From a virus, in the IMG/VR virus record IMGVR_UViG_3300008259_000147, positions 14,656 to 78,655 of that record: 64,000 nt of DNA; one strand, given 5' to 3'. Positions 1 through 64,000 of the stretch are shown one piece after another. Every line of letters begins with the position of its first letter. The first letter of the stretch is position 1. Below the pieces are notes generated by a model. That model was not told the origin of the DNA. It ran no database searches and was given only the letters and a program-made list of their open reading frames with translations. Both the position numbers and the translations under genes were made by a program.

Positions 1-3000
1 TAAAATTATCTAAAGTATTTCCTTCTACACCTGATTCAACATCATTAAACTCTATCGTAATATTACTATGATCAATTTCAAATTTATTGATTTTGTTTTT
101 AGATGGTTTTAATACTCCAAACTTTTCAAATGCTGTTTTATTAGCATTTACTAATGATAGAGTTTTGTTATTTAAGAATACAGAGAATCCCATTCTAAAT
201 GAAATACTTCTAGAATAACTAGGGTCATCATTCAAGCTATATTCTTTAATGGCAGATGCAATTAAATCTACAGAGTTAATTAATCTAGCAAACTGAGAAG
301 GATATCCATAAATGTATAACGCACCTACAACACCTGCATTAATTTTAGAAATTTTTAATGGTGCTAAACTTTGATGCTTAGCGTCATCTAATGAAACATC
401 TGTTGCACCTCCCATCTTTTGAACAGACTCATCTATAGGCTTATTAGTTTCAATAGCCTTACCATTATGTACAAACTTAAATGTAAAAGCTTTTGAGAGT
501 TTTACATTTGATGATCCAATTAAAGCTGCTGATTTTACTTGATTTGCATTAGCTGAAACTGAATCTAGTGTTCCATTATTAACAGATCTAATTCGACCTA
601 CTGTTTGAAACTGGTATGGATCAGATTTATCAATTCCTTTAAAATCTGAAATAGAATCAACTATTTTTCTATCTGCTTTGTATTCATTAATTGCTTTTTC
701 ACCATCTGCATTTTTTATGTAAGTTTCATATACATCAGGGTTTCCTAATAACTCCATCTTCTCTAGTAAGATTTCATTATGCAATCTTGAGTGAACAGGA
801 TTACCTTCTTTTTTAGTAAATGCCTCAAGTGCATCAGGTGTAGATGGTAGATTATAGTTGTTTATTACATTAACAACTGCAATCAATCTATCCATCAACT
901 TAAGGATATTACCTAAACTCTTGTTAGATGATACAACATTAGCACCCATTAACTGACCTAAAGACTCTAGGCCTGTTCCTTTCTTTTTGTTCTTATCATT
1001 TGTAGTTTGAATAGATAATGTTACACTCTTTCCTTTTGATAATTCTTTAAATACATCAGGAGATAATAAGTTTAACACATAGTCTTCAGTACCAGAAAAG
1101 AATTCGCGGACTTCATCTCCAAATAATCCAACAGCATTTGCTAATGATCTAGTTTTAAATTCTTGATCAGAATTAATTCTGTCTTGCTCGCTATCTACAA
1201 GATCTGCAAAAACAGGATCAGTTGCCATGTAATGTAAATACTCAAGAAACTCAGCATTCTTTTTACTAAGTCCTAGTTTAGTATATCCACTATAGTCCCC
1301 ATACTTAACTAACTTACCTAATGTATTTCTATAATAATCATATGTCTCTGCATACAATGCATCAATATCTAAGTCAGATCCAGCCCAGAAGTGAACTTGA
1401 GAAGGTACTATGATAGAGTTACCATAAGTAGCATCTATATAGTCAACTACTTTAGCTCTAACCATAGATCTTTTATCAGCTGTTGGAATACGAGCTGCTA
1501 AGAAATCAGTGTAAAGTTTTTCAAAAAATTCTACTTCTTCTTTTGTAGAAGCTAATTCACGAGGAATAATTACTTCTACTACATAATCTATTAGCTTACC
1601 ATTCTCATCATATGTTTCTTTTACAGTAGGGTATCTTCTTTTATATCCTGCATATCGTTCAGGATTTGCATCTAATTCTTTTCTAGGAACAGGCTTATCA
1701 TTTTCATCTACAATTAATTGATAACCTGCCACTGAAACATGGTAGAACTTTTTACCTGCTACTTTAGGACCAAATATTGAATTGTTAAATAAACTGAAAA
1801 AATAAAACATTGGTTGTTTACCTAAAATAGATAAATTCAAATTAAATTTATTTTTATTGTTGGTATCCAGTGAGTAAAACTTTAATAAGTTTTCTCCAGC
1901 ACCTTGTTTCATTAACCCAGCTTGAATTGCTTTAGTAACTAAAGTCTTAGGGTCATCAGTTTTAAATACTCTTTCTAATAACTGTAATCTTGATTTTACA
2001 ATTTCTAATTGCAAATCAAGTATCTTTTTAGCACCTGGAAACTTCTTATGATCTAACTGAGCAGGTAATATCAGTTTCTTCTGAATACTATCTGTTGTTT
2101 TTTTAGAAATACCTGCAGTAGAAACTTGCTCATATACTAAATCATTTGGTATAGCATGAGCATTATATTCTAAGTTAATGTAACCATCTTTATTAATTAC
2201 AGGTTTAACACTATCATTAAATGTCATCTCACCATGCCCTTCTAGAATATTATTTTCTAATAGGTTCATGTTAATGATTAATGGTTGTACAGTTCCTTTT
2301 TTAGATACAGTGTCATCAAATGCTACATCTACTCTAAAGTATTCAAGAGCATTTAATAAGTGATGATTAAAAGCTCTACCTAATTTTGGTTTAAAATAGC
2401 TATGGATTTCTTTAATGATTTCTCTATGTCTAGCTAATGCATCATCAGTGTATGTAGGATTGTCCATCTCTAATGCATCTAATTCCTCATATAATTCTGC
2501 AACACGATCTGGATCTGATACAAAGCTATTATCACTTCTATTAATGTAATGCTCTGAATCTTTATAATAAAAGTAAGGGTGTCCCACGGCTGGTTTATCA
2601 GAACCTAAAAATATACCATTGTCATTAAGCTGTATAATTTCATCAGTACTTAATGTAGTGTATCTTAGCTTTTTAAGCATTGCTTCTAATTCAGGCGAAA
2701 GAATACCATCTTTTCTAAACTTTTTAATTCTTCTATCTATTCCACTCCAACCTTGACCATCTGCTATTTTCATTTCTCTATCTCCACCCATTTCTTCATC
2801 AGTGGTAAGAGGTATTCCTGGATTATTAGAATCTAAAAATGCAGAAAGACCTTTGAATACTGCAAATACACTATTGTCATTGGCTTCTAGAATATTAATA
2901 TTTCTATAGTTGTTACCTGCAATTACACCTGACTTTTGACGCTTAAAGAAGTTTATAACATTGTCAACACCAACAGCTAAATCCCCATCAAAAAGTTGGT

Positions 3001-6000
3001 TCATTTCTAAAGAGTTAAACCAAAAGTTATATCCAAAGTCTTCTATAAAAAGATCTTTTAAAGGAGCTGTTTTATCTTGACTGTAATAAAATTTTTCTTC
3101 TATTTCTCCACTCTCTTTTCTTTCAACTACCTTATCATATTTAGCTAAAGAAGTGAATTCACCATTTACTCTAAATCCACTAGGAATATCATCTAATTGA
3201 ATATCAATTGATTTAAAATATTGTGCAAGCTCTGCTATTTGATCTTCAGCATAGTCAAATAATAATTCAGATAAAACCTCATCTACTGTATAGTCATAAG
3301 GATTATTATTAGCATCATAATATGTTTGTGATAAGATGTCTTCAAATGCTGTACCTGCAATTGCTGCATTTTTTAATATGCTATGGATATTACTTAAGCT
3401 GTCATTTTCTTCTCCAGCATAAGAAACTTCATAATCTCTTTCAAAAAATCCTTTTAATCTATTAAAGTTGTAAGCTCTTAATGTAAGATCTGATGATGTA
3501 ACATTACGATCTTTAGTTGTTCTGCAATTATAATTTTCATATCTTATTTTAACTGCATCTCTTGTAGACCACTCATTAGCAATTCTATTATACTCTTGTT
3601 TAATGATTTGTTTTAATTTACTCTTAACTTTTCTTGCACGAGTTTTCTTATTAGTATAATCATCATACAAACTAGTCATGTTAAACTGAGTACTAGTTGC
3701 TTCTAACTGAGTAATAGGTTTTTCAAACATGATAATCTCTTGACCATAATTACCTGTTACAGAAAATCTATTAGCAAATAAACCTAATACACTTAATGCA
3801 TACCCTTTATCACCTAAAGCTTTGTAAGTACTTTGTCTTCTATTGCCTTTACCAAACTCTTGGAACATCCCCCCAGCAACACTAATGTCAAAATTCTCAA
3901 AGAAGATACGAGCTGTATCTTGATCTATTGCAAATTGACTTTTATCATTTGGATTAAATGTAGTATTATTTATTATGGCAGCTAATGTTGGATTGTCTTC
4001 AAAGAATTTAGTATCACCATAATACTTTAGTAAAGTAGCTGCTAGGCCTTTCCATCTAACTTCATTTAAAATTTGTACAGAAGGAACATAAGGAATAGAT
4101 TGATTAATAGGTTTGTTATCCTGATTTAAAATAGTATTGCTGACTAATGAAGGATCATACTTGATAGCAAAAGGAACAATACTTTCATACTCAGACATAA
4201 AACTATTAACTGCACTAGTTTTAATAGCATCTGTTTTATTAAGAGAATTTAATATTGTGTTATACTTATCTATGAAATCCTGAATATTAAAATAATTTCC
4301 AGCATTTAAAAACTTTTTATTTTGAGCAAGTATAGGATCAACAAAAGTAGCTTTTTCTTTATAGTTCTCTTTAACAGAAGCAGCTACTGCAAACTCAATT
4401 ACATTTCTAGGTATGTTTAGATTAGCATAAGATGTAATTGTATATAACCTGTTTACAGTATAATCAAATGTTTCTTGATTAGTTGGTATAACATAATTAT
4501 AGTTTTGAACTAAACTTTTAAGTTTTGCATATACTGGTAAATTAGATTCTAATTTAAATGATTCAAGTCCAATTTCTAAATTAGTTCTAAGCTTATCTAA
4601 TACTACTTTAGTGTTATATCGCTGTATTAAACTATTAACTCTAAAACTATTTTTAACAGGAGACCTGTCAAAATTTTCTCTTTCATCTGTAGATACTTCT
4701 TCATAATTAGTATTTATACTAATAGCAGATATGTTTTTGTTTGCTCTATAAAACACATTAACAAACATGTTATAGAAAGGCATACCCAAAGATCTAGTTG
4801 GTAAAAAGTTATGCAATGATGCTTGTTCATCTAGTGTTTCATATACAGCCTTTAGAGTGTTATAATCATCAATTGTTTGAATCATGTCTTCACGGATGTA
4901 GCCTAATTCACTAGCTAATCCTGATTCATTGAAGTTATCAATATTACTTTTTAAATATTGGATATGAGTGTAGATAGCTTCAATTATATTCTCTTTTGGA
5001 GTATTATAAGTAATCTTTCTTATTTGATTAATTACATCACGGCTATTTACCATTTTATCAAATGCCACTCCTAGTCTTTCATCAACAAAAGTATACTTGA
5101 TATACTTGATTAACTTTTGAAATTCAATACTTCCCTCATATGGCTTATAAGTAAGAATACCTCCATCCTCAAAATTCTCTCCCATTTCATCCTCATCACT
5201 CCTATCAAAATATGAATCATCTTCATTTTCATCAGACTCATCTCTTTCTGTTTGATCTTCTTCAGATGTTTTATCTTTAATAACTCCTACACTTCCAAAT
5301 GATTTTTGCACTAGCTGTTTAACTTCTTCATATGTCTTATATGAAAAAGCATTAGAGCCATCTATATCTAAGAATGAATAACCATTAAGATCTAAATCAT
5401 CAGTTAGGTTGTCTAATATAAAGTCTTCATTAACATCTGTTCTATGTGCAGCTCCCATCATGAATCTCATGTTTCTAAACATGGGCTCATATGTAGCAAT
5501 TATTTCAGCAGAGTTTGGATTATCATCTGTAATAAAGTTGTTGATGTTAAAATAGTTGATTAAATCTCTAGTTATTTCATCATATACTTGATTAAAACTT
5601 TCCTGATTTCCTTTGACAATGTCACCAGATCTTTTAAGCATCTCTCTAGTAATTCTGTCAACTAACTGATCTGTAGTATAGTTGTCAACTTGCTTATAAT
5701 CCATTTGAACATTGTCCCCAACTTTGATAAGCGAAGTAGGGATACTAGATAACGCATAAGCCCTAGGTGCAGCATACTTATCACCAATTACATCAGCATA
5801 TTCTCCTTTATCAATCTTACCATATAAGTCATTAATTGAATTTTTAGCATCTCTGTATCCACGGCTCTTAAATAAATTAATAAAACCATCTAATAAAGAA
5901 TAAAGCATTTTAATTAATGCATTCTTAGGTTCTGACTTATTTAATTTATAATCTCTAAATCCATCTGCTAAATATTCTTCATAGATATAATCTACAATGA

Positions 6001-9000
6001 TGTTATCTTCAACTCCTGCAAAATTTCTTTTCTTTCTAAATTCATCCAAGTATACTTTTTCAGAACCAACTTGAAGATACTTACCAATAGAATCTGTTTT
6101 ATAACTACCTAAGATAGTTTTAGCTGCTTCTAAGTATCTAAGTCTTTCTTCAGTTGTCAATGCTAATCTGAATACAGCATGAAATGCTTCATGATATATA
6201 ACTCCACTTATAGGAAGAAGTTTGTTTAATGTGATTACATTATCTTCAATATAACCTAAAACAAAAGCAGACTCAACTTTATCAGCAATTATAGTAGGAT
6301 CAATCTTAACAGATGATCCTAACATTCTTTTTACATCATCAATTTGTTTTTGAATTTCTTTACTTGCAACAAATGATAAACCATTTAAAGAAGTAACTAA
6401 ACTATTAGCTCTATCAGATCTATCAGGTCTAATGCCTATCTTTCTAATAGAAGCTGGTTTTTTTTCTTCAGTCTTAACAGGAGTAGCTACTGTAGTTGTT
6501 TTAACTGTTGCAGCAGTTCCTAATGAAGGTTTTGCTGGTGTAATAATAAGCTCTCTTAAACTATTCTCTAAGTTATGCTCAAACACTTTATAGTTTAATA
6601 AAGGATTTGTAGATTTTTGTCTAGATGCTAATTTAAATTCTAAAGTATTAAGATTTCTAAATAACAAATACTTAATGTCCTTAGGATTTACTAAAGTTTT
6701 ATTTTCTGGGTTTTTATCAGCCTTCTTAGATTCTTTTTCTATAAGGTTGTTTAAACTTGTATTTAGATTACTAATAGTGTTTTTAAATTCATTTTCAATC
6801 TCTGCTAGTACTTTCTTAGCAGTAGGAGTTAACAAATGTTTATTGTCTTCTATTTTAGCCTGAAGAATGTTTCCAAATCTCAACATGTTTTCTACAGAAG
6901 AAGAATATTCTTTAGGATTAATATTCAACTCTCTGTAAAGAATGTTTAATTGCTTTTGTATATCATAGTAATCAAAACTAAATTCAATAGACAAATTAGC
7001 TTTGTTAAGATTTTCTGCATATGCATAATCACCCGATGCTCTAAATCTAACACCAAACACAGGCTCATCATTCCAAATTCTTAAGAAATCAATATTTGCA
7101 GAAATACCTTTGTATGCATTAAAACCCCATCCTCTATTATTAAAAGTTCTAATCAACTGATTTAAAGCATCCGCAGTTTCTTCTGAAAACTCTGGCCTAA
7201 AAGTTTGCAATGCACCTAATGTAGATAAAAAGTTTACAACCTCTGATACTTCTGTAACAGGAGCAGCTCTATACATTGGCTTTAGAATCCACTCATTATT
7301 CTTAGTCCTTAATAAATAAAAATCATTGTATTTAGAGTTAACTGTATTCTTTAAAAGATCTGCAATTTTAGATTTAGATAAATTTTCCTTTTCAAATACT
7401 TTCTCATAAGAAAGTTCTTCATTGTTTTCATCAATGATTGTGTATCCTTGTTCAATTGAAGGTTCAAAAATAAATCCTAGTAGTGCATCCTTTTTAACAA
7501 TACCAATGATGTTTTCTTCTCTTATGCTACTAGGTATAGCTTTCCCAGCAGACATTTGAGCTATTCTTACTGGTACTAAAGAATTAGTTGCCACTAAGTT
7601 TTCTTTAAACTTATCTAAAGTCTGAACAGGTTTGTATAAACCATTTTGTTCTTTTACAAAATCTGTAGAAGAAAATACATTAGATATGTCAAAGTATTTA
7701 GAAAACATTTGATGAGGAATTTGTAAAACAGTATCTTCATCCATCATTTCTAAGATTTCAGATTTCATTTCTTTTATCTTAGCTACAATGTTTTTTATAT
7801 TTTCTATTTCTGCATCTGTAGGCATTTCATAAGTATATGCTTGAGCAGGGTTTTCATCAGGACCTTTTTGTACGTATTCTTCATATTTTTTAATACGTGT
7901 TGCTTCTTTGAAAATCTTTAAATCTTCATTGTTTGTCCAATCAATAAATCTAATTGTGCCATCAGGATAAACAAATCCTAAAGTATCTAATGACATTAGG
8001 TAATCCCAGTTCTGATCATCCTTAGAAGATATGATTATATCTAAACCAGCTCTTGGCATTAGGTTAGTTACAACAGGAGCTGCATTAGGGTTTGAAGCTA
8101 AGTAACTAAATTGAGTAGGTGTTAATCCAGTTTCAAAATCAATAGGATAACCTTGCTCATTTAATAAAGCAACTCTAGCTCTATTTGCTAAAATTCTTCT
8201 TCTATCAGCAATGATTTTAATTTGATTTGCTAGACCTACACCTAATGATAAACTATCTGATATTTTTTGATTACCTGTTCTATTATCTGAAGGAGTTTCT
8301 GATTGGATGCCTTGTTCATAAATTCTAACATCTTCAAACCCAACTCCATTTTTAGCAAGGTTTGCATTCAATCTATATTGACTTCCTGAAGAGTTTGTAA
8401 TTTCTAAATTATCTTGACCATACACAGGAGTAATATAATCAGTTGGCTCTACAGTGTATAATGTTAATTCACTTTCATTTTCTCCAGTATACTCAGGGCT
8501 ATAAACAAAGTATTGATCATTCTTGAATACAAGAAGTTTTATCTGACCATCTTTCTTTCTAACATATTGCATTTCTCCAAGTGAAGGAATGGCTCTAACA
8601 TTAATTAGTTTTGATGCACTTTCTTCTATTTCAGATAACTCAGCTTTCTTCTGATCAATTAATGCTCTTAATGAAGTAGCAGAAGTATTCTTTACTTTAG
8701 ATATAGCTTCTAAAAACTTATTGTATGCATTAATCTTAGCAGAGTTATCATACAATGCATCTTTATTTATAACATCTTCAAACTCTGCAAACAAATCATT
8801 TAATGTAGCATCAGATGCTTTTGTAAGCTTTGTAAAAATGTTATTTAATTTCTGAGCAGTTGTTAAAGGTTTTTTTGTTTCTTCTTTCTTAGCTGTAGTA
8901 CCTGTACCTAAAAATCCTCTCTCTTGCCACAATCTGTCATCTCTTTCTTGTTCTCTTAAGTCTTCTAGTCTTTCTCTTTTAGGACCAGCTGCAGAAAGAT

Positions 9001-9937
9001 CTGTCAATGCTGCTTCTTTAAGTTCATTATTTACTTTTGATATTTCGCCTGCTGTAGTAAGTTTTTCTCCTTTTACTTCAGGCTTACCTTCTGCAGCTAG
9101 TTCTGAAAAATATTTATTGGTAAAAATAACTTTAGATTGATCTATTTCTGCTATTATTTTATCAATGCTAGATTTCCAAGATTGTAAAATTTCAGGATTA
9201 TCTCCTCTTTCAGTAGTTCTTTTTATAAAAGTTTCTTTACTTGTAGTAATTATTTTATCAAAATCATTTAAATTTTCTTTTAAAAATAACATATCGGAAA
9301 CTACAAGCATTTTCCCACTTCTTTTAGATTCAGCAACAGCCTCTTTCCAAACTTCTCTCATAACAGCTTCAAATTCTGCTTTGTTTGAATCATTTCTCCA
9401 TTCATTTAATCCTTTACTGTTTTGTTTATTTGCAGGTAAACCTAATTTTTTTGCAACTTTGGGTTTAAAATCAGTATCAAAATCTAATACTCCAGTAGGA
9501 TTTTGTTCTTTAAAAGTAGTTTTTCCTAATCCTGGATGTCCCCAAATAATTTTATCAGTAGCTGACAGTTTAATTTCCCCACTTAAATCAGCTTCATCTG
9601 CTGCTACAGGTTCTGTAAGGATTGATTCAATACCTTTTAATAACTCTTTAAAGTCTGTAGATGTTTCATTTAATTTATCCTTTACTAAATCTGAGATTTT
9701 AATAGGCAATCCTTCTGTAACAATACCATTAGTTTCAGTGGCTGATTCTACATTTAAAGCATTGTTATATACTATACCCATAAACCAAATAGCATGGACC
9801 TTTGCCTCATCTTCAATAGGCATTGCCATAATACTTTTAATAGATTCCCTATAGTATCTATATTTTCCTCTATCATAGTTGATTGACTTTATGAATAATG
9901 TTTTAAGATTTTCGTAAGGAATTCTACAAATTTTCAT
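1..9937 (-). CDS. Giant virion-packaged RNA polymerase polyprotein (crAss-like, phi14:2 gp66 type), >3312 aa, C-terminus outside the window
   Basis: Manual translation from ATG at 9937 (MKICRIPYENLK...). The same frame carries Walker A GHPGLGKT (9518-9541), zincin HEAFH (6179-6193) and AARIPTADKRSM...GNSIIVPSQVHFWAGSDLDID (catalytic loop 1361-1381), and is still open at position 1. The ORF track lists no complete minus-strand ORF here, consistent with no internal stop. Confidence 0.9.
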   Translation of the reverse strand, partial: MKICRIPYENLKTLFIKSINYDRGKYRYYRESIKSIMAMPIEDEAKVHAIWFMGIVYNNALNVESATETNGIVTEGLPIKISDLVKDKLNETSTDFKELLKGIESILTEPVAADEADLSGEIKLSATDKIIWGHPGLGKTTFKEQNPTGVLDFDTDFKPKVAKKLGLPANKQNSKGLNEWRNDSNKAEFEAVMREVWKEAVAESKRSGKMLVVSDMLFLKENLNDFDKIITTSKETFIKRTTERGDNPEILQSWKSSIDKIIAEIDQSKVIFTNKYFSELAAEGKPEVKGEKLTTAGEISKVNNELKEAALTDLSAAGPKRERLEDLREQERDDRLWQERGFLGTGTTAKKEETKKPLTTAQKLNNIFTKLTKASDATLNDLFAEFEDVINKDALYDNSAKINAYNKFLEAISKVKNTSATSLRALIDQKKAELSEIEESASKLINVRAIPSLGEMQYVRKKDGQIKLLVFKNDQYFVYSPEYTGENESELTLYTVEPTDYITPVYGQDNLEITNSSGSQYRLNANLAKNGVGFEDVRIYEQGIQSETPSDNRTGNQKISDSLSLGVGLANQIKIIADRRRILANRARVALLNEQGYPIDFETGLTPTQFSYLASNPNAAPVVTNLMPRAGLDIIISSKDDQNWDYLMSLDTLGFVYPDGTIRFIDWTNNEDLKIFKEATRIKKYEEYVQKGPDENPAQAYTYEMPTDAEIENIKNIVAKIKEMKSEILEMMDEDTVLQIPHQMFSKYFDISNVFSSTDFVKEQNGLYKPVQTLDKFKENLVATNSLVPVRIAQMSAGKAIPSSIREENIIGIVKKDALLGFIFEPSIEQGYTIIDENNEELSYEKVFEKENLSKSKIADLLKNTVNSKYNDFYLLRTKNNEWILKPMYRAAPVTEVSEVVNFLSTLGALQTFRPEFSEETADALNQLIRTFNNRGWGFNAYKGISANIDFLRIWNDEPVFGVRFRASGDYAYAENLNKANLSIEFSFDYYDIQKQLNILYRELNINPKEYSSSVENMLRFGNILQAKIEDNKHLLTPTAKKVLAEIENEFKNTISNLNTSLNNLIEKESKKADKNPENKTLVNPKDIKYLLFRNLNTLEFKLASRQKSTNPLLNYKVFEHNLENSLRELIITPAKPSLGTAATVKTTTVATPVKTEEKKPASIRKIGIRPDRSDRANSLVTSLNGLSFVASKEIQKQIDDVKRMLGSSVKIDPTIIADKVESAFVLGYIEDNVITLNKLLPISGVIYHEAFHAVFRLALTTEERLRYLEAAKTILGSYKTDSIGKYLQVGSEKVYLDEFRKKRNFAGVEDNIIVDYIYEEYLADGFRDYKLNKSEPKNALIKMLYSLLDGFINLFKSRGYRDAKNSINDLYGKIDKGEYADVIGDKYAAPRAYALSSIPTSLIKVGDNVQMDYKQVDNYTTDQLVDRITREMLKRSGDIVKGNQESFNQVYDEITRDLINYFNINNFITDDNPNSAEIIATYEPMFRNMRFMMGAAHRTDVNEDFILDNLTDDLDLNGYSFLDIDGSNAFSYKTYEEVKQLVQKSFGSVGVIKDKTSEEDQTERDESDENEDDSYFDRSDEDEMGENFEDGGILTYKPYEGSIEFQKLIKYIKYTFVDERLGVAFDKMVNSRDVINQIRKITYNTPKENIIEAIYTHIQYLKSNIDNFNESGLASELGYIREDMIQTIDDYNTLKAVYETLDEQASLHNFLPTRSLGMPFYNMFVNVFYRANKNISAISINTNYEEVSTDERENFDRSPVKNSFRVNSLIQRYNTKVVLDKLRTNLEIGLESFKLESNLPVYAKLKSLVQNYNYVIPTNQETFDYTVNRLYTITSYANLNIPRNVIEFAVAASVKENYKEKATFVDPILAQNKKFLNAGNYFNIQDFIDKYNTILNSLNKTDAIKTSAVNSFMSEYESIVPFAIKYDPSLVSNTILNQDNKPINQSIPYVPSVQILNEVRWKGLAATLLKYYGDTKFFEDNPTLAAIINNTTFNPNDKSQFAIDQDTARIFFENFDISVAGGMFQEFGKGNRRQSTYKALGDKGYALSVLGLFANRFSVTGNYGQEIIMFEKPITQLEATSTQFNMTSLYDDYTNKKTRARKVKSKLKQIIKQEYNRIANEWSTRDAVKIRYENYNCRTTKDRNVTSSDLTLRAYNFNRLKGFFERDYEVSYAGEENDSLSNIHSILKNAAIAGTAFEDILSQTYYDANNNPYDYTVDEVLSELLFDYAEDQIAELAQYFKSIDIQLDDIPSGFRVNGEFTSLAKYDKVVERKESGEIEEKFYYSQDKTAPLKDLFIEDFGYNFWFNSLEMNQLFDGDLAVGVDNVINFFKRQKSGVIAGNNYRNINILEANDNSVFAVFKGLSAFLDSNNPGIPLTTDEEMGGDREMKIADGQGWSGIDRRIKKFRKDGILSPELEAMLKKLRYTTLSTDEIIQLNDNGIFLGSDKPAVGHPYFYYKDSEHYINRSDNSFVSDPDRVAELYEELDALEMDNPTYTDDALARHREIIKEIHSYFKPKLGRAFNHHLLNALEYFRVDVAFDDTVSKKGTVQPLIINMNLLENNILEGHGEMTFNDSVKPVINKDGYINLEYNAHAIPNDLVYEQVSTAGISKKTTDSIQKKLILPAQLDHKKFPGAKKILDLQLEIVKSRLQLLERVFKTDDPKTLVTKAIQAGLMKQGAGENLLKFYSLDTNNKNKFNLNLSILGKQPMFYFFSLFNNSIFGPKVAGKKFYHVSVAGYQLIVDENDKPVPRKELDANPERYAGYKRRYPTVKETYDENGKLIDYVVEVIIPRELASTKEEVEFFEKLYTDFLAARIPTADKRSMVRAKVVDYIDATYGNSIIVPSQVHFWAGSDLDIDALYAETYDYYRNTLGKLVKYGDYSGYTKLGLSKKNAEFLEYLHYMATDPVFADLVDSEQDRINSDQEFKTRSLANAVGLFGDEVREFFSGTEDYVLNLLSPDVFKELSKGKSVTLSIQTTNDKNKKKGTGLESLGQLMGANVVSSNKSLGNILKLMDRLIAVVNVINNYNLPSTPDALEAFTKKEGNPVHSRLHNEILLEKMELLGNPDVYETYIKNADGEKAINEYKADRKIVDSISDFKGIDKSDPYQFQTVGRIRSVNNGTLDSVSANANQVKSAALIGSSNVKLSKAFTFKFVHNGKAIETNKPIDESVQKMGGATDVSLDDAKHQSLAPLKISKINAGVVGALYIYGYPSQFARLINSVDLIASAIKEYSLNDDPSYSRSISFRMGFSVFLNNKTLSLVNANKTAFEKFGVLKPSKNKINKFEIDHSNITIEFNDVESGVEGNTLDNF

Positions 9938-9948
9938 AATTGTGTAAT

Positions 9949-12900
9949 TTATCTTTTACAGATGAAGTCTTTAAATAAAGAATCATCATCATATGGATTT
10001 TGTTTAGTTTTTTGTTTCTTAGATGCTTTTAAATCTTTTGGATTTAACTGAGCCATATCAATAGCTTTGTCTATATCAGGTGCTGTAAATAGATTAGCAG
10101 CAGGAAGTAGCTCTTCCATTTTAACAGCCACTTCTTTTCTATGCTTTTCTATTTGATCTTTTGCATTATCAACAGCTTCTACTATTCCTGTCTTTTTTGT
10201 TTTTGAAACACCTCTAGTACCTCTAGTACCTTGTTTTGGTCCTTTGGTTGTAGATTTTCCAGAGCCATCAGCAGTTTTATCTTTTGCTTTGCTAGACTTT
10301 GTTGCTTTTCGTTTTGGTTTGGTAATGATTTGTTCTCCATATTTTCTATTAATAGGATTTATAATGTGCTTACTAATATAGTCAATTGCATTAACAACAT
10401 ATACACTTTGTTCTATTTTTTGAAGTTTTTCATAAGTGTCTTGAGCCCATGCTGATAACTTCTTAATTTCTTCTTCTGATAATTGATTTCTTGTTTTATT
10501 GTTAAAGTACTTGTCATAGATATCTGCAACATCATCAGGCATTGCATCAATCATATCATTAACTATATTCTTAGTAATCTGACCTTTAGATCTAAGTTTA
10601 ACTCTAACTGTCTCTGCAGGAGTAATGCTTTCTAAAACTTTATTTGCTTCATCTAGTGTTTCTTGTGTAACATTTACACCATTTTGAATTCTAGAAATTC
10701 TTGCAGTATTTACTAAAAAAGCAACTTTACTATCAGGATTTCTTTTAGCTTCTTCAATTGTCAAAAATACAGTATTTCCATCTTGATCTGTATATGTTAT
10801 GCCTAAGAAACTACCTTTCTCATCTTCTTGTATTGTGTATTCTCTACCATCAATTCGAAGAGTACTTTCTGAAATATACTCAACTGTATGTCTATTAATG
10901 GTTTGGCTATTAGGATTAACTCCTGTAATAGTTTGTTCTTCTTCAGCTAATCCATCTTCAATAAGTTCAAGACCAACAATATCATCTAATATCAAATCAT
11001 TAGACTTATCAACCATTTCAAGTCGCCCTGTTTGTTCATTTGTTTCCCATATAAATGATGTAGACCCATAAGAATTATCCTCACCTATTTCAATGATGTC
11101 TTCTGTACTATCTAACTGAATGTAAAAACCTTTTTCATTACGCTGTAATGTTCCTTTTCTACCTTGGTATATTACTTGCTTACCTACTAGATTCTTAAGT
11201 TTCTTTACTTCATTTGCAATTACTTGATGTTCTTCAGTTGATTCAGGAGTTTCTGTTGTACCAGCTTCTTTATCATATAGAGCTTGTTCATAGTTCTCTA
11301 TAAAGAAAAACAAATCATCGGTACTCATATCAAATAGTTTGAAACCTTCTTTGTCTTTAAAAAAGTTTTCAATTTGTTCATCAGGAATTAAATGACTAAT
11401 TTGCTTATTACCATCTGCATCTTTATAAACTCTTTGAAGCTCTCCTAAAAAATTACCATCATCATCTTGCTTTGCTTCGTAATGATCTGATAAGAATTCA
11501 ACAGCTTCTTCTTCAGTCATTAATCTAATATTAACAGGAGCTGATGCAAGCATATTAAATGCTTCTTTTTGTAAATTTAAAAAGGCTGCTTCTGCTTCTT
11601 TCTTTTTTACTTCAGATTGTTCTACTTGTTCATCATTGAAATCATTGATCATTTTATTAATTCTTTCTAAATGATCATATAACTTTTTACTAGTTTCAAT
11701 AGATGTAAAAGGTGAACGAGCTATCTTTAATAACTCATCCATGTCATTAGGATTATTGTTTACATATCTTTCAAAGATCCCACTCATCTTTGCAAGCTCA
11801 GTGTACTTATCATGCATCAATCTTGCAAATGCACCAACCCTGGCATCTTCAAAAGAATGCATTAGTTTCAATGAGTTCTTAGGATCTGCTAGAAGATTTA
11901 CAGAATACATATATTCTTTATAGTCTCTGTTCAATCTTTGATAATCATTGATGTCTTGAAGAATATTAGTTATCTCTGTTTTAGAAACTACAGTTTTTAT
12001 ATTATTTTGTTTGTTCTTAATTGTATAATATTCAGCAAGAATACCTGATAAGTTATCTTGTTCTTCTGCTGTTAAAGTTGTAAAATCTAAAGGAAGAGAA
12101 ACCTCTTGAGTTTCCTCTTGATTATTTTCTTCATTTATTGAAGTTTGCTCTTCTATTTTATAAGCTGCTGCATTCCATTTCTTTAGTACTTCTAATTCTT
12201 TTTTCTTTAACTCAATTAGATTAAGAGTCTCCTTTGTTTTAACTCCTTCTATTTCTTCTAATGTTTTTATTTCATTATTTAATATGCTAACTTGTACTTC
12301 CCCTAATTGATAATCCGTAATAGTATTGAAAGTACTTGTTGCAGCATTACCTATTGATTTATTTTTTTCAGAAATATTTCTAGCAATTTCACCAGCTCTT
12401 GTCAGACTATTTTCTGCTTTAGCTTCATTAAATGCTATATTATGAATAGCATCTTGTAAAGCAGCTACAGAAAAACTATATCTTTGTTTTGCATGAGGAT
12501 CAGTTCCAACATTTTCTATTGTAAAATACTGACCAAATTGATTATTATATTTGTCATATAATTCTGAATATCTTTCTAATTTTCCAGTTAGATCTGACAT
12601 AAATTCTGCAGGAGAACTTTTTCCAAATTCTTCTACATCAATACCAGTAGCTTCTTTAAATTCTTTAGGATCATATTCAGTTCCATATGCATTTAAAAAA
12701 GTTTTGAATGCATCAAAGGTTCCTGTTCTCTTTGCATAAAGAGCTTGAGTTATAATTGCAGAAGAGCTGTTGTTAAAGTATTCATATTTTAAACCACTCT
12801 TTGCAGCATCTGTCATTGCAGAATTAAAAGATAATTGAGACTTAATATTTCTAATAGGCTCTTCTAATACTGAAGAAGGTTTTGAACCTAACACATTCAA

Positions 12901-14616
12901 GCTTTCTAACATCTTATTTAGTTGCTCTCTGTGCTCTTTAGATTCATTAAGTCTTGTTGACACTCTTTCCATAGTTCCTGTGATAGGACTAATGAATAAC
13001 CCTGTCATTGCACCTTGTAAAAAAGTAGCCCACCCTTTTTCAGAAACTTGATCATCAACTGCTGCTTTAAAATCATCACTCCAAGTAGATACTTTACCAT
13101 CATAAATATCTTTATAATGCTTTCTTAAAGAGAAATTAATCCCATCTTGAATATTCTCTTGTAAACCTTCTAGTAATTGAATTTTACCCAAGCCTCTAGC
13201 AAAGTCTTTACCTACTTGTTTTGCAACAGCTTTTGATCCAAACAATTTATAGATATCTCCTGCATCTGAAAATGCTCCTAAAAATTTTCTCTTGTATGTT
13301 TTGAATATAGCTTTCTCACCAACTCCTGCAGTAATCCCATAAAACTTACCAGCATCATTAGCAATAAGATTTAAGAATTTAGAATCAGCTCCAAACTTTC
13401 TAAAGAAATTACCAAATGCTATCTTATTCATTATTGCTAATACAACAGCATTTCTACCAAAATCTTTTGTAGCTCCTTCTAAAGCATTCTGTCTAAATAA
13501 TTGTTTAGTAGCTTCATCAGGATCATTGTTATCATTTTTTTCTTTATATGAGCTAATAGCATCTTCGTATATATCTGCATATGTACCACCACCTTCTGTA
13601 GCTGCTTCTGACACTGCAAAATTATATTCTTGATAACCTCTTGCTAAACCACCTACACCAATTCTAGCAATTTCTGCTTCTGTAAATGCAGCTACTCCCA
13701 TAGTAGCTCTTGCCGCATTTGCTTTTTGAATTAAAGAACCTGCTTCTATAACACTTCCTACAATTGGAATATGCTTTCCAGCATTTGCAAATTTTTCAAA
13801 TAATGTCTTCTGACCTAGTCTGCCAGTATTTTCTGTAATCATTCTTTCAGCAGACTCTTTTAATGCTTTTTCTTTAGCTGCTGTACTTATGACATTTGTA
13901 GTTTCTCCTATTTCTGCTGCGACAGTTGCAGATCTAGCTGCAGCACTTCCTTGAAATAGTTTAGATAAGTTTCCAAATTTTTTAAATAAAAAAACATCTT
14001 GTGCAAATCCTGCCATTGTACCTAAAGTAAAACCAGCATTTTGAAAAGCAGATGACAAAAATTGTCTTGTAAAAATATCATGTTGACCTACTCCTTCAGG
14101 ATAGTATATAGGATTATCTAAAGCTGTTTTTTCTTGTTCTTTTCCAATTGCAGCAAACTCAGCTTCTGTCTTACCCAAGTAACTTGTATCAAAGTGATAC
14201 ATTGCTCTTAGTAATCTAGGAAATCCTGTATTGTATTCTCCATATGCTGCTATGCCATTATCAAGCATACCAGATATACCCGTTTTTAAAGCATCTAACT
14301 TTGACCAATTATCTGCTGCAACTTTTTCATTATCAGCTAGAGGATTCATGAAAGGAGCATATTCAGCACTAGGCCTATATCTCTTTAAATCATCAGGATT
14401 ATAATATTGAGTAGTTGGTGCAGATGGGCCTGGAATAAATACTTTACCACTGTGCAGAGTCTTTCTAAAAATATCATTGTCATCAAGTGGATTAGGATTT
14501 GATACTCCTAGTTGTCCACTTGCAATTGTATTTGTTATTTGACTACTTGAAGACATTAAAGGGTCTGATGATTCAAAACCAAAATCCCCAGGTTTAACAC
14601 CTAATATTTTTTCCAT
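9949..14616 (-). CDS. Large ejected/cargo protein (1555 aa) of the vRNAP-associated triad
   Basis: Lies directly upstream of the vRNAP. The N-terminal half has Gly/Ala-rich hydrophobic segments (NAGFTLGTMAG, EAATEGGG, EGLQENIQ, FLQGAMTGLFI) typical of podophage ejection proteins; the C-terminal half is charged and helical. Confidence 0.65.
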   Translation of the reverse strand: MEKILGVKPGDFGFESSDPLMSSSSQITNTIASGQLGVSNPNPLDDNDIFRKTLHSGKVFIPGPSAPTTQYYNPDDLKRYRPSAEYAPFMNPLADNEKVAADNWSKLDALKTGISGMLDNGIAAYGEYNTGFPRLLRAMYHFDTSYLGKTEAEFAAIGKEQEKTALDNPIYYPEGVGQHDIFTRQFLSSAFQNAGFTLGTMAGFAQDVFLFKKFGNLSKLFQGSAAARSATVAAEIGETTNVISTAAKEKALKESAERMITENTGRLGQKTLFEKFANAGKHIPIVGSVIEAGSLIQKANAARATMGVAAFTEAEIARIGVGGLARGYQEYNFAVSEAATEGGGTYADIYEDAISSYKEKNDNNDPDEATKQLFRQNALEGATKDFGRNAVVLAIMNKIAFGNFFRKFGADSKFLNLIANDAGKFYGITAGVGEKAIFKTYKRKFLGAFSDAGDIYKLFGSKAVAKQVGKDFARGLGKIQLLEGLQENIQDGINFSLRKHYKDIYDGKVSTWSDDFKAAVDDQVSEKGWATFLQGAMTGLFISPITGTMERVSTRLNESKEHREQLNKMLESLNVLGSKPSSVLEEPIRNIKSQLSFNSAMTDAAKSGLKYEYFNNSSSAIITQALYAKRTGTFDAFKTFLNAYGTEYDPKEFKEATGIDVEEFGKSSPAEFMSDLTGKLERYSELYDKYNNQFGQYFTIENVGTDPHAKQRYSFSVAALQDAIHNIAFNEAKAENSLTRAGEIARNISEKNKSIGNAATSTFNTITDYQLGEVQVSILNNEIKTLEEIEGVKTKETLNLIELKKKELEVLKKWNAAAYKIEEQTSINEENNQEETQEVSLPLDFTTLTAEEQDNLSGILAEYYTIKNKQNNIKTVVSKTEITNILQDINDYQRLNRDYKEYMYSVNLLADPKNSLKLMHSFEDARVGAFARLMHDKYTELAKMSGIFERYVNNNPNDMDELLKIARSPFTSIETSKKLYDHLERINKMINDFNDEQVEQSEVKKKEAEAAFLNLQKEAFNMLASAPVNIRLMTEEEAVEFLSDHYEAKQDDDGNFLGELQRVYKDADGNKQISHLIPDEQIENFFKDKEGFKLFDMSTDDLFFFIENYEQALYDKEAGTTETPESTEEHQVIANEVKKLKNLVGKQVIYQGRKGTLQRNEKGFYIQLDSTEDIIEIGEDNSYGSTSFIWETNEQTGRLEMVDKSNDLILDDIVGLELIEDGLAEEEQTITGVNPNSQTINRHTVEYISESTLRIDGREYTIQEDEKGSFLGITYTDQDGNTVFLTIEEAKRNPDSKVAFLVNTARISRIQNGVNVTQETLDEANKVLESITPAETVRVKLRSKGQITKNIVNDMIDAMPDDVADIYDKYFNNKTRNQLSEEEIKKLSAWAQDTYEKLQKIEQSVYVVNAIDYISKHIINPINRKYGEQIITKPKRKATKSSKAKDKTADGSGKSTTKGPKQGTRGTRGVSKTKKTGIVEAVDNAKDQIEKHRKEVAVKMEELLPAANLFTAPDIDKAIDMAQLNPKDLKASKKQKTKQNPYDDDSLFKDFICKR

Positions 14617-14618
14617 TA

Positions 14619-17522
14619 TTAGCTTAACTTTACATAGTTATTTGAATTATTTACCACATTCTGAGCATGTGTTCGCTGATTTTTTTCCATGTCGCTGATA
14701 ATATAATTTTTAACTGTATTTAAAGTTTGCTCTATTAGGCTATTAATTTCTTGGCTTTTTCCAGATTGATTATTTAAATACTCGCCATATGTTATATCTG
14801 CAGGATATTCTTTCCATCTACCTCGTGCTTTTACTCCTACATATAGTTCACTCTTTACTTTATCAAAAGTAATATAACCATCTTCAATTCCATGAGTAAA
14901 CATGTAACTTGGTAAATCTACTTTACTACTTCCTTTAGCTAAACCATCAATAATCCAACTAACAGGTTCACCTGCTTGTCTAAAGTAGTTAGCTACATTT
15001 GATAAATCACCATACACAGGATAGTTATATGTTTTACCTAAGAAAGATGTTTCTCCAGTAGCTCCCCAAATATTATTAGCATCAGATGCACTAACATAAA
15101 AAACAGCACTTGGTTCATCAGCACCACCTAGCAATGGAGTACCATCTTTCTTTGTCTGTAAAGGAACTTCTATTCTAAAATCACCAGTTGGTAATTTTGC
15201 AATATTAAAACTTGGTACAAAGTAATTAGCTAATTGAGCACCTAAATTTCCATACTTAGTTTGCCATTTACGATAATCTTCTATATCTTCTTTACTTCCT
15301 TTGTTTGAACCAATGCCATCTATCTTATAAGCTTTTTGAATTAATTCTCCAATTGCATTATAATTAAAACTTTTAGGGTCGTTTACTATGTTTGCAGTAC
15401 TTGACCTCTCACCAGCTCTATTTTTAAGAGCAGCATAGTTTGGTATAATTCTTTCTAAAAATGCATCTCTTTTTTCTTCAGTAAATGCATAACCACCCAC
15501 AAGAGGTAATCTTGAATACCAAGAATTACTAGCATCTGTTCTAGGAATTGTTCTACCAGTAGGTTTACCATCTTTATCTTTTTCTTCTACCCAATATTCG
15601 GTTGTCTTATAAGATTCAGGTAAGTTTTTAATCATTTCTTCTTCTTTCTTCTTTAAAGAAACATAATCACTAAATGCAAGAGCACCTTGTCGAACTTTAT
15701 CATTTGCTTCTTTATACTTAAGGAAGTCACCTGAATAACTTCTAACTCCTGCAAGAATAGTATTAGGAATATCTGAAGTTGAATTTATCGCATTAATATT
15801 GCCATTAATTAACTTTAAAAAACCTAAAGCAGTGTTATAATCTTTTTTGTATTGATCATTTGCACCTTGAAATGTCTTACTACCAGGTTTACCATATGTA
15901 GCATAGTTTTGCATTACATTCATTAATGCAGATTGAGCAGCTGTGTGCAGATACTTATCAGAATCATGAGTAGCTGCTTGTAAAACAGTTTCATTTAAAT
16001 AACCATCTAATGCTGTTGTCTGAAGATCTGATAATTGATTTTGATACATTTGATTAAGATCTATATCTTGCTCAGCACTTCTTGGTGCACCAGGTGTTAT
16101 TTTTCCAGTACCAAAGTTACCACCACCCCCACCAGATCCACTTCCTCCACCAGCCCCAGCTAATGCTTTTTCAAAATCAAGTCTAGCTTGAAAAGTAGCT
16201 TTGTCTTTATCATTATTTAATTTATAATCTTCTTGTTTTTTAAATATTTCCCAATCTAATTTTTTCTCTTCAATACCATATAAGTAATCTGCATTTTTTC
16301 TTTTTAAATCTAAATCAAAATTATAACCTGCCATGAATTTTTGCCAAGCATGATTTTCATCTTGAAGTACTTTTTGATTTACTTGTATTGAGCGTTCTGC
16401 ATTACTCATTGCATATGTCTGAGCCCATCCTTTAGCTAAACTATCTTTCATTGATGGCAGTAAAGAATACTCAGGATTATTCATAAACTGTTGAAATACA
16501 TTCTGAATCTGTTGGTCTTTATCTGTTTGATTTGAAGCTAAATCAGCTAACTCTGTTTCGTATTTAGTTTTTAACTCAGATAATTGATTATACATTTGCT
16601 CATCTTGACTTCCTTTTGGAACATAGTTCTTATACTTATTTTTAATCTTTTTAAGTTCTATGTCTATGTTAGCTATTCCATCATTTAATCCTTTCTTATA
16701 ATCTTCATGATTTGCATAGATACCTAATGAATTATCTTTAGCAACTTGCTGATAAGCTTGCTCTTTAGTCATGTTAGGATCAGATTGCATTAATGCATCT
16801 ATCTGCTGTCTAACTTTAACTTTACCTGAGACTAAGAATTGTTGATCATATGTATCACCCATTTGCTGTCTAGCCCAATCTGTAAAGTTTGGAATAGCTT
16901 GTCTGCCATTTACATCAGTAACAATATAAGCACCTGTTAATCTATCTTCTTTTATCTGTAGTTTTTGCTTAGCAGCTGCTTCATTCAATACATTTTGAAT
17001 ATTAGCAAAAGGTACAAATTTCTGAGGAGATACTTTAAAGATACTACCATTACCTCTTTTAGCATTTTTCATATCCTGCTCAGCATAACCCATAGCAGCT
17101 TCCATTACAGGGCTATATTGAGAAAATACTTTTTCATCAGTAGATGATCTAACTTGTTCTAATTTAGATCTTTCTGAAGCTTGCATTGATGAAAAATTTA
17201 AATCAGTTACAAATTCTCTATCCTTCACCAATGGCTCCATTAAAGCACTTGCCACAGAAACATTTCCTGGATTAGAAAAATCTACTCCACTAAGATTATT
17301 TAAATACTCGTCTATTTTTTTAAAGTACTCAGATCTAAATTTCTTATTATCATCTGAAGTAATGTTAGCATTAAGTAATGAAGTAATTGTTGATTTATAT
17401 TTATTGAATCCTTCTAGATATCTTCCTTGTACAGATGCTGCTGCTTTAGTAAGCATACTAAAGTCAGGAGCTTCCACACTTACATTTGCTATTACTGAAG
17501 ATGGATTAAATGCTGTTGCCAT
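14619..17522 (-). CDS. Cargo/ejection protein (967 aa), first of the vRNAP-associated triad
   Basis: N-terminal APDFS...LSGVDFSNPGNVSVA...EPL motif resembles crAss-like cargo proteins; coiled coil and a Gly-rich linker; position before the other two giant genes. Confidence 0.6.
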   Translation of the reverse strand: MATAFNPSSVIANVSVEAPDFSMLTKAAASVQGRYLEGFNKYKSTITSLLNANITSDDNKKFRSEYFKKIDEYLNNLSGVDFSNPGNVSVASALMEPLVKDREFVTDLNFSSMQASERSKLEQVRSSTDEKVFSQYSPVMEAAMGYAEQDMKNAKRGNGSIFKVSPQKFVPFANIQNVLNEAAAKQKLQIKEDRLTGAYIVTDVNGRQAIPNFTDWARQQMGDTYDQQFLVSGKVKVRQQIDALMQSDPNMTKEQAYQQVAKDNSLGIYANHEDYKKGLNDGIANIDIELKKIKNKYKNYVPKGSQDEQMYNQLSELKTKYETELADLASNQTDKDQQIQNVFQQFMNNPEYSLLPSMKDSLAKGWAQTYAMSNAERSIQVNQKVLQDENHAWQKFMAGYNFDLDLKRKNADYLYGIEEKKLDWEIFKKQEDYKLNNDKDKATFQARLDFEKALAGAGGGSGSGGGGGNFGTGKITPGAPRSAEQDIDLNQMYQNQLSDLQTTALDGYLNETVLQAATHDSDKYLHTAAQSALMNVMQNYATYGKPGSKTFQGANDQYKKDYNTALGFLKLINGNINAINSTSDIPNTILAGVRSYSGDFLKYKEANDKVRQGALAFSDYVSLKKKEEEMIKNLPESYKTTEYWVEEKDKDGKPTGRTIPRTDASNSWYSRLPLVGGYAFTEEKRDAFLERIIPNYAALKNRAGERSSTANIVNDPKSFNYNAIGELIQKAYKIDGIGSNKGSKEDIEDYRKWQTKYGNLGAQLANYFVPSFNIAKLPTGDFRIEVPLQTKKDGTPLLGGADEPSAVFYVSASDANNIWGATGETSFLGKTYNYPVYGDLSNVANYFRQAGEPVSWIIDGLAKGSSKVDLPSYMFTHGIEDGYITFDKVKSELYVGVKARGRWKEYPADITYGEYLNNQSGKSQEINSLIEQTLNTVKNYIISDMEKNQRTHAQNVVNNSNNYVKLS

Positions 17523-17537
17523 ATTATAATTTTAAAT

Positions 17538-20500
17538 TTATTGTCCAAATGGGCTTAGTATTGCACCACCAGTACCTGTTCCTCTATTGCGTTGGTAAAT
17601 TGAATTAAGATAATTTCTTGCAGCAGTATTTGCAGCATCAATTGCTTCTTTTTTATCTAGGCCATACCCATTAGGGTCTGAATACATTTTGTAATAATAA
17701 TCAAATGCATCATTATAATCAACACCTGATCCACCACCTGTTAAAGGAGTATCATAAATACTTTTCAATGTAGGGTTTACAGCAACACTATATGGTGTTT
17801 GGAACTGATAAGGATACTGTGCATTTATCAACATCTGATTTAATACATTATTATAGCCTTTACCAAAAGCACTTGCAAATCCTGCATCTTTAGCATTTTG
17901 ATTCATTGCGTTTTCTTTAGCAATTGCATTAATGCTATTCATATAATCACTCTTTTCTTTCTCACCCAGCATTGTAAATTGATTAATGTTTTGAACATTA
18001 GCCGCTTGAGTCTTTAAGAATTGATCTGTATTTAATGCTTCTGTTTGTTGTTGAATATCTGAAGCAGCTTTTAATCCTTTTCCAGTAACACCTAATGCAG
18101 AACCTCTTGCTTCAGGACCTGTACCCATTCCTTCAACTGTTTGAGTAACAGCACCTATTGGTTCATAGTTTTCATTTCTATAAACAGGAGACATTAAAGA
18201 AGGATTTGGTAATCCATAGTATGCATGATAATCAGGTATTTTCATACCTGCTGCAGCAATCATAGCAGCTTGATCTGAAGGAAACCATTGACCTAATCCA
18301 TAACCTGTAGGTGATTGAAATCCTGGTTTCCGTGTAGTTATAACTTCTTCTTCTGGTGTTTCTTCTGGATCCTTCTCAGTTTTAGTTTCAACTTTTTTAA
18401 CTTTCTTTTTAATACCTGGTGCAGACCATGTATAAATACCAAACTTTTTATCTTTTTGATATGGGCCTTTTTTATTGACAAAATACTCAGATAAACCATT
18501 GGCCTTTCTCCACTCATTGTATTTATTTTGAAACCATTCTACAGCTTTCTCTCTTGTTGCGTTATCTCTAGATGTAGCATCTGCTCTCCATGAATCAACA
18601 CCACTACCATAATCTTTAAGAATAGTATCATGACGAGTAATAAAGTTGTCTACATCCAATGCTTCTTGTGCATTAGTTTCAGAATTAGTTACTGTATAGT
18701 ACCCTAAATCTGGATCATAATGTTGTGTATCAAATGCTCCAAACTTTTTATTAGGCATTATTACTTCAAAATCATCTGTATTTTGAAGAGCTGTTTCTGG
18801 AATAAGTTGAGTAAATTCTCCAGTATCTGCAAACTTTTGTAATTCACCACCTGTTTTCTTAGGCCATAAATAACTACCTGTTGTATCCTTAGGATGATAA
18901 TTACCACGTCTTATTTTTATTACTTTCTTTTTCTTTTCTGCTGCAGCTTTGGCTGCTGCTTCTGCTCTAGCTTTAGCTTCTGCCTCTGCTTGTGCTTTAG
19001 CAGCTGCTGCTTGTGCTTGTGCTTGTGCTATACTATCTGCAGCTGAATAATTAGTTAGTACTTTATTAGAATCTACTGCTACCTTGTTAGAATCTACCAT
19101 AGGGGTAGTTCTAAACATGCTATCTGCAATATGATATGCTACAGGATCCCTCATCATCTTTTTAATATCATCATTAGATGCTGTAGGATAAAGTTGTTTA
19201 AATATATTAAACATTGCTAAACTATCTGCCTGAGCTTTTGCAAGTTTACCAGTATCAGTAACAGAAGGAACTGTAGGAGTTCCTATAGGATTTGCAGGTA
19301 TGCTTTTACCAGGATTACCAGGTTGAGGTCCACTAAGTAAATCAGTAGTTGCATCTACAATTCCTAATCCACCAGCTAAACCTACCCATGGTAAAACTTT
19401 TTTTAACAAAGGAGATCCTGCATAGATATCTTTTGCTTGTTGCCATCTTGTATATGCTTCTGCAGATGCATTTGCTTGCTCTGCTGTAGCACCAGCTGAC
19501 TCTGCTGCTGCATAAGCAGCTTCATATGCTGCTGCTGCTTCTTCAGATTCTTGAAGCCCTTGCTCTGATGGTCTAGTCCATCTTCTGCCTTTTTTTACAG
19601 CATTGGCTGCAACTTTTTCTGCTTCTGCAGCTGCTTCTGCAGCCTTTGCTGCAGTCTCTGCAGTTTTAGCTGCTTTAGTACCTCTAATTGTATTTAGAGT
19701 CCATTTACCAGCATTCCACACTAGTTTACCAGCTTGTGTTATTCCCCATAAGCCTCCAGTAAGACCTAATACATCTAACATGCCAGCATCACCTGTAGGC
19801 CTTATTTTTGGCACAGCCCCAGATTGCCATGTATCAAGTCTTTGTCCATCAGGAGTTTGCCAATATTCAAATCCAGGTCTTTGTTCATAAGATTGACGAA
19901 AATAATAATCAAGTGGTAACTTACCTTCTACCACCACCTCATCCATCAATGGACTTATGTTGCCTGTAGATTGATCTACAAAATAATTTTGACCTGGTCT
20001 TCTAATGCCTACTGGAATACTTTGATCACCTGGATCATAAAATACTCCTGGATCAGATGGATTAGCTTCTAACTTATAACCTAATCTTCTTTCAAGATCA
20101 TCTAAAGTTTCATATTGGTATTTATGATCACTACCAGACCTTGTCATCCACTTTGTTTCTTCACCATCTTGTGCTCTACGTAGTGTTCCACCTCTTTTCA
20201 TTTTTTGTGGACCTTGTGGGTGTTTAAAATCTGATCCTAACAAAGGCATAGCAATAGCAGGAATTCCATCAGGAAATCCTTTCATACCTTCTTGCACAAG
20301 TGCCAACTGACCCAACTTTTTCATGTTGTTGTCAATCATCAACTGAGCAGTCTTCTTTGTCATTGCATCCGCATTAGGATCATTTAACAATGCTTTATAT
20401 TTATTGAGATCATATCTCTGAGCTACCTTAGCAGGAGTCACTGCTTTACTACTAGACATATTAAAGATACCCTTCAATAAATCTTTATTTTTTATTAAAA

Positions 20501-20804
20501 GACCTCTATAGTCAGAGAATACAAAGCTACCATCTGGAACATTTAATGGTGTACCACCTTGAGAGTGTCTCTTGCCACCAATCTTAGCATGTTCAACCAT
20601 GCCATCATTGTCAAGATCTCCCACCACAGTTTCTCCTCTCTCAGCCTCAATAGTAGCCTCATCTCTTGGTACAGCAGAAAGTGTAGTAGTTACATTATTA
20701 CTTGCTGTTTTATTTTCGTAGTTCCAAATACTACCTGTTACAAGGCCATAGTTGCGCTGGTCTCCCATACTACCACCTCTGACTCTATTAATTTTTACTT
20801 TCAT
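17538..20804 (-). CDS. Multi-module virion protein (1088 aa) with EAERGE/GxxHxxGG N-terminal domain, GG linkers and a membrane/TolA-like module
   Basis: Motifs IEAERGETV...GGKRHSQGGTPLNVPDGSFVFSD; linkers MKRGGTLRRAQDG and KKTGGELQKFADTG; Ala/Lys/Glu-rich helices; two hydrophobic segments. Confidence 0.6.
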   Translation of the reverse strand: MKVKINRVRGGSMGDQRNYGLVTGSIWNYENKTASNNVTTTLSAVPRDEATIEAERGETVVGDLDNDGMVEHAKIGGKRHSQGGTPLNVPDGSFVFSDYRGLLIKNKDLLKGIFNMSSSKAVTPAKVAQRYDLNKYKALLNDPNADAMTKKTAQLMIDNNMKKLGQLALVQEGMKGFPDGIPAIAMPLLGSDFKHPQGPQKMKRGGTLRRAQDGEETKWMTRSGSDHKYQYETLDDLERRLGYKLEANPSDPGVFYDPGDQSIPVGIRRPGQNYFVDQSTGNISPLMDEVVVEGKLPLDYYFRQSYEQRPGFEYWQTPDGQRLDTWQSGAVPKIRPTGDAGMLDVLGLTGGLWGITQAGKLVWNAGKWTLNTIRGTKAAKTAETAAKAAEAAAEAEKVAANAVKKGRRWTRPSEQGLQESEEAAAAYEAAYAAAESAGATAEQANASAEAYTRWQQAKDIYAGSPLLKKVLPWVGLAGGLGIVDATTDLLSGPQPGNPGKSIPANPIGTPTVPSVTDTGKLAKAQADSLAMFNIFKQLYPTASNDDIKKMMRDPVAYHIADSMFRTTPMVDSNKVAVDSNKVLTNYSAADSIAQAQAQAAAAKAQAEAEAKARAEAAAKAAAEKKKKVIKIRRGNYHPKDTTGSYLWPKKTGGELQKFADTGEFTQLIPETALQNTDDFEVIMPNKKFGAFDTQHYDPDLGYYTVTNSETNAQEALDVDNFITRHDTILKDYGSGVDSWRADATSRDNATREKAVEWFQNKYNEWRKANGLSEYFVNKKGPYQKDKKFGIYTWSAPGIKKKVKKVETKTEKDPEETPEEEVITTRKPGFQSPTGYGLGQWFPSDQAAMIAAAGMKIPDYHAYYGLPNPSLMSPVYRNENYEPIGAVTQTVEGMGTGPEARGSALGVTGKGLKAASDIQQQTEALNTDQFLKTQAANVQNINQFTMLGEKEKSDYMNSINAIAKENAMNQNAKDAGFASAFGKGYNNVLNQMLINAQYPYQFQTPYSVAVNPTLKSIYDTPLTGGGSGVDYNDAFDYYYKMYSDPNGYGLDKKEAIDAANTAARNYLNSIYQRNRGTGTGGAILSPFGQ

Positions 20805-20837
20805 AAACTTTTAAAATTTATTTTTGTAAATGCTGCT

Positions 20838-20853
20838 TATTTAAATTTACAAA
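20838..20853 (-). promoter_or_regulatory. Putative phage late promoter (TTTGTAAATTTAAATA)
   Basis: One of five intergenic copies of TT-n3-TA(A/T)ATT upstream of late genes. Confidence 0.4.
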
Positions 20854-20868
20854 TATTTTGTGAAATTA

Positions 20869-23637
20869 TCAAATAAATTCTACACTTCCTCCAGCTGCAT
20901 ATATTTGCTGAATGAATGCATCTTGTTCTTCAGGACTAAGAGTTGATAAATCTACTTCAGAACCATCTTCATAATCATCTAATATGCTACCACCCATTTT
21001 AGCTTCACCGATTTGAGTTAAATATGCTGATGGAAAATTGTTATATCCAAAGTTTTGATTACCAGGAGTATATGCATTCATTCCCATGTAGTTAGTAGTA
21101 CCAACAGGACTTGGTGTACCATTTCTTGTAGGAGCTTTATTAGCAGCTCCTTTGTATGCCATTCCTGTACTCACAGTATTAAAGTTATCTTGAGCATTTT
21201 TATAGAGAGCTTTTCTATCATTTTCTTTAATTCCTGACATTACTCCAGATTGAAAGGCCATAGTATTCATATAGTTATTCATTCCACTTAATGGTGTACG
21301 ATATGAGAATGTCCAATGAGCATCTCCACCAGGAGCATACTTTTCAATTCCTCCTCCAAACTCATATCCATTCCAACCTTTGCCGCGACCTCTTGCCCAA
21401 TGCTTATAAGCCCTATCATCATTTCTATATAAGCCAGTATTAAAATCATCATCTGCATTATACATTTCATTTAATGCATCTTGTCTTTTTTGCATTCTTG
21501 AAGCTTCCCAACCTCTTCCATTAGGATTTCCCCATGGTTTATACGGGTTATAATCAGTATCATTTATTCCTTTTCCATAGTTTCTAAAAGCTCTTTCTAA
21601 ATTATGATATCGTGTTTCATCAAAATTAGGATCATTCATCATATCTGCATATTTAGGGTTATAAATATTTTGATCATAATCCCAACCTTTTCCTCTGTAA
21701 TTTTCATTTTTAATACCTCTCTCATATTGTCGTAATGCTTTATTCTGATTACGATATGCATTTATATTAAAATTAGTATCTGCTAACATAGCATTCATTC
21801 TATCTTGCAAATTACTATTTTTATTATTTGAATTTGAGTTTTGATCATTGTTTTCAGAAGTTTGATCACTGTCATTATTTCCAGAACCTTGATTATTATT
21901 TGAACCAGGTCCACTATTTGTATTAGGTCCACTATTTGTACCAGCTCCTTGACCAGAAGCACCAAAGTAATAAGGAACTGCTGCTAATGCTCCTGCATTT
22001 TTAGCTCTAAATCTTTGTTTCTTACCATCAGCATTGTAGTAAGTACCTCTAAATTTAGGCTTGCCCATCAGTCCCATCATTCCCATTGGATTTGCACCCA
22101 TGCCAAAAGCACCTAGTGCTTGTCCTAATAATCCAAGACCTGCTCCTGCTTGACTACCTAAAAGTTGAGTAATTGCATTACCTCCAACATATGATGCATA
22201 TGGATTAGAAAAATTAGAACCACCTGGATTAGAACCACCACCTGAATTACCAGAACCTTGATTATTACCACCTTGGTTATTACCAGGATTAGTTGACCCT
22301 GCTCTATTTGAACCAGCTACACCAGGGTTGTTGCTATAATACATGTCATAATAACCAGATTCATTTGCTGGTAAATTATATGCTGTACCATCATCCCCTT
22401 CATAATACCACTCATTAAATTTATTATCAAATTTTATTTTTCTATTTTGACCACTTAAATCTTGATATACATAATTTGGATCATTATAGTTAATTCCATC
22501 TGCAGCTTTAGGTAAAGATCCACCATTCACATATTTTGCAAAATCATTTACACTACCAAATTTACCTTTCTTCTTTTTCTTAGGATTGTGATCCATACCA
22601 CCTTCTTTTAAAATTTGATATAACTCATCAATATTAGATTGACCACCCATCTCAAACATAAAGTTAGGTGTAGTTTCACCTGCTCTATCATATGGTAAAT
22701 ATGTTTGAGCTTGAGGAAATGCTTCTCCACCTGCTTTCATTGCACCCAATGCACCTTGCATTTGCACTTGCAAATTTGCAGGTAATTGATTTATAGGAAT
22801 TTGCCCATTCATAGCTTGTTGCATAAGCATACCTTCTTTATCAGATTTACCATACAAATCTGAATACATTGGATTATTTATTGGATTACCCATTCCCATC
22901 ATAGAATCACCCATGTTTCCAAAACCACCAAGGAAATTGCCTAAATTACCTAGACCAGCTTTAGGCAAAGATTGCCCACCTGCTTCATATAAGTCATCCA
23001 TCATATAAGCAGTACCACCATTAGCTTTATAATACCAATTAAGATTTTGAGCTTGTGGTGATGGATTATAATTGTCAAAACAATCAATGCAAGGTTGGCC
23101 ACCCATCTCGGCCATCCCCATTTGCTCTTGATCTTGTTGCATCATATCTTGTTCATCTTCTTGAGATACTTGTTCTTCTTGAGATGCTTGTAATTCTTTA
23201 GCAACAGCTGTCACTAATCCTTGGGCCTGTTCAACTGACATTCCCATTTTTACAAGTTCTTGCATAATTTGTTTGGGATCAGCACCTTGCTGAAGCCCTT
23301 GAGCAACCATACTGATTATTTTTTGTTGTTGATCAGAAGATGCTCCACCTTCTTGAGCGTATTGCATTGTATTCATTTTATCTGAGTTTGAATAATTAAA
23401 TGTACCTAATGAGTTAGCAGGTATTTCAACTGCCATGTTTCCTGGAACCACTACATTCTCTTGACCAGGTTGAGCAAATATAACATCTCCTGTTGGACTT
23501 AGTATGTAAGTGTGATCTATTTGATTCTTAAAAGTAAGAGGAGTATATCCATCTCTGCCTTTAATGATTGCACCATTTGTAGGATCTACATCTAGTCCTT
23601 GCTGGTCTGTTCTAAAGTGTATTGGTTTTCTATCCAT
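20869..23637 (-). CDS. Low-complexity virion protein (922 aa) with about 11 xxGG motifs
   Basis: Long ORF in the operon; Gln/Met-rich and Gly/Asn-rich tracts; repeated YAQEGG, MAEMGG, YKANGG, YEAGG, MKAGG, FEMGG, LKEGG, YVNGG, YEFGG, AKMGG, YAAGG. Confidence 0.6.
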   Translation of the reverse strand: MDRKPIHFRTDQQGLDVDPTNGAIIKGRDGYTPLTFKNQIDHTYILSPTGDVIFAQPGQENVVVPGNMAVEIPANSLGTFNYSNSDKMNTMQYAQEGGASSDQQQKIISMVAQGLQQGADPKQIMQELVKMGMSVEQAQGLVTAVAKELQASQEEQVSQEDEQDMMQQDQEQMGMAEMGGQPCIDCFDNYNPSPQAQNLNWYYKANGGTAYMMDDLYEAGGQSLPKAGLGNLGNFLGGFGNMGDSMMGMGNPINNPMYSDLYGKSDKEGMLMQQAMNGQIPINQLPANLQVQMQGALGAMKAGGEAFPQAQTYLPYDRAGETTPNFMFEMGGQSNIDELYQILKEGGMDHNPKKKKKGKFGSVNDFAKYVNGGSLPKAADGINYNDPNYVYQDLSGQNRKIKFDNKFNEWYYEGDDGTAYNLPANESGYYDMYYSNNPGVAGSNRAGSTNPGNNQGGNNQGSGNSGGGSNPGGSNFSNPYASYVGGNAITQLLGSQAGAGLGLLGQALGAFGMGANPMGMMGLMGKPKFRGTYYNADGKKQRFRAKNAGALAAVPYYFGASGQGAGTNSGPNTNSGPGSNNNQGSGNNDSDQTSENNDQNSNSNNKNSNLQDRMNAMLADTNFNINAYRNQNKALRQYERGIKNENYRGKGWDYDQNIYNPKYADMMNDPNFDETRYHNLERAFRNYGKGINDTDYNPYKPWGNPNGRGWEASRMQKRQDALNEMYNADDDFNTGLYRNDDRAYKHWARGRGKGWNGYEFGGGIEKYAPGGDAHWTFSYRTPLSGMNNYMNTMAFQSGVMSGIKENDRKALYKNAQDNFNTVSTGMAYKGAANKAPTRNGTPSPVGTTNYMGMNAYTPGNQNFGYNNFPSAYLTQIGEAKMGGSILDDYEDGSEVDLSTLSPEEQDAFIQQIYAAGGSVEFI

Positions 23638-23645
23638 TTTATTTA

Positions 23646-25622
23646 TTATTTATAGCCTCTTGCTTTTAAGGCATTTATTATTGTATTATACATTTGATCA
23701 TCTATATCTGCTTTTGCATCCACTTTAGTTTTTTTATCGTTTGGATCATTAATTATTAGCTTACCATCTTTGTCTTTTTTACCTTCATAATATTTCATAT
23801 AACCATCTCTAATTTCTTTATGAGTTATAATATCTTTTAGCTTTAAGTTATATGTATCTAATAGTTCACTAATAGCTTCTACAGTAGATTCTAATTGATT
23901 AGGTGTAAGAGGTGGTGCATAACCACCACTATCATTTCCTGGATTTTGAAGTTCTATACCATATGAAAAATCATTTACATTATCTCTATTTTCATATCTA
24001 GAGTGACCTGCGTGAGCTGTTACTTGTTCTGGTGAAGCATAAACTCTTCTTGTACCATTTGCTAATACTGCAAGATGTGCATCATTTTCACCAGGTCTCA
24101 TAAATTGATTATGTAAATCTATATCAGATTGTGTCCAATCACCTTTTGCATCAGGTTTAAATGCAGTCCAATGTAATACAATTTTTTTCATTTCATTTTT
24201 TAAAGCATGTCCTTTTTTATAACTTTCATCTTTTTCAGTTCTAATATTAGGACTTTGATAGTATTCTACTTTGTGTCTGCTAGGGGTTGTGCCTGTACCT
24301 GCAATATACAATACATTACCTGCTACACCACCTGAATTTAATGCATCATATTCTTTTAGTCTATCAGAGGTAAAAGTTTTATCTTTAAATGAAAGTCCTT
24401 TTGAATAAGTTCCATTATCTGTTGCATAAACAGTAACATATTTTGAATTACCTTTTATCTTCTTAAATTCATTTTTAATATGTTTAAGACTACCCATTAC
24501 AAAGTATGTCTTTTTAGTATCAGGGTTTTGCATAATAAATTTACCACCTTCTACAGAACCAAAATAATCTTCATCACCATTAGTTCTTGTCATGATATTG
24601 ATACTACCTTTTTTTTCAGTCTTCTCATCATCTGATAACATATTAGTAATAGGTATTTGATAATTATTATTACCATGATCTAAATCAGGTTTTGTTCTAG
24701 ATTTACCATCTATTTCATCAAACGATACCACCTTGTTAGAAAATGTTTGTGAAATTAATACATCCTTTCTGTTTTTAAAATCTTTGAATGTACCAGCTAC
24801 AAAATTTCCATTTGCATCAACTCCAAAGTATGTGCTATTATCAGATGCTGCCTTATACTCACTTGGAGCAAGGAATGGTCTAAATGCAGTTATTATTGCA
24901 CCATCTGATTGGAAAGGTGTATAGTCTCCTCTATTTCTAACTTTAAATTTCATATTAGCTAAATTTATATTACCTGCTAATAAAGTTTGACCTGTTTTGT
25001 TTGTTACATTTGGTATTTCAACTTCTTTTAATTGAACTTTATTTTTGTTAAGTTTGTTATAATATTCAATTGTTCCTAGTGGTTTAGGTGTTTGCTTTTC
25101 ACTAAAATCTATTTTAACTGCATCAGGATCATCTCCACTATACATTTTATATTTTCTAGTTAATCCATTTATTGCAAGATTTTTATAGTAGTTAGCTACG
25201 TCAGCTGCTTCATTATAAGTATTTTTAATATCTCCAACTACAGTTGCTAAATAATCTTCTGTTCCACCAACAAGAGTTGATAATTCATTTTGAATGTTTT
25301 CAGTCAATGAAGGTTTTTGTTTAACTACTTTTGAACTAGAATTACCTTTTACATAACCATTAAAAGGATCAATGTTTATTTTAGGTGATGCAACTGATCC
25401 ACTTGACCAAAGATATTGTAATGAAGGTTCTTGTTTTTTAGGAGTAGGATTATATCTTTGTTGATAGTTATATTGATTAGATTTTAACAATCCTAAAATA
25501 TCTTTTTCTTCATTGCTATAACCCATCATTTGATATGTGTTATCCAAAAACCCATATAAGTTTTTCTTAGCAATATCATTATCTGAAATATCTAGCCAAT
25601 TATCTTTTCCTTTATCTGTCAT
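23646..25622 (-). CDS. Multi-domain protein (658 aa) with C-terminal N-acetylmuramoyl-L-alanine amidase (Amidase_2 type)
   Basis: KIVLHWTA...AHLAV...TAHAGHS...VNDFSYGIELQN...LTPNQLES...IITHKEI...KAD matches the zinc amidase motif series. Confidence 0.75.
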   Translation of the reverse strand: MTDKGKDNWLDISDNDIAKKNLYGFLDNTYQMMGYSNEEKDILGLLKSNQYNYQQRYNPTPKKQEPSLQYLWSSGSVASPKINIDPFNGYVKGNSSSKVVKQKPSLTENIQNELSTLVGGTEDYLATVVGDIKNTYNEAADVANYYKNLAINGLTRKYKMYSGDDPDAVKIDFSEKQTPKPLGTIEYYNKLNKNKVQLKEVEIPNVTNKTGQTLLAGNINLANMKFKVRNRGDYTPFQSDGAIITAFRPFLAPSEYKAASDNSTYFGVDANGNFVAGTFKDFKNRKDVLISQTFSNKVVSFDEIDGKSRTKPDLDHGNNNYQIPITNMLSDDEKTEKKGSINIMTRTNGDEDYFGSVEGGKFIMQNPDTKKTYFVMGSLKHIKNEFKKIKGNSKYVTVYATDNGTYSKGLSFKDKTFTSDRLKEYDALNSGGVAGNVLYIAGTGTTPSRHKVEYYQSPNIRTEKDESYKKGHALKNEMKKIVLHWTAFKPDAKGDWTQSDIDLHNQFMRPGENDAHLAVLANGTRRVYASPEQVTAHAGHSRYENRDNVNDFSYGIELQNPGNDSGGYAPPLTPNQLESTVEAISELLDTYNLKLKDIITHKEIRDGYMKYYEGKKDKDGKLIINDPNDKKTKVDAKADIDDQMYNTIINALKARGYK

Positions 25623-28600
25623 ATAAACCTGCTTGTGAGTTTAATTTATTATACTCATGAGCACCTATACTATGCCATTCATTTAATTGATTAGGACTTG
25701 AAAAAGCAGCAGAAGGACTATTCCAATTTTTAAACTGTTGGTTGCTTAAAGGAAAATCACCTCTTTGTTGTACATAGTATTTATCTCCTTCTTGTTTAGT
25801 TTCAAAGTATCTATTAGGTTTACCATGCACCATGCTAAAAATAGACATATCATTAGGATCTGTTCCATAAATAGATTTACCAAATCGTGCCTTAGATAAT
25901 AAACCTCCTTGAGCTTTAGGTAAAAACTCACCACCTCTTTCTTTATAAGTTGATGGATCTACCATATCAAGGTTAATTCCAAAATCCTTTAAAAAGAACT
26001 CTACTGTTCCTTTATTTCTTTCACGATTTGGAGCTTTCTTAGTACCTCTAGCATATTGTTTTGCAATAATATTTCTATATTTTAATCTATCAGCATCTGA
26101 CTTTGCTTGATTATAATCAACAATTGCATCAAGAAACTTAGGAAAAGCTTTTGAATATTTTTCAGTATCTTTTTGAAAAAAGTCTGGCCCTAGATTATAC
26201 ACATAATCTTCTATAAGTAATTGTTGATTATAAGGTAATGTATCAAATGTTAGATTTCTATCTTTAAATCTTTTATTATATCCTTGTACAGATTGATCAT
26301 AATGAGAATTAAAATCATCTTTCATTAATTTAATAGCTTGATCATCTGTAATTCCTTTTGCAAATCTTTTAGTTTTTACATCTTCAGGTGTTAACTTATG
26401 ACCATAACCTATTGTAGGAAGCCCACCTTCATGAGATTTATAAGGCATCCATACATTTAATTTAGAATCCCAACCCTTTTTTACACCATTCTCTTGATAT
26501 TTTAACCAATCATAATAATCATTAAGCTGTCTAGTTTTTAATTTTTCTTTATCTACAGTGGATTGGTTGGTTTGAGGAGAATCTGAATCATTAACTAAAT
26601 TATTCCAAAGAGACTTACCAGCAAGCTTGAGAAAATCAATGTTTCCAAAAAGAACAGGGTTGGTCATAATAGCTGAACCAATTGTACCAAGATCACCTAT
26701 AAATGAGTTTCCTCCATCTTGTTTTTTAGCAGGATAAAACTTTTTATTAGAAGTGTTGGTAACATCTGCATCTGTTAAACGAACATACTGATCACTAGCA
26801 TGTTGTCTACCATACCATGTATTTCCATAAGCTGGACTTAATGATCCATCAGGACCTCTATGATACCAATAACCTGTTGCTTTATCATAAACAGATCCTT
26901 GTTTTTGATCTTGAGATCTAGACCAATATGTTACACCAGGTGTATCTGCTGTATATGTATTTTTATAATAAAAATCTCTACCATTATTTAGCAACACTCT
27001 TCTCTCTTGTTCTGAAAGTTTATAAATATCTTTTTTATATTTATTCCATTCATTATCTAAATTTTGTTGTAAGGTAGGTGTCCAAGCATCTGTTTTAATA
27101 TCTACATTATATGAACCTCTATTTGGTAATCCTGATTGCCCTATGCTTTTTAAATATTGATCAAGCATGTATACTCTAGGATCTCTTCCTGCATTATACA
27201 TAAAATCTCCAGCAGATGCTTTTTCCATTGCTGTAGGAAATGCTCCAAGTTGAGGATAATATTTATCCATGTACCAATTTACAGCATCATCTTTACTAGC
27301 ACCAACTGGTAATGCAGGATTACCAAAGTTAGATAAACCATAACCACTAGCACTACCTCTATTATCTTCCCATGTCATTGAGTTGTATCCCATGTTCTGC
27401 ACACTATCTCTTGGAGATACTTGTCCATACTTCCATTGATATTTATCTAATGATCCACCTTCTCCAAAAAACTTATTTTGCAACATTTTAAATTCCATAT
27501 CACTTAATATGGCGGCAGCATCTCTTACTTTAGCTCCTTTAGTTCCTATAATAGGAGTGATTAAATTAGGACCTACTCTTAAAGTTTTATCTTCAAACAA
27601 AACACCAGATGGAATTTGATTTATATCAAAATCAGGAAAATATCTACTGTAATTTTTTCTGAGTCTTGATGTATTTCTTAATTGGTTTACTTGGTTATTT
27701 AAACCTATTGGCATAGGATCTGCAAAAACTTTGACATAGTAAGGATTATTACCACCATATCTTTCTCCTATCCATGTAGGGTCTTCAGCAAAATAAAGAA
27801 TGTCTTTATTTGATCCTTGTAATAATTGATCATGCCCACCACTTCTTCTACCTCTGTTAATAACATTTTCAGGAGCTGTGCTTGTTCCCATTATTTCTGC
27901 AACATCATAAGGGTTATCTGGATTTTTTCCTAAGCTCGCCATCCTCTTTCTAAATAAAGGATCATTTATAATTTCAGGACTTACATCCACAACTCTGTAT
28001 AAAGGTCTTTGATTATACTGCGTTTGTAACCAACTTTCAAAACCTTCTGGAGATTCTGGCAAATATTTAATTAATCCTTCCTTTTGATAACTTTTAGCTA
28101 AGTTATAAGCACTTAATACATCTTGAGAAATTGGTGTTGATTTTTTAAATAACTCACTAAATGATTTTGGAAATATTCCCATTTGAGGATTGACTCCAAA
28201 AGCCATCCTACCTGCATTATCAAATGCATTAACAAATCTTTTAGTACCTTTTAAACCTGTTCCAACAAAAGGATTTTGAAAAGTTGCTCTAGTAGATCCT
28301 TCAGGTGCTAATTTAGTATCATCTCTAAATTCACCTTGTGCAGGATTATAATATTCATAATTACCGTAACCAGGTTTATTAGTATATATTTTAGATTCTT
28401 TTTGAGCAGCTTGTGATTTCTTAAAAGCTTTTGCTTGTTCTGCTTTTTCAATGCTACCATATGTTGCAATATCTTTAGCCACAGATTGTGCAGCTACATT
28501 TTTTGGAGCAACAGTTACAGTACTCCTTACATTAGCTGGATTAGTTTGCCCTAATGCTTGATTAATTAATTGAGCACTTACAGATCCTGTAAGTTGATGT

Positions 28601-30603
28601 TTAGGAAGTGAGCCTCCTTGTTTAGCATATTGAATATTATCAAGCATTTGATTTTGATCAGGCTCATTTCTAGATATGGTATTTAACATATCTATAATTT
28701 GATCATCTGTATAAACACCTCTAAGTTGTTCTAATGCATCATAACTACTATCAGTTAAAGGTTTATAAGAGCCAAACATATCTATAGTAGCCTTTTCTGT
28801 AAAAGGATTATAAATACCTTGATTTTTCATTTCAAACCTTAATGCATTTAATCTAGCTCTTGTTTCAGTAGGACTAGCTACATAATAATTAAATTCATCC
28901 ATGCCTACCATTTTAGGATAATGACCAAACATATTAGGTTTTTGTCTTTTACGAGCAGTATTGTATGCATATTTCCCCATCAAATTTATATCTGAAATAG
29001 GAATTAACGGACCACCAAAATCACTTGCATGACTTATTTCATGAACATCAGTATCTAAAAGATTATCTTTTGAAAATGGTGTATTGGTTATTCTAGAGAT
29101 AGGAGAATTTCTAATTTTAGAATCATCAGTTGGATAATAACCCAATGCATTATAAGCATTTGATCCTTCGTATCCAATAACCTCCATATTATCTGATGTT
29201 CCATAACTATCAAGATAATTTCCACTTGTGTCATACCAATCCCGAAGATCATGTTTCCAATATTTTTGCTTTAATTTGGGATTTATATTTCTTGCAAAAT
29301 TCCAATATGATGAAGGATACTTATCCAATTCAGTTCTACTAAATCCAGATACACCTTTATCTTCAGGATATTTTTCATCTATCTCCTTACGTGAAAATTT
29401 AACATCTATATTATTAATATTTTCTAATCTTTTATCTCTTATTTGTTGCCAAAATGGATCTGTAGAGTAAAATGAATATGTGTCAGTATCAAATGACAAA
29501 GGTCTATGATTAGTAAAAAACTGTTCCCATCCAGTTGGATTATCTTTTTGAACAGATCTTTGTAACATTTGTTGAGCCATTGGAGAATTTGTCCAATCTC
29601 TCATAAAGTCTCTTCCTTGTTCTACTAACTGATCATAATAGTTAACTTCTACACCTTTCATCATACAAGTTTGAAATTCTTCATTCCATACTTGACCTTC
29701 AGGACATTCTCCTTTATTTCCAGATTGAGCTCTACGCAATGAGCCCCCTTGTCTATATCCATAATCTTGAGCATATGGACTAGGCCCTTGAAATTGCTTT
29801 TCAAAGTTTCTAGCTTCTCCTTCTAAAGTCCAAGGAGTATCATACATTGCAGGGTTAACATATCTATTATAAACTACTTCAGGAGAAGCAAAATTGAATG
29901 ATGGATTGTTAGATAAAAATTCATCAGTAATATATTTTTGATCTAATGCTCTTCTATTCCAATATTGCATTGCTGCATCATTCCCTGAAGGAATAGTTGG
30001 TTCTTTTAAAGGACCAGGATAAAATTCTGAATAACCAGAGTCTCCATTTATGTCTTGCCAGTAATGAAACATTTCATGAGGAACAACTCCTGGTATATGT
30101 TTATCTGCATCTGATAAATGTATAGTCTTAGTTAAAGGCTCATAAAAGCTATTACCTTGATTTGTAGTATCAAAGTATACACCACCTTGACCACCTGTTT
30201 GACGAACACCCTCTTTCATTGAATCTAAAAACAAACTTTTTGGAGATGCAGGATCTGCAGAATGCTGTCTCATAAGTTTATAAACTATATCATACTGAAG
30301 TCTTTCTGCAGGAGTTAACTGATTTGTAACATATAAGTATGTATCTAAATTCTCTGGATTCCTATCTGCTTCTGGATTTACCTTAGGCATATTTGAAGTA
30401 TCTCTTATACACTTTTTTGTAACAGGATCTTTAATCCATCCTGTAGGACAACCACCTGTTTGTGTTTCTTTCTTTACAGGTTTTTTTGGTGTATTAAAAT
30501 AATAGTCTACCATACCTTGCTGAGCTTTAGGTAATGGCAATGCACCACCTGAGCGCATTACTCTCTTTTGTTGGATAAGGTGAAGAAGCTTGTCAGTTTT
30601 CAT
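25612..30603 (-). CDS. Polyvalent protein/polyprotein (1663 aa): two zincins, ART-like domain, GH108-like and T4-lysozyme-like domains separated by GG linkers
   Basis: HEMFH...LEGEAR (30064-30078); HEISH...TETRAR (29029-29043); LYR...LYFAED...YG; DFMYNAG; QENG...HEGGLPTIGYGHKL...DYVYNLG; six xxGG linkers. Confidence 0.7.
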   Translation of the reverse strand: MKTDKLLHLIQQKRVMRSGGALPLPKAQQGMVDYYFNTPKKPVKKETQTGGCPTGWIKDPVTKKCIRDTSNMPKVNPEADRNPENLDTYLYVTNQLTPAERLQYDIVYKLMRQHSADPASPKSLFLDSMKEGVRQTGGQGGVYFDTTNQGNSFYEPLTKTIHLSDADKHIPGVVPHEMFHYWQDINGDSGYSEFYPGPLKEPTIPSGNDAAMQYWNRRALDQKYITDEFLSNNPSFNFASPEVVYNRYVNPAMYDTPWTLEGEARNFEKQFQGPSPYAQDYGYRQGGSLRRAQSGNKGECPEGQVWNEEFQTCMMKGVEVNYYDQLVEQGRDFMRDWTNSPMAQQMLQRSVQKDNPTGWEQFFTNHRPLSFDTDTYSFYSTDPFWQQIRDKRLENINNIDVKFSRKEIDEKYPEDKGVSGFSRTELDKYPSSYWNFARNINPKLKQKYWKHDLRDWYDTSGNYLDSYGTSDNMEVIGYEGSNAYNALGYYPTDDSKIRNSPISRITNTPFSKDNLLDTDVHEISHASDFGGPLIPISDINLMGKYAYNTARKRQKPNMFGHYPKMVGMDEFNYYVASPTETRARLNALRFEMKNQGIYNPFTEKATIDMFGSYKPLTDSSYDALEQLRGVYTDDQIIDMLNTISRNEPDQNQMLDNIQYAKQGGSLPKHQLTGSVSAQLINQALGQTNPANVRSTVTVAPKNVAAQSVAKDIATYGSIEKAEQAKAFKKSQAAQKESKIYTNKPGYGNYEYYNPAQGEFRDDTKLAPEGSTRATFQNPFVGTGLKGTKRFVNAFDNAGRMAFGVNPQMGIFPKSFSELFKKSTPISQDVLSAYNLAKSYQKEGLIKYLPESPEGFESWLQTQYNQRPLYRVVDVSPEIINDPLFRKRMASLGKNPDNPYDVAEIMGTSTAPENVINRGRRSGGHDQLLQGSNKDILYFAEDPTWIGERYGGNNPYYVKVFADPMPIGLNNQVNQLRNTSRLRKNYSRYFPDFDINQIPSGVLFEDKTLRVGPNLITPIIGTKGAKVRDAAAILSDMEFKMLQNKFFGEGGSLDKYQWKYGQVSPRDSVQNMGYNSMTWEDNRGSASGYGLSNFGNPALPVGASKDDAVNWYMDKYYPQLGAFPTAMEKASAGDFMYNAGRDPRVYMLDQYLKSIGQSGLPNRGSYNVDIKTDAWTPTLQQNLDNEWNKYKKDIYKLSEQERRVLLNNGRDFYYKNTYTADTPGVTYWSRSQDQKQGSVYDKATGYWYHRGPDGSLSPAYGNTWYGRQHASDQYVRLTDADVTNTSNKKFYPAKKQDGGNSFIGDLGTIGSAIMTNPVLFGNIDFLKLAGKSLWNNLVNDSDSPQTNQSTVDKEKLKTRQLNDYYDWLKYQENGVKKGWDSKLNVWMPYKSHEGGLPTIGYGHKLTPEDVKTKRFAKGITDDQAIKLMKDDFNSHYDQSVQGYNKRFKDRNLTFDTLPYNQQLLIEDYVYNLGPDFFQKDTEKYSKAFPKFLDAIVDYNQAKSDADRLKYRNIIAKQYARGTKKAPNRERNKGTVEFFLKDFGINLDMVDPSTYKERGGEFLPKAQGGLLSKARFGKSIYGTDPNDMSIFSMVHGKPNRYFETKQEGDKYYVQQRGDFPLSNQQFKNWNSPSAAFSSPNQLNEWHSIGAHEYNKLNSQAGLYDR

Positions 30604-33600
30604 CGTGGACTTAGAGTTTCTTTTGTTGTTACTACTTTTAAATTCATTTTTTCAGATCCTGATTGCAATCTTCTTAAGATAACTCTATTTCCATAGTGTC
30701 TAAACTTCTTCCTTTGCAAAGGTGACTTAGCATAATTAACAGCTTGAGGATTTAGATTCTTCCTATAGCCATTACATTCTGTGATAAAGTTAGTAATTTG
30801 TAAGCCATTAAACTCACCTCTATCTCTTGTAGCATCCCAGAATTGATTAAATCTGTATTTATTCTCTTCTTTAGCCACATGAATATCTATACTATCTAAA
30901 TTTATCTTAGGGTAATTTAACAAAGCTACAGGATTATTTTTAGGTTTAATATGTAAATTTAATAAACCTGAGGTTTGTTCTGTATTATAAATAAGAGCTT
31001 GATCAAAGTTTCCATCCAACACATGATATCTATCTACACATCCTGTGTTGTATTTGAATACTTCTAAGTAATACTCCACACTTTTTATTGTAGTAACCGA
31101 AGCACCTGTGTTTACAGGAAACTCTATCTCCCATCCATAGTTTACACCATAGTAATTATTATAGCTATTACATAATACATTGTGTTTCCAAAAGTCATTA
31201 CCTTTTATAGTGTAGAAATGATCATTTGTAGAGAACTCTAAGTTAGGATGCCAGTCATGAAAACTTATCCACATCTTAGTTTTAGGATCATAACTAATAG
31301 TCCAAGAGCAATCTTCAAAGTAGTTAGTATCGCTAGGATCAATTAAAGTTTTATTAGATGTGTTAATAGGAATTAAAGTAACTACAAATTTATTAATAAG
31401 ATTTAATTGAATATTGGCAGGTACTTTAGAATCAATCAGTGTAATATTAATTTTAAAACTACCATCTGAAATATAAGGAAATGCTTTTTTAATATTTGGT
31501 GCTTTTTCTATTTCAGTGGCCACACAATTTACAAATGATTCAATACCTGCATTTGTAGGAACTGTTGCAGTGTAAGTACATGTTGCAAGATCATATCCAT
31601 TTATATTTCCAGATATCTGATAGCCATCTTGTAATTGAGTTGTACTTGATCCATAAGTAACTTTGAAATTATATGAGTATGATGTTACTCGGAAGTTTTT
31701 AGTGTCAGGCATATACTCTATATCTGTCCCTACTTCTATTCCAGGCAATAACTTATAATCCTTTTTAGAGAAATATACAATCTCATATTGATTATCATAT
31801 GTTGTTTGACATCCAATTCCTTTTACAGGATTATCTGTTAAATCGTAATTTGGAAAAGATTTTGTCAAACTGTATATCAGATTTTCTGCAAACCAATATC
31901 TCATACCATTCATAGAAATATCAACTATCTGATTACCAGCTAACTGCATAATCTTTCCATTTCTTTGACTCATGTAGAAAATACCATATGTAGTATTAAT
32001 TACACTTCTTGTAGATTGACAAGAACCATATTCTAATTCAAGATCTGCATTTACAAGAGCTTGAAATGGTTGGTTAAATAAACCACCATCACCAATTGTA
32101 ATTCTATTACCTGTAGATGTTTGTAATTCATCTACCCCATTAATAGTTGTAGGTGTTGCATCATCAAAGAAAATAGCAGAACCTGTTCTATTAATTGGCT
32201 TTACATTAGTAATTACATTTTCAAAATCTTTGTAGTTGTTGTTTAAGTATATTCTCCAGTTATCTCTAGATTGTTCATACTGCTGCTGCAAACTATAAAC
32301 CATTCTAGCAGGATAATATTCAAAACAAGATGCAGGAATATCTGGATCATATGATCTAGGCAAAACACTTGACCAACTTGTATTATTTATTGAAGCTTTT
32401 GATACAGATAAACTATAATCATATTTAAAGAACTCTGGCACTTTTATAATGTCTGTTCTAAATAACTCATATAGATTAGTGTTGCCATATGGATTATAGA
32501 ATTGCTCAGAAGGTAGAGCACCATAATCTCTACTTGCTAAATTAATCTCAGACTCACAATAAAAATCCTTAACCCCATTTACAAAAAGATAGAAGTATCC
32601 ATTCTTAATATAGAATGTCTTCTTTAACATATCCTGAATTCTTAATCTATATGAATTTGGATCTCTATCTAAATGATATAATTTACTTGGGCCAAGTACC
32701 CAACTAGTAATTGTACCAACTGGATTAGTTACTAATTTTGCAAACTTGCGAGCAAAATCTCTAATAAATCTTAAAGGATTTAAACTAAGTCTAGGAAATG
32801 CACTTGTGTTAATTGAAATATCATTAAAGTCTATTCCTTCAAATGTAGACCAATATCTAGGATACGCAACATTAGCATATAGCTTATAATCAAAGTCAGT
32901 TCCATCAGGCATGTTAAATAGCCATTGATTAAATAATGGAAATGTATTTTTCTCAGTATATCTATTAATGTAGACATCTCCTCTAAAATAAACAGAAGAA
33001 GTGTGAGGATAGTTTTTTGTATATACAATCTTCTCTACACAAGTTGATACAGGAATCTGAGTTATAGATGATAATTGACCATATGCACCTTTTAAATCTA
33101 ACTTTAATCCTACATAATAAGAAGAAATGTTTAAAGTAAAATTATTATTTGTTGTTGTCCAAGCTTTTAATTGATTTACAGTTCTTCTACTTTGATCAAT
33201 TGTTGAAGGATTTACTAATGTTCCAATTGTATTTATTATTGCAGTATTTGGTCTAAATAAATTATTCACGGTATATGTTCCATCAAATACTTGAACACCT
33301 GACTCAACATATCTAGCTGCTTTAATTTGTCTTCTGTAGTTTTGATTTTGAGGATTCTTTTTTGAACTATAAAATCCATGGCTATTATATTGTAATGCAT
33401 ATTGTCTCCAAGGCAAAAGTTCCATTACAAGCTTCATAGCATTACCAAATCCTTGAGCTAACATGAATCCACCAATGCTAAATATTAAATTCATCTGAGT
33501 AATAAAACTCATTATGTCAGGAAGTATTCCAGGTTTTTTAGTAGAAGGATTTAAAGTAGTAAGTTCATTTCCTTCAGAGTTCATTGTTGGAGCTCCTACC

Positions 33601-35843
33601 CAAGATCCTGAACCAGCAGGACCTAAAAAACCTCCTGCAAAAGTACCACCCAATGCTGCAGCATATGCTAATGCTGCTTTTCCACCAGCACCACCTGCAA
33701 CTCCAACAGCAGTTGTTAAAGGAATTGAAGTAGGGTCTTTTGCAGTGTTACCTTTCACTGTTGTCTTTTTTCCAACTAAAGCTAAAATAGCAGAACCAAG
33801 TCCTAATAGTAGACATCCTATAAATGCACCTTGTGATGGAATTTTATGTTTAGGATGACCATAAGGTGGTGTAAAAGTTCCTATAGAATTACCATAGTAT
33901 TCTGAATAAACTCTTACCTCATTTGGATTTAAATAAGTTCCTCTAAAATTAAAATCAGGAGTATGAAATGTAAAGTAATCTTTTCTATATAGTGTTATAG
34001 GATTCTTAGTGTCATCATGCTCTTGTGGTCCTGGAGGATTATACCATGTGTTTTTGTATAAATAATAATCAGGATCTAAACAATTGTATGGATAGTTCTG
34101 ATATAGTGCTTTTGCATTAGGTTGATTAGGTATGTCATACTCAAACATATTATTAATCAAACCTTTTGCAATAACTGTTTTATTACCAGTTCTTGATCCT
34201 CTTAATATTTCATATCCAACAATTGATTTAATAACATCTCCATTCTCATCAAGAGGTGGTTTTATATTTTCAAATTGTATACCTAATAATTGAATTGATT
34301 TATTCGCATTATCATAAATTGGAGAAACTATGTCATCTGGAAATTTATGATGCCTAATGTATTGTCCACACAAATCATAGTCACTAATTTGTGAATTAGG
34401 ATAAGGGGTTGTAGTAATAGTACTCCAAGTATATTCACTAGGATTCCAAATTCTAGGTTTGTTGGGATATCTATTTTCAGATTCCCAATAAGCCATATAT
34501 CCTTTGTTTCTAATTTTTGCACCATCTGCTGTTGAGCCAGATCCTCCAAGTGAAATCCCTGTGTTATAGACTCTCCACTTTTCAGCTGATGTAGCTCCAT
34601 TATTATCATAAGGAAGAACATCAGGACCACTAACTGTTATGTTATCCCAGCCTGGTCTAATAGGTCTTCCTGGAATATGATAAGATGCAGATTTATCACC
34701 TGTCTTATAAGCCCATCTAATAAAGAAAGAATATATCTCATCTCTCATATATCCTGTTTCATTATTACCTTTTACATAATAATCTGCAGGATATTCTACT
34801 TGTACCCATTTTGTAACAATTTGATTTGCAAGAGGCTGATAATTAAAATCAGCTTTGCTTTTCATTCCAGTTCTTAATAGATAAAAGTTTAATAAAAACA
34901 TCTTGTCAGATGTTTCATATATTGTCTGATTAATTGGAATATCTTCAAGTGGTACTTGAACTAATGTATCATTGTTATTATCAATGTGTACTTTAGTTTG
35001 AGAAGTATTAAAAAAACCAACACGCTTTGCATTAGTTACAGAATTAATAGTGCTTATTAGTACAACTTCATATTCCTCAAAGTTTGTATCTATTTGAGTA
35101 AATGTTAAATCTATTGATCCACCATTATTCTCATGATCCCAAATACTTACAATATTACTCGGCATAAAGTAATTACTCACTCTTAAACCATTGATGCTAT
35201 AAGCAACTACTACTTGATATGATCCATTAAATAATGTACCTGAACTATTAGATCTTACAATGGAGAAACAAGGTAGATCTATTAGATAGTGTAATCTTGT
35301 TTTATCACAATCTAAAACAGGAGGATCATAATAAATTGGCTCAGGACAATCAGGATTAGTTGTATCATATTGTTTAATCAACCAAGGAATTTTATCAAGA
35401 TTAATAGCTCTATCTGGATTTAATCCATCTGCAAAATAAAATGTGTAAGTACAATCAAAATTAGATTGAGTAACTCCTGTAATTAAATTTGATCTTTTAA
35501 ATCCTAAACAACTAGATGAAATATATCTAGTATACTCACAACTATTTTCATCAAATATTCCAATCTCACTTGTTATGTCATTTGTAGAACAAACAAACCA
35601 AGTTGTCGCATCTCTGCGAACAATTCCAATAACATCAAAATTAGTAGATGTGCAATATTGAGTAGATGGCTCATTTCCAATAGTACCCCCATCTCCTAAG
35701 TTAGAACTTGTCATAGCATTAATTGCATTAGTCCAAACTCCCTCAGGAACATAGCTATCATTAAAATCTTTGTAAAGTCCTTTAGTATAAGTATTAGACT
35801 TTGCATCAATTAAATTTTGAGTGTTATCTTGCTGTTTAGCCAT
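30600..35843 (-). CDS. Tail stabilisation / muzzle protein (P22 gp10-like, crAss-type), 1747 aa
   Basis: KGLYKD...NEPS N-terminus, GYMRDEIYSF, GDVYINRY, EYGSCQS, ISMNGMRYWF, WTISYDPKTKMWISFHDWHP are characteristic of crAss-like stabilisation proteins; follows the tubular/ring genes. Confidence 0.8.
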   Translation of the reverse strand: MAKQQDNTQNLIDAKSNTYTKGLYKDFNDSYVPEGVWTNAINAMTSSNLGDGGTIGNEPSTQYCTSTNFDVIGIVRRDATTWFVCSTNDITSEIGIFDENSCEYTRYISSSCLGFKRSNLITGVTQSNFDCTYTFYFADGLNPDRAINLDKIPWLIKQYDTTNPDCPEPIYYDPPVLDCDKTRLHYLIDLPCFSIVRSNSSGTLFNGSYQVVVAYSINGLRVSNYFMPSNIVSIWDHENNGGSIDLTFTQIDTNFEEYEVVLISTINSVTNAKRVGFFNTSQTKVHIDNNNDTLVQVPLEDIPINQTIYETSDKMFLLNFYLLRTGMKSKADFNYQPLANQIVTKWVQVEYPADYYVKGNNETGYMRDEIYSFFIRWAYKTGDKSASYHIPGRPIRPGWDNITVSGPDVLPYDNNGATSAEKWRVYNTGISLGGSGSTADGAKIRNKGYMAYWESENRYPNKPRIWNPSEYTWSTITTTPYPNSQISDYDLCGQYIRHHKFPDDIVSPIYDNANKSIQLLGIQFENIKPPLDENGDVIKSIVGYEILRGSRTGNKTVIAKGLINNMFEYDIPNQPNAKALYQNYPYNCLDPDYYLYKNTWYNPPGPQEHDDTKNPITLYRKDYFTFHTPDFNFRGTYLNPNEVRVYSEYYGNSIGTFTPPYGHPKHKIPSQGAFIGCLLLGLGSAILALVGKKTTVKGNTAKDPTSIPLTTAVGVAGGAGGKAALAYAAALGGTFAGGFLGPAGSGSWVGAPTMNSEGNELTTLNPSTKKPGILPDIMSFITQMNLIFSIGGFMLAQGFGNAMKLVMELLPWRQYALQYNSHGFYSSKKNPQNQNYRRQIKAARYVESGVQVFDGTYTVNNLFRPNTAIINTIGTLVNPSTIDQSRRTVNQLKAWTTTNNNFTLNISSYYVGLKLDLKGAYGQLSSITQIPVSTCVEKIVYTKNYPHTSSVYFRGDVYINRYTEKNTFPLFNQWLFNMPDGTDFDYKLYANVAYPRYWSTFEGIDFNDISINTSAFPRLSLNPLRFIRDFARKFAKLVTNPVGTITSWVLGPSKLYHLDRDPNSYRLRIQDMLKKTFYIKNGYFYLFVNGVKDFYCESEINLASRDYGALPSEQFYNPYGNTNLYELFRTDIIKVPEFFKYDYSLSVSKASINNTSWSSVLPRSYDPDIPASCFEYYPARMVYSLQQQYEQSRDNWRIYLNNNYKDFENVITNVKPINRTGSAIFFDDATPTTINGVDELQTSTGNRITIGDGGLFNQPFQALVNADLELEYGSCQSTRSVINTTYGIFYMSQRNGKIMQLAGNQIVDISMNGMRYWFAENLIYSLTKSFPNYDLTDNPVKGIGCQTTYDNQYEIVYFSKKDYKLLPGIEVGTDIEYMPDTKNFRVTSYSYNFKVTYGSSTTQLQDGYQISGNINGYDLATCTYTATVPTNAGIESFVNCVATEIEKAPNIKKAFPYISDGSFKINITLIDSKVPANIQLNLINKFVVTLIPINTSNKTLIDPSDTNYFEDCSWTISYDPKTKMWISFHDWHPNLEFSTNDHFYTIKGNDFWKHNVLCNSYNNYYGVNYGWEIEFPVNTGASVTTIKSVEYYLEVFKYNTGCVDRYHVLDGNFDQALIYNTEQTSGLLNLHIKPKNNPVALLNYPKINLDSIDIHVAKEENKYRFNQFWDATRDRGEFNGLQITNFITECNGYRKNLNPQAVNYAKSPLQRKKFRHYGNRVILRRLQSGSEKMNLKVVTTKETLSPR

Positions 35844-36228
35844 TTTGATTATCTACTTTTTCAAATTCTTTTTTGACTTTTTCACTGCCTATAAATTTAT
35901 AGAATTCTTCACACAGAAACCCCATCAACCAAGCACATGTTTCTTCATCTGTAATATCTCTATCTTCTGCTATTCTTTTTGCAGCATGAAATAACTCATG
36001 ACCTATTGTGTTATGATTAAGAAACTTAGCATCTATCATTACAATGTATAAGCCACCATCTACAGTAATAGTAATACCTTCTGCTTCTTCAGCTGCAGTA
36101 CCAGGAACTAATGTTCCCTTTGCATATTTCTTTTGTAAATACTTTTCTGACTTTCCCATCTCATTTGTTATTACAAATAAGATAGAACAATTGAATGTAT
36201 TTACTCTTACTTTTTTAGTAATTCTCAT
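35836..36228 (-). CDS. Small standalone zincin-like metallopeptidase (130 aa)
   Basis: TIGHELFHAA...DEETCAWLMG: HEXXH plus downstream Glu; overlaps both neighbours. Confidence 0.65.
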   Translation of the reverse strand: MRITKKVRVNTFNCSILFVITNEMGKSEKYLQKKYAKGTLVPGTAAEEAEGITITVDGGLYIVMIDAKFLNHNTIGHELFHAAKRIAEDRDITDEETCAWLMGFLCEEFYKFIGSEKVKKEFEKVDNQNG

Positions 36229-37327
36229 AAGGTCCCCTTACAGTTTTAAACCCACCATACCACGCATAGCTATTAAACATATTATAATACTTAGCATACA
36301 TTGCTTTTCTATTTTTCTCCCACATTCTCTTTAGTTCACCAAAGTCAGGAGTATTAATAAAGCTAAGAGCATTTGTTCTTGCAGGTCTAAGCTTAGCTTG
36401 TATAAGCTGTAACTTTTGACTAGTATTCTCACCATTTAAAAATAAGTTCTCAAGTATTCTTTCTTTAAGAGCATATTCATAATAGTCATTAACTACTGGA
36501 TGATCAAGCACTAATAAATTACCTTCATCATCTTCCATTACAGATTCATAGTTAATATATACTCTACCTTCTTTAAAATTAATAGTATGAATAAATCCAT
36601 CTCTAATTTTAAGTCTATAATTATAAGAACCTACATTTCTTAAGTTACACTCTGGTTCCCCATAGTTATATGGTAAAATCTCAATAGGAACTGGTCTAGG
36701 AAATTCTCTAATTAACCCTGGTCTTGTCTCTGTAATCTTACAACCATCTGGACAATTGTCCACAGAAATAGAACAATTGGCTACAATGTTAGCAGCAGCA
36801 ATAATGTTAATTCTTGCACCTGCGTAGTGTTCAAATACTTTAATCTTTACTTGATCAGGATTGATAATTACATATTCAAAGTTTACATAATCTTTACTTG
36901 AATTTTGAACAGTAAGTACAATATTAGTTGAAGCTAAATTATGAGTTACAATGTTATCTCCAACAGATAAATCAGCCACTTGAATCAATGGTCTTGCATT
37001 TGTAATCTCTGCAAGTTTTAACATTTGATCATACATTGTCTGAATCTGTGATGATACACAACTTGTATATGTATCATTACCAACCCCACACAACATTGCA
37101 AAATTCATTACATAAAAATCAGCAGGAAGTTTAGCTCTGCCATCTTTTACATCAATCATTTTACCCCTTGATTGATTAATCTTTAAACCAAGTTCATAAT
37201 TGATCTTAATTGCAATCTTTAATAATTCTTGAGGATTGATAAAGTTATCCTGATCATAAGTGTAGAAATCACTTCTGACAGAATTCATTAAATCATCAAA
37301 GTTTCTATATTGGAGTTCTGTCTTCAT
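36215..37327 (-). CDS. Tail ring/connector protein (370 aa)
   Basis: DVKDGRAKLPADF and FIHTINFKEGRVYINYES..EDDEGNLLVLDHP...YALKE motifs of crAss-like ring proteins; position between the tubular and stabilisation genes. Confidence 0.65.
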   Translation of the reverse strand: MKTELQYRNFDDLMNSVRSDFYTYDQDNFINPQELLKIAIKINYELGLKINQSRGKMIDVKDGRAKLPADFYVMNFAMLCGVGNDTYTSCVSSQIQTMYDQMLKLAEITNARPLIQVADLSVGDNIVTHNLASTNIVLTVQNSSKDYVNFEYVIINPDQVKIKVFEHYAGARINIIAAANIVANCSISVDNCPDGCKITETRPGLIREFPRPVPIEILPYNYGEPECNLRNVGSYNYRLKIRDGFIHTINFKEGRVYINYESVMEDDEGNLLVLDHPVVNDYYEYALKERILENLFLNGENTSQKLQLIQAKLRPARTNALSFINTPDFGELKRMWEKNRKAMYAKYYNMFNSYAWYGGFKTVRGPYENY

Positions 37328-38001
37328 TACTTAGTGTTGCTTAAGAAGTCTTGATTAATATCTTGAGGAACTTGTAAACTTGTAGTTAAATCTTTCATTA
37401 CACTTTGTTCCATTTCTCCATATAAGTACATAGGTACTGAGAATGGCTCATCTTGTCTATAAATACAATCATGGTCTGTATCACAATTGTATTGACCAAT
37501 ACCAGATCTAAATAATCCTTCCACTCTAATTGCTGGCCAATCTACACTAGGTACATAGATATAGTCATTTACAATGTAGTAGTAAGGAGTCTTGTTATAT
37601 CTAAATGTCTTCTGCTTAATCATAGCTTGATAAGTAGAAGGAAAAGTTAAAGTAAGTGGAGTAGTTCCATCTATACTTGTAATAGATCTAATGATAGGAC
37701 CATAACTACCCTCATACGCAGGGGGAATTTTATCCTTGCTTCTCTTAATAGTACAGCCTGATTCTATGCAAAAACAACCAGTGTCTGCTTTATCTACATC
37801 TATTAAACAGAAATAGTCTAAGGTGTGAAATATATTGTTGTACTTTCTAAGTACACCTTTATCATCCTCTCTTTTAATGAGCCATGATACGTGTTTGAGA
37901 ATTAAAGAAAAGATATATCTATCTGTAACAAAGGCATCTATGTTTACAGATTTAATCTGATTCCTAATTCTACTAATTGCTTCTGATACTGTTGCTACCA
38001 T
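37327..38001 (-). CDS. Tail tubular/ring protein (P22 gp4-like position), 224 aa
   Basis: TDRYI, CTIKRSKDKIP, IRSITSIDG, YYYIVNDYIY, IRVEGLF motifs; synteny after the IHF-like gene. Confidence 0.7.
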   Translation of the reverse strand: MVATVSEAISRIRNQIKSVNIDAFVTDRYIFSLILKHVSWLIKREDDKGVLRKYNNIFHTLDYFCLIDVDKADTGCFCIESGCTIKRSKDKIPPAYEGSYGPIIRSITSIDGTTPLTLTFPSTYQAMIKQKTFRYNKTPYYYIVNDYIYVPSVDWPAIRVEGLFRSGIGQYNCDTDHDCIYRQDEPFSVPMYLYGEMEQSVMKDLTTSLQVPQDINQDFLSNTK

Positions 38002-38543
38002 TATTTACAAGTTTTACCAAAGTAATAATCTGCTTCGTCTTTTCTTCTTTTGACTAATCCAGCAAGTGTTTTGCCATCAGCTTTAATCCACTTATTAAAT
38101 TCATTTCTAATTGTTTCATCTTCAGGATCTGCATTTACTTTTTTAAGTAATGTACTTTTCTTAAGATTACCAATTCCTACATTGTATGTAAAGCTAACTA
38201 ATGCATCAAACTGACAATCATTTAACTCTACTCTAACTACATCTGATACCATACCAGCAAACTGATTTAGTACATCTGAGAATAGTTTTTCAGCTTCTGC
38301 TTTAGTAATAGTCTCTCCAGGTTTAACAGGAGTGCCATCAGCATAGAATGTATTACCATAGCCAATAGTCCATACACCTCCTGCATCAGGATATGCTTTA
38401 GACATATAGCCTTCAAACTTCTTTATCTTTTGAGTCATCTCATCTGATACACTATATACACCAGTAAGCTGCTCAGTTTCTTCTTTAATTTCTGTTACAC
38501 CTTTAATAAGGCCTCTCAAGAAAGTTAATAATGCTTTCATCAT
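38001..38543 (-). CDS. Phage lysozyme (GH24, P21/P22 type)
   Basis: KKFEG...AYPDAGGVWTIGYG (E-x8-D-x5-T triad), QFDALVSFTYNVG, STLLKK, GLVKRRKDE. Confidence 0.92.
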   Translation of the reverse strand: MMKALLTFLRGLIKGVTEIKEETEQLTGVYSVSDEMTQKIKKFEGYMSKAYPDAGGVWTIGYGNTFYADGTPVKPGETITKAEAEKLFSDVLNQFAGMVSDVVRVELNDCQFDALVSFTYNVGIGNLKKSTLLKKVNADPEDETIRNEFNKWIKADGKTLAGLVKRRKDEADYYFGKTCK

Positions 38544-39118
38544 AGTTCTAATGGATTATAATTTTCTAATCTATATTCATCTAATTCTTTTCTTTCATCT
38601 TGATACATAGCACTTCTGTACAAGCTTGCAATCTTTAAAGTATGATCAACTTGAATGTATTTCTTCCAGTTTTCAGGATACTTTCTGCCAACCTCTTTTG
38701 TAAAGTTTCTACAGGCTTTAAATCCCCACAACTCATTAAATTTAAATTTGTATTTAGTTTCATAATTACTGTAAAAGATTTTAGCTAAGTAGTTATCACT
38801 TTCCCAATTTCTATGTTGTATTACTTTTAAATAATGATCTGTTGTTTTAAAGTCTACATTCTTTCTAACTTTTGGTTGACAAGTTCCAAGAAACATATAA
38901 CCTAATTGCTCAGGTAACTCTATACCATCTCTTGTGTCAATTATTTCTTTTGCAATCAATTCATTAGCAGCAATGATAATCTTCTTTATACTCTTTTGGT
39001 CTTTGACTAGGCACTCCTTAGACTTATAGATATCAGATACCCATTCATCTGATAATGTGTTCAATCTAGGTGCTTTATACCTCGGACCCTTTCTGTTTAA
39101 TTTCACTGCACTATTCAT
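38540..39118 (-). CDS. IHF/HU-like DNA-binding protein (crAss-type)
   Basis: Basic 192-aa protein with IAKEII...GIELPEQLGYM, VDFKTT, WGFKACRNF motifs; canonical position before the tail tubular gene. Confidence 0.6.
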   Translation of the reverse strand: MNSAVKLNRKGPRYKAPRLNTLSDEWVSDIYKSKECLVKDQKSIKKIIIAANELIAKEIIDTRDGIELPEQLGYMFLGTCQPKVRKNVDFKTTDHYLKVIQHRNWESDNYLAKIFYSNYETKYKFKFNELWGFKACRNFTKEVGRKYPENWKKYIQVDHTLKIASLYRSAMYQDERKELDEYRLENYNPLEL

Positions 39119-39133
39119 ATATAATTTACAAAA
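39118..39133 (-). promoter_or_regulatory. Putative late promoter (TTTTGTAAATTATAT) abutting the ATG
   Basis: Copy of the shared TT-n3-TAWATT motif. Confidence 0.4.
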
Positions 39134-39160
39134 TTTTTTTGATTTTTAAAAGATAAATTT

Positions 39161-40465
39161 TTAAAGTTTATAATTGTAGTTAAACTCTGCAACTTTGCCA
39201 TTTACAGGATTGTACAACTCAAGTACAGCAGCTCTTTTATTGCCAGTGAACTTATTATGATAATGCCAGTAATCTGTTGCTGAAAGTGAAGGTAACACTT
39301 TTATTGTAAATCCATGTATTTCATTATCAGTTACAAACTCAGTTGTCTTTTTAGTGTGCAAGTGACCTGTAAATAAAGTTCTATAACTAGTTTGGCCCCA
39401 CTCATATGGATGCTCAGTTGCGTATACTAATGGAGTCATCTTTTTAGATATATCACCATGTTCAAAGCAAAACATATTCTCTCCATACACAAGCACCTTT
39501 CTTTCAGCATATTGGCTAGAGAAAGTAAAACCATCTGCATCTCCAAATGACTGAGATAATGCATGTACTAAGTGAAATGAACTAAGTCTATCGTGATTCC
39601 CTGGTATAAACATTACATGCACATTGTTAGCATAGTTTCTAACTAATGACAAAAGTAGATATAATCCTTCAAAGGCTTGAATGTAAGCATCTTGTGCAGA
39701 CATACTTGCTTCTACAGGTGTACCCTTAGTTGTAGTGTTGTTGAATGTATCTACTTGTAGAGTATCTCCTCCTAATACAATCACAACCTTTTCTAGATCA
39801 TAGCTATCACGACATTTATCTAAAAGATTATTCACTGTGTTTATAGCTATGCTAGACATTGACTCATTACCAGGCTTTCCAAAATGAAGATCTTGTAAAC
39901 TAAGAATACCACACACACCTTCTAAAAGATCTGACTTTTTAGTTTTAAAGGTAGTTTCTACTTTAGGAAACTTGTAGTCAGAAAGCATACCATAAAAATT
40001 AAGGAGGTCAGTTTCCTCCTTATGTATCTGTGTCACTAATGCTGAGATTAACCAACCTGTTCCTTTTTGTTTGTTCCAGTATTGAGATAATCTCCACTTA
40101 GTTGTATCTATGTTTAGTATTTCTATAATCTCTTCTGGAGTCTTTGGTTCTTTAGAAGAGTAAGCTTCTAAAGTCATTTTACCAGAATCCATATCACTAT
40201 GAGATTTTATCACCCCTCCTTTTTCTTCAATTGTTTTGTAAATACCAAGCTCTATTTTAGTAGGGCAGACTTCTCCTATAATTGATTTTTCTATTGCATC
40301 TTGTATTGCTTCATCTACTGTTTCTCTATAGTGCAACATCTTTTTATACACTAACCTTTTAAGAGAAACGTATTCATCTAAAGGCATTCCTATTCTATTT
40401 GCAGAATACTCATCTGACTTTTTCCATTTGACAATGGAGCTATATACTTCTTTTATCTTATTCAT
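39161..40465 (-). CDS. Calcineurin-like metallophosphoesterase with N-terminal extension (434 aa)
   Basis: All five motifs present: QDLHFG, GGD..D, PGNHD, EHGD, TGHLH. Confidence 0.85.
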   Translation of the reverse strand: MNKIKEVYSSIVKWKKSDEYSANRIGMPLDEYVSLKRLVYKKMLHYRETVDEAIQDAIEKSIIGEVCPTKIELGIYKTIEEKGGVIKSHSDMDSGKMTLEAYSSKEPKTPEEIIEILNIDTTKWRLSQYWNKQKGTGWLISALVTQIHKEETDLLNFYGMLSDYKFPKVETTFKTKKSDLLEGVCGILSLQDLHFGKPGNESMSSIAINTVNNLLDKCRDSYDLEKVVIVLGGDTLQVDTFNNTTTKGTPVEASMSAQDAYIQAFEGLYLLLSLVRNYANNVHVMFIPGNHDRLSSFHLVHALSQSFGDADGFTFSSQYAERKVLVYGENMFCFEHGDISKKMTPLVYATEHPYEWGQTSYRTLFTGHLHTKKTTEFVTDNEIHGFTIKVLPSLSATDYWHYHNKFTGNKRAAVLELYNPVNGKVAEFNYNYKL

Positions 40466-40479
40466 CTTTTATATTTTAG

Positions 40480-40536
40480 GGTGAACCCCCTTATTGCTAA
40501 GGGGATGTCACCTGCTCAGGGCTACCAACAACCTGA
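40480..40536 (-). other. Structured intergenic RNA element: two adjacent hairpins, one with a GCAA tetraloop
   Basis: Minus strand: TCAGGTTG-TTGG-TAGCCCTGA, then GGTGA..CCCCTTA-GCAA-TAAGGGG..TCACC; no U-tract follows. Confidence 0.55.
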
Positions 40537-40539
40537 ATA

Positions 40540-41517
40540 TTAAATGCATGGAAGACAAGGTTGACCATCTAGTGTGGGTGGACTTGTTGATGTATCATAA
40601 TTATATTGACTAGGATCACAAGGTCCTATGTCTGTAGCATGTGCTCCATTTGTTACTACACCTGATGAATTAAATCTAGGAGGCAACAATACACCACCAC
40701 CTCCACAAAAATAAGTATTGGGCTTACCTATAGAACAAATACTAAATGGAGTTCCTATTCCATTAACTGTTGGAGGATGTGGAATAGCATTACCACAAGA
40801 TAGTTGATTACCATCGCAATCTGTCCATTCTATATACCATTCATCTCCTGTATCAATTCTATACATGCTACATGTAGGTGTAACCACTGATTTAGAAGGA
40901 CAATTTATAGTTGTTTCAGTACCAGTTGAAGTTGTTATAATTACATTTACAGTAATATAATATGTAGTAGCAAATGCAATACCTCCTGGTATATTATTTT
41001 GATCTAAGATATAAATATAAGGAGAAGGTAAATTTGCTATTGCATCTACTTGATCTAAAATATATGTAGCTAGTGGTGGTTGTGTTAAATCATCATATAC
41101 TATTATTTCATATCCAACAACACTTGTTGAAGAAGAGAAAGGATATATTGTAACAGGGATATAATAACCACCGCCATTTAAATTCCATACCCAACTTCTT
41201 ATACTGACATCAGCACATTGAAATGAATAGTAATCTCCATCAATAGGACTAAATGTTTCAGTGACACCATCTTGACATACTTGCCTCATTCTAAATTGAT
41301 AAGTTGTATTACTTAAGAAATCAGGAGGATTACCTATGTTACCTTGAACTCCTGTTAGAGTTCCTGTAAGAGGTGTAATATATCCATTGATATTTCCAAT
41401 GCTATTAGTAGCAGTAACCCAAGGACTAAATGTTCCATCAAAGTTTACTTTTCTATACTCTAAGTATCCACCTAAAGCAGTTGGGTCAAATGTGTAAGTT
41501 AAATCAAATGTTATCAT
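40540..41517 (-). CDS. Cys-rich structural protein with FN3/Ig-like domains (325 aa)
   Basis: YLEYRK...W...LSNTTYQFRMRQVC and FATTYYITV FN3-like strands; Cys-rich C-terminus. Confidence 0.55.
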   Translation of the reverse strand: MITFDLTYTFDPTALGGYLEYRKVNFDGTFSPWVTATNSIGNINGYITPLTGTLTGVQGNIGNPPDFLSNTTYQFRMRQVCQDGVTETFSPIDGDYYSFQCADVSIRSWVWNLNGGGYYIPVTIYPFSSSTSVVGYEIIVYDDLTQPPLATYILDQVDAIANLPSPYIYILDQNNIPGGIAFATTYYITVNVIITTSTGTETTINCPSKSVVTPTCSMYRIDTGDEWYIEWTDCDGNQLSCGNAIPHPPTVNGIGTPFSICSIGKPNTYFCGGGGVLLPPRFNSSGVVTNGAHATDIGPCDPSQYNYDTSTSPPTLDGQPCLPCI

Positions 41518-44500
41518 TAGAAGTTTATAGTTACTGAGTTAATAAATGGACAACTAGGGTTTTGTGGATTATCAAATGTAAACAGAAGTACATCTCCATT
41601 ACTTAAGTTAACACTATCTGCTTTAATTACAAATGCTAACATTGAGTTTAGTGTATTGTAAGTAGGGAATGTTGCTAAGTTAGTATAACTTGGAACATCA
41701 TAGATAGTACTTGTTGTAGTGTTCTCAACAGACAATAAAGTGTTAGATGTACTAAACATTGTAAACTCTATAATCTCATTTGCATTTACTGTAATGTTAG
41801 ATCCACCAGGAATACTTGCCCAAGTAGTATCAGTGTTTACTTTCCATTGACCAAATGTATCAGAAAGATTACTAAATGAGTAAAGATCATATGTATCAGT
41901 TGCACTAGTTAAACCATCACTTGATGTAATGTTTAGATAATCGTGCGTATCATCTTGATAAGTTCTGTTACCAAGATCTAATCTAAACCATAATCTAGTG
42001 GGAGTATCTGTAAGAGCATATGCACTAAAATAAGGAACACCATATGCATTTTCTAATGTAAATACAGTACTTAATTTATTATAAGGATTTGTCATTCTGT
42101 TAAATGAACTACTTCTAACTAAGCTATTAGTTATTGTACTAAATACATAAACAGGTTCTGTAGGGTTATTAGAGTACAAATAAATTTCATCTGTATCTTC
42201 AGAGTATTGGAATCTTCCACCAAAACTATCAGGATTTCCCCAAATATCTAATAAACCATTTATAAATGATAAATCAATTGTTGCTATTGTTGCTAATGTA
42301 GCATCATCTAATACTTTAATTACATAGTTGCCACTAAGAGAAACTGAACCATCGCTAACATATGTACCTGGAGATGCTCCTGTATAAGATATCTCAAATC
42401 CAGTAGGATCTGCTGCTATAATAGGCACTCTAGTTAAATTAAATGTTGAAGGAATTATCCCACTAATGCTAATAACTTTTCCAACTGCAAAACTGTTAGG
42501 TATATCATATCTAATAGTTTGAGCAATAGGATTATATGTAACACCTGTAATTCCAGAAATAGTACAAGATGGATTTTTGCTACCCATTACCCAATAAGTA
42601 TTTTGAGTAGGAACATGAAGTAAAAATGCATTACTTAATTGTCCATGACCTCTGCCTACAGATGGTGTTCCCAAACCACGAAATAATTGATCAGGTGTAG
42701 CAACACATGGTGAACTTGTAATTCCTGTTGTATATACTTTAGGATTTTCTCTCTGTGTAAATAAATCATCTGATTCATACTTTAATACAAATGTAGTTCC
42801 TGCATTATTGTATCCTGTTATACCATTACCTGCACCAGTTCCTGTAAGAATAATACTTCCTTTATTATCTATTGCCATGCTTCCAAAATTACTTGCTGTA
42901 TAAATACTAGCCCATACTGCATCTATTACAGTACCACCACTTGTATATGTAGCAGTTGCATTATAGTCATTAGCAATAGTAAATGTAGTTGGAGTTACTG
43001 AAAGAATAGTTGCATAAGTAGTTGAACTAGTATTGCTATTTGGAAAGTTTAATTCATCTACTGGAGAACTTACAATTCCTGATATTTTAACAACTTCCCC
43101 CACTGCATAATGATGAGGAAATATTCCATTATACCCAGCATTAATAGCATTAGGTCTTACACTATATGTAATTGTATTAAGAACATTATCTATAGATACA
43201 TCATATACAGTTGTTTGTTTTCCACTTAAATATGTACTTACAGCTAGTCCTCCTATATTTGATGCAACATTATATTTACCAGTAATACCATTATCATTTA
43301 CACCATATGAACCAACTAAGTTATTGGGATTAATTACATAAAATTGAGCACTTACATTACTTTGAGTTATAGGAATTGTAATAACTCTTTCATTAAAAGA
43401 ATCATAAGCTATATAAGAAAATTGACTATATGCATCTAAAATTGTTCTTTTAGATTGAACTAATGAACCATTAGATTGAATATTCCATATCCTAATTAAC
43501 TTACTAGCAGGACAATCTCCTGCAGCTCCTGTACCCCATATTTGAGCAACACCAGATTCAGTGTGTGATTCTGACATATAGATTTGATCAGAAACAGCTT
43601 TTTTCCAAAATATTCTACCATTAGAATCTACTTTAATTCCTAATCCACCATAGCAATAATCAGTGTTATAATCATTTATTCCAAAAAATTCACCATGATA
43701 ATTAAGATTATAAGAAGTGGCTGCTCCAGAATAAGAACTAACACCTGTACCTACTAATGCTTGATCTACAGTATTAGTTGCATAATCGTACACAAATAAG
43801 TTTGCTACATCATAAACATATTTAAGTTCTGTACTAAATGTTTGTTGTAAGTAATTCATTACAACAAACTTTCCTCCACCTATATGAGTTGCTCCTTGTA
43901 TTCTTTCTATGCCACCCTGCAATCTAGATAAAGGTGAAGCAGGACCATATTCATATCCATCAAATTTTTCATATACAGAAGGAACAATTTCAACATTCCA
44001 TGCTTCTGTAACAACATTGTATTGATAAAAATTTCTTGTGTACTTTCCAGTAAAGTATAAGAAATCAGAATCCATTGATATCTGACCACAAATGTTTTCA
44101 TCCCATAATCCAGAGCCTGCTATAACACCTACTTGAGCTGTTTGATTAAATACATAAATATTCATATCATCAACATCAGATCTTGCATCTCTAGCAATAC
44201 CATATACTAAATTTGAATTAGGATCTGCCACCATTTGTAATGATCCATCTACCTGAGTAGTAGTACCAGGAAAATCTTTATACAGTTGAATAGTAATTAT
44301 AGGAGAACCTGAACTAGGAATTACTTGAACCACTCCACCATCAAGGGACACAAATACTTTATTATTATTTGTATTATAACAAGTACCACCATCTTTTATT
44401 TCATAAAGTAAGTACTCACTTGTATCATCTAATCCCTGAAGAAAGTTAATTTGTTTGTCTATCCTATTGCTATTTACATATAAACGTCTGCCATAGCTAT

Positions 44501-47156
44501 CAGGAACAACATAAGTTGGATTTAGAACTGGAGTAGCAATAAATCCATTGGATCCTCCATTTCTTCCATTCTCAATTAAATACCTAGCAGTATTTTCCCA
44601 ACTTCTAGAAGTAAAGTTTTCATTATAATCAACTATAAGATAACTACTAAATAGTCCATAACTATCTCCTGATAAAGAAGCAAATGTAGAATATGTAACA
44701 TTTGTTGCTGTTAAAGTACTATCAATTGCTGCTGATATTGCAATAGTATCTCCTGATATTCCTCGTAAATTATAATAAGGATCTCCTGCATCATAATATG
44801 TTTTAAATCCTAATTGTTGTGTATCAAAATTATATACCTTAAAAAATCCTGTATCATATGAATTGCCTACAGGCCAATTTTTTGTACTATCTTGAAATAA
44901 CTCTGATCTAACACCATCATTGCGCCCTACTACCCAATTAGGTACTCCCGTAGGACATGGTGGAGCAACAGGGCCACCAGCAATACAAGCACAAGGCATT
45001 GTAGAACAAAGTATAGGTTGTTCAGGAGGTGCACTTGTAATAGTACCCATTGCTGCAGTTGGTCCAGTTGTTATATTATTCCAAGCTGTAATATTACCTC
45101 TTTTTAAATAATTAGTTTGAGCATAAGTACCTACATGACCCACACTCCAAGTCCCCACTAATGGATTTAATACAATACGAAAGTTGTTAGATGAACCATC
45201 AGTAAATACATACAAGTAATTATCTGTAGTATTATACTCCATTAATCTTATAGGAGTTGTAGGACCATTAAATAGAAGAGAAAGATCTTGACTATCTACA
45301 AAAGTAGTTCCATTATACACTGATACTGTAGTGTTATCTGCAACATAAATATATCCTGTATTAGAATTAGTTGCAATGTTTAAAGAGTAGTCTCCACCAC
45401 TAACAATATGATCTAAAGAATATACAGTAGTAGGTGGTGCTTGTTCAACTAATGCCATTGTCCAAATAGGTATATCAATATCGTGACCATAACTAGTTGG
45501 AGGATCTACAAGATTAACATCTGATGCTATAATTTCTGCAGTAGTTGATGTATAATATGATGCATATAAAAAGTCATTATAACTTACAGAAGAAGAAGTT
45601 GCATATGCAAGTGAACCAGCTTGTGAAATTTGAGGAATATCAGGACCTCCTTTTGTAAGGATATTAGGTCCTTCAAATATTACAGATGCACTTGTATAAG
45701 TAGAATCAGGCACATCTATTTTAAGATATGGTAATCCTGCAATTACTACTGCAGATGCTGTATAAACACCAGCATTGTTAATTGCAGTTGCAATTTGAGT
45801 TAATGCTTGAATTAAAGTAAGGCCTGAATAGTTTTGATTAGTTAGTATAATAACATTTTGTGCAGGTTGCAAGTCTACAGTAATAGTCATATTATCAGTA
45901 AGTTCTGCATACCCTGATGCAGTGCCACCTGTTTGATAAGTACCTGCAGGAGTAAAAGATCCAACTGTGAATGAATTGGGAGTTGCTGCAGTAATTGTTT
46001 TAGAAGTTGTTGCAAAAGCAAAAGTATCTGGATTTATACTATTTACAAATACTTCTTGTCCTACAGTAAACGCATTAATACCACCTGTGTAGGTATAAGT
46101 AGTGCTACCACCTGATACTACAGCATTTGTAATAGTATATCCTAATGCAGTACCACCACCTGGCGCAGTTGTTTGAATCTTAATAGGAGCATAGATATTA
46201 TAACTTCCATTACTTGAGGTAATGGGATTACCTGCATTATCTAATAATGGTAGAGCAGGTGATACTCCATCAGATGTACTAAATGAAAAAGTATAATCAT
46301 TAACATTTGTTGTACCTGTACCATCACCTATTGTGAAATTTACTAATCCTGTCAAAGGATCAAAGCAAATAGCACTACTTAATAAAGTAATATCAGGATC
46401 AGGACTATTAGTAAAAGTATATACTGGGGCTGATGGGGCTAAAGTACAAGTAGTATCAACAGTACTAAAGTTAATAGTTACACCTAATGCAACTGTATCA
46501 ATTATAGTTGTAAGCTGAAACTTGTATGTATTTCCTTGTCTAAATAAAAGAGGATCTGTTGTAGTACCATCACATAAGAAAGGATTAAATCCCACCATAG
46601 TGTCTAATCCATAGTATCCCACACCTGATGCACCTGTATTTGGTACAGTATAATCTAGAATTTGCTTAACACAACTTACAATATTTGGTGTAGTACAGCC
46701 ATCTGCTATTTGATAAGATGTTCTACCAATAGGTATGGCAGTAGGGCCAGCACCACAATCATCTAAAAATCTATCATCAAATGTAGTATCATATACAAGT
46801 ATTTCTGTATTTGTTACATGAGTGGCATCAGGATAGTTTACAGAATAAAACATAGTTTGTTCTGAGTTTACAACTGGCCCTTGCCAAAATGATATTATAG
46901 GACACACTATATTTATATAGGTAGCTTCATCTACATAAGATCCCCCACCTACGCAAGACTTAGTAACAGCTACTCTATAGATTGTATTAGGATTTAATCC
47001 TGTAATTGTATAAGTAGTTGTTGTAGAAGGAAGAGGAGTTGTATTAGCAAGTACCCAATTATTTAATCCACTGGCATCCCATACTTTGTATAGTACATCA
47101 TACTCATCAGTTGGTAATTGATTTATAGGGAGGGCCCAAGTTAGTGTAATATCCAT
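41517..47156 (-). CDS. Large fibre/receptor-binding protein (1879 aa): N-terminal FN3, beta-propeller-like repeats, three inserted FCCH-like beta domains
   Basis: YDVLYK...YTITGLNPNTIYRVAV (FN3); blade-like motifs (NTGYIYVAD, TDNYLYV, NNNKVFV, NSNLVYG, DTDEIYL); three AVG..V.ISGI...TFTI...TY.SGG units. Confidence 0.6.
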   Translation of the reverse strand: MDITLTWALPINQLPTDEYDVLYKVWDASGLNNWVLANTTPLPSTTTTYTITGLNPNTIYRVAVTKSCVGGGSYVDEATYINIVCPIISFWQGPVVNSEQTMFYSVNYPDATHVTNTEILVYDTTFDDRFLDDCGAGPTAIPIGRTSYQIADGCTTPNIVSCVKQILDYTVPNTGASGVGYYGLDTMVGFNPFLCDGTTTDPLLFRQGNTYKFQLTTIIDTVALGVTINFSTVDTTCTLAPSAPVYTFTNSPDPDITLLSSAICFDPLTGLVNFTIGDGTGTTNVNDYTFSFSTSDGVSPALPLLDNAGNPITSSNGSYNIYAPIKIQTTAPGGGTALGYTITNAVVSGGSTTYTYTGGINAFTVGQEVFVNSINPDTFAFATTSKTITAATPNSFTVGSFTPAGTYQTGGTASGYAELTDNMTITVDLQPAQNVIILTNQNYSGLTLIQALTQIATAINNAGVYTASAVVIAGLPYLKIDVPDSTYTSASVIFEGPNILTKGGPDIPQISQAGSLAYATSSSVSYNDFLYASYYTSTTAEIIASDVNLVDPPTSYGHDIDIPIWTMALVEQAPPTTVYSLDHIVSGGDYSLNIATNSNTGYIYVADNTTVSVYNGTTFVDSQDLSLLFNGPTTPIRLMEYNTTDNYLYVFTDGSSNNFRIVLNPLVGTWSVGHVGTYAQTNYLKRGNITAWNNITTGPTAAMGTITSAPPEQPILCSTMPCACIAGGPVAPPCPTGVPNWVVGRNDGVRSELFQDSTKNWPVGNSYDTGFFKVYNFDTQQLGFKTYYDAGDPYYNLRGISGDTIAISAAIDSTLTATNVTYSTFASLSGDSYGLFSSYLIVDYNENFTSRSWENTARYLIENGRNGGSNGFIATPVLNPTYVVPDSYGRRLYVNSNRIDKQINFLQGLDDTSEYLLYEIKDGGTCYNTNNNKVFVSLDGGVVQVIPSSGSPIITIQLYKDFPGTTTQVDGSLQMVADPNSNLVYGIARDARSDVDDMNIYVFNQTAQVGVIAGSGLWDENICGQISMDSDFLYFTGKYTRNFYQYNVVTEAWNVEIVPSVYEKFDGYEYGPASPLSRLQGGIERIQGATHIGGGKFVVMNYLQQTFSTELKYVYDVANLFVYDYATNTVDQALVGTGVSSYSGAATSYNLNYHGEFFGINDYNTDYCYGGLGIKVDSNGRIFWKKAVSDQIYMSESHTESGVAQIWGTGAAGDCPASKLIRIWNIQSNGSLVQSKRTILDAYSQFSYIAYDSFNERVITIPITQSNVSAQFYVINPNNLVGSYGVNDNGITGKYNVASNIGGLAVSTYLSGKQTTVYDVSIDNVLNTITYSVRPNAINAGYNGIFPHHYAVGEVVKISGIVSSPVDELNFPNSNTSSTTYATILSVTPTTFTIANDYNATATYTSGGTVIDAVWASIYTASNFGSMAIDNKGSIILTGTGAGNGITGYNNAGTTFVLKYESDDLFTQRENPKVYTTGITSSPCVATPDQLFRGLGTPSVGRGHGQLSNAFLLHVPTQNTYWVMGSKNPSCTISGITGVTYNPIAQTIRYDIPNSFAVGKVISISGIIPSTFNLTRVPIIAADPTGFEISYTGASPGTYVSDGSVSLSGNYVIKVLDDATLATIATIDLSFINGLLDIWGNPDSFGGRFQYSEDTDEIYLYSNNPTEPVYVFSTITNSLVRSSSFNRMTNPYNKLSTVFTLENAYGVPYFSAYALTDTPTRLWFRLDLGNRTYQDDTHDYLNITSSDGLTSATDTYDLYSFSNLSDTFGQWKVNTDTTWASIPGGSNITVNANEIIEFTMFSTSNTLLSVENTTTSTIYDVPSYTNLATFPTYNTLNSMLAFVIKADSVNLSNGDVLLFTFDNPQNPSCPFINSVTINF

Positions 47157-47172
47157 TTTATCTTTTATTTAT

Positions 47173-47475
47173 TTATTCAACTATTTGCCAATAGACTGTA
47201 CCATTGTCATTTATGTTAGTACTGCGTATCTCAAAACTTACATTAGGAATGGTGTTAGGAGAATATACATATAAGTTACCAATTAAAGTGGTAGTATCTT
47301 GATTTCTTGTTATCAATACAGCCTTGCCTGCATTGAAAGTATTTACTGTTACTTTACCTAGTGCAATATCAGCAAAGCCTGATGTCTCATAGTTTACATC
47401 AGGAGTTATCTCAACATTTGTGAGTTCTTGTTCTCCTGTTATAGGATTTAAAGTATATGTTTCTATTCTTGCCAT
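47173..47475 (-). CDS. Small beta-rich structural protein (100 aa)
   Basis: TAATG-coupled to the upstream gene; SFEIRSTNINDNGTVYWQIV C-terminus resembles fibre-tip domains. Confidence 0.5.
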   Translation of the reverse strand: MARIETYTLNPITGEQELTNVEITPDVNYETSGFADIALGKVTVNTFNAGKAVLITRNQDTTTLIGNLYVYSPNTIPNVSFEIRSTNINDNGTVYWQIVE

Positions 47476-49559
47476 TATGAGTAAAAATATACTGCTGGTA
47501 CTGTAGTAGTTAACAATGATAAAGTTAATGCACTAGTATTTGCAGGAAGTGCTGCATAAGTAAATGTGCCACTATAATGTGTATAATTAGCATTGTTTCC
47601 GCCAGCAGGTGCTAAGCTGGCTAATGGATATAAGTTAGATACTGGATGACTGCTAAATGTAACATTTGCTACAGAGTTATTTACTGAACATAACCATGCT
47701 ACTCCTGCTGGTAAAGTTCCACTTAGACCTGTTAAAGTTTTTCCTGCTATTGAATCACATGTAAATTCACCACTATCTAATATTAAAGCACTAGGGTAAC
47801 CATTTACATCTGAATAAATTCCAAGTCTTCCTCTACTTCCTGCTGTACCTGCATTAGTTACATTGCACCCAAGCCTTGTAACAGTGATAGCATTTGCTAT
47901 GTATATTTTGTAAAATTTAATTATGTTTCCAGGTAATGAGATAGTAGATAAACTGCCACCACCTTGCACTCCTAAGTTCCAATAACCTGCTGTAACATAA
48001 TTAGGTTTGCTATTAAATGTAGTCCAATCAGTACTACTCAAATAACCATTAGTTGATGTTGTTGCTTGAGTAATAGCAAGAGTTCTATCAGAACTTAAAC
48101 TACCACCACCTGTTAAAGGTGCTGTTGTATTAATCAATAATGCAGGACTAACAGGTGTATAACCTAATATTGTCGCAATAGATGCAGTTTTCCATTGTGT
48201 AACTGCACTATCAAAATATAATGTATTTCTATCTGCAGGACTCTGAGCTTGTACATCATGCAACTCTTTTAACTCATAACCATTCTGTACTTTAACATAC
48301 ATTCTTCCTGCTGCACCATTTGATGCAGTAGTAACATAACCAAGATAAACTAAATGATTAGGAGCATATGGTTTTACATTGGTAATAGTTCCTGCTGTTG
48401 CACCTAAGTAGATATAATCTCCATCTGCCCATGTAGCTGTTGGAAACAATGTAAGTCCATCTAATTGTCCTTGTACTATAACAAGTCCTTTCTGATTAGC
48501 ACCAATAGATGTAGATTGAACTACACCAATTGTCTGAGCAGATGTTCCATCAGTTGTGTTGTATGCTAACTTAACTTTTATTCTATCTCCTTGTCCACCG
48601 AATACATATACAGGTTGACCTTTGTTGATGGTGATAGATTCAGCATTGGTTACATACGCAAGGAGAGTGTTAGGTGCTGTACCTATACATTGGAATCCTA
48701 CTAATGTAGCATTATATACTAATAGCATCTCTGCCCCATTCACAATATCACCACCAATTAATGCACCATCATTGTTTCTGTATAATGCAACCGCACCTAA
48801 TCCATTAATATCAATAGTTGCACTTGTTGTATTACCATTGATAAACCTAATCAGATAACAATCTCCATCTGCATAGCCTATTACTCCTGTAATAGTAGTT
48901 GTGTAAGTATCAGTTCCTGCTGCCGTTCCTTTAGTAATACTTCCACTAACATTAGCACTCAAAGTAGTGCCTGATAAAGTAAGACCTGACCCTACAGTAA
49001 TCTCTTCCATTATACCTGCTGTCACAGAGTTTCTACCTACTAACTTTCCTTTATCAACTGAAGAAGAAATATCAGGAGTAGTTCCTCCACTAGAAGTTAA
49101 TAGACCTGTTGCTGTTACTGCTGTAACTCCACCACCTCCACCTGAAGCAGCAATAGTAACATCTACTTTATTATTTGTAGGATCATCTACTGCAGTAATT
49201 GTAATATTAGTTCCTTCAATAAAGTTTAAAGTTGGTTCTTGCCCTACGTCTACTCCATTTTTCTGAACTTTTGTATCAGAACCACTTTGAAGCATTTTGA
49301 TTAATTGCTCTAATAAATCATCTCTATCAGTTGCAATAGGAAATGTACAATCTTTCCAATCTAACATGTAACAAGTTGGAACAATGTCTCTTGGATTTAC
49401 TACAAATTTGTTATAAACAAACTTATTAAAAGTTGCTAAAATAGTATAAGACTCATATGATTCATAATACATATCTGATTTACGAATAGCGTATTCTAAA
49501 TCACCATAGTTTAAGGTAATTGTTAATACATCAGATTCTGTTATAGACCAAGTTGACAT
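47475..49559 (-). CDS. Tail/head fibre protein (694 aa)
   Basis: LNFIEGTNITIT, GVTAVTATG, EEITVGSGLTLSGTTLS, TTAPLTGGG, TNGYLSSTDWTTFNSK fibre motifs; a cement-like INKGQPVY...TIGVV domain. Confidence 0.75.
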   Translation of the reverse strand: MSTWSITESDVLTITLNYGDLEYAIRKSDMYYESYESYTILATFNKFVYNKFVVNPRDIVPTCYMLDWKDCTFPIATDRDDLLEQLIKMLQSGSDTKVQKNGVDVGQEPTLNFIEGTNITITAVDDPTNNKVDVTIAASGGGGGVTAVTATGLLTSSGGTTPDISSSVDKGKLVGRNSVTAGIMEEITVGSGLTLSGTTLSANVSGSITKGTAAGTDTYTTTITGVIGYADGDCYLIRFINGNTTSATIDINGLGAVALYRNNDGALIGGDIVNGAEMLLVYNATLVGFQCIGTAPNTLLAYVTNAESITINKGQPVYVFGGQGDRIKVKLAYNTTDGTSAQTIGVVQSTSIGANQKGLVIVQGQLDGLTLFPTATWADGDYIYLGATAGTITNVKPYAPNHLVYLGYVTTASNGAAGRMYVKVQNGYELKELHDVQAQSPADRNTLYFDSAVTQWKTASIATILGYTPVSPALLINTTAPLTGGGSLSSDRTLAITQATTSTNGYLSSTDWTTFNSKPNYVTAGYWNLGVQGGGSLSTISLPGNIIKFYKIYIANAITVTRLGCNVTNAGTAGSRGRLGIYSDVNGYPSALILDSGEFTCDSIAGKTLTGLSGTLPAGVAWLCSVNNSVANVTFSSHPVSNLYPLASLAPAGGNNANYTHYSGTFTYAALPANTSALTLSLLTTTVPAVYFYS

Positions 49560-50182
49560 TATGGAATGCTTACAGTTATTGTTGTTGGTGGAACCACCAC
49601 CTCTGTAGGTAGTGTACCAGTTAGTGTTATATAATCATATCTGAGTACTGCAGTAACTCTAACATCAAAATCAGTGGCTGCAGTAACACCTGTTGTAACA
49701 TTTAGTGCATATCCTGGGTAAGGATTAGTACCCCAATAAGTTAGTATTGTACTTTTTGGAATTGTAATACTATACCAAGGACCTATAGACAATACATCTT
49801 TATATTCTAAGATATACTCTTTTAAAGAATCTCCACTCAATTGATCAATGTAACAATCCCAACTCACATCAATAGAAGGTCCTGCTGCAGCAGTAGCTAC
49901 AAGAGGAACAGCAGCAGTTGGATTAATTAAGTATTGATAATCACCAATTTGAGGAGTCAAACTACCAGGACATAATGTAGATACTCTTACACTATAAATT
50001 CTGTGAGATAACAGTGGAGCAGTTGTATAGGTATAGACAGTGTTAATTGCAGGGTTTGTAATAGTATTTACTGTAGACCAAACCCCAGCAATATTTGATT
50101 TAAAAGCCAAAGTAAGAGCAGCTATTGTAGCTGCTCCCACTGGTATTTCATATTTTACATCATATGTTGTTGTACTTGCCAT
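49559..50182 (-). CDS. Two-FN3-like-domain structural protein (207 aa)
   Basis: IYSVRVSTLC; IDVSW...YILEYK...W...TDFDVRVTA. Confidence 0.55.
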   Translation of the reverse strand: MASTTTYDVKYEIPVGAATIAALTLAFKSNIAGVWSTVNTITNPAINTVYTYTTAPLLSHRIYSVRVSTLCPGSLTPQIGDYQYLINPTAAVPLVATAAAGPSIDVSWDCYIDQLSGDSLKEYILEYKDVLSIGPWYSITIPKSTILTYWGTNPYPGYALNVTTGVTAATDFDVRVTAVLRYDYITLTGTLPTEVVVPPTTITVSIP

Positions 50183-50185
50183 AGT

Positions 50186-51271
50186 TTAAGGATTTACAAC
50201 TATTGAAGTAATATCAGGTGCTGCACAAGAAAGTGTATCTGGTACAGGAATAATTACTTGTTGAACATCTCCATCACATAATGGAGCTAATGTACAAATT
50301 GCTGTTACAGTTACTGAGTAATCACCACCTGAAGGCATATTAGCTGTGAAGTAAGTAAGATTAGTTACAGGATCTGGAGCATAAGGAACAAATACACCAT
50401 TAGGACAATTAAGTACACATGCGCCTGTGCTATCTTGAACTAACACATTGTATCCTAGTGGAACATCACCTATAGTTAAAATTCCAATTGCTAATTCTAA
50501 TGGATCAACTGTACCACTTTGTTTAGCAGGAGTAACAGTAAGTGTATTGTTACAAATACAAGATGAAGAAGGAAGTGTTAATATGGTAAATGGACCAGTC
50601 TCACAAGACACTCCTCCGAACTCTGCAGTAATGTAAACTTCAAACGAATGATTTGAAGGAAGTTCCATTGCAGGAGGAGGTGTGGTTACAACACCACCTA
50701 CATTCTCACTAAATGCAGAAGTATTTACTGCAAAAGATGCATTACCACTTAATGGATTTTGTGTTTGCCAAGTATAAAAAGTAGCAGGAGAAGAATTGCT
50801 ATCATTCATTCTAATGCTATAATTATAATCTTTTAGACCAAACCAATTTATAGAAAATCCAGTGTCAGTGATATTTGTAAATGTTACTTGCTCAACTGAT
50901 GTTATAGCATCACAAGGAACACCACAATCCACCATACAAACCAAATTAGAAAACATTTCAAATAGCATTGGTACATTTTCTATCTGAAACAATGTACCAC
51001 CAATCACATCAGGATTAGTGGGACAAGCTGTAGTAGTAAGTTGTTGATATACAGTTGTTAATGTCGTATTTACATTTATGTCTACACCAACAGTAGTTGT
51101 ATTACCACTTGGTTGTGTATATGTAAGTTGACAATTAGAGTCTACTGTACTTAGAACACAATCACTGAGAACATAATCTTCGCAGGCAGCAGTTGCAGGA
51201 CAAGTAGGTGGTGGTGCTAGTGGTACTGTAGGTACTGGAGCACATTGTTGACAGTTGTTATTATTTGACAT
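50186..51271 (-). CDS. Cys-rich fibre-associated protein with FN3-like domains (361 aa)
   Basis: About 18 Cys; N-terminal C..(x7)C V..C domain similar to the N-terminus of the 1070-aa neighbour; TNITDTGFSINW...SFEVYITA FN3-like. Confidence 0.55.
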   Translation of the reverse strand: MSNNNNCQQCAPVPTVPLAPPPTCPATAACEDYVLSDCVLSTVDSNCQLTYTQPSGNTTTVGVDINVNTTLTTVYQQLTTTACPTNPDVIGGTLFQIENVPMLFEMFSNLVCMVDCGVPCDAITSVEQVTFTNITDTGFSINWFGLKDYNYSIRMNDSNSSPATFYTWQTQNPLSGNASFAVNTSAFSENVGGVVTTPPPAMELPSNHSFEVYITAEFGGVSCETGPFTILTLPSSSCICNNTLTVTPAKQSGTVDPLELAIGILTIGDVPLGYNVLVQDSTGACVLNCPNGVFVPYAPDPVTNLTYFTANMPSGGDYSVTVTAICTLAPLCDGDVQQVIIPVPDTLSCAAPDITSIVVNP

Positions 51272-51293
51272 TTTTTAGTGTGTTATATGTTAA

Positions 51294-54200
51294 TTAACAT
51301 GATAATGATGAACCTGATATTTCCCATTCTATAGTTGAATCTCCTGTAACAACAAATTCAATTATTTTATTTGTTGACGAATTAGCAGCAGCTGCAGGAA
51401 AATATGTAGTATTTCCCCATAAGAAACAACCTGCCCCAAATCCAGCTACACCTATTTTACAATAATCGTAATCTGCATGAACTTTGGTATCACATGCCAC
51501 AAGTGGTCCTAATACACCAGGATAAGGATCTTGTGTAATAGTTACTTTACCATATGTATTACTACTTGCACCAGGTCCTCCTGAAATTGCTTGATAATCA
51601 GGATTTTGATTATTATTCTCAACTCCAGAAGACCATTCAATTGTAATTTTATCTCTAAGTTGTAAACCAATACCTGTCATTGTAAATCCAGTTGTTCCAA
51701 TATTTGATAAACCAGCATTTAACCAATCAGATGTAACATAATACACTGAATTTGCAGGTGTTACATAATTTGTTCCATTCCATTTTTGAATTATTATTTT
51801 CAAGAATACAGGAACTCCAACAGGCCCACCTACAGGTGTAAGTGGAGAATTATCAGTAAAATTAGAAGTATAGGTTGTAGGTCTTGAATTAGCTGTAAGA
51901 TAATTACCTACACCCCATGCAAGTGTTTTAGTGTTATAAGTTAATGTAATAGGTACACCTAAAGCTACTCCTGGAGTATTTTGAACACTTGGTCCAGGGA
52001 AATAAATTAAACTATTATCTGCAAGATATCCATTAGTATCTTTAATTATAACTTTTAAATTAGGACTTGCAGCATTATTTAATCTATGTAATGCTGGATT
52101 TATAGAGATCTGAATTGGATTAGGATCTACATTAGGATCATATCCAACAGGAATAACAAGAGGATAATAAGTTGGTGAAGGAACAGGTGTAGGTGTGTTA
52201 TCTAAGATAGTACTTGCATTTCCAGGCTGTGTTGCTGGACCACCACCATTAATAATATTATCTATTGATGTAGGACCAGTATATCCTAGATATGTAGAAT
52301 CTCCTGAGATTTGACAATCAATGTAATCATAACATCCTGTTTTAGTATATACGTTTTCAAGATCTGTAAAGTATAATCCAGCTGTACCACCTGATTGATA
52401 CTTGTACAATGAAGGAGGTCCCCAACATCTTGTACCTGCAATTATATCACATGGTGTAGTAGTTACAGGAACATCTGTTATATAAGGAGTATTTAATGCA
52501 AATCCAAATTCAGTACCTTCTTTAGCAAATACAGTTACAATTGTTGTTTGATTAGGTATGAATTGAAGTGTATCTCCAAAGTTTTGAGAAAGATCACCAG
52601 GAGGAACTGTAGATTGAGGAATTAAAGTAAGATCTCCATCCATTACACAAGCATCTGATGCTGATGATGATAATGTAATTTCAATTGGAATATATGTTGT
52701 AAATGGTGCAGTAGTTGTCCAACTACTAGCCCCACAGTTGTATAAAATTCTTATAGCAATGTAATATGATGAATTAGGAAGAATTACATCTGTTTCAAAG
52801 AAATTAGGGCAACCACCTAAACAATCTCCTAAAGGCAATACATTATCTGTATTAGAATAGATGTATAAGTAAGAACTAGGATAATTTGCATAATCTATTG
52901 TTCCAATTGCTAATGGAGTTCCGCCAATTGGAGTTGCTGAATCATAAACTGCAATTTCAAAATATTCAGCAATTGTTCCTCCTGAAGGCCATGGTGGTGG
53001 TGGTGGTGTATATGAAACAGTTACTCCATCAAAACCAACAGCAACTGTACTAAGAGTTGACAATGGTTGAATATCACAAATAGCAGGAATTACTAAATCT
53101 AAACTATAATTACAAATAGAGTAATCTGGTGCAACAATGTATCCTGATATGTTTAAATCCCAATTATCAAGTGGATTTAATGCAGGATTTGATCCTGAAG
53201 GAACTAATAAATTTATAAGTTCTTTATAATTACCTGGTATAAATAAATCAGAAACAGGAGTATCTATAAAAGTAGAAGTGTTACCAGATGCATCTTGTAT
53301 AGTAATAGTGTATGGTAAATTACCATCATATGTTGTTAATGGACCTGCTCCAAAACCTGGAGGAGTAGGTACACTAGAATTCGCAGATATATTAGCACCA
53401 TACCAATCAATAAAACCACCAGCAAGAATAACCCATAAAGTACTTCTAGAACCTCCTGATGATGGAGGTAATCCTGCAGCTACATCCCAGTCAACAGCTG
53501 CACATAAACTTGGGCAGCATGTTGTCTTTACAATATTTGCAAAGTTTCTAAGATCACAAATAGCAACCCACATATTTGTTAACACTTCTTGTACTGTTGA
53601 AGCATTTGCAATAGCTCCTAACTCACCAAGTGTAGCTGGTGGAGGAGACATTGCAGGATATAGCCCTAATGGAACTGCTGTATCAATTGTTGTATTACAA
53701 TCTGCATTACTATTAATGTTATAACTTGTTAATGTAGAAAGAGGGTTTCCATTTACCAACGCATCTTTGATATCGCAAAGTAAAATTGCCATATCAGGAA
53801 TTGCACCAACAGTAGGATCATTAGGATCAACCATTGGTTGAGGAGCTGTGTTATTATTAACACAATCTGGAACAACCACTGAAGGTAATGCACCAGCAGC
53901 TTGATTTATTAGATTATCTACATCAGCTCTTAAGTCTGCAATTTCAGACTCAGCTGTTGTCATTCTACAGAATAACTCACAAATTAGAGTTGCAAAGTAT
54001 TGTACTGCAGGAGATGTTTGACCATCAGCACTAATAAGTAACAATTTAGTTACCTCATTGCCATTACTATCTGTATATGAAAGAGTGATTGGATCACCAT
54101 TTGCATCTTCTGCAGGACAATTTGCAATAATTGCATCACAGTCAGGAAGATCTACATATGTAGGAACAGATCCTGTATTCTGTAAAATATTTACTTCTTG

Positions 54201-54506
54201 ATCTATTTCACATAACTTAGTAATAATAACTTGTGTAAGCTCCTGAATATTTTGAGGAGCTGTTCCTCCAGCAGGTGGAGTTAGACATGCAAGATCAATC
54301 ATGTTGATATTAAGCATGTCTAGTAAATCACAAAGTGCTTTAGCTGTATGATATACAACTACCTCTATTGATTGTCCTTTACATAGATTAACACCAAGAC
54401 AATTAATATCTGGCCCATCCCAAATGACACATTTGGAACTAGTCTCTGAACATTTTCCTAATTGATTATTATTACCTGAACTACCTAATGGTTGCGGAAT
54501 AATCAT
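51294..54506 (-). CDS. Cys-rich tail fibre/hub-attached protein (1070 aa)
   Basis: N-terminal CSETSSKCVIWDGPDINCLGVNLCKG, short Cys-containing coiled coils (LCEID, NMWVAICDLR), FN3-like ILPNSSYYIAIRILYNC. Confidence 0.6.
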   Translation of the reverse strand: MIIPQPLGSSGNNNQLGKCSETSSKCVIWDGPDINCLGVNLCKGQSIEVVVYHTAKALCDLLDMLNINMIDLACLTPPAGGTAPQNIQELTQVIITKLCEIDQEVNILQNTGSVPTYVDLPDCDAIIANCPAEDANGDPITLSYTDSNGNEVTKLLLISADGQTSPAVQYFATLICELFCRMTTAESEIADLRADVDNLINQAAGALPSVVVPDCVNNNTAPQPMVDPNDPTVGAIPDMAILLCDIKDALVNGNPLSTLTSYNINSNADCNTTIDTAVPLGLYPAMSPPPATLGELGAIANASTVQEVLTNMWVAICDLRNFANIVKTTCCPSLCAAVDWDVAAGLPPSSGGSRSTLWVILAGGFIDWYGANISANSSVPTPPGFGAGPLTTYDGNLPYTITIQDASGNTSTFIDTPVSDLFIPGNYKELINLLVPSGSNPALNPLDNWDLNISGYIVAPDYSICNYSLDLVIPAICDIQPLSTLSTVAVGFDGVTVSYTPPPPPWPSGGTIAEYFEIAVYDSATPIGGTPLAIGTIDYANYPSSYLYIYSNTDNVLPLGDCLGGCPNFFETDVILPNSSYYIAIRILYNCGASSWTTTAPFTTYIPIEITLSSSASDACVMDGDLTLIPQSTVPPGDLSQNFGDTLQFIPNQTTIVTVFAKEGTEFGFALNTPYITDVPVTTTPCDIIAGTRCWGPPSLYKYQSGGTAGLYFTDLENVYTKTGCYDYIDCQISGDSTYLGYTGPTSIDNIINGGGPATQPGNASTILDNTPTPVPSPTYYPLVIPVGYDPNVDPNPIQISINPALHRLNNAASPNLKVIIKDTNGYLADNSLIYFPGPSVQNTPGVALGVPITLTYNTKTLAWGVGNYLTANSRPTTYTSNFTDNSPLTPVGGPVGVPVFLKIIIQKWNGTNYVTPANSVYYVTSDWLNAGLSNIGTTGFTMTGIGLQLRDKITIEWSSGVENNNQNPDYQAISGGPGASSNTYGKVTITQDPYPGVLGPLVACDTKVHADYDYCKIGVAGFGAGCFLWGNTTYFPAAAANSSTNKIIEFVVTGDSTIEWEISGSSLSC

Positions 54507-54627
54507 ATCCTATCTTGCAGGTACTCATGCCATACATATCACGCTTATATCTATTCATAGCTTCGTTAGATAACATGATGTCAATCTTAACATCAGTAGG
54601 AGTAGAAAGTGTGATTGTGCAACTCAT
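54481..54627 (-). CDS. Short ORF (48 aa) MSCTITLSTPTDVKIDIMLSNEAMNRYKRDMYGMSTCKIGYDYSATIR, possibly a truncated tail-hub subunit
   Basis: ATGA-coupled to the upstream 52-aa ORF; below the ORF-track cutoff; overlaps the next start by 26 nt and ends in TAG. Confidence 0.45.
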   Translation of the reverse strand: MSCTITLSTPTDVKIDIMLSNEAMNRYKRDMYGMSTCKIGYDYSATIR

Positions 54628-54782
54628 TTTTGTGTTTGTTGATTTTGCTGGTTAGCTTTAATTGTTGCTTCTAATCTAGCTAGACATTTAGTACAGCATT
54701 TAGTACCATTAGAAGCTGTTGTGATTTTGGCTCCTGCACAACCAGTGCATGGGATACCACAGTTAGGACATGAAATTGCCAT
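54624..54782 (-). CDS. Small Cys-rich (zinc-finger-like) protein, 52 aa
   Basis: Manual translation MAISCPNCGIPCTGCAGAKITTASNGTKCCTKCLARLEATIKANQQNQQTQK; fills the gap and has an AAAACCAACA leader. Confidence 0.7.
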   Translation of the reverse strand: MAISCPNCGIPCTGCAGAKITTASNGTKCCTKCLARLEATIKANQQNQQTQK

Positions 54783-54804
54783 TTGTTATGTTGGTTTTAA
54801 GTTG

Positions 54805-55431
54805 TTAACAATTTGAGCAGCACGTTCTCTCCCAATTATTCATAAGCTTAATTGCATAATCATACATAGCTTGTCCTTCCTTAGGAGCATGACATATTTC
54901 TACTTTTGCTTTAGCAGCATCAAGATACATTTTGATTACATGTAATTCATCAATCATTCTCAATGTTTCTGCTGAAGGAAGACAATCACTAAGTCTCAAT
55001 TTGCATAATAAACTTGCATATTTATTAAGAGCGAGTGTGGTTCGAAGATAATAATATTTTGCAGATGAAGTAGCACAAGGCTTAACACAATATTCAATTG
55101 TCCATAATCCATCAGGAAGATTAGATAATGTGTCTCCAACACTTTGAATACATAGAAATATATTATCTATTGTAAATACAAACTTTGGAGTTCCTGTGTA
55201 AGGATTTGGGTTTGTGGGAAGCAAATGATATACATCATCAGGGTTTGCACTTGGAGGCGGTAATGTACCTTGACTAAAGTACAGTGGCCCACTTGTGCCT
55301 GGAATTGTTATAGCAAGAGTAGGACAAGTCACTGGTACTCCACTTGCATAATTGCTTGTGTCAATAACTGTAAAATTATTAGGATTACAACCATCGACTA
55401 TGTTTAAGGATAATTGGTGTTTTAGTGCCAT
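54805..55431 (-). CDS. Putative tail hub protein (208 aa)
   Basis: VIDTSNY...LAITIPG...LPDGLWTIEY...YLRT motifs of crAss-like hub proteins; follows the auxiliary capsid gene. Confidence 0.55.
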   Translation of the reverse strand: MALKHQLSLNIVDGCNPNNFTVIDTSNYASGVPVTCPTLAITIPGTSGPLYFSQGTLPPPSANPDDVYHLLPTNPNPYTGTPKFVFTIDNIFLCIQSVGDTLSNLPDGLWTIEYCVKPCATSSAKYYYLRTTLALNKYASLLCKLRLSDCLPSAETLRMIDELHVIKMYLDAAKAKVEICHAPKEGQAMYDYAIKLMNNWERTCCSNC

Positions 55432-55443
55432 TGTATACTGCTC

Positions 55444-55461
55444 TTATTATAATTTAGTGAA
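55444..55461 (-). promoter_or_regulatory. Putative late promoter (TTCACTAAATTATAATAA)
   Basis: Shared motif directly downstream of a terminator. Confidence 0.4.
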
Positions 55462-55469
55462 TTTTTTTA

Positions 55470-55515
55470 AAATAAGAAAGGGGAAGGAGAGTAAAAACTC
55501 CCACTCCCCCTTCTT
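55470..55515 (-). terminator. Intrinsic terminator after the 436-aa gene
   Basis: AAGAAGGGGGAGTGGGAGT-TTTT-ACTCTCCTTCCCCTTTCTT hairpin followed by ATTTT. Confidence 0.7.
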
Positions 55516-55531
55516 AGGATTATAACTATGA

Positions 55532-56842
55532 TTAGATTGCTTCTTCTAATTGAACCCCATTACCTGCAAGAGCAAGGTATTGATTCATCCAAAGTTCAAA
55601 ATCTTCATTACGAGTGTTCTCAGTACAACCATCAGATGGCATCACAATAGTGATCAAATATTGATCATTATCAAATGTACTAGTAGGGTTGTTGAAACGA
55701 GGCACACTATGTAAGATTCCATAAGCTGTGTAGAAGTTAGTACCAACAATGTAGTTATAAACTTGATCTTGGTTCATTACTTCACGTAATCTTGGATCAT
55801 ATACATATTGTTCTTGCATGTAGCGTCTGAACAAGATAGCATCACGAAGATATTTGTGTCCATATCCATTACCTTGTTTAGCTTGTGTAGCTGCATTTTC
55901 AGTACAGAAGATTTGGTCTACACAAGGATCTCCTTGTTGATCTGTGATAGAAGCATAGATTTTAACTGGTGCTAATTCATAGAAATCTTGTGGATGGAAT
56001 GAACAAGTACCAAATTGAGTATCTACATAAGATCCATGTAATTTAATACACATTTCTGTAGAAACAGTTGTTCCAGGAACATAACCAGTACCTGTAGTAA
56101 CATTAGCAGTAGTTTGGATATACGTGAATAAATCAGCAGGTGTATCTAATGGATTTGCAGCCCACCAATCTTGAGCATCTTGATATGATAATGTTCCAGT
56201 AGCCCAAGTAATTTCAGGAGCAATGAAATTATTCATAATCGGATCTCTTAAGATCTGCCATGCCCAATCAGTAAATATTCTCATTGGATCTACTGCAGTT
56301 GGATCATTAGGATCAGCAGGGCAGCAAATGTTGTCAGATGCATAAGTTCTATAAGCATTGTGAGTTAAGAAACGTAATGCTGGAGAACCTTTAACATCAA
56401 CACGTAAATAGTAAGAAGTTCCACATTGAACATCTGGACCACAAGCACATACATTAGTAATTTCTGCTACTGGACACGTAGGTACATTGTAGAAGAATCT
56501 AGATACATACTTAGGATTAATTCCTTTAGTCTTTACAGACTCTTTGTAACCACCTGCAAATGGACCAAGTTTATCAACTGTGTTGATAGAACCTTGAGCT
56601 AAATACACCATTGGTAAATCCTGAAGTGTAAAAGTAAGTGGTGAATTGTCAGTAATGTCAATTACTGTGTTTGCACTAAATGGATTAGTTCCAGTTGTTG
56701 TTAGACTAGCTATAACTGAAACTGCACCTGCAGGTACATTAATAGATGTAATAGGTGCTGCAGGCGGTGCTGGTTGAGCTGGAGTGTAGATACCTCCATC
56801 TGTTGCAATCAGGGTTTTCTGATAGGCATGATTAAAATACAT
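55532..56842 (-). CDS. Putative auxiliary capsid / major structural protein (436 aa)
   Basis: Has its own promoter motif and terminator (highly expressed unit); YFNHAY, GGYKESVKTKGINPKY, YYLRVDVKGSPALRFL, HSVPRFNNPTSTFDNDQYL; synteny with crAss auxiliary capsid genes. Confidence 0.55.
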   Translation of the reverse strand: MYFNHAYQKTLIATDGGIYTPAQPAPPAAPITSINVPAGAVSVIASLTTTGTNPFSANTVIDITDNSPLTFTLQDLPMVYLAQGSINTVDKLGPFAGGYKESVKTKGINPKYVSRFFYNVPTCPVAEITNVCACGPDVQCGTSYYLRVDVKGSPALRFLTHNAYRTYASDNICCPADPNDPTAVDPMRIFTDWAWQILRDPIMNNFIAPEITWATGTLSYQDAQDWWAANPLDTPADLFTYIQTTANVTTGTGYVPGTTVSTEMCIKLHGSYVDTQFGTCSFHPQDFYELAPVKIYASITDQQGDPCVDQIFCTENAATQAKQGNGYGHKYLRDAILFRRYMQEQYVYDPRLREVMNQDQVYNYIVGTNFYTAYGILHSVPRFNNPTSTFDNDQYLITIVMPSDGCTENTRNEDFELWMNQYLALAGNGVQLEEAI

Positions 56843-56875
56843 AGTTTTTTGTTTTTAAAGGGTTTATAATAAGAT

Positions 56876-56895
56876 ATAATAGAATATAAGCAATT
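56876..56895 (-). promoter_or_regulatory. Putative late promoter (TTGCTTATATTCTATTAT)
   Basis: Shared TT-n3-TAWATT motif. Confidence 0.4.
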
Positions 56896-56915
56896 ATTTT
56901 AAATTATCCAAATTT

Positions 56916-57512
56916 TTATAAGTAATCTTTCATTTCATGGTCAAGCAATCTCATTGCAATCTTGTCTTCACCAAATGCAAGCAATTGATCCATCCAGTTC
57001 TGCATCTTAGCATGTTCTTCTACTTGCTCTTTAAGATATTCTAAACCAAGTTGATATAACATATGATCTCCCATGCTCAAAGCATGAGAAGATAATTCTT
57101 TAATTTGAGTGGTTACATCAATCTCATGCTGATAAGAATCTTTAATGATTTGAGGTAATCCTGTGAAGTTTTGCTCAGGCTGCTCTAGTTCTGCAGTTGC
57201 TGGCTGCACACCCATTGCTAGTAAATACTCTCTAGCAAGATCTGCGTGTTTCATTTCCTCATCAGAGTATTTTCTCCACAACTTTCCTCCATTCACATAG
57301 CCATTATTATCTAGCCATAAAGACATAGATAGATAAATTCTACCAGAATATTCTTCTTGTTGAACTCTATAATTAAGATGATTTAGACATTCATCAGATA
57401 AAAGGATATTTTTATTTTTTGTTGTAGGCTTAGCTATAGTCTCACTTGCTTCTGAATCAGAAGTAGTTTTAGACATAGTTCTTAACACTCTTTTTATAAT
57501 AGGTTTTTCCAT
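56916..57512 (-). CDS. Ferritin (non-haem, FtnA-like) with about 35-aa N-terminal extension
   Basis: LN..VQQEEYS..IYLSMS.W, EEMKHA, HEIDVT, EQVEE and LLDHEM ferroxidase-centre pattern. Confidence 0.85.
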   Translation of the reverse strand: MEKPIIKRVLRTMSKTTSDSEASETIAKPTTKNKNILLSDECLNHLNYRVQQEEYSGRIYLSMSLWLDNNGYVNGGKLWRKYSDEEMKHADLAREYLLAMGVQPATAELEQPEQNFTGLPQIIKDSYQHEIDVTTQIKELSSHALSMGDHMLYQLGLEYLKEQVEEHAKMQNWMDQLLAFGEDKIAMRLLDHEMKDYL

Positions 57513-58210
57513 TATGTATTATTTTGTACAGAGGTACTAGCTCTTGTATATTGATTGAATGATTCTATATCGGCTGCTAAAATAGCCACAGCATTGTCCA
57601 CTAATATCTCAGCAATATCATCTTTAAACTCACAAGGAACATCTATTCCAGGTAAACCTGTACTTATATCAATACAATTTTGAAATTCTACTGGTATAGG
57701 TTTTCTATAATAAGTAAGATCTACAGAGGTTACTTCAAATTCACCATTTGTATAAACAGTAAATTCATTGCCAGCTAAATAAGCTACTGTCTCACCCCAC
57801 TCAAAGCTTGGCTTCTTATTTGCATCTCTTAAGATTACATATAAGTCAGCCTTATCTACCATGTAAACAATGATATTTCTATCAGGACAGCAATCACTCT
57901 TAGCCATTACATACAATGAAGTATAATTCATATAGTCTGCTGGATAAGGTAATGATACCCAATTATCTGCATAGTTCATACCATTTAATGATACTGTAGT
58001 GATTAACTTCTGAGTATCATCATAGTTAATCTTAGTAGAACCATCACCTGTTTGCTTTTGATTGTAGCCACCAATTTGTCTTCGCACCCATTCCAATTGA
58101 GCCTTGTTAAATGCTTCAACTATCTGCCAGCATTCAAAGTTATCATAATCTAGAGAGGCCAATTTATTTAGCCTCTCTTTGATTTTTATTTGGAGTTGTG
58201 CGTTTGTCAT
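57512..58210 (-). CDS. Head-tail ring/adaptor protein (232 aa)
   Basis: RLNKLAS.DYDN...AFNKAQLEW, KKPSFEWGET, LTYYRKP, EILVD.AV motifs of crAss-like ring proteins. Confidence 0.65.
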   Translation of the reverse strand: MTNAQLQIKIKERLNKLASLDYDNFECWQIVEAFNKAQLEWVRRQIGGYNQKQTGDGSTKINYDDTQKLITTVSLNGMNYADNWVSLPYPADYMNYTSLYVMAKSDCCPDRNIIVYMVDKADLYVILRDANKKPSFEWGETVAYLAGNEFTVYTNGEFEVTSVDLTYYRKPIPVEFQNCIDISTGLPGIDVPCEFKDDIAEILVDNAVAILAADIESFNQYTRASTSVQNNT

Positions 58211-59220
58211 TAGTTATTCCAATATTTTTCTACACCTTTTGTAAGACTCATTAAGATGTCTTCATGTAGAGGGTTCTTTAAGAATTCAGTGATTTCTGAT
58301 GGATTCTTACCTAACAAAGTATTAGATTCTGTATGGTAGATAAAACCATCACCTCTTGTAACAATTAATTTATAATAAGAAGAATCTTTGATAATAGATC
58401 TAATCTTTAATGTCTCCATATCTAGATTAGCAATATCTAAGAATCTTTGAGCTGTTTGCTTCTTATTTGTTTCAACAGTTTCTCCATTGATGTATTTATC
58501 CATGTTATCATACATAACATCAGTGGGAGTTGACTTCTTATATTGAGGACTATTAGGATCAACAACCTTACATACATACATAAGTTTGTTTACATTCTTG
58601 TTAGATAATTTCTCTAACTCCGCAAGAGCTTTATTTCTAATCTTCTTAACCTCAGTTTTAATAGAAGCAGTCTCTTCAAACTTATCTAAGTAAAACTTAT
58701 AGTTACCTTTTCTAGCTACATCTAAACTTTTAGCTACAATACTAAATCCACCAGCTTCAATTGCTCTTAACTTAATAAGATCATGTACATCTGTTGTATT
58801 TAAAAATACAGGCTCATTACCTATTCTGATTACAATTCTTCCCCAAAACTCATCATTAGTTGGAGAAAGAAGTTTAATCTTATTCCAGAAATCTTTGTCA
58901 TCAGGATCAACAAAATTTGTTGCCATCTCTGCTTCTAATTTAGAAACAATGTTTCTGATTTCTTTAGCAGCTGCCTCTCTTTCTTCTGTAGGTAACTTCT
59001 TAATCTCAGGAGCAAATTCATTAAGGCCTGTAACCCATCTCTTGATTCCATTAATCTCAAGACAAGCTAATTGTTCCTCGTGGAACACTCCATCAAATAA
59101 AGCTAAGTCATACTTTTCTAAGCCCATGTTGCTTTTAGTTGGATCAACATAAGGTCTAATGGCAATAGTACTTGTGTACTGTTTACCTACTGGGGTTGTT
59201 TCTACAATTGTTACACTCAT
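58210..59220 (-). CDS. Conserved crAss-like capsid-module protein (336 aa)
   Basis: Position after the MCP; WVTGLNEFAP, NDEFW, LLGKNPSEITEFLKNPLHEDIL motifs. Confidence 0.55.
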   Translation of the reverse strand: MSVTIVETTPVGKQYTSTIAIRPYVDPTKSNMGLEKYDLALFDGVFHEEQLACLEINGIKRWVTGLNEFAPEIKKLPTEEREAAAKEIRNIVSKLEAEMATNFVDPDDKDFWNKIKLLSPTNDEFWGRIVIRIGNEPVFLNTTDVHDLIKLRAIEAGGFSIVAKSLDVARKGNYKFYLDKFEETASIKTEVKKIRNKALAELEKLSNKNVNKLMYVCKVVDPNSPQYKKSTPTDVMYDNMDKYINGETVETNKKQTAQRFLDIANLDMETLKIRSIIKDSSYYKLIVTRGDGFIYHTESNTLLGKNPSEITEFLKNPLHEDILMSLTKGVEKYWNN

Positions 59221-59224
59221 TTTT

Positions 59225-59244
59225 TGTTGGTTTTTGTTGGTTTT
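59225..59244 (-). repeat. Tandem 10-bp leader repeat AAAACCAACA x2
   Basis: Plus strand tgttggtttt-tgttggtttt just upstream of ATG 59220; single copies at 54789-54798 and 63023-63032. Confidence 0.8.
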
Positions 59245-59254
59245 ATTTATTGAT

Positions 59255-59851
59255 TTATGGATTTAAAATCCATGATATATCTACTGCTTTGTATTCTAAT
59301 ATGATTTTTATATTATCTGCTGGATTTAATGCTAAACCACCAATTGCAGTAACTTGAATTTTTTGAATACCTGTCAATGTTACATTATATGTAGCCTCAG
59401 TGTTTCCAGCTTTATATTGAATTGATGAAACAGTACTACCACCTACAGGAAAATAATTTTGACCTCCTGTAACAATAAAACAATTTTTCCATTGTACACC
59501 ATCATTTCTTCCAATATAAAATGGAACTGCTGTTGCTGAAATAACATGTGGTGTTGCAAGACTAACAATTACTGTTCCACCTGTCACTACTAAACATTTT
59601 CCATCAGCAATTAACTGATTCATTTGTGGAGTATTTATATCAAATTCAAATAAACCAGCAGCAACTTGAGTCCCTGTAATAATAATTTCTTCACTATAAT
59701 TAGTGGAATTTGTTGTTCCACCTGAAGGATTATTATTGATTTCTTCAATCAAATAATTAATGTGTCCAAAGCAAGCTGGCCAATGCTGAGCTTGATCAGT
59801 CTTTGGAATATATGGATCAGGTACTTTAGGAATTAGTTTCTTTATTGGCAT
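59255..59851 (-). CDS. Putative head decoration protein (198 aa)
   Basis: N-terminus shared with the 161-aa neighbour; beta-rich C-terminus. Confidence 0.5.
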   Translation of the reverse strand: MPIKKLIPKVPDPYIPKTDQAQHWPACFGHINYLIEEINNNPSGGTTNSTNYSEEIIITGTQVAAGLFEFDINTPQMNQLIADGKCLVVTGGTVIVSLATPHVISATAVPFYIGRNDGVQWKNCFIVTGGQNYFPVGGSTVSSIQYKAGNTEATYNVTLTGIQKIQVTAIGGLALNPADNIKIILEYKAVDISWILNP

Positions 59852-59853
59852 TA

Positions 59854-60339
59854 TTACAATGTTTTAATTTCATAGTAAAAATAGAAAGATCCTTCACCTT
59901 GATTTAATCCTACTATAGGATTTGCATTATAGATCTTAATATTAAGGCCATCAACAGCTCCTGAAACTAACATGTAAGGAACAAATTCATCACCTGCAGC
60001 TGCACCATAATATGGAGTTAATTGAACATATATGTTCTCTTTATTAGCAATATTTAATACTGGATTATTTGTTAAAGTGATTAACACATGAGTTTGAAAC
60101 CCTTCATCAGGAACTACTGTATCCCAATTGATAACATCAATAATTCCTTTATTAGTATTAATTGCTAAAGTAGTTGTGACATCTACATCTAATTCATAGT
60201 GAGCAAGATCACTAAGATCATTTACAATAGTGTTAACATGAGCCATTCTAGCTAATGCTGCTTCTGCATCTGTAGATCTTTTTAAGATAGCATCTGGAGA
60301 TGCTGGAAATATTTTATTTAATAATTTGAAGTATCCCAT
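59854..60339 (-). CDS. Putative head decoration protein (161 aa)
   Basis: Immediately after the MCP; P.SPD...LARMAHVN N-terminal motif; beta-rich C-terminus. Confidence 0.5.
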   Translation of the reverse strand: MGYFKLLNKIFPASPDAILKRSTDAEAALARMAHVNTIVNDLSDLAHYELDVDVTTTLAINTNKGIIDVINWDTVVPDEGFQTHVLITLTNNPVLNIANKENIYVQLTPYYGAAAGDEFVPYMLVSGAVDGLNIKIYNANPIVGLNQGEGSFYFYYEIKTL

Positions 60340-60371
60340 TTGATTTAATTTTTATTATGTTACAATGATAA

Positions 60372-60404
60372 GAAAAAAGAGGGAGAGTTTGTGGCTCTCC
60401 CTCT
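60372..60404 (-). terminator. Intrinsic terminator after the major capsid gene
   Basis: Perfect 10-bp stem AGAGGGAGAG-CCACAAA-CTCTCCCTCT followed by a T run. Confidence 0.85.
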
Positions 60405-60417
60405 GATTCTTTTGTTA

Positions 60418-62043
60418 TTAGAATGAGCCTCCTGTGATAGGGTTTCTCATAACGATCTTCAATACCTTAGTTGGATCTTTCACCCAAATAGCTGGCATTG
60501 TTTGAGTCATGTAAACTCTATAACCATTGAATACTCCATTTGATTGGAATCCTTGAGTTCTTCCCATGTAATCCATTGTACCATTTTGGTAGAACCATTT
60601 TAATTGGTTATCCCAAGAAAGTTTCAATAAGAAGATATTATCATTTGTGTTATCAGTGATATCAAAGATGATAAAGTTGTAAGAAGATAATGGATATCCA
60701 TCAATCATTGGGTTTTCAATGTCATTAGTATGAACATTGTCAAACGCTGGATTCAATACAAACTTCACATTTGCTAAGAAAGGAATTGTGTAGCTAGTGA
60801 ATGCAAATCCAAAGTTCAAGTCCATGCCTTGGCCAGTGATAGCTCCAATACCACCACCACCATTAGTACCAGCATTGATTACTAAACCTGCAGAGATAGC
60901 CTCACGCTTGATAGCCTCATTAACAAGCTTCATTCCACCAATACCTGTTTGAACAATAAGTTCACGCTTAGGATCTGGTCCTTTGAACTCAACCTTACCA
61001 TTGTAGAAGTTGAAGATCTCAGCACGGAATAATTCAAGAGAGAATTGACCTTTGTTGTAGATACGCTTGAATGCACTATCTAACTGCTTCCAAAGACCGA
61101 CAGATAATCTGATATCATCTGGACCATCTTGCTTAATTCTACCACCTTGTCCCCACATTAAGTAAGTTTCAATGTCAGTAGCAATCTTGCTTAAGTGAGC
61201 TGCTTCAAGAGCTGTAACAAATGATCTTGTTAAAGTACCATTGTCATAAGCACGCTTCACATACTCTTTACCCATTTTAGAAACCATTGTCTCTAATGAA
61301 GTAATTGAAGGATCCATGTTCTTATCAAACATTTTCCAGATCTCAGTAACAGGAAGTGTTCCATCTGCATTTAATCCACCTTTCATCATCAACTCAGCAC
61401 GAGAAGAGATTGAATAGTGAACATGAGCTTCAGCACCACCAACATAGTTATAGTACTCACGGAAACCTGTCTGTACAGAGATGTCAGAAAATCTCTCACC
61501 ATACTCACCACGAGCAGAACCTTTTCTGAAGAATTTAGTTCCTGGCTCTCTGTATAATGCAGATAAAGTAGCAGCATTATCATTGTTTACTAATTGAACA
61601 GTGTAGATGAAACCATCACCTGCTGGGATAATATCATCAGCTGTGATATAAAGTTCCATACCATTGTACTTATCATAAGTGATAATATCACCATGACCAA
61701 AGATACGCTTGTTCAATTTGATTTTGAAAGTAACACCATCTGCTCCTACTGGTCCTTGTTCTAAATCATCAACGATGTAAGGAAGATCTTGTACTGTTGG
61801 AGTTTGCCATTTGTATTCTCCACGAGGATTGTCTACTAAAATAGTATTCTTACCTCCAAAAGAAGCCATCTGATAAAGAGGCATCTCTACTTTTTGAGCC
61901 ATTGCCCAAAGGTCCACAGGACCCATGTCCATCGGTTCTGTGCCTCGTAACATATTGACAAGATGGTAACTGTCAACATGAGAACTTGCTTGATACTGAG
62001 TATCGCGCAAGAAGAGGCCATTGTTCATTACTGGTGTAGCCAT
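60418..62043 (-). CDS. Major capsid protein (crAss-like), 541 aa
   Basis: Position portal-scaffold-MCP; SHVDSYHL, GEYKWQ, IETYLMWG, GLWKQL, VQTGIGG, LNPAFD, GYPLSSY, IWVKDPTK motifs; high-expression codon use; strong terminator. Confidence 0.85.
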   Translation of the reverse strand: MATPVMNNGLFLRDTQYQASSHVDSYHLVNMLRGTEPMDMGPVDLWAMAQKVEMPLYQMASFGGKNTILVDNPRGEYKWQTPTVQDLPYIVDDLEQGPVGADGVTFKIKLNKRIFGHGDIITYDKYNGMELYITADDIIPAGDGFIYTVQLVNNDNAATLSALYREPGTKFFRKGSARGEYGERFSDISVQTGFREYYNYVGGAEAHVHYSISSRAELMMKGGLNADGTLPVTEIWKMFDKNMDPSITSLETMVSKMGKEYVKRAYDNGTLTRSFVTALEAAHLSKIATDIETYLMWGQGGRIKQDGPDDIRLSVGLWKQLDSAFKRIYNKGQFSLELFRAEIFNFYNGKVEFKGPDPKRELIVQTGIGGMKLVNEAIKREAISAGLVINAGTNGGGGIGAITGQGMDLNFGFAFTSYTIPFLANVKFVLNPAFDNVHTNDIENPMIDGYPLSSYNFIIFDITDNTNDNIFLLKLSWDNQLKWFYQNGTMDYMGRTQGFQSNGVFNGYRVYMTQTMPAIWVKDPTKVLKIVMRNPITGGSF

Positions 62044-62083
62044 TTTTTCTAAATGTGTTTAAGTGTTATTAAAGGTTAATGTG

Positions 62084-63018
62084 TTATCTTTTAAATATAT
62101 TTTGTTGTCTTGGTATAGTTCTTTTTGCTGGTTTTCTATCTTCATCTTCAGTCATTTGTGTTGAAGATAATTTTCTAGCTTCTTCAGTTTTTAACTTTCT
62201 CACAGTATCTTGAGCAACTTCATTTTTAGCTGCTTGCATAATTTGTGATTTATAACTAGTAGGATCTGCTAACAACCACAATGCTTCAGCAACTAAGTCA
62301 TATCTTGGTTCTACAAACTGATATCTCTCAAGTAAGTGGCCAAGTAAATTAGTTCCTTTTCCTTGTAAAGATTGATACTTAGGTTGAGTAAGCTCTGTAA
62401 ATAAGAAAGCCTGAGTCTTCTTATCTAATCTCAATCCATTTAAATGTCCATCTTTAAGTGTTACATAGACATTATCAATGTATTGATTTGCAGCTTCTTC
62501 CTGTTGCACTTTGAATTGTTCTTGTTGTTGCAATTGATAATTAATCACTTGCTCTTGCATCTTATCTAATTTAGGCTTAAATTGATTAGCCTTTCCTCAA
62601 AATTGGCTTGGAGTAATTCCTTCCAATCTTTTGTAGAGTATTCATCTAATGGTTTCTCATCATCAAAAGGTACAATCATACCTTCTTCAATTAACTTAGA
62701 GAATGTATCTACTAAGCCTGACTTGTCAACCTTTGGTCTACCTGGACTACTCTTTGCATCTTCGTCTAAAAGATCATTATCTAAGATTTGTGTTAAAGCT
62801 TCTTTAGCAGCTTCTACATTTATCTTAGGTTCTTCTTTTTCTCCAGCATCAGCAGCAATAGCAGCCTTTGTTTCTAAGAAAGTGGTATCTAAATCTTTAG
62901 GTTTAGAGAACACTGTTGTTTTTGCAGACTCTGGTGCTGTTAGAATATCATCAGCACCTGGCATTGGTAAGAACTCATCCAGGTTTAAATCTGGGGTATT
63001 GTTTTCTTGGGAACTCAT
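62084..63018 (-). CDS. Acidic scaffold-like protein split by a -1 frameshift/deletion near 62590 (ORFs 62566-63018 and 62084-62560)
   Basis: The upstream frame reads ...ELLQANFEER; the -1 frame continues KANQFKPKLDKMQEQV... into the downstream ORF; located between portal and MCP. Confidence 0.65.
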
Positions 63019-63043
63019 ATGTTGTTGGTTTTAGGGTTGTTCC

Positions 63044-63064
63044 TTATTATTAATATATGCAATT
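63044..63064 (-). promoter_or_regulatory. Putative late promoter (TTGCATATATTAATAATAA)
   Basis: Shared TT-n3-TAWATT motif upstream of the scaffold-MCP unit. Confidence 0.4.
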
Positions 63065-63127
63065 TTAAACTTTAAAAGGTTATCAGCCAAAATTTAATTT
63101 TAAAATCATTGCATTATATCACTAAGT

Positions 63128-64000
63128 TTATTTTTTACTTTTTGAATCGTATTTATTCTTGTTAGTTTTAGCAACTTGTAGTTGTTTTTCAGCAATTTCT
63201 TTTCTTGTTTGTAACTCTTGTTGTTTTAAACTAATGTGCTGAGCTTCTCTATTATTCTTATTGACTTCTTGCTCGCGTCTTAAATTCATTTCTTCATCAG
63301 CCTGTCTTTTCTTATCTAAGTATTGTAGAGAGTCTAAGTAATCACTTTGCTCATTTGCATTAACATCACCTGTCTGATAACCAGCTCCTTTAATCTCAGC
63401 AACATCAATTTGAGTTTGTCTATCCAACATTTTCTGTTCAGCTTCAAATTTCTGTTGAGCTTCTTGTGCAGCTTGCTGAGCTTCAAGTTGTTGCTGTTGC
63501 ATTTGTTGCTCATGCTGCATTTGCTCTTGACGCTGAGCATTTGTTTTCTCCTCAATAGTTTTCATAGCATGTGTAACCTCCGCCATTGAATCTGCTTTAA
63601 CAATTGAAGCAAGATCATAGATACTAGCACCAGCTGTATTGTTCTGTATAGCCATTTGTTTGATTTGCTCCATCACTTGTTTGTGATTAACCTTAGTGGA
63701 TACAAATACATTTAACTCTCTAGATAATAACTCAGTACCATTAATTTGAAAATTAACTTTCTCATCTTTAGATGTCATATAAGATAATCTTACAGATGGT
63801 CTATTAGAATGATAATACTGGGCCAAGTCTGTTCTCATCTGATGTACTCTAGGCATTAAATGCTCAGAGTGTTGTACAAAGTACATCTCTGTTTGTGAGT
63901 AACTTGCATTCATTGCTTGCTCTGTACCTGTTGCAGTTTCTTGAGAATTAATCTGCCCCATACGCTGAGGAGTAATCCCAATCACTTCATAAGCTTGTTG
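63128..64000 (-). CDS. Portal protein, C-terminal part (start outside the window)
   Basis: Frame open to the right edge (QQAYEVIGITPQRMG); GITPQRMG...ETATG.EQA...SYSQTEMYF..H motif and long Gln-rich barrel coiled coil of crAss-like portals. Confidence 0.85.
   Translation of the reverse strand, partial: QQAYEVIGITPQRMGQINSQETATGTEQAMNASYSQTEMYFVQHSEHLMPRVHQMRTDLAQYYHSNRPSVRLSYMTSKDEKVNFQINGTELLSRELNVFVSTKVNHKQVMEQIKQMAIQNNTAGASIYDLASIVKADSMAEVTHAMKTIEEKTNAQRQEQMQHEQQMQQQQLEAQQAAQEAQQKFEAEQKMLDRQTQIDVAEIKGAGYQTGDVNANEQSDYLDSLQYLDKKRQADEEMNLRREQEVNKNNREAQHISLKQQELQTRKEIAEKQLQVAKTNKNKYDSKSKK

What the first reader, a model, noticed from the sequence alone, without database searches (positions are those of the whole stretch)
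17538..30603. Di-glycine-delimited virion polyprotein / cargo-tagging system
Seen: three large proteins in this block share about 20 copies of a linker, [MFYLAK]-x-x-G-G, often extended as GG-(S/T/E/A)-L-x-(K/R)-(A/Y/F/H)-(Q/A)-x-G. In the 1663-aa protein: MRSGGALPLPKAQQG (30514-30558), YRQGGSLRRAQSG (29719-29757), AKQGGSLPKHQLTG (28585-28629), FGEGGSLDKYQWKYG (27424-27468), KQDGG (26710-26724), KERGGEFLPKAQGG (25903-25944). In the 1088-aa protein: MKRGGTLRRAQDG (20163-20201) and KKTGGELQKFADTG (18819-18860). The 922-aa protein has about 11, including YEAGGQSLPKAGLG, YVNGGSLPKAADG and YEFGGGIEKYAPGG. The motif is conserved in protein but not DNA, and in the 1663-aa protein it falls between unrelated domains at roughly 250-390 aa spacing. 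Known: GG-specific maturation cleavage is used by adenain ((M/I/L)xGG), by ASFV pS273R on polyproteins and by C39 double-glycine leader peptidases. Inference: these ORFs are polyproteins cut into separate injected effectors, each left with a common N-terminal tag (SLxKAQxG) that may act as a capsid-targeting or ejection signal. Alternatively the motif is an uncleaved capsid-docking peptide.
Basis: partly seen in the sequence, partly recalled or inferred. Interest (0 to 1): 0.88.

Follow-up and report, generated by a model that had tools for sequence, protein, structure and literature searches.

The report
Conserved junction peptide in phage cargo
Three large proteins that this uncultured crAss-like phage probably carries in its particle and injects are strings of exchangeable modules, each preceded by the same short Gly-Gly/LPKAQ peptide; the peptide is real, widespread and apparently undescribed, but nothing shows that it is cut.

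Summary
A profile built only from relatives finds 9 clear and 2 borderline copies of [MAY]-[KR]-x-G-G-x(0-2)-L-[PR]-[KR]-[AYH]-Q-x-G. All lie in the 1663-, 922- and 1088-aa proteins, against 0.01 per shuffled proteome. The loose "x-x-G-G, about 20 copies" count is not above chance.

The phage is crAss-like (Crass_capsid MCP). The three genes sit at the cargo position, after the muzzle-position gene and before the giant RNA-polymerase-like genes.

In 51 related viral contigs the motif occurs only in these cargo genes, about 10-fold over shuffles, with 1 hit in 121,000 aa of downstream genes. It lies in a low-confidence (probably disordered) linker, and homology blocks start and end at it about 3 times more often than at random positions.

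Cleavage is not supported. Five complete or near-complete relatives lack the GG-type (C5, C39, C48) and HK97-type (S78) protease families. Conservation extends eight residues past GG. Copies occur in tandem and near termini. A related FGG in crAss001 gp45 lies inside a modelled, continuous segment. Cleavage is not excluded either: a conserved HExxH sits in the giant polymerase-like protein.

My best reading (0.4) is an uncleaved docking or handling tag on each cargo module.

This scan found the same motif in at least seven other genomes, with the same open question.

The parts
25612..30603 (-). 1663-aa modular cargo protein (P0001). It has a leader, then six modules: two HExxH modules, two of unknown function, one lysozyme-like, and a small C-terminal one.
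   Evidence: Lysozyme domain at residues 1329-1479 (PHROG 4290 E 1.3e-11; Pfam PF00959 E 2.4e-4, just under cut-off). HExxH at residues 176 and 521, with no Pfam support. Modules are mutually unrelated.
30514..30558 (-). Motif copy 1 (MRSGGALPLPKAQQG, residues 16-30), after an 18-aa leader
   Evidence: HMM 7.1 bits. The same leader plus motif at residue 19 heads six other proteins that carry different downstream modules.
29719..29757 (-). Motif copy 2 (YRQGGSLRRAQSG, residues 283-295)
   Evidence: HMM 7.0 bits. Homology block 277-670 matches L003 26-408, between L003's motifs at 35 and 401.
28585..28629 (-). Motif copy 3 (YAKQGGSLPKHQLTG, residues 659-673)
   Evidence: HMM 8.7 bits. BLAST blocks end at 664-670 and start at 659.
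27424..27468 (-). Motif copy 4 (FGEGGSLDKYQWKYG, residues 1046-1060)
   Evidence: HMM 6.3 bits. Module 4 homology starts at 1043-1065 in other proteins. In P0157 the same module is bracketed by motifs at 250 and 462.
25903..25944 (-). Motif copy 5 (KERGGEFLPKAQGG, residues 1554-1567), followed at once by a second degenerate copy (GGLLSKARFG)
   Evidence: Best HMM hit, 10.9 bits; sequence.
26710..26724 (-). Weak site KQDGG (residues 1294-1298) between module 4 and the lysozyme module
   Evidence: Not detected by the HMM, but BLAST blocks of module 4 end at 1297-1300.
20869..23637 (-). 922-aa Gly/Met/Asn/Gln-rich cargo protein (P0002), C2-position family
   Evidence: No Pfam or PHROG hit.
22699..22740 (-). 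Motif copy (MKAGGEAFPQAQTY, residues 300-313)
   Evidence: HMM 8.1 bits. The same variant is conserved in L004-L009.
22495..22533 (-). Motif copy (YVNGGSLPKAADG, residues 369-381)
   Evidence: HMM 10.7 bits.
22948..22989 (-). Borderline copy (YEAGGQSLPKAGLG, residues 217-230)
   Evidence: HMM 2.4 bits; regex hit.
21325..21366 (-). Borderline copy (YEFGGGIEKYAPGG, residues 758-771)
   Evidence: HMM 1.4 bits; regex hit.
20872..20898 (-). C-terminal tail AAGGSVEFI of the 922-aa protein: a second class of GG-preceded peptide
   Evidence: Nearly all -1 ORFs of the 51 loci end in GG-x-[IV]-E-[FY]-[LI]-(D).
17538..20804 (-). 1088-aa cargo protein (P0003), C1-like: conserved N-domain, motif, variable middle, motif, conserved C-terminal domain
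   Evidence: 223 homologues. Alignment A1 shows both motifs conserved.
20226..20687 (-). Folded N-domain (residues 40-193) of the 1088-aa protein, probably the portal-binding domain
   Evidence: AF2 pLDDT above 90. VIA-align match to crAss001 gp45 residues 425-550 in the portal assembly 7qog_M: Z 4.8, 100 residues aligned, 18% identity, the widest coverage in the list. hhalign local match FVFSD... E 0.005. 65-83% identical among relatives.
20163..20201 (-). Motif copy (MKRGGTLRRAQDG, residues 202-214) directly after the N-domain
   Evidence: HMM 10.0 bits. Residues 195-218 have pLDDT below 50. 82 of 100 homologues have GG in the 67 aa examined after the N-domain, with a two-sided profile around it.
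18819..18860 (-). Motif copy (KKTGGELQKFADTG, residues 649-662) before the conserved C-terminal domain
   Evidence: HMM 8.0 bits. G652 and G653 are nearly invariant in A1.
23646..25622 (-). 658-aa amidase-domain protein with no motif. It is the C-terminal part of one 2428-aa protein in a near-identical relative.
   Evidence: Amidase_2 E 9.4e-13. P0127 = P0001 (94% identical) + about 71 aa containing a further motif (KTYAQGGSLPKAQTGI) + this ORF (100% identical).
30600..35843 (-). 1747-aa virion protein at the muzzle position, upstream neighbour of the cargo block, without motif
   Evidence: PHROG 37948 E 9.5e-70. tblastn to Cellulophaga phi4:1 gp042, which is MS-verified as structural. Muzzle identity is inferred from gene order only.

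Best explanation
The motif is an uncleaved junction tag. It is a short linear peptide, held between glycine hinges in a disordered linker in front of each module of the early-ejected (C1/C2-class) cargo proteins of a marine-type crAss-like phage.

I infer that a conserved phage surface inside the particle binds it in extended form. Candidates are the portal, the tail-barrel rings, the muzzle or the capsid wall. Each module of a multi-module cargo protein would then be loaded, kept in order and released in sequence. This is comparable to the way crAss001 cargo protein gp45 docks separate short segments on portal, ring proteins and muzzle. Because every cassette carries its own tag, modules can be swapped between genes and phages without losing packaging.

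Shown here:
- the motif is real and conserved;
- it is confined to cargo genes;
- it lies in a low-confidence linker;
- module exchange occurs at the motif;
- the 1088-aa protein resembles gp45.

Inferred: that the motif binds anything, what it binds, and that it is not cut.
For: 1. Specificity. There are 9-11 copies in three proteins, against 0.01 expected per shuffled proteome.

2. Conservation and confinement. In 51 related loci the hit density is 0.23-0.90 per 1000 aa in the anchor gene and the three genes upstream, about 10 times the shuffle expectation. The downstream polymerase-associated genes have 1 hit in 121 kaa. In a complete 124-kb relative, the 6 true hits all lie in the 3 cargo ORFs, out of 117 ORFs.

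3. Short-linear-motif signature. It is an island of conservation after a variable-length Q/E/P-rich spacer, with pLDDT below 50 next to a domain with pLDDT above 90.

4. Two-sided profile. Information content is 2.5 bits at P5 (M/A), 1.9 at P4 (K/R), and then L, K, Q and G at +1, +3, +5 and +7/+8. That is about 13 residues, longer than usual protease sites.

5. Tandem and terminal copies. Examples are GGEFLPKAQ-GGLLSKARFG and copies 19-70 aa from N termini behind unrelated leaders. Other GG-preceded conserved peptides sit at extreme C termini, such as GGx[IV]E[FY][LI]D. Removing five residues there would serve little purpose.

6. Precedent. The 1088-aa N-domain matches the portal-bound domain of crAss001 gp45. 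gp45 itself has F/Y-GG sites. The AFGG at 425-428 lies inside the modelled segment 425-552, and the ring-bound segment 214-245 starts 4 residues after YGG (PMC10172136).

7. Protease search. No C5, C39, C48 or S78 protease occurs in five complete or near-complete relatives. No conserved Pfam peptidase occurs among 70 ORFs of G001.

8. Size evidence. crAss001 virions show bands at 150, 270 and over 300 kDa, the sizes of unprocessed large cargo proteins (PMC6235969).
Against: - No binding partner is identified and no complex could be modelled.
- The giant polymerase-associated cargo proteins (967, 1555, 5242 and 2267 aa) have no copy. The tag therefore cannot be the general packaging signal.
- The 658-aa amidase ORF lies among the cargo genes without a tag, although it is fused behind a tag in a near-identical relative.
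- The shared P-side pattern (basic, basic/aromatic, G, G) in front of several different downstream peptides is what a protease site would look like.
- Repeated consensus sites in packaged proteins are a known signature of prohead-protease processing in T4 and phiKZ-like phages (general knowledge).
- A conserved HExxH (GV-x-YHE-x-FH-x-x-FR) in the giant polymerase-like protein of this contig, G001 and G003 is a possible universal protease (PMC5512222).
- crAss001 lacks the full LPKAQ half, so its uncut FGG is only weak evidence.
Confidence: 0.4

Rival explanations
1. Maturation cleavage site. A phage-encoded or virion-borne protease cuts after Gly-Gly. The three proteins become ten or more separate injected effectors, each starting with (S/T)-L-P-K-A-Q-x-G. 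Short leaders and C-terminal tails are removed as propeptides.
For: - The motif sits at module junctions in linkers that are modelled with low confidence where tested.
- Each module has a GG element just upstream (a full copy before five of six), including one behind an 18-aa leader at the N terminus.
- A common P-side pattern [MA]-[KR]-[KRY]-G-G precedes several different downstream peptides.
- The modules include enzymes that could act independently: lysozyme, amidase and HExxH modules.
- HExxH modules occur in the cargo genes of 30 of 50 loci (26 counting only large cargo ORFs), and a conserved HExxH lies in the giant polymerase-like protein.
- Iyer et al. 2017 predict that zincin-like domains process polyvalent phage proteins (PMC5512222).
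- General knowledge: T4 and phiKZ-type prohead proteases cut internal head proteins at repeated short consensus sites.
Against: - No C5, C39, C48 or S78 family occurs in five relatives.
- No conserved Pfam peptidase occurs in G001.
- Cargo HExxH modules are absent from the motif-rich loci L004, L005, L006 and L008.
- Pfam does not recognise any of the HExxH regions.
- The P4 residue is basic, not hydrophobic as in adenain, PLpro or DUB sites.
- Strong conservation to P8', tandem copies, and a 5-residue conserved C-terminal tail after GG are hard to explain by cutting alone.
- No ORF in 51 loci ends at ...GG or starts with M plus the tag.
- The N4 virion polymerase, which has a zincin-like domain, is packaged unprocessed (PMC5512222).
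- gp45 AFGG is intact in 7qog.
Confidence: 0.3
2. Passive hinge or refolding punctuation. The glycine pair and proline only give a flexible, protease-resistant joint. The joint lets the chain unfold and pass the tail channel module by module. It has no specific partner and is not cut.
For: Low-confidence linker context. Glycines flank a proline-containing stretch. Cargo proteins of crassviruses are thought to be extruded partly unfolded (PMC10172136).
Against: A passive hinge does not explain selection on L, K, [AYH] and Q over phages whose other proteins are 30-45% identical and whose GC content differs (31% against 41%). It also does not explain the absence of the motif from the equally large polymerase-associated cargo proteins.
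Confidence: 0.12
3. Recombination seam. The conserved coding stretch serves mainly as microhomology that lets modules be exchanged in frame between co-infecting phages. The peptide itself has no function.
For: Homology-block boundaries are enriched about 3-fold at the motif: 16% and 21% against 6%. Modules occur in other genes and orders. The copies share about 22 nt at 73-86% identity.
Against: Nucleotide identity is no more than the peptide forces. Synonymous codons differ. The peptide is kept across genomes of different GC content. That points to selection on the protein; module exchange is more likely a consequence.
Confidence: 0.05

Closest known systems
Cargo protein C1 (gp45) of Bacteroides phage crAss001 (Bayfield et al. 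2023, PMC10172136; PDB 7qog chain M)
   Same: Same gene position, after the muzzle gene and before the polymerase-associated genes. The 1088-aa N-domain resembles the portal-bound domain 425-552 (VIA Z 4.8, 100 residues, 18% identity; hhalign E 0.005). gp45 is a mostly disordered protein with short ordered segments docked on portal, rings and muzzle. It also has several aromatic-GG sites.
   Different: There is no BLAST or HMM sequence match. The portal-binding domain is N-terminal here and central in gp45. gp45 has only degenerate GG-x-L sites, not the full LPKAQ half. gp45 is one 842-aa protein without enzyme modules.
Polyvalent proteins of phages and conjugative elements (Iyer, Burroughs, Anand, de Souza, Aravind 2017, PMC5512222)
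   Same: Very large multi-domain proteins delivered with the DNA. They combine peptidoglycan hydrolases, zincin-like HExxH domains and uncharacterised domains in shuffled orders. Processing by embedded metallopeptidases is predicted there.
   Different: That paper does not use the word 'linker' at all (0 occurrences). Here one 13-residue peptide precedes each module. The HExxH modules here are not recognised by Pfam.
GG-specific viral and bacterial processing systems (adenain, ASFV pS273R, C39 double-glycine leader peptidases)
   Same: Gly-Gly lies at the proposed P2-P1. In this phage the sites fall in virion-associated multi-module proteins, and one follows a short N-terminal leader.
   Different: The cognate protease families are absent from relatives. 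The hydrophobic residue is at P5, not P4. There is strong P' conservation. No cleavage is shown.
Cargo-targeting peptides of HK97-fold shells: encapsulin family 1 targeting peptide (consensus SDGSLGIGSLKRS; PMC8346489) and the T4 capsid-targeting sequence
   Same: A short peptide on a flexible Gly-rich linker that loads otherwise unrelated proteins into an HK97-fold shell. There is a partial likeness of G-S-L-K/R to GG-S-L-(P/R)-(K/R).
   Different: Encapsulin peptides are terminal and single. They bind a pocket formed by an N-terminal helix, whereas most other HK97-fold proteins have an extended N-arm instead; the MCP here was not examined for either. The T4 sequence is N-terminal and is cut off (general knowledge). 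Here the peptide is internal, multi-copy and absent from part of the cargo. The likeness is an analogy and was not tested.

Membership tests
Crassvirus-type virion and cargo gene block | Crass-type major capsid protein | tested here: met
   PF23898 Crass_capsid E 1.8e-28 for 60418-62043. The same family is found in all five relatives' genomes searched.
Crassvirus-type virion and cargo gene block | Tail-barrel ring proteins R1 and R2 | tested here: inconclusive
   PF24228 and PF25702 were found in the relative G001. The window's own candidates gave only PHROG 'virion structural protein' hits.
Crassvirus-type virion and cargo gene block | Gene order: muzzle, then C1/C2 cargo, then giant polymerase-associated proteins | tested here: met
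   The order is 1747 aa, then 1663, 658, 922 and 1088 aa, then 967, 1555, 5242 and 2267 aa, all on one strand. crAss001 has gp44, gp45, gp46, gp47.
crAss001 gp45 (C1) family | Portal-binding domain fold | tested here: inconclusive
   VIA Z 4.8, rmsd 4.7, 100 residues aligned, rank 28 among many helical-hairpin rows. hhalign local E 0.005 but probability only 7%. No HMM match to PDB sequences.
Substrates of GG-specific maturation proteases (adenain C5, Ulp-like C48, C39) | Cognate protease encoded by the virus | tested here: not met
   PF00770, PF02902 and PF03412 each found in 0 of 5 complete or near-complete relatives. For PF00770 no control genome rang, so that result is weak. The window's own contig is incomplete.
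Substrates of GG-specific maturation proteases (adenain C5, Ulp-like C48, C39) | Site consensus with a hydrophobic residue at P4: (M/I/L)-x-G-G | tested here: not met
   At the orthologous junction of 82 homologues, P5 is M or A (43% each), P4 is K or R (70%), and P3 is K, Y or R.
Substrates of GG-specific maturation proteases (adenain C5, Ulp-like C48, C39) | Demonstrated cleavage products | not testable with these tools
   No cultured member was found: tblastn of the N-domain against 50,697 phage records gave no match.
Prohead-protease-processed head proteins (HK97, T4, phiKZ type) | Prohead protease gene | tested here: inconclusive
   PF04586 (S78) found in 0 of 5. No peptidase family among 31 structural-module ORFs of G001. 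The T4 S77 family, ClpP/S49 and phiKZ-type proteases were not searched separately, and divergent ones could escape Pfam.
Polyvalent proteins (Iyer et al. 2017) | Many unrelated domains in one polypeptide, in shuffled combinations | tested here: met
   Six mutually unrelated modules. The same modules occur in other genes and orders in relatives.
Polyvalent proteins (Iyer et al. 2017) | Zincin-like metallopeptidase domain | tested here: inconclusive
   HExxH at residues 176 and 521 of P0001 and in 30 of 50 loci (26 counting only large cargo ORFs). No Pfam hit even at E 1. The AF2 model of residues 1-700 was too poor to search.
Encapsulin family 1 targeting peptides | Terminal peptide matching SDGSLGIGSLKRS that binds a shell-protein pocket | tested here: not met
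   The copies here are internal and multiple. Only G-S-L-(K/R) is shared. Binding could not be tested.

The most novel reading that the evidence does not exclude
Cut-and-tag. A protease of no known family, possibly the HExxH domain carried in the giant virion polymerase-like protein, cuts after Gly-Gly inside the particle or on ejection. This would release ten or more separate effectors, each bearing the same (S/T)LPKAQxG N-terminal handle. The handle would then direct their order of exit or their placement in the host envelope. It would be a virion polyprotein-processing system new to tailed phages.
Probability: 0.25. Interest if true: 0.85.

Novelty: new variant of a known kind. Interest (0 to 1): 0.6.

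Why it matters
How crassviruses load, store, order and eject several megadaltons of cargo protein is an open question raised by the crAss001 structure. That structure resolved only a few short docked segments.

A single conserved 13-residue peptide in front of every module of the early cargo proteins, found in hundreds of uncultured phages, gives a concrete handle on the question. It can be mutated, used as bait for its partner or protease, and searched for in existing cryo-EM maps and mass-spectrometry data.

It also explains how these phages can exchange enzyme modules (lysozyme, amidase, HExxH modules) freely. Each cassette brings its own tag.

If the peptide proves to be a loading signal, it could be used to load foreign proteins into phage particles. 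If it proves to be a cleavage site, it points to a new protease specificity.

Tried and rejected
Contexts came from IMG/VR loci instead.
- The search for related loci with the 1663-aa protein found nothing.
- tblastn of the 1088-aa N-domain against cultured and deposited phages found no match.
- The cargo-position ORFs of Cellulophaga phi4:1 and Flavobacterium FPSV-S29 lack the motif.
- A literature string search for GGSLPKAQ, GGLPKAQ, GGLVKAQ, GGLVKYQ, LPKAQ and LPKHQ found nothing relevant.
- Foldseek of the N-domain against PDB gave no hit with E below 0.3. A profile search against PDB sequences gave nothing.
- AF2 of P0001 residues 1-700 with a 17-row alignment gave mean pLDDT 42. That is too poor to define domains or to search folds, so I draw nothing from it.
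- Pfam on the HExxH regions and on the 130-aa HExxH ORF gave no family.
- DUF1287, which I considered as a candidate processing enzyme, occurs in only 1 of 5 relatives, so I rejected it as a partner.
- Stand-alone-module test. Small proteins (203-297 aa) homologous to module 4 mostly lack the motif. Their genomic context is unknown and they may be endolysins of other phages, so this is inconclusive.
- crAss001 gel-band assignments for gp45 were not retrievable from the held supplements.
- I considered and dropped several look-alikes because the defining residues do not fit and nothing supports them: the sortase LPXTG signal, the Bacteroidota signal-peptidase Q-rule, the AT-hook, a K-Q isopeptide cross-link, and 2A-like ribosome skipping. 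For example, the K position is also R or Q, and the -1 position is often Y or H.
Full report
**What the window is**

The window is 64 kb of a 78.7-kb viral contig with 31% GC. All large ORFs lie on the minus strand.

The 541-aa protein at 60418-62043 is a Crass_capsid major capsid protein (PF23898, E 1.8e-28). The complete relative G001 also carries crAss ring proteins 1 and 2. The 1747-aa protein at 30600-35843 matches MS-verified virion proteins of Cellulophaga phage phi4:1 and Flavobacterium FPSV phages.

The gene order is:
- the muzzle-position protein (1747 aa);
- proteins of 1663, 658, 922 and 1088 aa;
- proteins of 967, 1555, 5242 and 2267 aa.

crAss001 has the same layout: gp44 muzzle, then gp45 and gp46 cargo, then the polymerase-associated giants (PMC10172136). 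The finding therefore lies in the cargo block of an uncultured crAss-like phage. That the proteins are packaged and injected is inferred from this synteny and was not shown here.

**Is the motif real?**

The loose pattern (x-x-G-G) is not informative. GG dipeptides are near the composition expectation in all three proteins.

The extended pattern is highly specific:
- A regex finds it only in these three proteins among 32 ORFs.
- An HMM trained on 96 copies from other phages, with the window and its closest relative left out, ranks nine sites of these proteins at 6.3-10.9 bits. Two more score 2.4 and 1.4 bits. The best hit in any other protein of the contig is 2.2 bits.
- One hundred shuffled proteomes gave 0.01 hits of 6 bits or more on average.

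So there are 9 clear plus 2 borderline copies, not about 20.

At DNA level the copies share only the roughly 22 nt that the peptide forces, and they differ at synonymous sites.

**Conservation and confinement**

The 1088-aa protein has 223 or more homologues in metagenomes. Their first 190 residues are 65-83% identical, and conservation then drops to nothing. The exception is an island, [MA]-[KR]-[KRY]-G-G-L-[VP]-K-[YA]-Q-x-G-G. It follows a Q/E/P-rich spacer of variable length. A second copy stands before the conserved C-terminal domain.

In 51 IMG/VR loci that share this N-domain:
- Regex hits reach 0.74 per 1000 aa in that gene, and 0.90, 0.45 and 0.23 in the three genes upstream. That is about ten times the shuffle expectation.
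- There is 1 hit in 121,000 aa of the downstream genes.

In a complete 124-kb relative with terminal repeats and 41% GC, the six true copies all lie in the three cargo ORFs, out of 117 ORFs.

More distant relatives (phi4:1, FPSV-S29, and some IMG/VR loci) lack the motif.

**Relation to modules**

The six modules of the 1663-aa protein are unrelated to each other. Their homologues turn up in other genes and in other orders, and the blocks are bounded by motif copies:
- Residues 277-670 equal L003 26-408, between L003's motifs at 35 and 401. L003 simply lacks module 1.
- Module 1 sits between two motifs inside the 1088-aa homologue of L007.
- Module 4 is bracketed by motifs at 250 and 462 in P0157.

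Over all upstream cargo ORFs, distinct BLAST-block starts fall within -10..+25 residues of a GG in 16% of cases and ends in 21%, against 6% for random positions.

The same 18-aa leader plus motif heads six different proteins whose next modules differ.

A near-identical relative encodes one 2428-aa protein. It consists of the 1663-aa protein, about 71 residues that contain a further motif copy, and the 658-aa amidase protein at 100% identity. In the window that junction piece is missing, and the two ORFs overlap by 11 nt.

**Structure**

AF2 with a 36-row alignment gives a confident fold for residues 40-193 of the 1088-aa protein (pLDDT above 90). Residues 195-218, which hold the motif, score below 50.

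Foldseek finds nothing. The Foldseek-independent search lists the portal-bound domain of crAss001 gp45 (7qog_M, residues 425-550) at Z 4.8, with the widest coverage (100 residues) and the highest identity (18%) in the list. hhalign aligns FVFSD...TPAKVA with YVFSD...TFAKAA at E 0.005. Each line is weak. Together with synteny, they make the 1088-aa protein a likely C1 counterpart whose N-domain binds the portal wing. That would explain its strong conservation.

gp45 itself has F/Y-GG sites:
- AFGG at 425-428 lies inside the modelled, continuous segment 425-552.
- The ring-bound segment 214-245 begins four residues after SAYGG.

**Cut or not cut?**

Against cutting:
- Adenain (C5), Ulp-like (C48), C39 and HK97-type (S78) protease families are absent from five complete or near-complete relatives. 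The C5 result is weak because no control genome rang.
- Pfam finds no peptidase among 70 ORFs of G001, except a DUF1287 that only G001 has.
- Cargo-borne HExxH modules are common (30 of 50 loci; 26 counting only large cargo ORFs) but missing from the motif-rich loci L004, L005, L006 and L008.
- The profile is two-sided and about 13 residues long, with a basic residue at P4.
- There are tandem copies, copies close to termini behind unrelated leaders, and other conserved peptides that follow GG at the very C terminus.
- No ORF ends at GG or begins with the tag.

For cutting:
- The shared P-side pattern.
- A GG element in front of every module, a full copy for most.
- The known habit of prohead proteases of cutting packaged proteins at repeated short sites (general knowledge).
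- The prediction of Iyer et al. that zincin-like domains process polyvalent proteins.
- A conserved HExxH (GV-x-YHE-x-FH-x-x-FR) in the giant polymerase-like protein of this contig, G001 and G003. Pfam does not recognise it.

I therefore rank an uncleaved docking or handling tag first (0.40), a cleavage site second (0.30), a passive hinge third (0.12) and a recombination seam last (0.05). The motif is absent from the polymerase-associated giants. It is thus not a general packaging signal, but is specific to the early, envelope-acting cargo set.

**Comparison and novelty**

The closest known things are crAss001 C1 (gp45) and the polyvalent proteins of Iyer et al. Neither paper describes a conserved junction peptide, and a string search of the literature found none.

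Earlier follow-ups of this scan found the same motif in at least seven other genomes. They reached the same open verdict.

Checks I ran here:
- a whole-genome confinement test;
- a protease census;
- a boundary-enrichment statistic;
- the fused 2428-aa variant, which shows a junction with its motif lost together with the fusion;
- the conserved HExxH in the giant protein as the one universal protease candidate.

**Limits**

- No cultured member exists in the collections searched.
- The contig is incomplete.
- AF2 of the 1663-aa protein failed.
- No complex prediction was possible.

Noticed in passing
window 25612-25622 (overlap of the 1663-aa and 658-aa ORFs): In a near-identical relative (P0127, 2428 aa) the two ORFs are one gene. 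They are joined by about 71 residues that include another motif copy (KTYAQGGSLPKAQTGI). The window lacks that piece, and the ORFs overlap by 11 nt in different frames. This could be a real deletion that split the gene at a junction, or an assembly error.
   Followed up: partly
window 56916-57512 (-): A ferritin-like protein (PF00210, E 6.1e-22) with a 40-aa low-complexity N-terminal extension is encoded inside the capsid and tail gene block. The complete relative G001 has one too. Ferritin-like proteins are classic cargo of HK97-fold encapsulins. This one carries no GG/LPKAQ motif.
   Followed up: partly
window 6179-6193 (-), residues 1249-1253 of the 5242-aa ORF that runs off the window: A conserved HExxH (GV-x-YHE-x-FH-x-x-FR) lies in the giant polymerase-like protein. 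It is also at about residue 1008 of the 3882- and 4296-aa counterparts in G001 and G003. This fits the zincin-like domain that Iyer et al. report fused to N4-like virion polymerases. Pfam gives no hit.
   Followed up: partly
window 35836-36228 (-): A 130-aa ORF with HELFH (PHROG 1365, unknown function) lies directly upstream of the muzzle-position gene. ORFs of 125-149 aa with HE[IV][YF]H lie upstream of the cargo block, before the muzzle-position gene, in L027, L030, L039 and L051. It may be a small metallopeptidase-like protein. Pfam gives no hit.
   Followed up: partly
window 30400-30450 and 29656-29706 (-), residues 52-68 and 300-316 of the 1663-aa protein: A short Cys-bounded loop, C-P-x-G-x(9-10)-C (GGCPTGWIKDPVTKKC and GECPEGQVWNEEFQTC), follows motif copies 1 and 2. 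It is also seen after the first motif in L003. Its function is unknown.
   Followed up: no
loci L003-L053, C termini of cargo ORFs; window 20872-20898: Cargo ORFs end in further classes of GG-preceded peptides. The C2-position family ends GG-x-[IV]-E-[FY]-[LI]-(D). Many C1-like proteins end YGG-x-x-[YF]-x-[LF]-P-W-x-[ED]. Others end GG-x-x-K-x-L-K-V-R-I-K-K, which resembles the MKVKI(N/K)RVRGG start of the 1088-aa family.
   Followed up: partly
window 20694-20804 (-), residues 1-37 of the 1088-aa protein: The N-terminal 37 residues (RVRGGSMGDQRNYGLVTGSIWNYE) are among the most conserved parts of the family, yet AF2 models them with pLDDT below 50. They may fold only against a partner such as the portal.
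   Followed up: no
G001:C1:95381-95869 (-): A DUF1287 protein (E 2.6e-67) lies in the replication half of one relative only (1 of 5). It is probably an accessory gene and is not linked to the motif.
   Followed up: yes
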